From NCBI GenBank assembly GCA_002269645.1, contig NIVC01001793.1, positions 62,001 to 126,000 on the forward strand: a DNA stretch of 64,000 bases, in the 5' to 3' direction. The translations under genes and the position numbers were made by a program. The notes beneath the pieces were generated by a model. That model was given only the letters and a program-made list of their open reading frames with translations, had not been told where the DNA came from and did no database searches. Source of the stretch: Macrostomum lignano (Eukaryota). Of this stretch, positions 1 to 64,000 are shown piece by piece (positions within the stretch are counted from its first letter, which is position 1; every line of letters begins with the position of its first letter).

Positions 1-203
1 GCTGGACATCCTCAGCTAGTCAGTCAAGCATTCAGCCATCACCCCGATGCCGTCGGCACCTTCAACAGGTGGCATCAGGGGAGTAAGGAAACCTGACATA
101 TTTGCAACAGGGTGTCCATAGTCACCTGGTGTAATCTGTTGAAGGAGCCGACGGCGTCGGGATGATGACGGAATGCTTGAGAGACTAGCTGAGAATGTCT
201 GGC
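1..203. repeat. Long imperfect inverted repeat (fold-back; arms ~1-95 and ~108-203), left end cut by the window
   Basis: The reverse complement of 134-203 (gccagacattctcagctagtctctcaagcattccgtcatcatcccgacgccgtcggctccttcaacag) aligns to 1-68 (gctggacatcctcagctagtcagtcaagcattcagccatcaccccgatgccgtcggcaccttcaacag); pairing continues inward to a short loop. Confidence 0.85.
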
Positions 204-323
204 GGTTGATTCTTGCCCACTGTCGAGGCTTGATCGGCGAAACTAGAGAAATCCCCCCTCTTGGTAGTTCGACGGGCGGAAAAATGGCTTGGCATTCCTA
301 TTGTTAACAAACAGCAATCTAAC

Positions 324-2768
324 CTGCAACAGAGTCTCCCCTTTGCGATTCCGTTTATCAATATTGCCGATGCTACGTTGAGAATAATTCAGTCCGGGAC
401 TCTGCGATATGCGCGCCTCCTTGGCCAACCGTCTGCCGGTGCGGGGCGCGGTGGCTGCAGTTGGCGCATTGGCCGGCGCGCGCTCTTGCAGTGGCGTCAC
501 GGGCGGACTGCAGCTGGATTTCATAGCGGACTTTTTTTCCCCAGTTTGAGACTGGGCTGCTGCCGGCTTTTTCTGCTCTTTGCGATTGCTTCCGCCTGCG
601 GCTTTCTTCTGCAATGGTGGCGGTAGGGGTTGAAAGAGCGCTGGTTTTTTTGTGTCATCTAGGCATGCCATGACATGTCGAAATTAAAAATGGCATAACA
701 ATTTTTTGCCATTATGCCATTGCCAAATTGCCAATGCTGAATCCCCAATTGCAAATATCAGTTTTGCTTTTAAATTTGTTCAAATATTACCTTGTTTGTC
801 GTGACAGTTGCATGAATTAAAATTTGCACTTTACGATCAACGGCAAGTTGCATTTCATTATTTTACATTTTATGTCAATGGCATGTCAAAAGTCAAAATG
901 GCATAACGATTTTGAAGAAAAAAACCCAGGAAAGGGGAAATTCTTATTGAAGAGTGGGTTGGAGGGGATTCTATTCTAATGGTGGGTTTAAGGGGATTCT
1001 AATGACGGGTTTAAGGGGATTCTAATGGTGGGTTTAAGGGGATTCTAATGGTGGGTTTAAGGGGATTCTAATGACGGGTTTAAGGGGATTCTAATGGTGG
1101 GTTTAAGGGGATTCTAATGACGGGTTTAAGGGGATTCTAATGGTGGGTTTAAGGGGATTCTAATGGTGGGTTTAAGGGGATTCTAATGACGGGTTTAAGG
1201 GGATTCTAATGGTGGGTTTAAGGGGATTCTAATGACGGGTTTAAGGGGATTCTAATGACGGGTTTAAGGGGATTCTAATGACGGGTTTATGGGGATTCTA
1301 ATGACGGGTTTAAGGGGATTCTAATGACGGGTTTAAGGGGATTCTAATGGTGGGTTTAAGGGGATTCTAATGACGGGTTTAAGGGGATTCTAATGGTGGG
1401 TTTAAGGGGATTCTAATGACGGGTTTAAGGGGATTCTAATGGTGGGTTTAAGGGGATTCTAATGAAGGGTTTAAGGGGATTTTAATGGTGGGTTTAAGGG
1501 GATTCTAATGGTGGGTTTAAGGGGATTCTAATGGAGGGTTTAAGGGATTCTTAATAACGGGTTTAAGGGGATTTTAATGGTGGGTTTAAGGGGATTCTAA
1601 TAACGGGTTTAAGGGGATTCTAATGACGGGTTTATGGGGATTCTAATGGAGGGTTTAAGGGGATTTTAATGGAGGGTTTAAGGGGATTTTAATGACGGGT
1701 TTAAGGGGATTCTAATGACGGGTTTAAGGGGATTCTAATAGTGGGTTTAAGAGGATTCTTAATAACGGGTTTATAGGGATTCTAATGGAGGGTTTAAGGG
1801 ATTCTAATAACGGGTTTAAGGGGATTCTAATGACGGGTTTATGGGGATTCTAATGGAGGGTTTAAGGGGATTCTAATGACGGGTCTATGGGGATTCTAAT
1901 GGTGGGTTTAAGAGGATTCTAATGACGGGTTTAAGGGGATTCTAATGGTGGGTTTAAGGGGATTCTAATGGTGGGTTTAAGAGGATTCTTAATAACGGGT
2001 TTAAGGGGATTCTAATGACGGGTTTAAGGGGATTCTAATGAAGGGTTTATGGGGATTTTAATAAAGGGTTAAATGGGATTCTAATGACGGGTTGGAGGGT
2101 ATTCTACCCGTAATCGCTGAGCTTCAAAGCCGTCAGTATAGGGCAAAGAATACACTTACAATGCCAGACGTGGTTTTCTTGTCCTCTCGCTGCTGCTCCG
2201 GCGTGGCAGGCGGCGTAACAGCAGCAACAGAAATCCTACCAGACTGCCGCTTCTTCTGCTTGCTAATCTTTACCGGCGGTGTAGCCGCCGCCTCAGCCGA
2301 CTCCTGTTCTTCCTCCTTTGTTGTTTCCTCGGCAGTGCAAGCCTCGTCATTACCCGCATCGTCTCGCTTGGCCGCCGCTCCGCGTTTCCTACTAGCAGGG
2401 CCAGACAGTTTCTGCAGCTGGGGTATCAGGCTGCGCATTTGTTCGATAGACGAGTGGACTAGCTGGTCTTCTGCACCTTCATCTAGCCGACCGGCCAGAC
2501 TCCAGACTAGTGACAGAACTTCAGTAAGGGTGTCGGAACTCTGTATAGACTTTGAGCCGCCCCTGACCAGACTTTTGCACTCTGGACAGTGGAATGCGCC
2601 GTTTGGTCGCTTGCTAGACAGACAGGTTGTACAGATTGAGTGGCCGCAGGGCAGCACCTGGGTGGCGGGGCTGTCTGCGGTGCAACAGTCGCTGCCTGAG
2701 CAGCAGGATGTGGCCTGGATTACCGAGCTCAGCGTCTTGCGCAAGTTCCACCATTCAGACAGTGACAT
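324..2768 (-). CDS. BARD1: BARD1-like RING + ankyrin-repeat protein, 5' part (exons 2768-2160 and 608-324; continues off the left edge)
   Basis: Exon 1 from ATG 2768: helix, RING-like C..C...PCGHSICTTC...CPEC, then a second helix (SSDTLTEVLSLVWSL), as in the BARD1 N-terminus. Donor ATT|GTAAGT at 2160/2159 is phase 0 and matches acceptor TTGCAG|AAG at 609/608 (an upstream AG at 659 is phase 1 and does not fit). Exon 2 ends IDKRNRKGETLLQ|GTTAG, matching the recalled first BARD1 ankyrin start KRNHRGETLLH. Confidence 0.72.
955..2106. repeat. 23-bp minisatellite (GGT/GAC-GGGTTTAAGGGGATTCTAAT) in BARD1 intron 1
   Basis: Tandem units directly visible. Confidence 0.95.
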
Positions 2769-2890
2769 TGCTATTGGTGGCTGAAGGATCAATTGAAATT
2801 AATGGATTTGTATAGAATTTTTACACAATACTATAGATGAGTGTATTTTATCTATCTGCGCTCATATAACTAAATCCACAGATAGACAGT

Positions 2891-3534
2891 CAGGCGCGTC
2901 GCCACTAGGGGGGGGGGACAATGGGGACATGTCCCCCCAGTAAAAGCTCTGGGGGGACATGCCAATGCTTTGTCTTCCCCACCCCACCTTGTGACTCGTG
3001 GTAATCAAAAATTTTTCTTCAGGGCGCCAAAATATAGCGCCTTTGGCGCCAAAATGAGTGCCTGCGGCGCTAAAAGGAATGCCTACGGCCATACATGCGC
3101 AACCTTGGGAATCACCCGGCCGTTTCTATTGGCAAAACATACATGTAAGTCGCTATTGGCTGAGAGCAGTCACGTGACTACCATTCCGTCCAATAGCGAC
3201 TTACATGTGTGTGTTGCCAATAGAAACAGCCGGATGAATCCCAAAGTTGCGCCCAAGCATGCCTACGGCGCCAAAATGAGTGCCTGCGGTGCTAAAATGA
3301 GTGCCTGCTGCGCTAAAAGGAATGCCTACGGCGCTAAAAGGAATGCCTACGGCGCCAATACGAGTGCCTGCGGCGCTAAAATGAGTGCCTGCGGTGCTAA
3401 ACTGAGTACCTGCGGCGACAAAATGAGCACTGACAACACGATTCTCACAAAAATGGAAATGTAGGAATTTAGTCATGAACATGTTGAATTCTTGGCTTTG
3501 TCCCCCGACCATAAAATCAATGGCGACGTCCCTG
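2891..3534. mobile_element. Non-autonomous hAT-type MITE with internal 21-bp repeats
   Basis: TIR CAGGCGCGTCGCCACT versus reverse complement of the right end CAGGGACGTCGCCATT; 8-bp TSD tagacagt (2883-2890) / tagtcagt (3535-3542), 7/8 match; internal repeats ggcgctaaaatgagtgcctgc. Confidence 0.8.
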
Positions 3535-4569
3535 TAGTCAGTTAGACAGGGTTGCGCAACTCGTCCAACACTTCTATGTTAACGTTCATAGAAGTGGCAT
3601 AAAAATACAGAATTTATGGCATTTAATTTTTAGCTGTCAAAATAGCAAATAATACTTTGTACTTTGTATCTCTTGATTTATTCTGCTCTCAATCAAATCT
3701 CAGCTTTCATTTTATGCTTATGGTCTAATTTTGCTTTTCCGATTATTCAAATTATACTTAGACTTCAATTCAAGGATAGAACATGGTTCCATCCAAGATT
3801 AAATTATCTCTTTTGTCATTAGTTAAAAAAGTTGACTATATCATTTTTCAATATACTCATTGTTTATACTGTCTATTTACATTTTTGTATACTAGAGTTT
3901 TTTCCCATCAAGGCCATGGATAAATGATATCACAGATCCTATATACTAAAAATGGTCTGTCTGTGTCTATCTATCTATCTATCTATCTATCTATGTGATC
4001 GATTAGAGAAAAAATGGCTGGACCGATTTTGTTCGAACTTGCACTGTTCGATCAGAAATTTTCCCGTGACGGTACATGCATCGTGGCTAAGAAATTGCTC
4101 AATGCTAGAGGCATTAAATATTCGAAAAACATGCTTTTTTGCAAAGGTCAAGCAAACTTTTCGACTTGAAATGCATTGTAAGAATGCTAGAGAAAAAACT
4201 GACTGGTTGAATTCTGACTCTGAAATAGATTGCATCATAACTGAATTGTAACTCTGACTTGAATTGAAAATGCAGTGTGGAAGCCTAGCACCAGACTTGA
4301 TTTAAATTGCGTAACCATATTGTTAACTGATACTGACTGACTGAGAAACTGATTATGTCATAACTGCTTCGTGTGATTTACTCTATGCTTGGATTTTAAA
4401 GTGTTGAATTATATAAGTGCAAAATTTGATGTTATCAAAACGACGAGAGCTAGCCTAGAGGTGAACAAACTGAGCTGCTAAATGCAGCGACGATGATTCG
4501 AATTTTCATAGAGTATAATTTTTTTAATTAAAGCTTTTCAACGTCAGGAAAACTAAAAGACTTTTTAAA

Positions 4570-7500
4570 AAGAAGCGTCATGTAATGAATCATAGAAGCG
4601 TCATGTAAAAAATCATAAAAGCGTCATGTAAAAAAATCGTAGAAGCGTCATATAAAAATCATAGAAGCGTCATGTAAACAATCATAGAAGCGTCATGTAA
4701 AAATCATAAAAGCGGCATGTAAACAATCATAGAAGCGTCATGTAAACAATCATAGAAGCGTCATGTAAACAATCATAGAAGCGTCATGTAATGAATCATA
4801 GAAGCGTCATCTAAAAATCATAGAAGCGTCATGTAAAAAATCATAAAAGCGTCATGTAAAAATCGTAGAAGCGTCATGTAAAAATCATAGAAGCGTCATG
4901 TAAAATCATAGAAGCGTCATGTAAAAATCATAGAAGCGTCATGTAAAATCGTAGAATCGTCCTGCCAAAATCGTAGAAGCGTCATGTAAAAAATCATAGA
5001 AGCGTCATGTAAAAATCATAGAAGCGTCATGTAAAATCATAGAATCATCCTGCCAAAATCGTAGAAGCGTCATGTAAAAAATCCTTGAAGCGTCATGTAA
5101 ACAATCATAGAAGCGTCATGAAACAATCATAGAAGCGTCATGTAAACAATCATAGAAGCGTCATGTAAACAATCCTAGAAGCGTTATGTAAACAATCCTA
5201 GAAGCGTCATGTAAACAATCATAGAAGCGTCATGTAAACAATCCTAGAAGCGTCATGTAAACAATCATAGAAGCGTCATGTAAACAATCATAGAAGCGTC
5301 ATATAAAAATCATAGAAGCATCATGTAAACAATCATAGAAGCGTCATATAAAAATCATAGAAGCGTTATGTAAAAATGATAGAAGCGTCATATAAAAAAT
5401 CATAGAAGGGTCATGTAAACAATCATAGAAGCGTCATATAAAAATCATAGAAGCGTCATGTAAACAGTCATAGAAGCGTCATGAAACAATCATAGAAGCG
5501 TCATGTAAACAATCATAGAAGCGTCATGTAAAAATCATAGAAGCGTCATGTAAAATCGTAGAATCGTCCTGCCAAAATCGTAGAAGCGTCATGTAAAAAA
5601 TCATAGAAGCGTCATGTAAAAATCATAGAAGCGTCATGTAAAATCATAGAATCATCCTGCCAAAATCGTAGAAGCGTCATGTAAAAAATCCTTGAAGCGT
5701 CATGTAAACAATCATAGAAGCGTCATGAAACAATCATAGAAGCGTCATGTAAACAATCATAGAAGCGTCATGTAAACAATCCTAGAAGCGTTATGTAAAC
5801 AATCCTAGAAGCGTCATGTAAACAATCATAGAAGCGTCATGTAAACAATCCTAGAAGCGTCATGTAAACAATCATAGAAGCGTCATGTAAACAATCATAG
5901 AAGCGCCATGTAAAAATCATAGAAGCATCATGTAAACAATCATAGAAGCGTCATATAAAAATCATAGAAGCGTTATGTAAAAATGATAGAAGCGTCATAT
6001 AAAAAATCATAGAAGGGTCATGTAAACAATCATAGAAGCGTCATATAAAAATCATAGAAGCGTCATGTAAACAGTCATAGAAGCGTCATGAAACAATCAT
6101 AGAAGCGTCATGTAAACAATCATAGAAGCGTCATGTAAACAATCATAGAAGCGTCATGTCAAAATCATAGAAGCGTCATGTAAACAATCATAGAAGCGTC
6201 ATGAAACAATCATAGAAGCGTCATGTAAACAATCATAGAAGCGCCATGTAAACAATCATAGAAGCGTCATGTAAAAATCATAGAAGCGTCATGTAAACAA
6301 TCATAGAAGCGTCATGAAACAATCATAGAAACGTCATGTAAAAATCATAGAAGCGTCATGTAAACAATCATAGAAGCGTCATGTAAACAATCATAGAAGC
6401 GTCATGTAAACAATCATAGAAGCGTCATGTAAACAATCATAGAAGCGCCATGTAAAAATCATAAAAGCGTCATGTAAACAATCATTCAAGCGTCATTTAA
6501 ACAATCATAGTAGCGTCATGTAAACAAGCATAGAAGAATGTAAACAATCATAGAAGCGTCATGTAAAAATCATAGAAGCGTCATGAAACAATCATAGAAG
6601 CGTCATGTAAAAAATCATAAAAGCGTCATGTAAAAATCGTAGAAGCGTCATGTAAAAATCATAGAAGCGTCATGTAAAATCATAGAAGCGTCATGTAAAA
6701 ATCATAGAAGCGTCATGTAAAATCGTAGAATCGTCCTGCCAAAATCGTAGAAGCGTCATGTAAAAAATCATAGAAGCGTCATGTAAAAATCATAGAAGCG
6801 TCATGTAAAATCATAGAATCATCCTGCCAAAATCGTAGAAGCGTCATGTAAAAAATCCTTGAAGCGTCATGTAAACAATCATAGAAGCGTCATGAAACAA
6901 TCATAGAAGCGTCATGTAAACAATCATAGAAGCGTCATGTAAACAATCCTAGAAGCGTTATGTAAACAATCCTAGAAGCGTCATGTAAACAATCATTCAA
7001 GCGTCATTTAAACAATCATAGAAGCGTCATGTAAACAAGCATAGAAGCGTCATGTAAAAATCATAGAAGCGTCATGTAAACAATCATAGAAGCGTCATGA
7101 AACAATCATAGAAACGTCATGTAAAAATCATAGAAGCGTCATGTAAACAATCCTAGAAGCGTCATGTAAACAATCATAGAAGCGTCATGTAAACAATCAT
7201 AGAAGCGACATGTAAAAATCATAGAAGCATCATGTAAACAATCATAGAAGCGTCATATAAAAATCATAGAAGCGTTATGTAAAAATGATAGAAGCGTCAT
7301 ATAAAAAATCATAGAAGGGTCATGTAAACAATCATAGAAGCGTCATATAAAAATCATAGAAGCGTCATGTAAACAATCATAGAAGCGTCATGAAACAATC
7401 ATAGAAGCGTCATGTAAACAATCATAGAAGCGCCATGTAAAAATCATAGAAGCGTCATGTAAACAATCATAGAAGCGTCATGTAAAAATCATAGAAGCGT

Positions 7501-8065
7501 CATATAAAATCATAGATGCGTCATATAAAAATCATAGATGCGTCATGTAAACAATCATAGAAGCGTCATGTAAACAATCATAGAAGCGTCATGTAAACAA
7601 TCATAGAAGCGTCATGTAAAAAATCATAGAAGCGTCATGTAATGAATCATAGAAGCGTCATGTAAACAATCATAGAAGCGTCATGTAAACAATCATAGAA
7701 GCGTCATGTAAAAATCATAGAAGCGTCATGTAAAAAATCATAGAAGCGTCATGTAAACAATCATAGAAGCGTCATGTAAAAAATCGTAGAAGCGTCATTT
7801 AAAAATCATAGAAAGCGTTATTTAAAAAATCATAGAAGCGTCATGTAAACAATCAGAGAAGCGTCATGTAAACAATCATAGAAGCGTCATGTAAAAAATC
7901 ATAGAAGCGTCATGTAAAAATTATAGAAGCGTCAAGAAAAATCATAGAAGCGTCATGTAAAAAAAGTCATAGAAGCGTCATGTTAAAATCATAGACGCGT
8001 CATGAAAAAATCATAGAAGCCTCATTTAAAAACTAAGGAAAGTGTCATTTAAAAAATTAAGAAGC
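4570..8065. repeat. ~3.5-kb 23-bp minisatellite (CATAGAAGCGTCATGTAAACAAT) with higher-order duplications
   Basis: Tandem units visible; the variant marker aatcgtcctgccaaaatcg recurs near 4955, 5563 and 6728. Confidence 0.95.
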
Positions 8066-8944
8066 ATCATGGTAGAATAAAAGAAGCGTCATGTCAGACA
8101 TGAAGGGTGTCATGTAAAAATAAATGCAGCTATAATGCTGTGCTGGGGAGAAAAACTGAGACGTTAAGGCTCTCGGAGAATAACTGAGATTACGGGGGGG
8201 GGGGGTTGCTGAGATGTCAAAGCAAAAGTCAGAAGCTACTTCAAAGTTCATGTACTTTACTCAATTTTTTTATTACATTCTTTGTTGGCTCGCCACGGGG
8301 GGGGGTCGCTGATAGAAGAAGAGTCATGTAAAAAATAAAAGTAGCACTATGTATACATAAAAGAAAAGTCATGTCGAAGTTAAAAGATTCATTTGGGAAT
8401 TGCTATGATGTCAAAGCTTGGAGGGAATCGTTACAGTGCTGTGATTCTTAAAGAAGGAATCACTAAAATGTCAAGGCTTAGGGGAGAAGAATTGCTGAGA
8501 TTCAAGGCTTTAGGTTGGGTTAAAGTTAGGTTTAGGTCAGGTGTGGGTTGAGGGTTATATTTTATCGGGTTTCAAGGTTAACGGGGGATTTTTAAGATTT
8601 CAAGGTTTATGGAGGCCATCGCTGACATGTCAAGGCTTACGGGGGAATAGCTGAGATGTCAAGGCTCACGGGGGTATAAATGAGATTTCAAAGCTAAAGT
8701 CAGAAGCTACATGTAAACAATCATGTAAAGTTTATTGAAAACTTTTTATTACATTTTTTGATGCCTCCTCAGGGGAGGGATCGCTGATAAAAAAAGCGTA
8801 ATGTAAAAAATAAAAGAAGCTTCATGTCGAAGTTAAGAGATTCATTTGGGAATCCCTACGATGTCGAGGCTTGCAGGAAATCGCTATAATGCTGTAGCAG
8901 TGCTATAATGACTCTTAGAGAGAATTACTGAAATGTCAATGCTT

Positions 8945-9010
8945 TAGGGTTAGGTTAGGGTTAGGGTTAGGGTTAGGGTTAGGGTTAGGGTTTGGCTAGG
9001 GTTAGGGTTA
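8945..9010 (+). repeat. Interstitial telomeric-type (TTAGGG)n tract
   Basis: ttagggttaggttagggttagggttagggttagggttagggttaggg; degenerate counterparts at ~8510-8555, 48364-48400 and 51455-51482 (as CCCTAA). Confidence 0.9.
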
Positions 9011-10120
9011 GAAGGTTGACAGATATTTTTAGATTTCCAAGGCTTATTGGGGGCATTGCTGAGATGTCAAGGGGGGGAGTTGATATGTTAAAGCTTGTGG
9101 TGGGGAATTACTGACATGTCAAGGCTTACAAGGTTTGACAGGAGATTTTTTAAGATTTCAAGGATACATGTAGCTTATTAAAAAAACGTGTAGCGATTGC
9201 ATTTCTTTGGCTCCCCAACGGGGGGCGTAGATTGCTAGTTGCTTATCTGAAAAATGCCTGTAGTCCCTACCCACCCCAATATTGGGATAGTCTCTATTTC
9301 AATTAGATTGGCTATGTGCATTTATTAATATTTACTCTGATTCAACTATATTAGTATTAGTTTGAATGCTAAAGCACTATAAAAATCTTGCCTTGAGAGT
9401 TTGGATTTTGTTTGCAATTTTAACAATTTCTAGTGTGCCACTGAACTTAGCTAAAAGAGTAGAGTAGTACAAAGCTTTTGAAAGCTATAGAAAACATTTT
9501 ATTTGCTGAGTGGGTTTGTCTTGGCTGCCTTTCTAGGCAGAGTATAATATCTATCTTTAATATCAAGAGTGAAAAATATGAGGACATATTTTAACTCAGT
9601 ATTAAAAAATCTTGAGATATCACTCACAAGTTCACCTTTTCACTAAGCCTCAATGACCAATGTCTCATTTTGTCTTGTTATTGTTATATAAAAAAGATTT
9701 ATTAGTTTGCTAGCTTAAAAACTTTTTTTCATGCTTTGGTCCTTAAGATAGCAGTCACTACTTTCATAAAAATGTCAAAATTAAAATCCTATAATCTAAA
9801 CAAGTTTAAAACAAGTATTGCCATTGAATAAAGACTAGTTTAAACATATTGTACATATAATAATAGACATTTAATGTTCTAAAGAAATTGGTAATAATAT
9901 AAAAAATAGGAAAAAAATGAATCATTTGAATTTCATTTAAGCTAAAAACCAATAGGTTTTCCATATGCATAGATACAATTTTTTTATTTGTTTACAAATT
10001 TATTAATTAGTAAAGGATGGACAAGCAGAAATTTTGGTCAGCATGAAAATTTTTGAAATTTTCAAAGTCAGGTATGATTGCGATTGTGAATATGAATTTA
10101 TATTAATATTAATAGTTATA

Positions 10121-11432
10121 CAAGGGTTGTGTCATAAATTTGCTGACAACTGCAAATATCAAAGAAACAAAACAAAGAACAGCTAATTGTCAACATTGCA
10201 CTTCTCAAAATAGTCACCCCCAAGCTGCACACATTTGTGCCATCTCTCTGGCAGCTTGCTGATGCCCTGGGCAAAGAATTCCGTGGGGGTCCCTTGTACC
10301 CACTGGCTGATGGCCGAGCTGAGTGCAGAAAGGCTTCCATAGCGATGGCCACGAAGGGGCTCTTTCATTTTAGGGAACAACAAGTAGTCACTAGGGGCCA
10401 GGTCAGGAGAATAGGCAGGGTGAGGCAGCAACTCGAAGCCTAGTCTCCTGATGACATCCATAGTTGCATTGCAGGTATGCGGCCTGGCGTTGTCCTGCTG
10501 CAGCACAGTGCCCCTGGTGATCCTTCCCCGGCACTCACTCTTGATCTTCTCACGCAGCTGTTCGAATATTTCACAGTAGTACTGGGCATTGATGGTTCTG
10601 CCTTCAGGTAGCCACTCGATCAGCAAGATGCCTTCTCTGTCCCAGAACACGGTGGCCATGCGCTTACCTGCTGACTGCACCGCCTTGGCCTTGACCGGTG
10701 GGGGTTCGTGAGTAGCCTTCCAGACGCTGCTCTGCTGTTTTGTTTCCGGTTTATAGAAGTGAAACCACGTTTCATCACCAGTCACCAGGCGGCCAAGAAA
10801 GTTGGGCTCGTTTTGATAGGTGTTGAGCAGGTGGCGGCACATCTGGACCCTCTCTTGCAGTTGGACAGGAGTCAGCAGTTTAGGGACCCATCGTGCAACA
10901 ACTCGTGTCATATGCAGATGGTTGGAGATGATGCGATGAATGCTCTTCATTGGTATCGCCAACAAGTCCTCTAACTGCCTCAGGGTTGCTCCATGATCAT
11001 CGTCCAGGGCATGCTGCACACGCTGGATGTTGTCACTGGAAGTGGATGACCGCGGTGCACCTGGGCAGGGAGCATCATCAACTGTCTCCTAGCCGTCCTC
11101 AAAGCGCTGCACCCACTTTGACACAGTTTGTTTCGAAGGTGCATCCTCACCAAAGATTTGCAGCAGCTCGCAGTAAATATCAGCCTGCTTCTTCTGCTGC
11201 TTCCACAATGACCAAATGACAGTGCACTTGGCAGCTTCACTTTTCTCCATACTGGCTAGAAGGGTGGTTTGAATGCCACTCGATTTCTGCCTTATCTCAA
11301 AAGCCAGAGGGAAGATTTTCCATAGACAATAAGATCGATGGTGCCTTAGTCTGTAACAAAAAATTCTGCCCCAAAGTACAAAAGAAACAGACGCTATGTA
11401 AGTTTGTCAGCGAATTTATGACACAACCCTCA
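10121..11432 (-). mobile_element. Mariner (DD34D) DNA transposon, full length, decayed
   Basis: TIRs TA|CAAGGGTTGTGTCATAAATTTGCTGACAA and TTGTCAGCGAATTTATGACACAACCCTCA; encloses a transposase. Confidence 0.95.
10183..11250 (-). pseudogene. Mariner transposase with one in-frame stop (codon 54, TAG at 11089-11091)
   Basis: ATG at 11250 (MEKSEAAKCTVIW...) is in frame with ORF 10183-11019; motifs WVPKLL, GDETW, QDNARPH, YSPDLAPSD; 34 residues between the second and third catalytic D. Confidence 0.93.
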
Positions 11433-14400
11433 TCAAAAATCTGAATTATAGGCCTACTCCTGCCAAATTCATGTTAAAATAAACACTGTGTTATAACTGC
11501 AACTTGTATATAATTTTATTTCTAAATTTAGACTTTACAATACATTTAAAAACAATCTTTTCATTCTCTTTCATTTACTATGACAATGTGTATTATAAGC
11601 TTATAAGTTACAAGTATAGAAAATAACAAAACAAGAAAAGAAACCACTATATATTAGATAATAGATACTCAGTAATGCTGTAAAGTCAACAAATATAAAA
11701 TATACTATTGCTTTACTCATTTGTGTTCACATTTTTATTTCAGTAAATCAAATAGAAAAGTTATAATTTAAAAAAAATAAGCAGAAATTCATGACCTCAT
11801 AAATGCATTTCAAAGAAATCACAATTATGAAAAAATGGCTGTAAATTCATAAAATAATGATCACAATTATGATCACATCCAACCCCTATTAATTTGTTTA
11901 GTTTGTTTACTGAAACTAATATTAAAAATTATAAAGCTATATAACAAAAAATATAAATATAGGCCTACTTACAATAATATTATTGTTATTAAATGATATG
12001 AAAGATTTCTATGTAGTAGTATGTGGACATACCCTTTGGCTTTGGTAATAGCCATTTTGTTTTTAAATAGTTAATTACTTTATCTTAAGGGATATTGAAC
12101 CTTAACTTTTATAATTTTCTGCAATGGTTAAGTATTGCTTTATTCAATTTTGTTTATTTATAATTCTAAAGTTGCGATCTTTTGAATTTATGTTTTCCAA
12201 TCCAAATCTAATTATATCTTTGCTTTTCTTGTAGTTGGCATTTTATTACCTCAGTACTGGTGGAGGATTGTCGATCAATAGCGTACACAGGAGATACATT
12301 GAAAAATCGGCCTCCAATGAAATTTCATTATGAATAGATTCTCTATAGGTTTATGGTATATGTGTCTAAATATTTTGGGAAAATTCAAAATGATTTGCAC
12401 AAAAAAACCATAGGCCTATAATTAGTTTGATTTTTTTCTTACATATACTAATATTAATAATCTTTTTACAGAAATTTTTAAATATGAACAAAACATAAAT
12501 CTAAATATGAACAAAACACAAAATAATTACAACTACAAGCTGATATTTTGAAGCACCTCCTATCACTAAAATGATTATACTCATGAAATCTTTAATTTTT
12601 TTATCAAAAATGAAATGTGTTTATAACAAAAGCAACTTGTAACCGAAACAACTATATGTCACCCAGGGTCAGGATCGTGTACTGCTGTACACTGGAACAA
12701 AAATTGCTTCTGTAGCTCATGCATGCCAATGTGCCAACGAACTTTTTATTGCATACAAAAATACGCCAAGATAAAAATAACAAACTACAACTAATATTAA
12801 AAGCTTGCAAAATTTTAATATTCAAACAACCTATGTGTTAAAACTAAAAATCTTTTTACTAAACTGTAAAGAAGTAGTTCACTTTAACTATTTTGGTTTT
12901 ACTTTTATTTTCTTGGAAAAGTTAAACCTGGTTTTTTAAATTTAGTTTTCCGTTTTTTTTGTAACAGGCTGGCTATTCTTTCTGATCAAAACTTAGCTAT
13001 ATTGTAACTATGTACATGGAAACTATGCCAAATGCAAACTCAATCATTTTTGTATGCTAATTATATAGATTGATTGTTGGGACTCGGAACTTTTGGTCCC
13101 ACATGCTGGTCTCGGCAATCTTTATATGCCAAGCTGTATGCCAAGAGGGCACACTAGGCGCCTTTGTATGCCAATGTGTAATCCAGGTCCCTCTGTACGC
13201 CAGAAAATTCTGGCGTACATGTATACCATCCAGAGTCTGGTATGTCACCAAAATTTCTGTCACCAAAACGACTTGTCACTAAAACGATTAGTACCCATAT
13301 AAATTTGTATAGGCCTTAGTCATAAATGTACCGAGTCTCAAATTTTATCAAGTCTAGCAACTATGAGTGACTATTGACTAGCCCATATTGCAATTTTACA
13401 CCCTAAGATTAAAGAATCAAGATTATTAGATTAAAATGTCATGCATATTGCAGGTACATTTCATAGCCAAAATTATACTAAGATCAAGAGAAGGGGGACA
13501 AAGACTTTAAATTATCTCCAATGCTAGCACTGGAAGCAATTAGCAAAATACAAAAGCAGTAAAAAATTGCCTCCCTCCAGGTGGCAGGGGAGCATGTCCC
13601 CAGTGTCCCCCCTTTGGTTATATCCTTGGCTGTCAGTGCTCATCTTGTTGATTCTTGTCTTTCCTCTTGTTTCTTGGTTATGATTTTATATTCAGTCCCT
13701 GACAGTCACAAAGAAACACGGCCAAGTATGACTAAAAAATATTGAATACTAAGCTTAGTTTAACTGGTCAAGTAGAAAGGTACTAGTAAAAAAAGAATTT
13801 TACATTTTACATTAAATAATACATCAATAATTTTTTTAAAAATTAAATCTTAAGTCGAAAAAAGCATCTTAAGGAGTTGAAAGTTAAATTTTGATGAAAA
13901 ACAAAATGGCAATAGAATATTTTATCAGGAAATAAATACTGCAGTCTCCACGCCAAGCATGTTTTTATTATTTCAGGTACATTTATTTTTAGCATATGAG
14001 CTCGCGCATGCATGCACGCATATAATTTTAAATGTGGCGTTTGTAAAGAATTTGACTTTAAAACAAAGACTGTTACTTACAATTTTAAAGAGCCGTTTGG
14101 ATCTACTTTATCAAAGCAAAAAAGGCCAGATAGAAAATACAAGATTATTATTTTAACAGTTTACTTCATACCACGATGAACATACGTAATTAATTTTATA
14201 GATGGACGTTCTTCAATTGATCAAAGGCCAACTAAGTTCTTAATTACATCTGATCTTAATTAGTCAACTTTCATCGACTAAGGACACTTTTTCTTTCACT
14301 GTACGAGCCTAAAAAAGCAAGGCCGCGGTTGGGTTTGCAACAATTCATTGCATTAGCTCGTATGAACGTGCTTACAACTGAGAGGCGCAATTTCTTACAA

Positions 14401-15059
14401 CTGAGTGTATGAATATAAAGAATGAACTGTTTAGAGTCGAAAGTAATTAATTGTATGCCTTACCGCTCTGTTTTTAATACATAAAAACAGGAGATACACT
14501 AAATACAATAAAATATAGAGAAAAATCATTGGAAGAAAGTACGTTCCACTGAAGCAAATTACTATAAAAGCGTCTACTTGGAGGAAAAAAGCGATGTTCT
14601 CCGCTCACTTACTAAAAATACGGGGAGAAATCTTATTAGAAACACGCACACAGTATAAAACAGCACAACATTAACATGCCTCGCTATCACGACAGATTCG
14701 TGACAGAGAGGACCTTGAAATTTTCTTTACTTCTGATCTTTTTTATATTTTTCTAAAAGTACTATCCACTGCTTGAGCTTTTGTCCTTTTGAAGCTCGAA
14801 TTGCATGTATATTTGACCCTCATATGCAATCAGTGCATGCATTTTCTGGATTTGTAGTCTCTATGATTCTAGTAGAACTTAGAAATCGAAGTAAGGGTTA
14901 ATTGAAATTAATTGTAATTCATATTGATCGGGTAGAATCAAGACAAGACTTTTTGTCTAGGCGAATGATTTATTAAGAGATGATTATCCAACTTTATAAA
15001 TCACTAATAGAGAGACAGCATGCATTACCTTACCTCTATTTAGGTAAGTGATGGCCTTC

Positions 15060-15480
15060 TGTGACAGCAGAGCAGCTCAGCGATAAACGCGTCTGACTCT
15101 CGCGCCACGATCCCTGCTGCAGATCACATTCAGTTGGGGCAATTGTGCACGAAAATTGGCCTTGGCTTGTTGTGCGCGATTCACACCTATAATGGCCAGC
15201 CCCTAAGGCGCAGAGAGTGTACATGACTGACAATTAGAAAGTCAGGGCCGCTGTGCACCCTGTGTGAGGGTGTGTACATGAGTGCGTGTCTGCATACAGT
15301 ACCTGCGGGCGCTTCACGTGCTCAGGAGTCAGCGGAACCGAGGCAGAATTGCCTGATCGGAGCTGGTTCTGGGACGCTGTCGCCGAAGGTACGACATTAG
15401 CCCGCAGGAAATTTGCTCGAGGGAGGTTATATCCCGCTTTGCCCACAGACATTTGGCGCTATAATTACAGTATAACCATT
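15060..15480 (+). mobile_element. Diverged copy of the tRNA-derived SINE family
   Basis: Shares the core ggccagcccctaaggcgcag-agtgtacatg...agggccgctgtgcac-ctgtgtga with 58791-59290 and 39721-40068; tRNA-like head gcagctcagcgataaacgcgtctgact. Boundaries approximate. Confidence 0.55.
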
Positions 15481-16019
15481 AAGCCCAAGACAGAATTACT
15501 AGTGTTTAAACTTGGTATTACCGGTAGATAATAATGTAATCATAATCATCGTTATTAGCATATAGTGCGCATTTCTGCGATGAGACTGCAGGACAGCTGG
15601 AGCAGATCAGGTTACTACTACAGGATAACAACGGAAATTGTGTTTTCATACTCGAGATTTGGTCGCAGTTTTTACTAAGGAATTGCGTTCCGCTGATTGA
15701 CTGAATTGACTGCCAAATTACCTGCAATGGATTGGAGTTTTGTAAAATCTAGCTCTTTGTGAGTCTGCACGTGTGAATGGAGTTTGAAAAGGTTGGAACT
15801 ATTTGAGGAACTGCACTATCGAGAAGAAAAAATCAAGGAAATACATCATCCTGAACAGGCAGTGAAGTCTTTTATGATTTAAACCATGCATAACAATGTA
15901 ACTGGACAGTTAAATGTCTGCAAGAAAGTTTCATACGGGCCAATGTCATAGACACGTCCACAAAAATGTTACGCCAGGGTGCCCACAATCCTCCTGCGAG
16001 TATCTATTTTACTGGATCA

Positions 16020-16760
16020 TAAAGTTACTGGAACTACAGCAGTACTCGAGCATCAAGTGACAGGAAATACAGCAGTACTCGAGCATCAAGCGACAGGAAA
16101 TACAGCAGCACTCGAGCATCAAGTGACTGGAACTACAGCAGTACTCGAGCATCCAGTGACTGAAACTAAAGCAGCACTCGAGCATCAAGTGACTGGAACT
16201 ACAGCAGCACTCGAGCATCAAGCGACAGGAACTACAGCAGTACTCGAGCATCAAGCGACAGGAACTACAGCAGCACTCGAGCATCAAGTGACTGAAACTA
16301 CAGCAGCACTCCAGCATCATCAAGTGACTGGAACTACAGCAGCACTCGAGCATCATCAAGTGACTGGAACTACAGCAGCACTCCAGCATCATCAAGTGAC
16401 TGAAACTACAGCAGCACTCGAGCATCATCAAGTGACTGGAACTACAGCAGCACTCGAGCATCATCAAGTGACTGGAACTACAGCAGCACTCGAGCATCAT
16501 CAAGTGACTGGAACTACAGCAGCACTCCAGCATCATCAAGTGACTGGAACTACAGCAGCACTCCAGCATCATCAAGTGACTGGAACTACAGCAGCACTCC
16601 AGCATCATCAAGTGACTGGAACTACAGCAGCACTCCAGCATCATCAAGTGACTGGAACTACAGCAGCACTCCAGCATCATCAAGTGACTGGAACTACAGC
16701 AGCACTCCAGAATCATCAAGTGACTGGAACTACAGCAGTACTCGAGCATCAAGTGCCTGA
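16020..16760. repeat. 27/30-bp minisatellite (CAGCACTCGAGCATCATCAAGTGACTGGAACTACA core)
   Basis: Tandem units; explains ORFs 15979-16797 (+) and 16009-16752 (-). Confidence 0.93.
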
Positions 16761-19301
16761 AACCTGCGCGAAATCATACCACCGTAAAACACACTAAACT
16801 ATGCAGCAAGTTTTTAGCGTTGAAAAAAATAAAGCTAAAAGCGGAGTCGCGCTGAGTGTAACACAACAGCTGCTATAATTAGATTCAGTCCATACATGGT
16901 CCTCATGATGGGGTGACTACGAGCTAATTGTTAGTAGACTCATAAAATGCTCCGCCGTCTATCTTGTAAGCATGCGGCGGCAAGTTTTAAGCGTATAACA
17001 GAATTTTTTATGACTGAACAAATTAATCTGCGTAAATTGTTAATTTGTTTTAATTAAGTGGGCAGCAAATTGTAGGCAGTGGCCCCACCTCAAACTCATT
17101 GGTCACTTTGGGGGGCGCTGCATGGTGACTATTTTTATTATTTTTATTTTTATTAGACTAGATGCTATATAGATCTCGCAGTTTTGCCCTAGCCCGTTAG
17201 GGGCCAGCAAAAAAGATCGGTGCCAAGGCCCAACATTCCGGGCCATCATATTCCCCAGCCTCTAGCCAGCATCGCGCCATGAGTCGCTTAATTACCAACC
17301 GCAGATTCTACTGCCAAGCAGCTGCCGCCTCCGCCAGTGACGGCTCTCAAACATTGCCATCTGCCAAGCCGCACCTCGCAGTCTACAGCCACTGCCAGCG
17401 CTGACTGTATGGAGCCGTTGGTTAATTGTCAGTTAAATTGAGGGTCCGCCGCGCGTCACGAAACAAAACTGCCTCTCGGAATAGATGGAGATAGGAGAAG
17501 GGGGGAGACTGAGCGTCAATGAGGGAGGGGACACTCCAAAATAGACAGAACTGGACTCAAGTCACAATGGCCCGCAGAAAATGATGACGATAATCACACG
17601 GGAGGAGGGGTGCAGGGGGTTTGGAAGTCAGACCCTGGCCCAGTGATCATCATTCATTACCAGGCGAATGAAATATTCATTTGGCTGCTCCACCCCGCGC
17701 GCGGAGCCTGGATGATGGAGCTGGGGAAGGTAAGAAGCTGCCCCATTCCGAGATCCAACACTAACTAATTAATCGCGATGGACTGCTCTCCTGAGTCCCG
17801 GCCAAGCCAAACACAAAACGGAACTCTTGCACTGGAAGCTGTTTAGTGTTTTTCAGCTATCTCAACCCCTCTCTGCATCGCTGGTTCCCCATATTACCAA
17901 TTTTGTCACAATTTGATGAAGGAAAGAAGCCCCCCCTCCAACCACCCCCTCTGACAAGTGCGGCAAGTGTGCTCCCCGATAGTCGTCAAGAGGAGGTCGC
18001 ATGGCAACTATTATCTGTGGGAGAGGGAGGGTTGGCTACCTGGAGTGTGACTACAGCAGCCTGGTTGGCCCAGCTGGGACGCAGGCTTAGCGCCTCCCAG
18101 CAGTGCCGATTGGGTGCCGGACGAAGAGGGGCTGCGAGGTTGCTGCGGCGGCGATGGGGCAGCAGCGGCTGTCAGCATTTATGCTGGCACCGGGGCCCAG
18201 CGATGCGGGCACTTCGCCATCTCTTCTCTGTCTCGACCGGAGCATAGGCATCAAGGTTGACTGACAGCAACATTCTTGAATAGGACGCCTCCCAAACCGC
18301 CCTGAGCGTTGGTGTTTAAATTCTACCTGTCATACTTGACACAGGTGAGTTAAGAAAGTTGTTTATGCATTCTATGAGCTAATGCCTCTTTTGTCTATAT
18401 TTGTCTTTGTAGTTCCCTTAGCCTAAAAAGCGAGGATGCAACGCAGTCGTTATACAATAGGCTCTTGAGCAACTCTGAGTGGGGCGAGTGCATGGGCATG
18501 GCTAACTCAGCAGGGTAGCTGGCGCAGCATGCGACGTCCAGATGCGGAGTTGCTAAGCACAGAATAATGAGAGCGAAGAGGAAGACGCAGGAGTAAATGA
18601 AGTGGGAGGGGCCGGCAGAGAAGGGAAAACGAAAAGACAGCTTTGGGATTTGGATTTTTGCAAGCTTTTTTCCCATAAAAACAGGAGCTACCTTTCTACA
18701 CTATTTTTTTACACGATTGGGCTGCCACTCCTGCCAGGAAGGCTGTTGCCAAGGCTTGGAGCAGCTTCACCTTCTTTCTCTGAAGAGTAAAACCTCATGT
18801 ATGGATGAGAGTTATGTCATCGATGCTCCACAATAATCTACTGGATAAAATATTGCCAATTGTATTTGACACAGCACTGCGGAGCCAAAAGGAGGAGATC
18901 AATTCCAGCTGCGCAATCCGGGTCTAGGCTTGAACAGGGAGAGACTAAGCACACATTGGATTCAAGCCTATTGAATCCTAACTTACAATGTGTGACAGGT
19001 GGGCAAACATACGTCTAGAAAGGATTTAAGCCATTTTGCAAATGAGGGATCTTAAATAAAACATCAACAGCGACAATTAGACAGACGCCCAATCGGCCCC
19101 CTCTAGGATCAACGGAGCTTCAACCTGCAGACCTCATTTCCCTGTGTTTGTCCCTCTTGATTGTTCTCAATCGGATGAAAGGGCAATCCTGATGTAGCTA
19201 AGGAATTCCACAGCACACACCATTAGTGGGCAATCGTTCATTCCGACAATGTGAGGACAACAGGCGTCTTGGCGTCTGCTCAGAAGAATCTTTTCCGAGT
19301 A

Positions 19302-19309
19302 TATATAAA
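19302..19309 (+). promoter_or_regulatory. Candidate TATA box of the prohormone gene
   Basis: TATATAAA 76 nt upstream of ATG 19385; Inr-like TCAGTC at 19345-19350. Confidence 0.5.
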
Positions 19310-19384
19310 TTTCCAACGCTGGCCTCAACTCCATCTGCCAATTTTCAGTCGCAACGAAGGTCGAAGCTGAAACCGCGAGAAACT

Positions 19385-20173
19385 ATGAACTGCGCACTTC
19401 AAGTCTGCCTTCTACTTGGTCTTCTGGTGTCCGTCACCAGCGCGGAGGTAAGTTTGCAACTGATTTGCATTCTTTTCAGTTCCATTGTGTAGCAAACTTG
19501 AACCCTGAAAATGCAGAGGCCGCACCACGAGTACGGCGGAGAGTACCACGCCGCTAAACGGGCCGCCCTGGCCGACTTCCGCAAGCGCTTCAACGGCTGG
19601 TACAACGTCGACGCCGAGGAGCGAGGCCGCGCCGGCCATCACCACCGCCATGGCAAGGGCGAGCATGAGGAGAAGCGCGCCGCCCTGTCCGACTTTAAGC
19701 GCGCCGCTCTGTCCGACTTTAAGCGCGCCGCTCTGGCCGATTTCAAGCGCGCCTCGCTTGCCGACTTCAAGCGCGCCGCCTTAGCCGACTTCAAACGTGC
19801 CGCTCTGTCCGACTTCAAACGCGCTGCCCTAGCCGATTTCAAACGCGCCGCCCTAGCCGACTTCAAGCGCGCCGCTCTGGCCGACTTCAAGCGCTCGCAC
19901 CACCGCCACTCGGAGGGCCACAAAGGCGCCAAGGGCCACCATGTAAGCTGATTGAATGTTGCCTGCAGAACAACCTTGACAGTTGGAACTAGGACCAATA
20001 AAGAAACAGCATAACCTTATATTATGTATAATATTGAATAATTATTCGCTGCATGACCACTTCAGCACGCCGGCAAGCACCACGGCGAGCACAAACGGCA
20101 GCTGTACTGGGACATCTGCACCCGCATGGAGAACGGCGAGGAGAAGTACTACGCCTGCCAGAAGAGCCTCTAA
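19385..20173 (+). CDS. Secreted multi-copy peptide precursor (neuropeptide prohormone-like), 198 aa; exons 19385-19447, 19517-19942, 20066-20173
   Basis: Signal peptide MNCALQVCLLLGLLVSVTSAE. Introns GAG|GTAAGT..TGCAG and CAT|GTAAGC..TTCAG, both phase 0. Ten KR-flanked hexapeptides (AALADF x6, AALSDF x3, ASLADF x1), His-rich spacers, and C-terminal KR-QLYWDICTRMENGEEKYYACQKSL*. The repeats differ mainly at synonymous codon positions. Confidence 0.9.
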
Positions 20174-20630
20174 GGAGACGAACGGCAGTCACGGAGCGTT
20201 TTGAAGACACAAGACACAAGAAAATCAAATTTGTCCACAACGAATTAGCAACTCACAATTTCTATATCTTACTTTTTTAAAGGTGCGCATGGTTAATCCA
20301 AGATGGTGGAGAGTCCTCCCCGCAAGCTGGGAATATTTTAGAACCTGGCCTAGCTAAAGCTGTTGTCTTTAAAACCAAATTACAAACTCTGCAATACAGA
20401 ACGGACTGAAAATCCAAGACCTTTTACGATGTCAATGCTGTTTGCCGTTTCTTATTTACTCCTTTCGTTTTGATGTGCAAGCATGCCATTCAGACAAGGG
20501 GCAGAAATGAATCATGAAGTCAACCCACCATTGAAAAATAACCTTGACGTGATCCCTGTGTGAAATACTATGTATATGCGCATGCAAACGCAATAATATT
20601 TATATAAAATCCCTATTCAACAGAACAATA

Positions 20631-21935
20631 CGAGGGGCACTAGATAAGTTTCTAGCTGCGGTCAACATGTAACAGTTATAAAGATGAAACTTTCAGAGCT
20701 TTTCAAAGTACTCTCCATCAGCTTGGATGCACCGCCTCATCCGCTCAAACCAAGTTTCAAAGCAGTGGCGCCACTCTGAGTGGGATACCCCCTCAACGGC
20801 CGATCTATAGGCATCAACAGCCTCTTCGGCGGAGGAAAATCGGCACCCTCGCATGGAATTCTTGATGAATGGAAATAAAAAAAGTCACACGGTGCCAGGT
20901 CAGGTGAATATGGTGGATGACTGAGCTGCTGGAAGCCCACCGTCTGTAGAAACTCTCGAGTTCGATTCGCCGTGTGCGCACTGGCGTTGTCCTGGTGCAG
21001 CCAGAGACCTCGAACGCCGCACTTTGGCCGCGCCTCTTTAAGGCTGCTGATGACACGCGGCAGGCAGACGGTGCAGTACCAATCTGCAGTCACTGTGCGC
21101 TGGCTCTCGAGTGCTACAGTCGCAATGTGGCCAGTCTTTCGGAAGAAAGTTGCCACCATTTGCTTGCCAGTGCTCCGACCCCTGACAACCTTGGTCGGCG
21201 GGGCTTCATCTTCAAAAGCCCACACACGCGACTGGCATTTCCGCTCGGGTTCGTAGCAATACACCCACGTTTCGTCACATGTGACAATGTCTGTGACAGA
21301 CTTCGACGTCCCTCCGCCAAACCTGTCCAGCATTTCCTGGCACCAGCTCATGCGGGCCTGCTTCTGCTCGGTGGTGAGCAAATGCGGCACCCAGCGACTG
21401 GTCAGCTTGCGGACAGCGAGGTGATCACGAAGGATAAAAGCGACTGTCGGCGATGAGATTCCAAGACATGCCTCAATCGTTTGATACGTCACTCGCCGAT
21501 CAGCCTCAATCATGCGCCGCACGCGGTCGATGGTTTCAGGTGTCGTCACTGAAACAGGTCGGCCGGTTCGACCTTCGTCTTCCAAGCTGTCTCGGCCACG
21601 CTTGAACTCCCGGAACCAGGCGGTGACGGTGGCGATGGATGGCGCAAGGTTAGGAAAGGCAGCAGACAGCCGCTCGTGGCACTGGTGAAATGTCAAGCCG
21701 CTCTTAAAATCGTAGAAAATCATGGCACGAAAGTGTTCACGATTGAGCTCCATTACAGTGCTGAAAGAGTCACAGACCTTGTTGAGATAAAATGCGACAG
21801 TGAGAGAATGGTGACAATTAGGTGCATGAAACTTTGGGGACCATGATAAAACTTCTTATTCAATATGCTCAGAAAATATGGCCTAATTTGAATAAACGGT
21901 TTGACCGCAGCTAAAAACTTATCTAGTGCCCCTCG
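20631..21935 (-). mobile_element. Mariner (DD34D) DNA transposon, near-intact young copy
   Basis: 35-bp TIRs CGAGGGGCACTAGATAAGTTT(C/T)TAGCTGCGGTCAA with 1 mismatch; TA on both sides (20629-30, 21936-37). Confidence 0.97.
20693..21753 (-). pseudogene. Mariner transposase with a single 1-nt frameshift near the C-terminus
   Basis: MELNREHFRAMIFYDF...WVPHLL...CDETW...QDNASAH...YSPDLAPCD (D34D). Adding one base to the A7 run at 20877-20883 restores FFLFP...GEYFEKL* ending at TGA 20693-20695. Confidence 0.9.
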
Positions 21936-23289
21936 TATCATTTCTATCTAATATTCCGTTGCAAACGCCAATTCATACCCCAGCCTGAGACAGCAGCCTC
22001 CAGGACTATCGGCCTGCCACTATCTTCAGCTCCCAATAATAAAGCAAAATTTCTCAATAAAGCGCCAAAAAGTTGAATAAAAATATGAAAAAACAAGCAC
22101 GAGTGCATGTAAGTGCAATATTAGTTGTGCAAAGTGACCTCTTTGTTAATATTTTCCTTGACTATTACTACATCGCTTTGATATAGAATGGAACCCTCAT
22201 TTCTTATGGGAGGCTTATACCTGGCTGTCAGTCTTCACACAGATAATAACTACCTGCGGCTATGCAGCCCACACCTAATAGGACCTTAATAACGGATGCC
22301 AAGATGGGAAGCCCAAAACTGCATTGCTGTGATGGATGCACTTTGATCACAAGCCGGGGCCAACCGATCCGAGCTCGTTATGCCGCGGCTTGGGCTCAGA
22401 CAATCTAGAATCCAGAATCTGACAGGCTGTTAAAAATCTGTGAATTGATTTTTTGAAAAACAATCTTAATGACCCAAGGGACAATGCAATCACCGGAATG
22501 AGATCACCTCCACGTTCTACAAACAGCGCTGAGGCTATTCTGGCCATTCCGCTGCCCAACTTTCGTGTAAAAAGTTCCAAACTAATACAGCCAGAATGAG
22601 ACAAAACTCCATGACAAGAAGTAAACAAACTCAGCGACCGGAATGAAACGAAACTCCATAACGTCATAACCGAAGATCTGCATACTATAATACAACTTCT
22701 ATATTTATTTATTGAGCACGGGGAACGGAGAAAATAGAAGCAACGAATGCTTTAGATCAGCTGAGCTGCTGTCTTCATCAAACATGATCTAGGCAGCTGG
22801 GCTACCCACTGATATGTCAGCCATCTGATCTCAAAATATTCATCATTGCATATGATATGTGTGTTGTCAGGTTGATCGCTCCAGCGAATAATGAGAAAAG
22901 GCTAGGCGGTAAATTCATAGGTATTTCTCTCAGAGCAATGGGGAGTGAAGAGATGATTCAATTAGGGCGGCTGTATGAGTGCCAACGCTAGTAGCCTATT
23001 CAGCTGAGTACTGACTAACCACCACAAGCTCCGCTTAAATTAGCAATATAGGAGTCTACAGTAAAACATCAGTTAAATTAAAAAACAGAACTTTTCTAAC
23101 AGCAGAATAATGTTTTCCAATTGCCAAAAAATATAATTTATGTACGTTACGTATATTCGGGAAAATCAAAAGTCATCAGTCATGTTCACAATTGGTCATG
23201 AGAAGATTTAACAGTGCCAAAATTATGCATGATATCAAAGTATTAAGCATTACCATTATCATAATTACAACTGCGCCAATACCACATCT

Positions 23290-24050
23290 ACTCTCTCCTC
23301 TACATCTCTACTCTATCTGCATCTACTTCTCTCCTCTATTTCTACTCTCTCCTCTACATCTGCTCTCTCCTCTACATCTGCTCTCTCCTCTACATCTGCT
23401 CTCTCCTCTACATCTACTCTCTCATCTACATCTATTCTCCCATCTACATCTCATCTCTTCTCTGTATCTACTCTTTCCTCTACATCTACTCTCTCATCTA
23501 TATCTACTCTCCATTCTACATCTTATCTCTTCTCTATATCTACTCTTTCCTCTACACCTACTCCATCATCTACATCTATTCTTTCAGCTACATCTTTACT
23601 CTCTCCTCTATATCTACTCTCTTCTCGATATGTGTTCTCTCATCTACATTCTCTCTCATATACATCTACTCTCTCATCTAAATCTACTCTCTCCTCTATA
23701 TCTACTCTCTCATCTAAATCTACTCTCTCCTCTATATCTACTCTCTCATCTAAATCTACTCTCTCCTCTATATCTAATGTCTCTTCTATATCTACTCTCT
23801 CCTCAATATCTACTCTCTCCTCTATATCTACTCTCTCCTCAATATCTACTCTCTCCTCTATATCTACTCTCTCCTCTATATCTACTCTCTCCTCTATATC
23901 TACTCTCTCCTCTATATCTACTCTCTCCTCTATATCTACTCTCTCCTCTATATCTACTCTCTCCTCTATATCTACTCTCTCCTCTATATCTACTCCCTCA
24001 TCTATATCTACTCTCTCCTTTACATCTACTCTCTCTTCTACATCCCTACT
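23290..24050. repeat. 18-bp minisatellite (TCTACTCTCTCCTCTATA)
   Basis: Tandem units; explains ORFs 23192-24061 and 23632-24174. Confidence 0.93.
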
Positions 24051-24089
24051 CTATTTGTTAAATAAAAATGTAAGTACTAGAAAAATGGA

Positions 24090-24400
24090 TAGTCAATTAT
24101 TAAAAAAGAGAACCTCAGCAAAAAAGAAAATTGGTGTGCACATGCAGACAACAGAGCTCACCGAAGCGAACTAGCAAAACGCATAGATTTCAAATTAGCA
24201 ATTGTAATGGAATGACTTTAATTAGATAATACTAATGCTAACACGTGACAGACTGACAGTATCATAAACATAAACTACATAGATTTAATCAACTTTAAAA
24301 TAGCACTAGACCGCTTCATTGCGTTCAAAATTTAATTAAAAATCCTTGATAGCTACAAATTAAAAAAACAACTGCTACAGTCATTCTAGACAATTGTACT
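24090..24400 (+). mobile_element. Decayed CR1/L2-like LINE 3' remnant
   Basis: Frameshifted residues resembling the CR1 RT C-terminus (RAH..ELAK...W N...NFKIALDRF). Confidence 0.35.
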
Positions 24401-24444
24401 ATATACTTACTTATACACACAAAGACCTTCACCTATTTCACCTT

Positions 24445-26522
24445 CACCTGAAGGCACCTACAGACCCTTCTACAGGAACTTACAGACCGTTCTACAGGCA
24501 CTAACAGACCCTTCTAGAGGCACCTACAAACCCTTCTTCAGGCACTTACAGACCGTTCTACAGGCACTAACAGACCCTTCTACAGGCACTTACAGACCGT
24601 TCTACAGGCACTAACAGACCCTTCTACAGGCACTAACAGACCATTCTACAGGCACTAACAAACACTTCTATAGGAACTTACAGATCCTTCTATAGGCACT
24701 AACAGACCCTTCTACAGGCACTTACAGACCCTTCTATAGGCACTAACAGACCCTTCTACAGGCACTTACAGACCCTTCTACAGGCCCTAACAAACACTTC
24801 TACAGGAACTTACAGATCCTTCTACAGGCACTAACAGACCCTTCTACAGGCCCTAACAAACACTTCTACAGGAACTTACAGATCCTTCTACAGGCACTAA
24901 CAGACCCTTCTACAGGCACTTACAGACCCTTCTATAGGCACTAACAGACCCTTCTACAGGCACTTACAGACCCTTCTACAGGCCCTAACAACCACTTCTA
25001 CAGGAACTTACAGATCCTTCTACAGGCACTAACAGACCCTTCTACAGGCCCTAACAAACACTTCTACAGGAACTTACAGATCCTTCTACAGGCACTAACA
25101 GACCCTTCTAGAGGCACCTACAAACCCTTCTTCAGGCACTTACAGACCCTTCTACAGGCACTTACAGACCCTTCTACAGGAACTTACAGACCGTTCTACA
25201 GGCACTAACAGACCCTTCTAGAGGCACCTACAAACCCTTCTTCAGGCACTTACAGACCGTTCTACAGGCACTAACAGACCCTTCTAGAGGCACCTACAAA
25301 CCCTTCTACAGGCACTTACAGACCCTTCTTCAGGCACTAACAGACCCTTCTACAGGCCCTAACAAACACTTCTACAGGCACTAACAGACCATTCTACAGG
25401 CACTAACAGACCCTTCTACAGGCCCTAACAAACACTTCTACAGGAACTTACAGACCCTTCTTCAGGCACTTACAGACCGTTCTACAGGCACTAACAGACC
25501 CTTCTAGAGGCACCTACAAACCCTTCTTCAGGCACTTACAGACCCTTCTACAGGCACTTACAGACCCTTCTACAGGCACTAACAGACCCTTCTACAGGCA
25601 CTAACAGACCCTTCTAGAGGCACCTACAAACCCTTCTACAGGCATCTACAGACCGTTCTACAGGCACTAACAGACCCTTCTAGAGGCACCTACAAACCCT
25701 TCTACAGGCACTTACAGACCCTTCTTCAGGCACTAACAGACCCTTCTACAGGCCCTAACAAACACTTCTACAGGCACTAACAGACCATTCTACAGGCACT
25801 AACAGACCCTTCTACAGGCCCTAACAAACACTTCTACAGGAACTTACAGACCCTTCTACAGGCACTAACAGACCCTTCTACAGGCACTAACAGACCATTC
25901 TACAGGCACTAACAGACCCTTCTACAGGCCCTAACAAACACTTCTACAGAAACTTACAGATCCTTCTATAGGCACTAACAGACCCTTCTACAGGCACTAA
26001 CAGACCATTCTACAGGCACTAACAGACCCTTCTACAGGCCCTAACAAACACTTCTACAGGAACTTACAGACCCTTCTACAGGCACTAACAGACCATTCTA
26101 CAGGCACTAACAGACCATTCTACAGGCACTAACAGACCCTTCTACAGGCCCTAACAAACACTTCTACAGGAACTTACAGACCCTTCTACAGGCACTAACA
26201 GACCATTCTACAGGCACTAACAGACCCTTCTACAGGCCCTAACAAACACTTCTACAGGAACTTACAGACCCTTCTACAGGCACTAACAGACCCTTCTACA
26301 GGCACTAACAGACCATTCTACAGGCACTAACAGACCCTTCTACAGGCCCTAACAAACACTTCTACAGAAACTTACAGATCCTTCTATAGGCACTAACAGA
26401 CCCTTCTACAGGCACTTACAGACCCTTCTTCAGGCACTAACAGACCCTTCTACAGGCCCTAACAAACACTTCTATAGGAACTTACAGATCTTTCTACAGG
26501 CACTTACAGACCATTCTACAGG
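24445..26522. repeat. ~2.1-kb 22-bp minisatellite (CAGACCCTTCTACAGGCACTAA) just downstream of the GALT stop
   Basis: Tandem units visible. Confidence 0.95.
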
Positions 26523-26553
26523 GTTAAACAGCCAATCCAGTCAGGTTAGACAG

Positions 26554-35162
<8,609 letters not shown>

Positions 35163-35224
35163 GAATTGATTGGCAGCGTTGATATGCAGTGTTCAGTGTC
35201 TTGGTCCCAGGGCAGTCTTCATCA

Positions 35225-36540
35225 GAGTCCCAGTCCATTAGAATCCCAGTTCAGGCTAGATTGCAATCCGTTAACCCGCCATTAGAATCCAAGTTAAGCC
35301 ATTAATTAGAATTCCGCACCAGCCTCCTTTAGAATCCCACTTCAGCCTCCAAAAGAATCCCATTCAGCACCCATTAGAATTCCACACCAGCCTCCGTTAG
35401 AATCCCACTTCAGCCTCCAAAAGAATCCCATTCAGCACCCAATAGAATTCCGCACCAGCCTCCTTTAGAATCCCACTTCAGCCTCCAAAAGAATCCCATT
35501 CAGCACCCATTAGAATTCCACACCAGCCTCGATTAGAATTCCACACCAGCCTCCACAAGAATCCCATTCAGCTCCTATTAGAATCCCACACCAGCCTCCA
35601 CAAGAATCCCATTCAGCACCTATTAGAATTCCACACCAGCCTCGATTAGAATTCCACACCAGCCTCCACAAGAATCCCATTCAGCTCCTATTAGAATCCC
35701 ACACCAGCCTCCACAAGAATCCCATTCAGCACCCATTAGAATTCCACACCAGCCTCGATTAGAATTCCACACCAGCCTCGATTAGAATTCCACACCAGCC
35801 TCGATTAGAACTCCACACCAGCCTCGATTAGAATTCCACACCAGCCTTGATTAGAATTCCACACCAGCCTTGATTAGAATTCCACACCAGCCTTGATTAG
35901 AATTCCACACCAGCCTCGATTAGAATTCCACACCAGCCTTGATTAGAATTCCACACCAGCCTCGATTAGAATTCCACACCAGCCTTGATTAGAATTCCAC
36001 ACCAGCCTCGATTAGAATTCCACACCAGCCTTGATTAGAATTCCACACCAGCCTCGATTAGAATTCCACACCAGCCTCGATTAGAATTCCACCTCAGCCT
36101 CCAAAAGTATCCCATTCAGCACCTATTGGAATCCACCTCAGCCTCCAAAAGTATCCCATTCAGCACCTATTGGAATCCACCTCAGCCTCCAAAAGTATCC
36201 CATTCAGCACCTATTGGAATCCACCTCAGCCTCCAAAAGAATCCCATTCAGCTCCTATTGGAATCCACCTCAGCCTCCAAAAGTATCCCATTCAGCACCT
36301 ATTGGAATCCACCTCAGCCTCCAAAAGAATCCCATTCAGCTCCTATTGGAATCCACCTCAGCCTCCAAAAGAATCCCATTCAGCTCCTATTGGAATCCAC
36401 CTCAGCCTCCAAAAGAATCCCATTCAGCACCTATTGGAATCCACCTCAGCCTCCAAAAGTATCCCATTCAGCTCCTATTGGAATCCACCTCAGCCTCCAA
36501 AAGAATCCCATTCAGCACCTATTGGAATCCACCTCAACCC
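35225..36540. repeat. Compound 23-bp / 44-bp minisatellite starting ~63 bp upstream of the GALT ATG
   Basis: Units AGAATTCCACACCAGCCTCGATT and ACCTATTGGAATCCACCTCAGCCTCCAAAAGTATCCCATTCAGC. Confidence 0.93.
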
Positions 36541-37857
36541 AGTCCGTGGTTCGATTTCGAGCGCAGCCGCATTAGTTATCAATTCACGCTGGAAGATGGA
36601 CTTAAAAGGCTACGAGATCTAGGCTAAGGACAGACAATCCCCGACAAACAGAGCAAGAGAATTACCAAATGACAGGTTCTAAAATAGCTAGAAAATAAGC
36701 TCGTAACACAAAGCATGCAGTTTCGGAATTGAATAAAAACACAATCAAATCAATGACAAAAGATCGAGGCCCGCATTTATTTTTTTGAATCTAAAATTGT
36801 ACTTCCTGTCTACAACAAAAGAAAGGCTGAGAAATGAGTTGCAATAAAATTACAGACCATGGGCACAGAGGGGGTGGGAAAAATCACTTCTTACAGATCA
36901 ATGGAAGCTAGCCTAATGCTGAATCCTCTCGGGCGGATAGGTGAATTTCTTCTACAAGAAGAGAAGAACCACGCAGATTGAAAACTAATATACAAATTTT
37001 AAAAAATAAATACGTTTTAATTTAAACGGATCTGCATCGAATATTATATACTACTACTATACTACTACTACTTAGTAGCGTGCTAATCAAAAAACACAAT
37101 ATGTTAGCGCAATTTTCTTTTTATAATTATAAAAAACTACGCAATACAAATTACCCGTAAAGAAAGTTAAGCCAAATAGTAGTATGTAATTTGATAATGA
37201 GTTATGAGCTTTAATAAATGATGACTAATTTTATTGCTTATTAAAAGTACACAACACTCGTACTCTTTGGGTTTCTAGACACTAAATCGATCGATAAAAA
37301 AATCTGTGAAATGAAAAGGCCACACACACTTATAGGACACAGTGCTATGCATAAGCATTACCTACTAGTATAAAGAGAAATATCAACATTTGTTACTAGC
37401 AGTAGCATGATAAGTAGCAGATGTTTTGGCCTACAACTCATCTCTAATTGGCAAGCATTCTCGGAAAAGTCTGTGTCAAAACCGATGCTCACTCACAACT
37501 AAATAGCATATTTTTTAAAAATAAAAGAAATTTGGGCCATTACTGCTACTGCAAATGAGTAGGATGATAAGCTTCTGTAGTATTTTATCACATGAAGGCG
37601 AATCTGATGTTAATATTTTATTTATAAAGCCACAGTAAAACCAGTGGATTATAACAAGTTTCATACTTCTTATGGATTATCAACGTCAGTGGAATAGGAT
37701 CATTCCAAGGTAACTACTTCATGTAGTATGTCTACTAACACTCTAGACAGCTCTGTATTATTCGATAAATAAATATTTACAACGCATTCTTGCCTATATA
37801 TTCAATGGGATATTTTTAATGTCAGTCTATAAGATGGGATAAATAATGATGAACTAA

Positions 37858-38975
37858 AACTGAAGATCTGGGAGGCTGGCCCCAGCAACTGAGGATCTGG
37901 GAGGCTGGCCCAGCAACTGAGGATCTGGGAGGCTGGCCCAGCAACTGAGGATCTGGGAGGCTGGCCCTAGCAAGTGAGGATCTGGGAGGCTGGCACAGTA
38001 ATTGAGGATCTGGGAGGCTGGCCCAGCAAGTGAGGATCTGGGAGGCTGGCCCAGTAACTGAGGATCTGGGAGGCTGGCCCAGTAATTGAGGATCTGGGAG
38101 GCTGGCCCAGTAACTGAGGATCTGAGAGGCTGGCCCAGTAATTGAGGATCTGGGAGGCTGGCCCAGTAACTGAGGATCTGAGAGGCTGGCCCAGTAACTG
38201 AGGATCTGAGAGGCTGGCCCTAGCAACTGAAGATCTGGGAGGCTGGCCCAGCAACTGAGAATCTGGGTAGCTGGCCCAGCAACTGAGGATCTGGGAGGCT
38301 GGCCCAGTAATTGAGGATCTGGGAGGCTGGCCTAGCAACTGAGGATCTGGGAGGCTGGCCCAGCAACTGAGGATCTGGGAGGCTGGCCCAGCAACTGAGG
38401 ATCTGGGAGGCTGGCCCAGCAACTGAGGATTTGGGTAGCTGGCCCAGCAACTGAGGATCTGGGAGGCTGGCCCAGTAATTGAGGATCTGGGAGGCTGGTC
38501 CAGCAAGTGAGGATCTGGGAGGCTGGCCCAGTAACTGAGGATCTGGGAGGCTGGCCCAGTAATTGAGGATCGGGGAGGTTGGCCCTAGCAACTGAGGATC
38601 TGGGAGTCTGGCCCAGTAATTGAGGATCTGGGAGGCTGGCCCAGCAAGTGAGGATCTGGGAGGCTGGCCCAGTAATTGAGGATCTGGGAGGCTGGCCCAG
38701 CAAGTGAGGATCTGGGAGGCTGGCCCAGTAACTGAGGATCTGGGAGGCTGGCCCAGTAATTGAGGATCGGGGTGGTTGGCCCTAGCAACTGAGGATCTGG
38801 GAGGCTGGCCCAGCAAGTGAGGATCTGGGAGGCTGGCCCAGCAAGTGAGGATCTGGGAGGCTGGCCCAGTAATTGAGGATCTGGGAGGCTGGCCCAGCAA
38901 CTGAGGATCGGGGAGGCTGGCCCAGCAACTGAGGATCGGGGAGGTTGGCCCAGCAACTGAGGATCTGGAAGGCTG
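37858..38975. repeat. 28-bp minisatellite (CTGAGGATCTGGGAGGCTGGCCCAGCAA) downstream of SLC25A42
   Basis: Tandem units; explains the overlapping minus-strand ORFs at 37822-39021. Confidence 0.95.
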
Positions 38976-39145
38976 GAGTAATTAAGTGAGCAAAGTTAGT
39001 GAGTAGACTGTTGTACAACACTCAACAAAACAGACATTTCACAAACAGACATAACACAACAAAACAGACAAGCCAATAACGGGATCAGTTTAGTGAGCAG
39101 TTCAAGCAAGCCAGGCTAGCAGAGGCAGCACGAAGCCAATGGCGC

Positions 39146-41016
39146 TCACTTGCCGCCTTGCTGGTCGCTAAACATTGGCGTTCTTCTCAGCAGCCACTGC
39201 ACCAGATCGAATGTTGCAAACGCGATGCCGTTAGCGATTGGCCCTTTGACGAAGTTCATTGACAAGCCTTTGTATAGGCCGTGCACTATGCCCTCGTGCT
39301 GGTAGGTGAGCCGCAGGCAGTGCCAGATGCCTTTGGTATACTCAGGATGGCCAGTCACCTGTTAATAGAAGGTATTATAATGCTAGAATAAGTCGGGAAG
39401 ACCACACTTGTGAATTCAGTTAAATGAGCTTAGCTGATTGGATCCATACAGCGGGTGAGGGGGCGGATCCATGCAGTGGGTAAGGGGGCGGATCCATGCA
39501 GCGGATAAGGGGGCGGATCCATGCAGTGGGAAAGGGGGCGGATCCATGCAGCGGATAAGGGGGCGGATCCATGCAGCGGGTGAGGGGGCGGATCCATGCA
39601 GTGGGAAAGGGGGCGGATCCATGCAGTGGGAAAGGGGGCGGATCCATGCAGTGGGTGAGGGGGCGGATCCATGCAGTGGGAAAGGGGACGAATGAGTAAA
39701 AAGCAGATCAGGGGGCGGATTCTTCTATTAGAGAAAGGGGGTTGTGTGCACCCCGGGGGTTGAAAGCGACATTGTCACACAACCGGCGAGAGGCATTACT
39801 ACCCATTCCGCCGACTCCCCTGAGCAGGCACACAAGCGCACGGATAGGACCGCAGTCATACGCACAGGCACACACTCACACAGGAGTGCACAGCGGCCCT
39901 AACTTTATTTTATCGTTAGGCATGTACACTTCACTGCGCCTTGGGGGTCTGGCCCTCAAGGGCGTTAATTGCACGAGCAGAGCCAAGCCGAGATTCCAAT
40001 TCAGTCCCAAATTAATGTGACTGTACTTGGAATCGAGCCTGGGCCCGGCACCACTGGGCTACGGCCCCACTGGAGTGGTGGATGGTGGTCAATTGCTGTG
40101 CGCGTCAGTAAAGAGCGGATCAGGGGGGGGGGGGGTGAAGTGTAGCAGACAAATCGCAGACAGAAATTCTCGCCTCCCCGATGCCCACCTGAGCGGTCTG
40201 CATCCGCCGCCGGACAATGTCCAACGGGTAGCTGCTAGTCTGGCCGAACAGGCCGGCCACTCCGCCGAACACGAACCTGGGCAGGGTGCCGGGGTCCTGT
40301 CCGGTCTGCCGTCTGTACCGCCGTTTCAAAGTCTCGTAGGTGTAAAACGAGGTGCCAGCGTAGGGCAGGGAGCCGGCTAAGGCCGGTGAGAAGCCGCGAT
40401 AGAGCGCCAGAGCGCCCTCTTGGCGCCAGATGCAGCGCAGAGCGTGGCCCAGATTCCTATAAGTATTAGACTTGGTGACCGCCATGCGAGCCCTGGCCAT
40501 GTCCAGCGGGTAGGTGCAGGTGACGGAGGTCACACCGGCCAGGCTACCGGACACGAACCGGCGCCAGTGGGCGGACTCAAATCGACCGCCGTCGACGTGG
40601 AGCAGCCGTTTATACTGCTCGTGAGAGGCGAACTGAACAGACGAATAGGGCACAATCCTGGCCAGGGTGGCTGTGTTGCCGCGCCACAATCTCAGCAGGC
40701 CTTCGCTTCTGTACGAGTCGCGCAGGAAGGCCAGACAGGCGCGCAAATTAAACCGGGTCTCGTGCGTCTGGAACCAGATCTTTGTCCGGTCTAGCGGCGC
40801 TATGGTGGTCTTGGCCGTGGCCCCGGCCACCGCGCCGGCCAGGAAGGAGGAAGTGAAAGCGCGAGAATGACTCAGGCCGCTAGATGTACCGGCCGATGAC
40901 GAGGAGGCTGGGGCGGGCGGATTGCTGGTGTCGGCGCCGGTCAGTGCGACGGCGCTAGCAGCGGGAGCGCCGCCGCCGGCTGCTGACGGGCCGGAAAAGG
41001 CCACAGACTCTGTCAT
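39146..41016 (-). CDS. SLC25A42: Mitochondrial coenzyme A transporter (SLC25 family), 346 aa; exons 41016-40189 and 39358-39146
   Basis: Three carrier signatures (PLDRTK, PLDMAR, PLDIVR); [25 protein letters not shown]; [21 protein letters not shown]. Phase-0 intron CAG|GTGGGC...TTAACAG|GTG gives QTAQ|VTGHP. Confidence 0.93.
39440..39690. repeat. 25-bp GGGGCGGATC-containing minisatellite in the SLC25A42 intron
   Basis: Unit GGGGGCGGATCCATGCAGTGGGAAA. Confidence 0.93.
39721..40068 (-). mobile_element. tRNA-derived SINE (head with internal deletion) in the SLC25A42 intron
   Basis: Minus strand GGGGCCGTAGCCCAGTGGT...GGCTCGATTCC; body collinear with 58791-59290; ends ctctaata. Confidence 0.75.
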
Positions 41017-41140
41017 GTGACCGGAAGTAGCTTTAGCATACGAGCGCGGAACTTATTCGCATGCAATTAATAATACGAAAAAGGATTAGTTCATGCACTA
41101 CCGATATGTATCGATTAAATAAAAACGAGTTTGACATATA

Positions 41141-41525
41141 GGTGGGGCGGATCAGTAAAGAGCGGATGATAGGGGCGGATCAGTAAACAGCGGAATACAG
41201 GGTGGGGCGGATCAGTAAAGAGTGGATAATAGGGGCGGATCAGTAAAGAGTGGATAATAGGGGCGGATCAGTAAAGAGTGGATAATAGGGGCGGATCAGT
41301 AAAGAGCGGATAATAGGGGCGGATCAGTAAAGAGTGGATAATAGGGGCGGATCAGTAAAGAGTGGATAATAGGGGCGGATCAGTAAAGAGTGGATAATAG
41401 GGGCGGATCAGTAAAGAGCGGATGTTTGGGGCGGATCGTAAACAGCGGATGAGATGAAAGGGGCGGATCAGTAAAGAGCGATGTTGGGGGCGGATCAGTA
41501 AACAGCGGATGATAGGGGCGGATAA
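41141..41525. repeat. 28-bp GC-box-containing minisatellite upstream of SLC25A42
   Basis: Unit AGTGGATAATAGGGGCGGATCAGTAAAG; begins ~125 bp upstream of the ATG. Confidence 0.93.
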
Positions 41526-42907
41526 GAGCTGATGATGAAAGACACTAGAGACAGAAGTCAAGATGGAAGGGTCAGACGTTAAGAAGTCAAAATGCTCACT
41601 GTTACAGCAAAATCAACTAAAAATGCTCAGAATAAAGGCACGACAATCTTCACTAATAGAACAGAAAGGCAGTGATAAATAGGAAGGTAGAAAAGCTAAA
41701 GCTCCTCCACTCGCTCCTCCCGTCCTACATCTTTTGAGTAGCTAAATTTAGCCAACCGACTGCGTCAGCATCAAGCTGCTCAAGGGAGGATTAAAGCGTG
41801 CAACACTGTCTAGTGCTCACTGACTGTATCAGCTGGCCTATTTCACCGCTACAAATCTAAAAGCCATCTACACATACGAATGCAATGCTTCCTGACTGAC
41901 TGTTTACTAAAACACAAAGAGTGCACAACGATTAATGGAAAGATAATTATAATATTTTATATTTATTAGAATACATACAAGCATACTAATAATAGGTTTG
42001 CGGTATTGCTACAGGTAAAGCAGCTTACTATAGTGTCATATAAATGAAAGCAGAAGACTGCACAGCTTGCGCTTTTGATTCAATTGGTCAATAGATATAC
42101 ACAATATTAACAGGTAAGCAGGCGGTGACACGGACACAAAGATTTCATATATTACAAGTACAAAACTACAAAGTACAAATTGACAAATATAGGCAGACGC
42201 CAGGTCAAGCGGAGGAGCCAACAAATACCTGTATATCCAGCAGACAGGCTAACCGGAATGGGCAATTTGAAATTCCCCAAAAATTCAATCATCTCTAGAC
42301 TAAATCCTACATAATCTACATTTGCTGCCTATGCATTCAACATACTGAATATAAACCCAGCTTCTTTATCTCTAAAAGTATCTCAGCTTGCTAGTCCTTA
42401 CAATCCTAATTATAAGGGAGCCGAGGCATAAAGCAGACAATTATATTTATAACAAGGGAATGTTTAAGGAACTTGACTTAGTCAAACTAAAACGAGGACA
42501 ACTAAAAAACGCTGCAGCATTCAAGACTGAGGATAAATGGACAAAATTAATATCACCATTGTTATTATTATTATTATCATAATTATTATCATATTCCGAG
42601 TACAGTAAACTCAGACACACTGGTTTCTTTAAAGAAAGGAAAGCTATAGCCATATGAAAATACTACTTTGAATTGCTTAGGAACAGGTCGCATACTACGT
42701 AAGCTATACACTGACTATAATTAAATTACGCATATTAACAAATATATGAGTTCATATACTAATTAGCAAAAGCGCAAATAATACATACAGTACACGGGCC
42801 AGCTTACATATAATCCTTAGCATTATTTGCAGCATCAATAAGCAAAATAAGCCTTTCAAAGCATTTCTGTTAAAAATAATTAACACTTTTTCGCAAGTTG
42901 ATGCTCT

Positions 42908-43615
42908 GTGAATTAGGGTGAGATTAGAGACCCATTGTCTGTGACATTAGGGATGAGATTAGAGACCCATTTTCTGTGACATTAGGGATGAGATTAGAGA
43001 CCCATTGTCTGTGACATTAGGGGTGAGATTAGAGACCCATTGTCTGTGACATTAGGGATGAGATTAGAGACCCATTTTCTGTGACATTAGGGATGAGATT
43101 AGAGACCCATTTTCTGTGACATTAGGGATGAGATTAGAGACCCATTGTCTGTGACATTAGGGGTGAGATTAGAGACCCATTTTCTGTGACATTAGGGATG
43201 AGATTAGAGACCCATTTTCTGTGACATTAGGGATGAGATTAGAGACCCATTGTCTGTGACATTAGGGGTGAGATTAGAGACCCATTTTCTGTGGCATTAG
43301 GGGTGAGACTAGAGACCCATTTTGTGACACCAGGGGTGAGATTAGAGACCCATTTTCTGTGGCATTAGGGGTGAGATTAGAGACCCATTTTCTGTGGCAT
43401 TAGGGGTGAGACTAGAGACCCATTTTGTGACACCAGGGGTGAGATTAGAGACCCATTTTCTGTGGCATTAGGGGTGAGATTAGAGACCCATTTTCTGTGA
43501 CATTAGGGGTGAGACTAGAGACCCATTTTCTGTGAAATTAGGGGTGAGATTAGAGACCCATTTTCTGTGACATTAGGGGAGATAAGAGACCGATTTTGTG
43601 ACACCAGAAATAAGA
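42908..43615. repeat. 35-bp minisatellite (ATTAGAGACCCATTGTCTGTGACATTAGGGATGAG)
   Basis: Tandem units visible. Confidence 0.95.
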
Positions 43616-44516
43616 TTAGAGACGAATATTCTGCGATCTTAAGATGATATTAAATGACGGTACCCAACACGGTAAAAGATTGGTTTTTTAAAGCTAAAAA
43701 AGTAGCTCTATTCGAATCTTCATAATGTTAAATGATCAAACGAGGAAAAGAAAGAGCAGGGCACCCGCCTAAGCATGCCTAAATATCTAGTAGAACAATG
43801 TACAGATTATCTTGTTCCCTCGCCATATACTAACTCTCTCTCACCGGCTAATCCCTAAAGTGGTTTATAAACAATGCATCAAGTGCCAGTATTACTATAC
43901 AAACAAGTTTACAAGACAGGGATATGAAAAGTTTATTCCAATACAACATAGGAAAATAGTTACTAACCAAGAATGATAGAAAAAAAGATTCTTGAAAAAA
44001 AAATTTGTTTAAATCTTTTCAGCTGTCAGAAGCAAAAATTCAAATTGGAGTACAATTAATGAACAGTGTTAGGCCTGGGAAGGTGCTGGCTGGACTCAAA
44101 TTGGAAAACCTGCACGGGCACGCAAAAGTGAGTGGAAATAGAGAAAGAAAAGGAGACAGGGCAGATCCAGCAAGCAGGTAAACAGCATAGATAACAGGGC
44201 GCACTCAGATAATAAAAGTATGTGCTGACTAGGGCTTGAATTTATTTAGCCAACACAGGCTTTTATTTGGCTTTGGTAAAGCTCCTCAAGTCTTTAGCGA
44301 CTAGCTATTCTCGGTCAGGTCAGGGGTATACAGTGTCATAATCTTCACCTTTAAAGTATGTCTTATTATATTTTCTAAGGACCCAATATACCACACCCGC
44401 GGTCACCATCATCGAACCGTTGTACACCCTGTGTGAGCGTCTGGTGAACAGGCCAATAGAGAATATCGTTGGGAAGGGGGTTCAGTTAAACGCTCTTCAA
44501 GACTTAAGTGAGATTC

Positions 44517-47194
44517 TCAACTGCTATTGCTGGTCGGGCTGTCGCTATTGTTGTCGGACTCAACGGCGGAGGCTTCGGCAACTGGCCGGAGGGCGTCCAG
44601 CTCCGAGTACAAGAAGCTGCGCAGCCGTTCTAGGTACTGAGGAAACATTTCAATATCGTTGTGGCCAGCGCCCACAACCCACAGCGGGTCCACTGGCTTT
44701 GGCAAGCGTTCGTAGATTGTCAGGCCGTGAGCGAAGTCAATCACTTCATCGTCTGTGCCGTGGATCACTAGGCAGGGCGACTGGATCCGAGGCGCCTTCT
44801 CGATGCTGCTCAAATGGTTATTGTTATAGCGGCTGGGTTGCAGACAGCGGGCACAGGTGGTCAGAGTTAGGTTCGTTCACCATGTCTAATCACTGCTCAT
44901 TCACCATGTCTAATCACTGCTCATTCACCATGTCTAATCACTGCTCATTCACCATGTCTGATCACTGCTCATTCACCATGTCTGATCACTGCTCATTCAC
45001 CATGTCTAATCACTGCTCATTCACCATGTCTGATCACTGCTCATTCACCATGTCTAATCACTGCTCATTCACCATGTCTAATCACTGCTCATTCACCATG
45101 TCTGATCACTGCTCATTCACCATGTCTAATCACTGCTCATTCACCATGTCTAATCACTGCTCATTCACCATGTCTGATCACTGCTCATTCACCATGTCTA
45201 ATCACTGCTCATTCATCATGTCTGATCACTGCTCATTCACCATGTCTAATCACTGCTCATTCACCATGTCTAATCACTGCTCATTCATCATGTCTGATCA
45301 CTGCTCATTCACCATGTCTAATCACTGCTCATTCACCATGTCTAATCACTGCTCATTCATCATGTCTAATCACTGCTCATTCACAATTTTCACTTCAATC
45401 ACTTCTCATTCACTATTTACAATCCGGTCACTGCTCACTCGCAATGATCAATCACACTGCTCACTCGCAATGATCAATCAAACTGCTCACTCGCAATGAT
45501 CAATCACACTGCTCACTCACAATGATCAATCACACTGCTCACTCACAATGATCAATCACACTGCTCACTCACAATGATCAATCACACTGCTCAATCACAA
45601 TGATTAATCACACTGCTCACTCACAATGATCAATCACACTGCTCACTCACAATGATCAATCACACTGCTCACTCACAATGATCAATCACACTGCTTACTC
45701 ACAATGATCAATCACACTGCTCACTCACAATGATCAATCACATTGCTCACTCACAATGATCAATCACACTGCTCACTCGCAATGATCAATCACACTGCTC
45801 ACTCGCAATGATAAAACCAGACTGCTCACTCACAATGATCAATCACACTGCTCACTCGCAATGATCAATCAAACTGCTCACTCGCAATGATCAATCACAC
45901 TGCTCACTCACAATGATCAATCACACTGCTCACTCACAATGATCAAATCACACTGCTCACTCACAATCAGCCACTCACTTAGGAAACGGATCGAAGAACC
46001 AGGTTCGCTGAGTCTCTGGAAAGGCAACCCGCATGCCGGACATTAGCGGGCTGTGCAATATAACTCCGGCCACTTTATACCGGGCAGCCAAGTCAACAGT
46101 TGGCACAGTGCCAATGGACTGGCCGTACAATATAATACTCTCGGGCTGCAGTTTGTACCGGGTGAGCAGCTGGTTCCAGGCGCACTCCATATCGGCGTAC
46201 AGATTCTTTTCCAGCGGCCGGCCAGTGCTGGCGCCGTAGCCGGAATAATCGTAGCCGAACACATTGACATTGAGCCGACGGCCCAAGCCAATAAAGAAGC
46301 TGCTCATCTGGCCCAGATCGACTGCGTTGCCGTGTGAGAATAGCAGGGTGAATCGGGAGCGAGGATTCACTTTGGCCATCATGCAGGCGATGTTGTTGCC
46401 GCGAGCGGTCGGGGCCAGGAATACCTGCGTTGTGTTCAGTCATGGGTGAGGGCAACAGTAGTACAGCATGCACTTTAGGCGTTGCTATTTAAAATTTGTT
46501 AGACACGATCAATAAAGCTATCTGTCAGACAGTAAAAATACCTGTTAGACAATAAAGCTACCTGTTAGATAATAAAGCTACCTGTCAGACAATAAAGCTA
46601 CCTGTTAGTTAGACAATAAAGCTACCTGTTAGACAATAAAGCTACCTGTTAGATAATAAAGCTACCTGTCAGACAATAAAGCTACCTGTTAGTTAGACAA
46701 TAAAGCTACCTGTTAGACAATAAAGCTACCTGTTAGACAATAAAGCTACCTGTTAGACAATAAAGCTACCTGTTAGACAATAAAGCTACCTGTTAGACAA
46801 TAAAGCTACCTGTTAGACCATAAAGCTACCTGTTAGACAATAAAGCTACCTGTCAGACAATAAAGCTACCTGTCAGACAATAAAGCTACTTGTTAGACAA
46901 TAAAGCTACCTGTTAGACAATAAAGCTACCTGTTAGACCATAAAGCTACCTGTTAGACCATAAAGCTACCTGTTAGATAGCTCAGCAAAACGAGCCGCTC
47001 ACCTCTAGGCTAGCCTTATCAGGATCGCTAAACTGAAACTCAGCCCGTTCGCTGAGGTGCAGCCGCAGGTCAGGCGAGTCGCCGTCAGCAATAATTGAAT
47101 AGGTGGGCTCCGGCGGCAGGAAGGCCAGCTTAGCCGCGATGCGGGAAGGCAGCGGAGGCCAGCAGAACAGGCGGAACAGATCGGCGCAAGACAT
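44517..47194 (-). CDS. ABHD17: ABHD17-family protein depalmitoylase (alpha/beta hydrolase), 308 aa; exons 47194-47003, 46424-45979, 44805-44517
   Basis: [15 protein letters not shown]; [13 protein letters not shown]; nucleophile YGQSIG; [10 protein letters not shown]; GAGHNDIE (S-D-H triad). GT-AG introns in phases 0 and 2 (AA|C = Asn). ATG at 47194; the ORF track start is TTG. The A/B/C paralog cannot be resolved. Confidence 0.96.
44876..45965. repeat. Two adjacent related minisatellites (24-bp then 26-bp) filling ABHD17 intron 2
   Basis: CATGTCTAATCACTGCTCATTCAC (44876-45385) and AATGATCAATCACACTGCTCACTCAC (45425-45965); explains ORF 44420-45499. Confidence 0.95.
46508..46980. repeat. 20-bp minisatellite (CAATAAAGCTACCTGTTAGA) filling ABHD17 intron 1
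   Basis: Tandem units visible. Confidence 0.95.
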
Positions 47195-47399
47195 GACAAC
47201 AAATTCTGGCGGCAAGTCGAAATTGGGAAAACTGCGCCCAACTGATATTTTTTAAATTTTAAATGCCGGTTATTAGTGAACGCACAGGAACGCTCGGGGT
47301 CTCTGACTAACTGACGCTGACCGCCAGGTGCAAGGAGCGAAGATCGAACTGTAATAATTTTAGACAGGCGGGATGTCAACAGATTAAACTTATTAAGAT

Positions 47400-47924
47400 C
47401 ATAGGCGTACGAACGTTTTAAAAAGTGGGGGGGGGGCAGGTTCAGTGACGGATTTAGGGGGGGGGGGGGCAGGTTCAGTGACGGATTTAGGGGGGGGGGC
47501 GCACAAGGCGCACGTCCTTGTCGAGTTAGATTTTTTTATATGGAAAATGCACATTATCATGTACCGATTATTTTCAGAATCCATCTTGTCAGCACTCATT
47601 TGATAAAGCGCCGTAGGCACTCATTTTAGCGCCGCAGGCACCCATTTTTGCACCGCCGGCACTCATTTTAGCACCGCCGGCACTCATTTTAGCTCCACAG
47701 GCACTCATTTTAGCGCCACAGGCACGCATTTTAGCGCCGCAGGCACTAAAATGTTTTGTCGCCCTGCAGCAAAATGCATTCATGCAAAGCAGCAAAAACC
47801 AAAAATAAGCAAGAAGTCTACATTTTACATTTAAAATGTGGAGGGGAGATACCATTACTGGCCCCCCATTTTAAAAAGTGGGGGGCCATGGCCCCACTGC
47901 CCCCCCCCCGTTCCTACGCCTATG
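47400..47924. mobile_element. Non-autonomous hAT-type MITE upstream of ABHD17
   Basis: TIR CATAGGCGTACGAACG versus CATAGGCGTAGGAACG; 8-bp TSD attaagat (47392-47399) / attaatat (47925-47932); internal 21-bp repeats are the reverse complement of those in 2891-3534. Confidence 0.82.
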
Positions 47925-48907
47925 ATTAATATTATCCTTCTAGCTGAATGCAACATAGTTTTCCACGCAAATGTGACATACATGATTGGATGCCTAATAT
48001 GAGAAATGTTGAAAAAAACAAAGAAAAATTATTTTTGGTTCTTCACAAGGTCATTTTGTTCTTCTAATATACTTTAATGATGATATTATTAAAAATAATA
48101 TATATCCAAGTGTTGGGTTTCAACCTTTTGGTTTCCAAAGAATAGGAATGTATCTAAACATCAATAGGGCCCTATGCTTATATTGAAGAATATTAGGTAT
48201 ATAACTAGCAACCAGCGCCCCCCTGTTGGGGAGCCCAGCAGTCCCTTGTAAGCCTTGACATGTCAGCAATTCCCCTCCACAAGCCTTAACATATCAACTT
48301 CCCCCTTGACATCTCAGCGATGCCCCCCATAAGCCTTGAAATCTTAAAAAATCTGTCAACCTTCTAACCCTAACCCTAGCTCTAACCCTTACCCTAAAGC
48401 ATTGACATTTCAGTAATTCTCACCAAGAGTCATTATAGCACTACAGCATTATAGCGATTCCCTGCAAGCCTCGACATCGTAGGGATTCCCAAATGAATCT
48501 CTCAACTTCGACATGACGCTTCTTTTATTTTTACATGACGCTTTTTCTATAAACGACCCCCGTGAGGGGCCAACAAATATTAATGTAAAAAAGTTTTGAA
48601 TAAACTACATGTAGCTTCTGACTTTAGCCTTGACATCTCAGTTATTCCCCCATGAGCCTTGACATCTCAGCTATTCCCCGTAAGCTTTGACATCAATAGT
48701 ATTCGCCCCAAGATTCACAGCACACAGTTTCATGTGAAGTTTTTTACATGACACTTCTTTTATGTCTGACATGACACTTCTTTTATGTCTGACATGACGC
48801 TTCTTTTGTCAAGGCTTTATTATACTTTTGAATAAACTACATATTTAAACTACAGCTTCTCTTTGCAATAACCTCAACAATCCCTTGTGAGTCTTGACAC
48901 CTCAGCT

Positions 48908-51350
48908 TTGCATGCACTTGTGTTTGATCCATCTGCTAAGAATTTAGTCTATTTAGTCTATGGTTGAAACCATATATATGATAATTGGTGCAAGCTCAAG
49001 AAGAGCCTCTGCCCTTCTTTTATTCTTGAGCAAATAACGTTATACGCCCGCTGGCATCTTCACGTCAAGCAACTGATCTCGTGTCTGTTTCTACGGTGTC
49101 CCAAACAAAACATGGCGACGAGGATGGGATTTGAGCGTCTTTGAGCGTCTTGAGCGCAGGGATAACATACCCAGTCAAGAATCCTCCAATTGTTCCAGTT
49201 CTAAAGCAGGAGGGATCTGCCAGACCCATTCGCTTATGTGGAGATTATTCTCTCACCTTGAATCGCATCATTGATGCCGACAAGTACAAGTGCCAGAGCC
49301 GAAAGACAAGGACCAACTGCGTAGCGTATTGTGCACCTTCAGACATTATGGCGTGTTCTGCAAAAATTTCTCACTGATTGCACGGCCTCTGTACACACTT
49401 CTGAAGAAAGGAGTACACTGGTGTTGGAAGAATGAGCATTCAGCTGCATTTGAGAATCTGAGGACCATGATTGCCGGAGGAGCCATTACAGCGTACGACA
49501 TGAGGAAGCCGTTGTACTTAACATGTGACGCCTCGAAGGATGGCTTGGGCTACGTCCTGTCCCATGACAGAGCACAAAGGCAAGTGGTTTGGCTCGGTAG
49601 TCGGGTACTGACTCCAGCTGAAAGCAACTACGCAAACATCGAGAGGGAGGCATTGGCTATTGTGGAAGGCGTAAAATATTTCCACCAATTTCTCACTGGC
49701 CGCAAGTTCACCATCGTCTCAGACCATCGTCCGCTCCAATTCATATTCAATCAGAACAAAGTGTCAGAGAGTGTCCGCTAGACTGCAACGTTGGGCACTC
49801 CTGCTGCGAGCGTATGACTACGAGATTGTCTATGCCAAGGGTGACACTATGCATGCCGTGGACACATTGTCAAGACTTCCACTAGCAGGACAGCAAAAGG
49901 GTGCGAGGATCAACCTGCTTGATGTTAATGCACTGGATGGATTCTGGAATTCAGAGCAACTGTTGAATCGAATCGCACGTACCAACGACTCCAAACTGAA
50001 TCTGCTCAAGACGTACATACAAAAGGAATGGCCTTCCTACATTCCGTCAACAATGTTGCCCTATTCTCGAGGAAAATGGGAATACTAGCTTAAGGACCGA
50101 GATCCTACAAATGCTGCACGAAGATCATCCCAGGATTGTGAGAATGCTACGCCTAGCACGGCAATACTTCTGGTGGCCCGAGATAGACGCACAAGTTAAT
50201 GCGTTCGTACAACGATGTGTACAATGTCAGCTTCACGCCAGAAAGAGAGTCAATGCTAACTTGTTCTCGTGGTCGGACGCGCAGAATTTCTTTGAAAGAG
50301 TTCACGTTGATATTGCAACATTTAAAGGTCGCAGACTTCCGGTTAATGTCGACGCCTTTTCAAAATGGGTCGACGTCCAACATGTGAACTCAATGACGGC
50401 TTCATCAATTGTTGCCAAACATTCAAGTACACTACTGGATTACCGAAGTCCATAGTCACGGATAACTGTGGATCGTTCGTTGCTGAGGAGTTCTCCAAGT
50501 TTCTGAAAGACAATGGTGTCGAACGCGTCTGCACACCCCCAGGACACCATCAGTCCAATGACCAGGTCGAGAAGGTCATAGAAGAACTGAAGTTTTATCT
50601 GCGTAAGATGAAAGCCAACGCGGACCTCTCTGCCTTAGATCGGCACATTGCGGGATTTTGTCTCTTCCAGAACACTACACCTCATTGCAACGGATCAATA
50701 CCAGCTCTACTGATCTTTCAGCAGTTGCCAAGGACACGTTTGTCCGCCACTTGCACTGAGTGGTCGAGGCCAAGTCAGCAGCCAACTCCCGTGTTCATTT
50801 GAGTGGAGCACAAGGAGGAGCGTTTCCCTACTGAGCTGAAGTTTGCCGTTGGTTCTAATACATTTAGGGAGGCACAGGGCAGACTCGTTCATTGGTCAGA
50901 CATTCAAGCTTATACGGACCAGCTACTGGTGGCTGATTCGAAGCCCCCAGATTCAAAACTTACAGAGGTCAATCCAGCCCTCAGTGAGACCGTCACTACA
51001 CCACCCAATACCACCAGTCAGATCCAGTTAGGACCATTGCCATCTGGCGCCCAAGAACTCCATTGGAGTGTACGGGTTAGTCGACCACCTGATCGGCTTG
51101 TCTACAAGTGATTCTTTACAATGCATGACAGTCTTCTTTTGGCATTGGTGGGGTGTTACATATTTGCATGCACTTGTGTTTGATCCATCTGCTAAGAATT
51201 TAGTCTATGGTTGAAACCATATATATGATAATTGGTGCCAGCTCAAGAAGAGCCTCTACCCTTCTTTTATTCTTGAGAAAATAGCCTGCTGGCATCTTCA
51301 CGTCAAGCAATGGATCTCGTGTCTATTTCTATGGTGTCCCAAACAAAACA
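48908..51350 (+). mobile_element. Ty3/Gypsy LTR retrotransposon, internally deleted and decayed
   Basis: LTRs 48908-49112 (first ~10 nt missing) and 51154-51350 (TGTT...AACA); flanking AGCT on both sides. Fragments in RT-RNaseH-integrase order (PIVPVLK..IRLCGDY; TCDASKDGLG..EREALAIV..SDHRPL; HEDHP..WWP..CVQC; RVHVD, TDN, SNDQVEK) with stops and frameshifts; gag and protease absent. Confidence 0.95.
49113..49131 (+). other. Primer-binding site complementary to the tRNA-Ser(GCU) 3' end
   Basis: TGGCGACGAGGATGGGATT directly after the 5' LTR; complement of the recalled metazoan tRNA-Ser(GCU) end AATCCCATCCTCGTCGCCA. Confidence 0.85.
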
Positions 51351-53014
51351 AGCTATTCCCCTCGCAAGTCTTGACATCTCAGCAATGCCCCCCATAAACC
51401 TTGCAATCTGAAAAATCCCCTGTCAACCTTGAAAACTAAACTGTAACCTGAAACCCAAACCTGATATAAACCTAACCCTAAAGCCATGACATATTAGCAA
51501 TTCTTCTCCCCTAAGCCTTGACATTTTAGTGATTCCTCCCCAAGAATCACAGCACTATAGCAATTCCCTCCAAGCCTTGACATTGTAGCAATTCCCAAAT
51601 GAATCTTTTAACTTCGAAATGACTCTTATTTTATGTCTACATAATGCTTCTTTTCTTTTTTACATTACACTTCTTCTATCAGCGCCCACCCCCTATGGTG
51701 AGCCAACAAAGAATGTAAAAAAAATTAAGTAAACTGCATTTAGCTTCTGACTTTTGCCTTGACATCTCAGAAATCCATATGAATATTAATAGTCCACTTT
51801 GAAACAAATGATAGTTACTACAATAATATTTTTTTGATATGCTACAAAAGAGAAATATAAAAGAACTATTAGGAAAGACAGACAAGACATAAATTGCTAA
51901 AATATATACTTGCACACTTTAACAAAAATTGAATTTGATCTATGTTTAATCGATCTATTATAATTATTAGGTGGGCCAGATACTAAGGAACACTTTGGGA
52001 TTGCATGTATAAAATTAAAAATATTTTTAATACAATTTACAAAACTTATATTGGCATATAAATAGTACCTTTAACTTTTAAGACCCTTTTTAGATTGTAT
52101 ATTATATTAGAATTGAAATGCATATCATCTAAATCATTAATTTTTATATTTACATGTTGTAATTGCAATTTTATGGCTTTTTGAGTGATTTTTGAAAAAG
52201 AAAGATTTTTTGAGTAGATTTAAACAACTTTCAAGCTTTAATTTAAACAAAAAATGCTATAAAACCTATATATATAATATAGGAGATGATGCTATAAATG
52301 GCCATTAGTGTGGACAATGTTTAGTGCAGATAGGCCCCTAGTAGTACAGGCAGAGTCTAGCTCTAGCACACTAGCACAATCTGGTATAGGAAAGGGGATG
52401 TCTAGCACAATTCAGACCTTGGCTGCAATAAAGCTTATGATTTGTGGAAAAATCAATTAGATTTTTTTAAAAGGTAATTTAGACCAATATTGACTTAGTA
52501 AGCTAGCATTGCATTATAAATTGCAGAACCTTATGGGAGAATATTTTATTTTATCTGCTTATTAAGCTCCTTTTCAATAAAGCACAAATGATTCCCATGG
52601 AAATATGTAGCTCCTCTCCTAAGTATAATATGAGCAACAATATGCCATTTATAATGTTCTTTGAACTATATGAACCATGGTATATAGTCTTAGTACTTCT
52701 AAATATACTTTAAATACTAAAGGGAATTTAGACTTGGCAACCACTTAGTGGTCTACTAAAGGCAATGAGTGAAATAAATGGACTATATTTATACTGAACT
52801 ATATAAGAAGCTGAAATACAAGGAGTGTCCAAAAAGTATTGATATTTTTGCTCATATTGCTTTATTGCAAGCTTGAAAATCAATGAATTTGGTATCATTG
52901 GATAGAAAAAAAGTATTAGCTTCAATATGTTAAAAAAATCATCCTCATGTTGTTTTTTAAAGTTATCACTGTCTTTTTGAGCCAGGATAGCCTAGGCCTA
53001 TAGACTTACAAAAC

Positions 53015-53998
<984 letters not shown>

Positions 53999-56900
53999 TA
54001 TATATATGCCTTATGAATTCATGAAGCTAGCTAAAAATACATCAATAAATGCAAATCAACAAAATGAGGGTAACATTTTATAAGCATATGAGAGATGCTA
54101 TTTTGTCTATGATAAAATTTGTGGCCACGTCTTTTTTGTACTATAAGCTTGTTTTTTCTTCCTTTATTAGCAACCAATAGTTACAAACATGCACTCAAAA
54201 CAAGGGTAGCAACATGCAATTAACATATTATAGCATTAGAAAAAGTGGATAGGCAATTTATCATTATCTATGTAATATACATAGAGCCAAAGCAATAAGT
54301 TGTATAATGGTAAGCCTATATTATCAAAAAACTCAACAAGGTCAACTAGGCCCAATATAATTTTTTGTAAGTCTATAGGCCATCTAAGCTTAAATAGAAA
54401 AAGGTAACTTTTTAAAGCAGTATATATTGATCATTTTTACATTAAAGTTGATATTTTTTATTTTTGTACACTTTGTCAAAAACATGTCAAATGTCAAAAA
54501 CAATGCAGAAACAATAGTAAATTGTAAATATAGGTTGAATATTTAGTCTTTTTTATTATGCATTAGACCTAGGCTAACTATGACATTGTCAATTTAAGTA
54601 GCCCCACCAAGGGCTGTTTTGATATAAGGTACCAATCTATAATATTATAGTTTCATTTTCTCATGTCTGCTTAAAGTAGTGCCCAAAGAATTTTAATCAG
54701 CTGCGTACATCTGTAAAGCTTGCATTCAGCATGTGATCGATAATTTCTACTTCTGTTTTTCTAGCTGGCCAATGGAAAAGCTACGCATTAATTATACTAA
54801 GTTCTCCTTGCACGCCCACCCTAGCCTACTCTTTATCAGTTCTGTCTGGCCATGCACTCTGGGTTATTCTTAGATCCTGACTTTGTGTCCCCACCTATAG
54901 ACCCTTGCCACCTGGCACTCTTGTTTGGTTGCCTTCTCTTCTTGCCTTATTATGCCACAGCCCTAGGCCACACCTTTGCCATTCTCAGTCATGCCACTTC
55001 TACTACCTAAGCTATCTAACTCATTGTTGTATAGCCACCAATGCATTCGTTATGAATCCAACTTGTATTTTGACCTGTCTCTGTTGGCAATAAACAATAA
55101 ACCAAGTCTGCAGCCATTGATCGCATTAACATTAACTGATATTGCTATTGCTATTGCCAAGTGCTACTGCTACAAAATTGCCTCTGCAGTATTCATTTGC
55201 CTTTGCTGATTATTCTCTAGGCTGCCACTTTATTACATTACACTAGTCACTAACCATTTCATTTTTGAATTATCTAATTTTGACCATATTTGATAATGCT
55301 TAATAATCTTGAATCAACCAGGATCTATATCCTATTTGTCTACTAGAAAAGTCATATTCTTTGCCAGAAGTGGTTTAGTCTTGCATACAAAAAATGCTTC
55401 TTCAGATAACATGGCATGGGTTCTATTCTAAGCCTATGGTAATGGCTTACTGTCATATATTCTTTTCATTTTGTTGAAATCAATAATCAACATGCAAGAT
55501 CTGTGTTATAACTATTTTATTAAATTATTCTTCAAAACTACACCATCCAAAAGAAACATTAAACGATAGATCAAATTAGAACCTTTTGTATAGGCCTACC
55601 CAACCACTGCAAAACAATTCTGAAAGTGGAAGGATGCACTAATTGACTTAACTCGTTTTTTAACTGAGTCAGCTCTGATCCGTCTCTGTAGATAACAAAT
55701 TGACAAACTTTAAAGCATGCCAATTGGCTAGAAAATGAAGTGTTCTATCTTCAAAATATATGATAAAAGTGTAAAATGATGAGGTTGTAACATGACATGA
55801 CAAAGTGTCTAAAAACCATATTTTCTCTGATCCGTCTCTGTACAGGCGTAAGATTATCACAAAAACGAAGGTTTTTAATAGCTTATAATTTTTCCCTGCT
55901 ACAAACAAGTATCTGGATTTAAAAACTAAGACTAAAATCTACCTTCGACACAATGGCCGATTCTTAATTTAATTGCCGCATCAATTTAGTAAATTGAACA
56001 TTAAAATTCTACAAAACTCATGACAAATAGCGATTCAGAATTTCTTTTAATAAAAGCAAAGCTTTTTTCTCTTACTTATTATACTTTTCTCTAATACATA
56101 CTTTCTTTTCTTGTAACATGTACGCTGCTTTTGTTATAACTTTTTTGTTTGCTAGTGATTCATAGACCGTCAGACCTTGGGGCCAAAGACTTTAAGCATG
56201 AATCAACAACTGAATTAATCCATGGGACCTTCCTTCAAAAAAGGTCACAAAGATCTCAAAAACCACGCAAACCTTATAAGCATACTAAATGACAGCTGTT
56301 TGTGGCTTTAGATTAATTATTTAAGGGTACTGTAACGATATTTATACTTTTTAGAACAATTGATTATGGCAATACAAATGCAACTACGGTAGAAGTAAAT
56401 ATCAAGGAACGGTGTCATTCTGACCGGCAAGTACCATAATAATATCTCGACCTTTTATAGTAGCCCTGGCCTTTGGGTTACCACCAGCTGCTTGGCTGAA
56501 TTGCTGCATCGAGGACACTATACTGCTGCATGTATAGATGTCCTAACTTGCTCCCGTTAACCGGCAAAGTGTGTGTTTGACGGTATGAAACCTACTTACC
56601 AAAAAACGACTTATGTACGGATCGTCTACTAATTAATTACATGCAAGTCAATGTACATTTTCATTGCTCATCATGTACATGAAGGTTTTTTATAGCTGGC
56701 TGTCCACTGCACGACTTATGTACGAGCGCACATGCAAGAACAACTTAATTGATAAAGAATTAAGTACTTCTTTTATGTCGACCTGTTGCACATTTACATG
56801 TAAATAGACGCAATATTTAACAGTCCTAGCTGACGAAGCCAGATGAAAATTGAAAGCCCATACAGCCAGCTAAATCTTTTTCGATAGACATTTCATGCAA

Positions 56901-57297
56901 AGTAGGAAATAAATGGCAATTCGAGCATTACACATTTCTCATGACAAGATACGCATAAAATAATAGAGATGACTTTAAATACCCAGGAAGCACCAGACCC
57001 TGCGATATGTGAGCGTGTGTAATCATACAGTTCGTGTATAAGGAATGCGACTGATGCGACAGCAAATTGATAAGATAAAAATATTGGTTTTGTAGATCAA
57101 AGAACCTCTGCATGCACAATTATACGTGAAGATAAATTGATAATCCGATAATCCGATATGACGACTTAGGTAAAGCTAATGGCGAATGATATAGGAGAAG
57201 TAAGAATCGACGGAAAATGAAATTAAAAGTAAGCTATCAAGATAGAGACTCAGTAGGGAATACTAAGACAGCAGGTTCGTCATCAAATTAGGCGCTA

Positions 57298-58258
57298 TTA
57301 GTGCCGCTTTGTCTCTAGCAGATTCCGATAAAAGTACACGGCTGCGCAGAAGCGCAATTTTGCATCGAGTAGCGCCAAATCTGACTCGCTGTGCAGGCCG
57401 GAATTGAGAGCGGCGTCCAGCGTGTCCCTCACCGCCGGCCAGGGCGCGCCGCGACGCAACTGACAGTCAGCCAGTTGGCACCAGAGTCTGACGGAGTAGG
57501 GGCAGCAGCTCAGAGCACGGCGGTACCAGGCCAACAGACTGTTGTAGGGCATCCGGTTGGTTACTTCCTGATCGATCGAAATGTTCCAACGACATTTCGT
57601 AGTTTACATGTACTGTATTGTCGAGTAAAATTACTCTCTAGAAGAAGTTTGTAGGCCTTGTCAACCAAAGGGTTGGTGGGTCAATCCAACCAAGTAGTAG
57701 GCCAACTCAACCGAATGGTGGGTCAATCCAACCAAGTAGTAGGTCAACTCAACCGAATGGTGGGTCAATCCAACCAAGTAGTAGGTCAACTCAACCGAAT
57801 AGTGGGTCAACCCAATCGAATAGTGGGTCAACCCAATCGAATAGTGGGTCAACCCAATCGAATAATGGGTCAACCCAACCGAGTGGTGGGTCAACCCAAC
57901 TTAGTGGTGGGTCAACCGAACCGAGTGGTGGGTCAACCCAACCCGTGGTGGGTCAACCCAATCGAGTGGTAGTCTTTTCGGTGAGAGTATTCGGTCAAAC
58001 CTAAGGAGTGCTGGGTCCAACCAAAGAGTTATGGGTCATTTTAATCGAGTGATGTTCTACCCAAGGTGTTATGTGGCTACGCAGGGAGTGTTTGGGTCAG
58101 CCCGGAAGAGTGGTCGGGTCAGCCTGAGGAGAGCTGGATCACACATGGGCTTTGAAGCAAGCAGGTCTCACCAGCTGGATGAGCGCGTCAGCCCAGACAC
58201 CGCTGGGCAGGGAGTGACTCCTGCAGTCATTATCAAGTTCGAGTTGGTTGCAACTCAT
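57298..58258 (-). CDS. Short SART3-like HAT-repeat coding fragment (exons 58258-58172 and 57567-57298; 118 aa if the ATG is real)
   Basis: HSLPSGVWADALIQL|EVTNRMPYNSLLAWYRRALSCCPYSVRLWCQL...DTLDAALNSG aligns by eye with recalled human SART3 NCLVPDLW...LVLSVHNRAIRNCPWTVALWSRY...TFEKALNAG. Phase-0 intron CTG|GTGAGA...ATCAG|GAA. Ends at TAA with no strong donor. Confidence 0.6.
57660..57968. repeat. 21-bp minisatellite in the intron of the SART3-like fragment
   Basis: Alternating AACCGAATGGTGGGTCAATCC / AACCAAGTAGTAGGTCAACTC units. Confidence 0.9.
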
Positions 58259-58790
58259 GTCTCCACTGGCGAATCACAAGATTTCTGCGAGTGTGAAATC
58301 ATTGATTTGGGAATTTAGTTCAAGAATGTTGCAATGTTAGCATGAGCGAGATGATTTTATTTGCTTTAAAATCACTATACAGTATACAGGCATTGAACAG
58401 TTGAGCTTAGCTAAGTTGAGACTTGCGCCCAGTGAGGATTTACCACAGACAAGTCTCGGCAGATGAGTCTGGATCGTGCCCCCCCGCTGACTTTGCACTG
58501 AATCAATGGGCTTTTGGTCATAGACATTATCTGCGAGCGGGCTGTCGTGTGTTTCAACCTAGCTTCAACACGCATAGCCCACGGATGAAGGATGAAAGAA
58601 CATCACAGATTGCTCATCTGTGAAATGTCTATGGCCCAGAGCCATCCCCAATCTTGGGATAGTTAGTCTCCCTCTTAGACTGTTTGATAGGCTGAGTGAG
58701 TCTATAAATACTTAAGTCTTCCGCGGAAATCACTTTAGATTTCCCTCGCGTTTAAGCTGAGGACAATAAAGTTGAAGTGGGGTAAAGTAA

Positions 58791-59290
58791 GGGGGCCGTA
58801 GCCCAGTGGTCTAGTACGGCGTCTGATGTGCCAGCAGCCCAGGCTCGATTCCCAGTGCAGTCCAAATAAACTTAGGGCTAAATTGGAATCTCGACTTGGC
58901 TCTGCTCGTGCAGTTAACGCCAACCCATTGAGGGCCAACCCCCAAAGCACAGTGAAGTGTACATGCCTAATTAATGATAAATAAAGTTAGGGCCGCTGTA
59001 CACTCCTGTGTGAATGTGTGCTTGTGCGTATGACTGCGTACGTATCCGCGCGCTTGTGTGCCTGCTTTAACAAACCAGAAATTTCACAAAGTCGAATAGT
59101 CTCCTATCTCTCCTGTGTATTTCGAAACTGTGAAGCTTTTGGTTGATGAAATTTCGGGTTTGTGAAATTTCAGGTCTGTCAAATTTCGGGTCTGTGAAAC
59201 GACCCCCAGTAATGCCTCTTGCCGGTTGTGTAACAATGTCGCTTAAAGTGCGCCAGGGTGCATAGAACCCCCTCTCTCTAATAAAAAAAT
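58791..59290 (+). mobile_element. tRNA-derived SINE, most complete copy, with an ~135-bp internal insertion (~59068-59203)
   Basis: A box TAGCCCAGTGG (58799-58809), B box GGCTCGATTCC (58842-58852); body shared with 39721-40068; A-rich tail ctctaataaaaaaataaa. Confidence 0.78.
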
Positions 59291-59719
59291 AAATGTGTGC
59301 CATGCGTGGTTAATAAGTAAACTAATCTTTAATCTTCGTTAACCGAAAAGCTGCTCTGCCTCCTATTGTAAAACGGTGGGTACGTTGTCTATAATAAAAA
59401 AGGTCAAAAAGCACTAGAAAAATTAAATCCTTACCCAGACGAAATTCTTGAATTCAAGTCGAGCTACGACGAAATTTAAAATCGAAGGGCGCAATTCTAT
59501 CTTAATAACTGGTGGGCAAACTGTTGATAAGCTGCAGGGACTGAAGAACTGTAGCTTTACATGTAAATACGGCTGAGGGCGGTTGTGCACGCCACAGCTT
59601 TAGCAATCATTGGCTCTGAGTGCCATTGCATGCAATATGGTTTTATATCTGTACAGTATAACACTACAGTTTAAATGATTTCGCGCTGCAGATGACGGGA
59701 GTTAAGTTGCGGACATGTT

Positions 59720-59762
<43 letters not shown>

Positions 59763-60044
59763 GGAAGCCAGAAAATGCGCAGTCTACATGTAAGTGCGAT
59801 CTGTGTGTTCAGTTTGGAGTCACCATTACAGTAATTTCTATTAAGCCTTGAAAAGCATAGCAACTGATATGTGCAGCTTCAGTCGCAGCTAGTACGAGTA
59901 GCGAAGATTGGCATTGACAGCTATTAAATATGCAGCATGGACAACTAACTATTAACAGCTTAACACTTAAAATCGTTTTTTTGCAGTTTTGTCCAGTTTA
60001 TTAAGAGCTAAATTAATTATGTTTCACCTTCTGGACTGTCGGAT

Positions 60045-60405
60045 TACAGAATCAGAATGGGGGAATCGGAATGGGGGAATCGGAATGGGGGAATCGGAAT
60101 GGGGGAATCGGAATTGGGGAATCGGAATTGGGGAATCGGAATGGGGGAATCGGAATTGGGGAATCGGAATGGGGGAATCAGAATGGGGGAACCGGAAGGG
60201 AGGAATCGGAATGGAGGAATCGGAATGGGGGAATCGGAATGGGGGAATCGGAATTGGGGAACCGGAAGGGCGGAATCGGAATGGGGGAATCACTCGTAAA
60301 ATGGGGAATCGGAATGGGGGATCAGAATGGGGGAATTAGCTCGTAGAATGGCGGAATCGGAATTGGGGAATCGGAAGGGCGGAATCGGAATGGGGAACCG
60401 GAGAT
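60045..60405. repeat. 15-bp minisatellite (GAATCGGAATGGGGG)
   Basis: Tandem units visible. Confidence 0.93.
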
Positions 60406-61198
60406 TGAAAATTAAAGTTGAATAAGTACTTTAGGACTTTTGAGAGTACATAGTTCAAGCAGTTCTTCATAGGATTATGCATTTATAATATGATAATTCC
60501 TTGCGTTATAACATTAGATTTATTTCGATTTTGTGGACACAAATATGAGCCAATTAGGGTTTTAGAAACGACGATATTAACAAAAAGAAGAAAATCAGCA
60601 AATATTTCTATTTATACTCACAATTGAATAATTTTGTTCCTGAATATGAATTAATCAGTGCGAATCAGAATAATTAATCAATTCATTTCAGCTTTTCATT
60701 CATTTAAATATTTTCATTGATCCGTCACATTCACAATTTAGCAGCAGTAATTGTCCTAGGCTATTGCTACCACAGTCACTGATAATAACTTGATGGGCCA
60801 CTCAGCACGTTTGCGTGTAAGCTACTTTCAGTAGAGTAGCAGAACGTTGAATAGAACCGTTTTATTGACCCCCAGCTGAACCCCTCCGACCCTCCACCCC
60901 AAACTTCTACCCCCGCCCCAGCCCCCAATTTTTATTGCCTTCCTAGCGTGGTGTTCCAGCGGTCCAGCTTAAAGCTGCCTGCCATGTACATTTTAGCAAG
61001 AAGCTGTGTAGGTCTACAAGTCACTCTAACTGCTTTTCTTTTATAAAATAGCTAACATATTCTTACTTACTACTGAACTGAAGCTAAAGGAACTGTTTTA
61101 CCAAACTATAACTAGGGGCCCATGCAGTTATTATAACATCTGCTATTAATACTCAGTAATCAGCAGGCATTCCAGACAGAGAAGCTCTCCAGACGCTT

Positions 61199-62614
61199 TT
61201 AGAAGACATCGCAGCGTTTCTCCGGGCTGAGGCGGCTTCCCCGCTTACAGCTGAAGGTGCGCCCGAATTCCGGCACGTGTGAAATGGCCGCGTTCACCCT
61301 GCGGACAAGTTGGTGAATTTCGGACAACTATTAATTTCAAATCTTTTAATTGGTTGGATATTCTCGCTTTTCTACTCTAAGTAGCTAAGCTTAGGAAGGC
61401 GAAAATTTTCTTTTTACTTACAAAATTTTCCACGGGAACCAGTTTCGACGCCACGACCTATAGTCGTAATAGACACCAATGTGATGACAGTTCATCTGCA
61501 GTTATAAGGGAGCATCCAGGCATCAAAACTTTATTATATCGAGACATACTGTAAGACAGGTTTGAGCAGTTACAGCACAAAATAGGTTTGAAGACAGACT
61601 AAAAGACAGAAGAGTATAAGACAGGCTAAAAGACAGAAGAAAGACTATAAGACGGGCTATAAGACAGGCTAGAAGACAGACTATAAGACAGAAGACAGGC
61701 TATGAGACAGGCTAGAAGTCAGAAGACAGGCTATGAGACAGGCTAGAAGACAGACTATAAGACAGAAGACAACAGGCTATGAGACAGGCTAGAAGATAGA
61801 CTATAAGACAGAAGACAGGCTATGAGACAGGCTAGAAGACAGACTATAAGACAGAAGACAGGCTATGAGACAGGCTAGAAGACAGACTATAAGACAGAAG
61901 ACAGGCTATGAGACAGGCTAGAAGACAGACTATAAGACAGAAGACAGGCTATGAGACAGGCTAGAAAACAGACTATAAGACAGAAGACAGGCTATGAGAC
62001 AGGCTAGAAGACAGACTATAAGACAGAAGACAGGCTATGAGACAGGCTAGAAGATAGACTATAAGACAGAAGACATGCTATGAGACAGGCTGGTAGATAG
62101 ACTATAAGACAGAAGACAGGCTATGAGACAGGCTGGTAGATAGACTATAAGACAGAAGACATGCTATGAGACAGGCTGGTAGATAGACTATAAGACAGAA
62201 GACAGGCTATGAGACAGGCTAGAAGACAGACTATAAGACAGAAGACAGGCTATGAGACAGGCTAGAAGACAGACTATAAGACAGAAGACAGGCTATGAGA
62301 CAGGCTAGAAGACAGACTATAAGACAGAAGACAGGCTATGAGACAGGTTAGAAGATAGACTATAAGACAGAAGACAGGCTATAAGACAGGTTAGAAAACT
62401 GTTCGACAAATACTCATAGCTAATCACAGCTCACCTGAGCATAGGAGATGTAAAACATCTGCTCCTCGGTGTTGTCATACACAGGCAGCCTGACGTGGGT
62501 CGAGTCCACGTCATTCTTGTGCACGTCAAACGCTCTCCTGGCACTTTTGATCGCTCCAATTTCTACGGCCGTCCAATTGACGCTGTTCTTCAACAGATCT
62601 TTAATCTTCTGCTC
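61199..62614 (-). CDS. Neprilysin/M13 peptidase-like protein, last three exons (62614-62435, 61495-61422, 61298-61199); the rest lies off the right edge
   Basis: Not in the ORF track. Spliced product EQKIKDLLKNSVNWTAVEIGAIKSARRAF...RLPVYDNTEEQMFYISYAQ|MNCHHIGVYYDYRSWRRNWFPWKIL|VNAAISHVPEFGRTFSCKRGSRLSPEKRCDVF* matches the M13 C-terminal pattern LPG...EQLFFxSYAQxWC...RV.....EF...F.C..GS.MNP..KC.VW*. GT-AG introns in phases 0 and 2. Confidence 0.85.
61560..62398. repeat. 43-bp minisatellite filling the M13-like gene intron
   Basis: Unit AGACAGACTATAAGACAGAAGACAGGCTATGAGACAGGCTAGA. Confidence 0.95.
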
Positions 62615-62904
62615 CTAGAAGAAGAATAATGACATGATGGAAACATTAACATACTTTTCGCCGGGATTATATTGTCGGTAGGGATGTTGCACCCTTAGGA
62701 AAGTTGTGCCATTAGTGCTAACACTGTATATATTAATTTAGAAATGTTATAATGCATAATCTAGTAGAAATTGACTTCAATTGAAACATATAATCAAGTA
62801 GCAAGTAAATTTCTCTATTTATTGCATTGTATATTGTTAGAATTATAGTGGCGTAAAGTTTTGAGCAAATGCGCATGTACTAGTAGATGTATGTACATGT
62901 AAAG

Positions 62905-63010
62905 CAGAGGTCGGCAAAATCCGACCCGCGGGCCACATGCGGCCCGCCAAGCCTCTCTATCCGGTCCTCAGTGCCTTTGAAACTTCACAATAGCAATCCG
63001 GCCCGCTCAA
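62905..63010 (+). mobile_element. hAT/Charlie-like element left terminus
   Basis: CAGAGGTCGGCAAAATCCGACCCGCGGGCCACATGCGGCCCG resembles Charlie-type ends; the partner TIR is not seen in the window. Confidence 0.55.
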
Positions 63011-63039
63011 GGTTTGTGTCTTCTCCGCTACTTCTCCAT

Positions 63040-64000
63040 TCTCTTCTCTCTCTTCTCTTCTCTCTCTTCTCTTCTCTCTTCTTCTCTCTTCTCTCTTCTC
63101 CCTTCTCCTTTCTTTTACCTCCTCTCCCCTCTCTCCTCTCCTCTTTCTTCTCTCCTCTTCCCTCCTCTTCTCTCTTCTCCCTTCTCTACCCTCCTCTCCC
63201 TTCCCTCGTCTCATCTCCCTCCTCTCCTCTCCTCTCCTCTCCCTCCTCTCCTCTCCTCTCCTCTCCCTCCTCTCCTCTCCTCCCTCTCCCTTCTTTTCTC
63301 TCCCTCCTCTCCTCTCCTCTCCTCTCCCTCCTCTCCTCTCCTCCCTCTCCCTTCTTTTCTCTCCCTCCTCTCCTCTCCTCTCCTCTCCCTCCTCTCCTCT
63401 CCTCTCCTCTCCTCCCTCTCCCTCCTCTCCTCTCCTCTCCTCTCCTCCTCTCCCTTCTTTTCTCTCCCTTCTCTCCTCTCCTCTCCTCTCCCTCCTCTCC
63501 TCTCCTCTCCTCTCCTCCCTCTCCCTTCTTTTCTCTCCCTTCTCTCCTCTCCTCTCCTCCCTCTCCCTTCTTTTCTCTCCCTCCTCTCCTCTCCTCTCCT
63601 CTCCCTCCTCTCCTCTCCTCCCTCTCCCTTCTTTTCTCTCCCTTCTCTCCTCTCCTCTCCTCTCCCTCCTCTCCTCTCCTCTCCTCTCCTCTCCTCTCCT
63701 CTCCTCTCCTCCCTCTCCCTTCTTTTCTCTCCCTTCTCTCCTCTCCTCTCCTCTCCTCTCCTCTCCTCCCTCTCCCTTCTTTTCTCTCCCTTCTCTCCTC
63801 TCCTCTCCTCTCCCTCCTCTCCTCTCCTCTCCTCTCCTCTCCTCTCCTCCCTCTCCCTTCTTTTCTCTCCCTTCTCTCCTCTCCTCTCCTCTCCTCTCCT
63901 CTCCTCTCCTCTCCTCCCTCTCCCTTCTTTTCTCTCCCTTCTCTCCTCTCCTCTCCTCTCCTCTCCTCCCTCTCCCTTCTCTCCTCTCCTCTATTCTCTC
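63040..64000. repeat. ~1-kb polypyrimidine (CTCTC/CCT-rich) low-complexity tract, runs off the edge
   Basis: Almost only C and T on the plus strand. Confidence 0.97.

Follow-up and report, generated by a model that had tools for sequence, protein, structure and literature searches.

The question raised by this locus of the flatworm Macrostomum lignano is whether a short stretch of DNA rich in near-identical tandem units encodes a precursor of small signalling peptides and, if so, whether these peptides form a system of their own or belong to a family already described in other animals. Within the window, the whole stretch of 64,000 nucleotides that was analysed, positions 19385-20173 of the plus strand read as a three-exon gene encoding a preproprotein of 198 amino acids, and the locus is a real, functional gene for a secreted precursor in which a small non-amidated peptide occurs ten times. 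The gene comprises the following elements:

~19300..19310, plus strand: putative TATA-like element TATATATAAA, 75-85 nt upstream of the ATG, located by sequence reading and a pattern scan
19341..19347, plus strand: acceptor-like TTTTCAG in the 5' leader, where an upstream exon is attached in the chimeric model P0004; the translated leader, SQRRSKLKPRET, equals that of the window
19385..19447, plus strand: exon 1, with the ATG at 19385, 21 aa, signal peptide MNCALQVCLLLGLLVSVTSA cut before E, then a phase-0 donor GTAAGT
19448..19516, plus strand: intron 1, 69 nt, GT-AG (GTAAGT...CAG), phase 0, GC 0.38
19517..19942, plus strand: exon 2, aa 22-163
19943..20065, plus strand: intron 2, 123 nt, GT-AG (GTAAGC...CAG), phase 0, GC 0.36
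20066..20173, plus strand: exon 3, aa 164-198 and the TAA stop, with the end of a His-rich spacer, KR and a C-terminal Cys-containing peptide

Exon 2 runs from an N-terminal spacer through an isolated AALADF, a His-rich spacer and nine tandem KR-hexapeptide units to the start of a second His-rich spacer, and the GC content is 0.56-0.67 in the exons versus 0.36-0.38 in the introns. The signal peptide, judged by inspection, shows a 14-residue hydrophobic core and small residues, T/A, at positions -3/-1. The exons are called by two independent annotation pipelines; UniProt A0A1I8IA06, an independent public gene model, is identical over residues 1-190 and employs both splice junctions, which also appear in the chimeric model P0004. 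In the protein collections searched, the gene is publicly present only within a chimeric 900-aa UniProt model, and the public annotation is in this respect wrong at the locus. The TTTTCAG of the 5' leader may, from its sequence, be a cis- or trans-splice acceptor, and one might speculate that it serves SL trans-splicing.

The hexapeptides occupy two places in exon 2:

19556..19588, plus strand: first, isolated copy, KR-AALADF-RKR, aa 35-45
19673..19894, plus strand: tandem block of nine 24-nt units, aa 74-147, supported by TRF, a unit table, pN/pS and a codon-phase control

The inventory comprises six copies of AALADF, three of AALSDF and one of ASLADF, each with KR on its N-terminal side and KR again on its C-terminal side (RKR in the case of the first copy), and with a C-terminal Gly in none of the ten; the tandem block reads KR-AALSDF twice, AALADF, ASLADF, AALADF, AALSDF and AALADF three times, before a closing KR. 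TRF reports the block (19673-19894) as a 24-nt array of 9.2 copies, whose variation is mostly silent: of 25 departures from the unit consensus, 21 are synonymous, versus 26% expected (binomial p=3e-9, the units being not fully independent), pairwise comparison among the ten units gives pS 0.52 and pN 0.039 (pN/pS 0.08), and the array mismatches fall on the three codon phases as 5/0/18 (p=1e-5). Purifying selection on the hexapeptides at the peptide level is thus well supported. Nine other minisatellites of the window with a period divisible by 3 served as a control; seven show no phase bias (p = 0.10-0.84), whereas two display a weaker bias that is not concentrated on one phase as in the array, so that the contrast with neighbouring minisatellites drawn in a first-pass annotation of this DNA holds for most of them. 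Tandem arrays number more than 25 in the window, their periods ranging from 12 to 110 nt. An antisense reading of the 24-nt array as coding sequence was considered and set aside: the frame is open and shares wobble positions, but it comes without ATG, signal peptide or splice context, and the array pN/pS is 0.15 antisense versus 0.08 sense.

The same genome contains a syntenic paralogue (BOX15_Mlig019341g1, Mlig008925g1, UniProt A0A1I8G648), described as 'hypothetical' or 'conserved secreted protein' and labelled 'secreted protein' in UniProt, which is annotated as a stand-alone gene, whereas the window gene exists only in the chimeric model. Both genes share the exon structure, with phase-0 introns after aa 22 and aa 195 in the paralogue and after aa 21 and aa 163 in the window gene, as well as AALADF, AALSDF and one A-S-L variant, His-rich spacers and a C-terminal YWDxC...NG...YxC motif. 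The paralogue differs in lacking the isolated first copy and in carrying 8-11 copies (11 in BOX15_Mlig019341g1, of AALADF/AALSDF/ASLSDF); the two proteins are 54-56% identical overall, with essentially unalignable spacers of which the His-rich composition is kept and the sequence is not. Because synonymous divergence between the paralogues is saturated (pS about 0.6), the duplication must be old. Over this divergence the repeat block shows pN 0.031 against pS 0.59, the spacers pN 0.49-0.56 against pS about 0.6 (pN/pS about 0.6-0.9) and the signal peptide pN 0.38; no D/E, L/I/V or F/Y exchange separates the peptides, and the order and identity of KR are kept at 20 of the 21 junctions over both paralogues, the exception being an RR before the first copy of the paralogue. 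The upstream regions of the two genes do not align and hence disclose no shared regulatory motif, and the TATA-like element is not found in the 200 nt upstream of the paralogue. The low pN of the repeat block, set against the high pN of spacers and signal peptide and the unaligned upstream DNA, makes the hexapeptides and KR sites by far the most constrained parts of the gene. Judged from the sequences, peptides and cleavage sites are kept while spacers diverge, as in precursors of bioactive peptides. The signal peptide, the two phase-0 introns, the TATA box and the exact count of ten KR-flanked, Gly-free peptides were all recovered where the first-pass annotation had placed them, its reading of the silent differences as protein-level selection stands, and the architecture of a multi-copy neuropeptide precursor that it proposed is well supported by gene structure, repeats and paralogue constraint.

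Taken as such a precursor, the preproprotein would lose its signal peptide, a prohormone convertase of the PC2/PC1 type would cleave after each Lys-Arg pair in the regulated secretory pathway, and a carboxypeptidase E-type enzyme would remove the basic residues, to yield ten acidic hexapeptides without amidation (AALADF six times, AALSDF three times, ASLADF once). Dibasic sites without an Arg at P4 suit PC1/PC2, not the furin consensus R-x-[KR]-R. The sites of the precursor read D-F-K-R before A, with Arg missing at P4, and therefore fit the dibasic sites of PC1/PC2 and not those of furin. The nervous system of M. lignano expresses a homologue of PC2 (Arbore et al. 2015, PMC4490696). Processing would also free the His-rich spacers as peptides, together with a C-terminal peptide of 24 residues, probably a disulfide-closed hairpin:

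20099..20170, plus strand: predicted C-terminal peptide QLYWDICTRMENGEEKYYACQKSL, aa 175-198, preceded by KR, with two Cys and an NG turn

The pattern YWDxC-x4-NG-x-E-x2-YxCxK of this peptide is kept in the paralogue, and AlphaFold2 folds it into a beta hairpin at pLDDT 73-80, the highest values in the model. Its two Cys may form a disulfide. The hexapeptides are most likely the selected, bioactive products, which would act as neuropeptides or peptide hormones on a receptor; we infer that the precursor is processed in Macrostomum, that the gene is expressed in neurons and that the hexapeptides signal through such a receptor.

The first-pass annotation had assigned the motif to no named family, which does not stand. 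The AxxxDF proneuropeptide family of nemerteans (ASWLDF) and brachiopods (AKFNDF) comprises multi-copy, KR-flanked, non-amidated hexapeptides (Thiel, Yanez-Guerra, Franz-Wachtel, Hejnol and Jekely 2021, Mol Biol Evol 38:4847, PMC8557429; bioRxiv 10.1101/2021.03.03.433790 supplements), and A[AS]L[AS]DF fits it in 10/10 hexapeptides of the window gene and 11/11 copies of the paralogue, the family sequences being taken from the supplement of that paper. The likeness includes a signal peptide, many hexapeptides, A1, D5, F6, a hydrophobic position 3, a free non-amidated C-terminus and KR flanking each copy on both sides. It extends to the gene structure, compared beyond the flatworm with one gene, that of the nemertean Lineus longissimus: its coding sequence is likewise split over three exons (3001-3087, 5380-6015 and 6284-6367), the one with the signal peptide and the one with the repeats each ending at a phase-0 intron (after aa 29 and aa 241, respectively), and shared gene structure is a criterion of precursor homology used by Thiel et al. 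2021 (PMC8557429). The MS/MS matches listed for Lineus include the KR-bounded spacer peptides GNTGDLKPWLEN, ALGSWIEAKQT and GNDNPMDPETIKVI, which shows cleavage at KR; the listed matches are of spacer peptides only, the hexapeptides themselves being absent among them (Thiel et al. 2021, PMC8557429).

The differences are equally clear. Only three of the six peptide positions are shared (A1, D5 and F6); positions 2-4 are A/S-L-A/S in Macrostomum, S-W-L in nemerteans and K-F-N in brachiopods, with Leu at position 3 in place of the Trp or Phe of most nemertean and brachiopod peptides. The copies lie mostly back to back in Macrostomum, whereas most are separated by acidic spacers in Lineus; Macrostomum alone has His-rich spacers and a two-Cys hairpin peptide at the C-terminus, nothing in it corresponds to the C-terminal region of the nemertean precursor (ALGSWIEAKQ...IKVIREMLL), and the flanks share nothing with other phyla. 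An exhaustive HMMER profile search with the Macrostomum proteins against 1.84 billion proteins recovered the Lineus AxxxDF precursor (XP_064647831.1) at E=4.9e-11, with similarity in the repeats only, and no other flatworm homologue among these representatives. A word-indexed search of 5.8 billion proteins returned nothing at E<=0.001 and also missed the Macrostomum proteins, hence it is uninformative; its profile was built from six KR-AxxxDF units (window, paralogue, nemertean, brachiopod and further look-alikes), some rows being composites of non-adjacent units. Look-alike sequences were noted in SRR22388065 (P0053) and ERZ27297709 (P0046). Profile-profile comparison with AxxxDF by hhalign gives 96.4% probability and E=1e-9, but an unrelated KR-octad repeat (P0038) scores the same and another such repeat (P0093) reaches 85%, and hhalign was rejected as a homology test because control KR-octad repeats score equally well. 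Neither of the two Macrostomum proteins nor the Lineus precursor has a hit in Pfam. Homology of the window gene with the AxxxDF family is probable, on the strength of motif and architecture and not of statistics, and the gene looks like the first flatworm member.

The family has been described as restricted to nemerteans and brachiopods, in a study that contains no flatworm (PMC8557429), and is reported missing in annelids and molluscs. LADF, LSDF, DFKR, ADFK and SDFK are absent from the Schmidtea catalogue of npp/spp genes (Collins et al. 2010, text and eight supplements), as are DFKR, DFKK, DFRR and DFRK from the npp compilation of S. mansoni (PMC9495596, text and ten supplements). No listing of the AxxxDF family was found in these flatworm catalogues; the identifiers Mlig019341, Mlig008925, A0A1I8IA06 and A0A1I8G648 returned no mention in paper full texts. 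With no entry in the Schmidtea and Schistosoma catalogues searched, and reported missing in annelids and molluscs, the AxxxDF family has a patchy phyletic distribution. By the criterion that the first-pass annotation set for itself, the undescribed signalling system it had put forward loses most of its novelty to the AxxxDF match, while the family is, as far as we found, unreported in flatworms.

Other short peptides resemble those of Macrostomum less closely. The achatin-like neuropeptide precursor (ALNP) of Aplysia and similar precursors also free short, acidic, non-amidated peptides from multiple copies at dibasic sites. A peptide derived from ALNP, SYADSKDEESNAALSDFA, contains AALSDF, but within a longer linker peptide and without a repeated unit, most likely a chance match; full-text searches for AALADF, AALSDF and ASLADF returned chance matches only, this linker peptide and one unrelated paper. 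Achatin-type peptides differ in being tetrapeptides (GFFD/GFAD) with a D-amino acid. The WLD precursor of Platynereis dumerilii resembles the window gene as a spiralian, multi-copy precursor with non-amidated acidic peptides between dibasic sites and Cys-containing non-repeat regions; its peptides have been detected by MS, with a reported effect on larval ciliary beating (Conzelmann et al. 2011 and 2013, PMC3890597). They differ in length (10-11 residues, WLDNSQFKDED), in their KK flanks and in lacking the A1/D5/F6 register, and a relation of WLD to the ASWLDF-type peptides is only a lead.

The whole reading that best explains these data, which we hold with moderate confidence, is that of a functional gene whose product is processed at KR to bioactive hexapeptides and which is most likely the flatworm representative of AxxxDF. 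In peptide precursors it is common for KR to be followed by a small residue and for the peptide to end in Phe, and the precursor could accordingly be genuine and processed yet a Macrostomum-specific invention that converged on AxxxDF. The three shared residues per hexapeptide in an otherwise generic prohormone architecture, the hhalign score equalled by an unrelated repeat, the similarity confined to the repeats, the spacers and hairpin tail peculiar to Macrostomum, and the missing flatworm homologue, both in the 1.84 billion representatives and in the Schmidtea and Schistosoma catalogues, all agree with such convergence. We nevertheless consider it unlikely: hexapeptide length, A1, D5, F6, the hydrophobic position 3, the free C-terminus and the two-sided KR all coincide with AxxxDF, both intron positions and both phases coincide with those of the Lineus gene, and the odds of matching one of about 70 spiralian families at three positions would be ~1% by a rough, uncomputed estimate from a random-sequence model. 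The corresponding picture, a system of the Macrostomum lineage in which a duplicated precursor co-releases acidic hexapeptides, a disulfide-hairpin peptide and His-rich metal-binding spacers, possibly with a non-neuronal role (pheromonal, reproductive or adhesive-release), is just as doubtful.

Multi-copy KR-processed precursors elsewhere also give rise to pheromones and antimicrobial peptides, and many secreted proteins of Macrostomum related to reproduction or defence evolve fast. It is conceivable, if rather improbable, that the precursor is processed but non-neuronal, made by glands to serve, for instance, as a pheromone, as a factor in seminal fluid or adhesive release, or in defence; in the last case cationic His-rich spacers (histatin-like, metal-binding) would act together with the acidic hexapeptides or in their place. 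The fast evolution of the spacers and the persistence of their His-rich composition in both paralogues despite diverged sequence speak for a gland product of this kind; however, the constraint sits on the hexapeptides and KR sites and not on the His-rich parts, the sites without a furin P4 Arg need convertases of the regulated pathway, and the closest described relatives are catalogued as proneuropeptides (PMC8557429).

AlphaFold2 gives no confident globular fold for the whole protein (pLDDT 57, pTM 0.22) and draws residues 68-150 as one continuous helix (pLDDT 60-76), a low-confidence model that fits a cleaved precursor and a helical repeat protein alike. His-rich secreted structural proteins are known from other invertebrates, and the AALADFKR octads might form a long amphipathic helix in an uncleaved structural or matrix protein with metal-binding His-rich segments. 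This we regard as very improbable, as the overall confidence of the model is low, an 8-residue period loses the register of the hydrophobic face on a helix, KR conservation over the two paralogues without conservative exchanges is tighter than expected for a helical scaffold, and the equivalent KR sites are cleaved in Lineus. Finally, the idea of a GC-rich 24-nt minisatellite open in one frame by chance, to which the abundance of tandem arrays in the window and the open antisense frame lend some colour, is effectively refuted by variation at codon position 3 (pN/pS 0.08), by the presence of a start codon, a signal peptide, two GT-AG introns in phase and a GC contrast between exons and introns, by an old syntenic paralogue with identical peptides and equal exon structure, and by the calls of both annotation pipelines.

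The AxxxDF-type precursor is probably not a wholly new signalling system; what appears to be new is its occurrence in a flatworm. If the assignment is right, AxxxDF is older and wider than described, reaching from nemerteans and brachiopods to flatworms and back at least to the common spiralian ancestor, and it has been lost or overlooked in annelids, molluscs, planarians and parasitic flatworms. Neuropeptide surveys keyed to amidation motifs or to a 7-residue minimum in peptidomics would overlook these hexapeptides. Transgenesis works in Macrostomum lignano. RNAi works as well in this laboratory flatworm (Arbore et al. 2015, PMC4490696). M. lignano offers a practical system in which to look for the receptor of AxxxDF peptides, the cells that express them and what they do.

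The window gene is compact, lies on the + strand (19385-20173) and comprises three exons with a GC content of 0.56-0.67 versus 0.36-0.38 in the introns, arranged as follows:

75-85 nt 5' of the ATG: upstream TATA-type element TATATATAAA
19385-19447, + strand: exon 1, encoding MNCALQVCLLLGLLVSVTSA/E, a typical signal peptide
between exons 1 and 2: intron 1, 69 nt, GT-AG, phase 0
19517-19942, + strand: exon 2
19673-19894: tandem array with a 24-nt unit, nine hexapeptide copies
between exons 2 and 3: intron 2, 123 nt, GT-AG, phase 0
20066-20173, + strand: exon 3, finishing the 198-aa protein
20099-20170: C-terminal peptide QLYWDICTRMENGEEKYYACQKSL, 24 aa, with KR before it

The two phase-0 introns, signal peptide and upstream element claimed by the first-pass annotation are all seen at this locus, and its peptide inventory matches exactly: AALADF x6, AALSDF x3 and ASLADF x1, all ten with KR on the N-side and KR on the C-side (RKR for the isolated first copy), and 0/10 with a C-terminal Gly. 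His-rich spacers lie between the copies and after them, followed by a final KR and the 24-residue tail, which is absent from that earlier description. A Pfam search of the protein found no domain.

The window holds more than 25 minisatellite arrays, so a chance origin of the hexapeptide array needed testing. Synonymous changes account for 21/25 departures from the unit consensus across the ten units versus 26% expected (p=3e-9, the units being not fully independent), pairwise pS and pN among the units are 0.52 and 0.039, and mismatches at codon positions 1/2/3 of the array number 5/0/18 (p=1e-5). Among nine control arrays in the window with a period divisible by three, seven are free of phase bias, and the bias in the other two is weaker and distributed differently; the proposed protein-level selection on the repeats, unlike most of the neighbouring minisatellites, is upheld. 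An antisense ORF with units KSARAARL (19639-19998, - strand) is also open across the array, and codon-position arguments alone cannot exclude it because the wobble positions are common to both frames; antisense coding was rejected on a pN/pS of 0.15 versus 0.08 in the sense frame and a TTG start, without ATG, signal peptide or splice context.

A word-indexed search with the window protein returned three matches only, all from M. lignano and named 'hypothetical' or 'conserved secreted protein', each comprising 8-11 AALADF/AALSDF copies, one A-S-L variant, His-rich spacers and the C-terminal motif of the window protein. They are products of a paralogous locus, L001, whose gene BOX15_Mlig019341g1 preserves the three-exon, phase-0/phase-0 layout. 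L001 is syntenic with the window, keeping the order of a 28-nt minisatellite and then an alpha/beta-hydrolase gene; the minisatellite (~40 copies, window 37858-38976) finds a strong match at the corresponding position L001:13627-14321, reflecting either syntenic conservation or a dispersed repeat family. Judged from a pS of ~0.6 between the two genes and upstream DNA that gave no alignment, the divergence is old. Between the paralogues, pN is 0.031 in the repeat block, 0.49-0.56 in the spacers and 0.38 in the signal peptide, which identifies the hexapeptides and KR sites as the selected part. Constrained peptides and cleavage sites amid diverged spacers are what is classically seen in precursors of bioactive peptides, and the multi-copy prohormone architecture proposed earlier has good support from both sequence and evolution.

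The surrounding window comprises the following features:

8944-9011: TTAGGG telomere-like interstitial array, ~12 copies
10183-11019, - strand: mariner/Mos1-type transposase ORF (HTH_48, Transposase_1, DDE_3)
20737-21753, - strand: mariner/Mos1-type transposase ORF (HTH_48, Transposase_1, DDE_3)
40120-41016, - strand: uninterrupted mitochondrial-carrier ORF, 3 Mito_carr repeats
about 44500-47250, - strand: alpha/beta-hydrolase gene exons, syntenic with L001
49290-50802, + strand: LTR retroelement fragments, RNase H/integrase

The transposase ORF at 20737-21753 starts ~560 nt past the stop codon and so caps how long the 3' UTR can be. Between 8209-8976 and 48364-51770 there are two matches in inverted orientation, about 350-450 nt long at 83-86% identity, and minisatellite units are reverse-complementary between 3260-3427 and 47607-47747 and between 8595-8695 and 48626-48694, which suggests one repeat-bearing element in two inverted copies.

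The exhaustive HMMER profile search recovered UniProt A0A1I8IA06 (M. lignano), which is identical to the window protein over the latter's residues 1-190, uses both splice junctions and covers the three exons as far as a pseudo-donor inside exon 3; this assigns the window to M. lignano. This 900-aa 'Inhibitor_I29 domain-containing protein' is a chimeric model stitched across 30 kb (window 17307-47252), with some fragments antisense to real genes; the window gene is mis-annotated in public databases.

Furin consensus sites carry Arg at P4, whereas PC1/PC2-type convertases cut dibasic sites in the regulated secretory pathway. The cleavage-site context in the window protein, D-F-K-R/A, lacks the P4 Arg and therefore resembles the latter. 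The M. lignano PC2 homologue has documented nervous-system expression, and worms given dsRNA against it failed to develop and were dead within two weeks (Arbore et al., PMC4490696). In the proposed pathway, (i) the signal peptide would be removed, (ii) the proprotein cut after every KR and (iii) the basic residues trimmed by a carboxypeptidase, releasing (iv) ten acidic, non-amidated hexapeptides (computed masses, AALADF 606.301 Da; AALSDF/ASLADF 622.296 Da) and (v) the His-rich spacer and C-terminal peptides. For the window-gene peptides we infer such processing, neuronal secretion and receptor action. The AlphaFold2 model is of low confidence (pLDDT 57, pTM 0.22), with disordered spacers and the repeats as a helix of moderate confidence; confidence is highest (pLDDT 73-80) at residues 176-197, modelled as a beta hairpin centred on a conserved Asn-Gly. 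The tail pattern YWDxC-x4-NG-xE-x2-YxCxK is kept in the paralogue, and the modelled hairpin would suit a small peptide stabilised by a disulfide; the tail may be a second bioactive product.

The HMMER search also recovered Lineus longissimus XP_064647831.1, comprising a signal peptide and KR-ASWLDF-KR repeats; Thiel et al. 2021 describe this protein as the 'ASWLDF' precursor. The family, named from 'the common motif AxxxDF', is present in nemerteans (ASWLDF, ASWLDM, ASWIDT, ATWHDF) and brachiopods (AKFNDF, AKFVDF, AKFFDF), all peptides listed in the supplement being multi-copy, KR-flanked and non-amidated; its authors see in it a lineage-specific innovation that bears no clear resemblance to other neuropeptides, and their MS/MS recovered spacer peptides ending at KR sites of the Lineus precursor (PMC8557429). 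Their species set included no flatworm (PMC8557429), and no AxxxDF-type precursor was found in the planarian or schistosome catalogues searched. The family has nothing in common with the Macrostomum proteins beyond the repeats, and hhalign gives 96.4% probability against it and likewise against an unrelated KR-octad repeat, so similarity scores are no evidence for membership. Nevertheless, the motif fits every Macrostomum copy, with a hydrophobic position 3, and in the Lineus gene, too, the coding sequence is split into three exons by phase-0 introns, one following the signal-peptide exon and the other the repeat exon. Overall, a Macrostomum-specific, independent peptide system is rather improbable, and the window gene is probably a true homologue of the AxxxDF family. 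The earlier proposal of an unrecognised family is only partly right: the peptides carry the motif of a named one, which is listed in neither of the flatworm catalogues searched.

Among other comparisons, the Platynereis WLD precursor is related in architecture, with multi-copy acidic non-amidated peptides, but its peptide sequences are unlike the Macrostomum hexapeptides; an Aplysia ALNP peptide containing AALSDF was rejected as a relative, the match being most likely chance. P0030 and P0053, from an SRR22388065 contig, carry a signal peptide and KR-ASWADM-KR x5-6, and P0046 and P0089, from ENA metagenome contigs, KR-xxLNDF-KR copies, all with the architecture of the window precursor; the four would seem to add to the AxxxD[F/M]-type precursors.

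The window gene is thus best read as the first flatworm member of the orphan spiralian AxxxDF family, present as two old paralogues, and the main value of this reading is that it would give a still uncharacterised peptide family a representative in an animal amenable to experiments.
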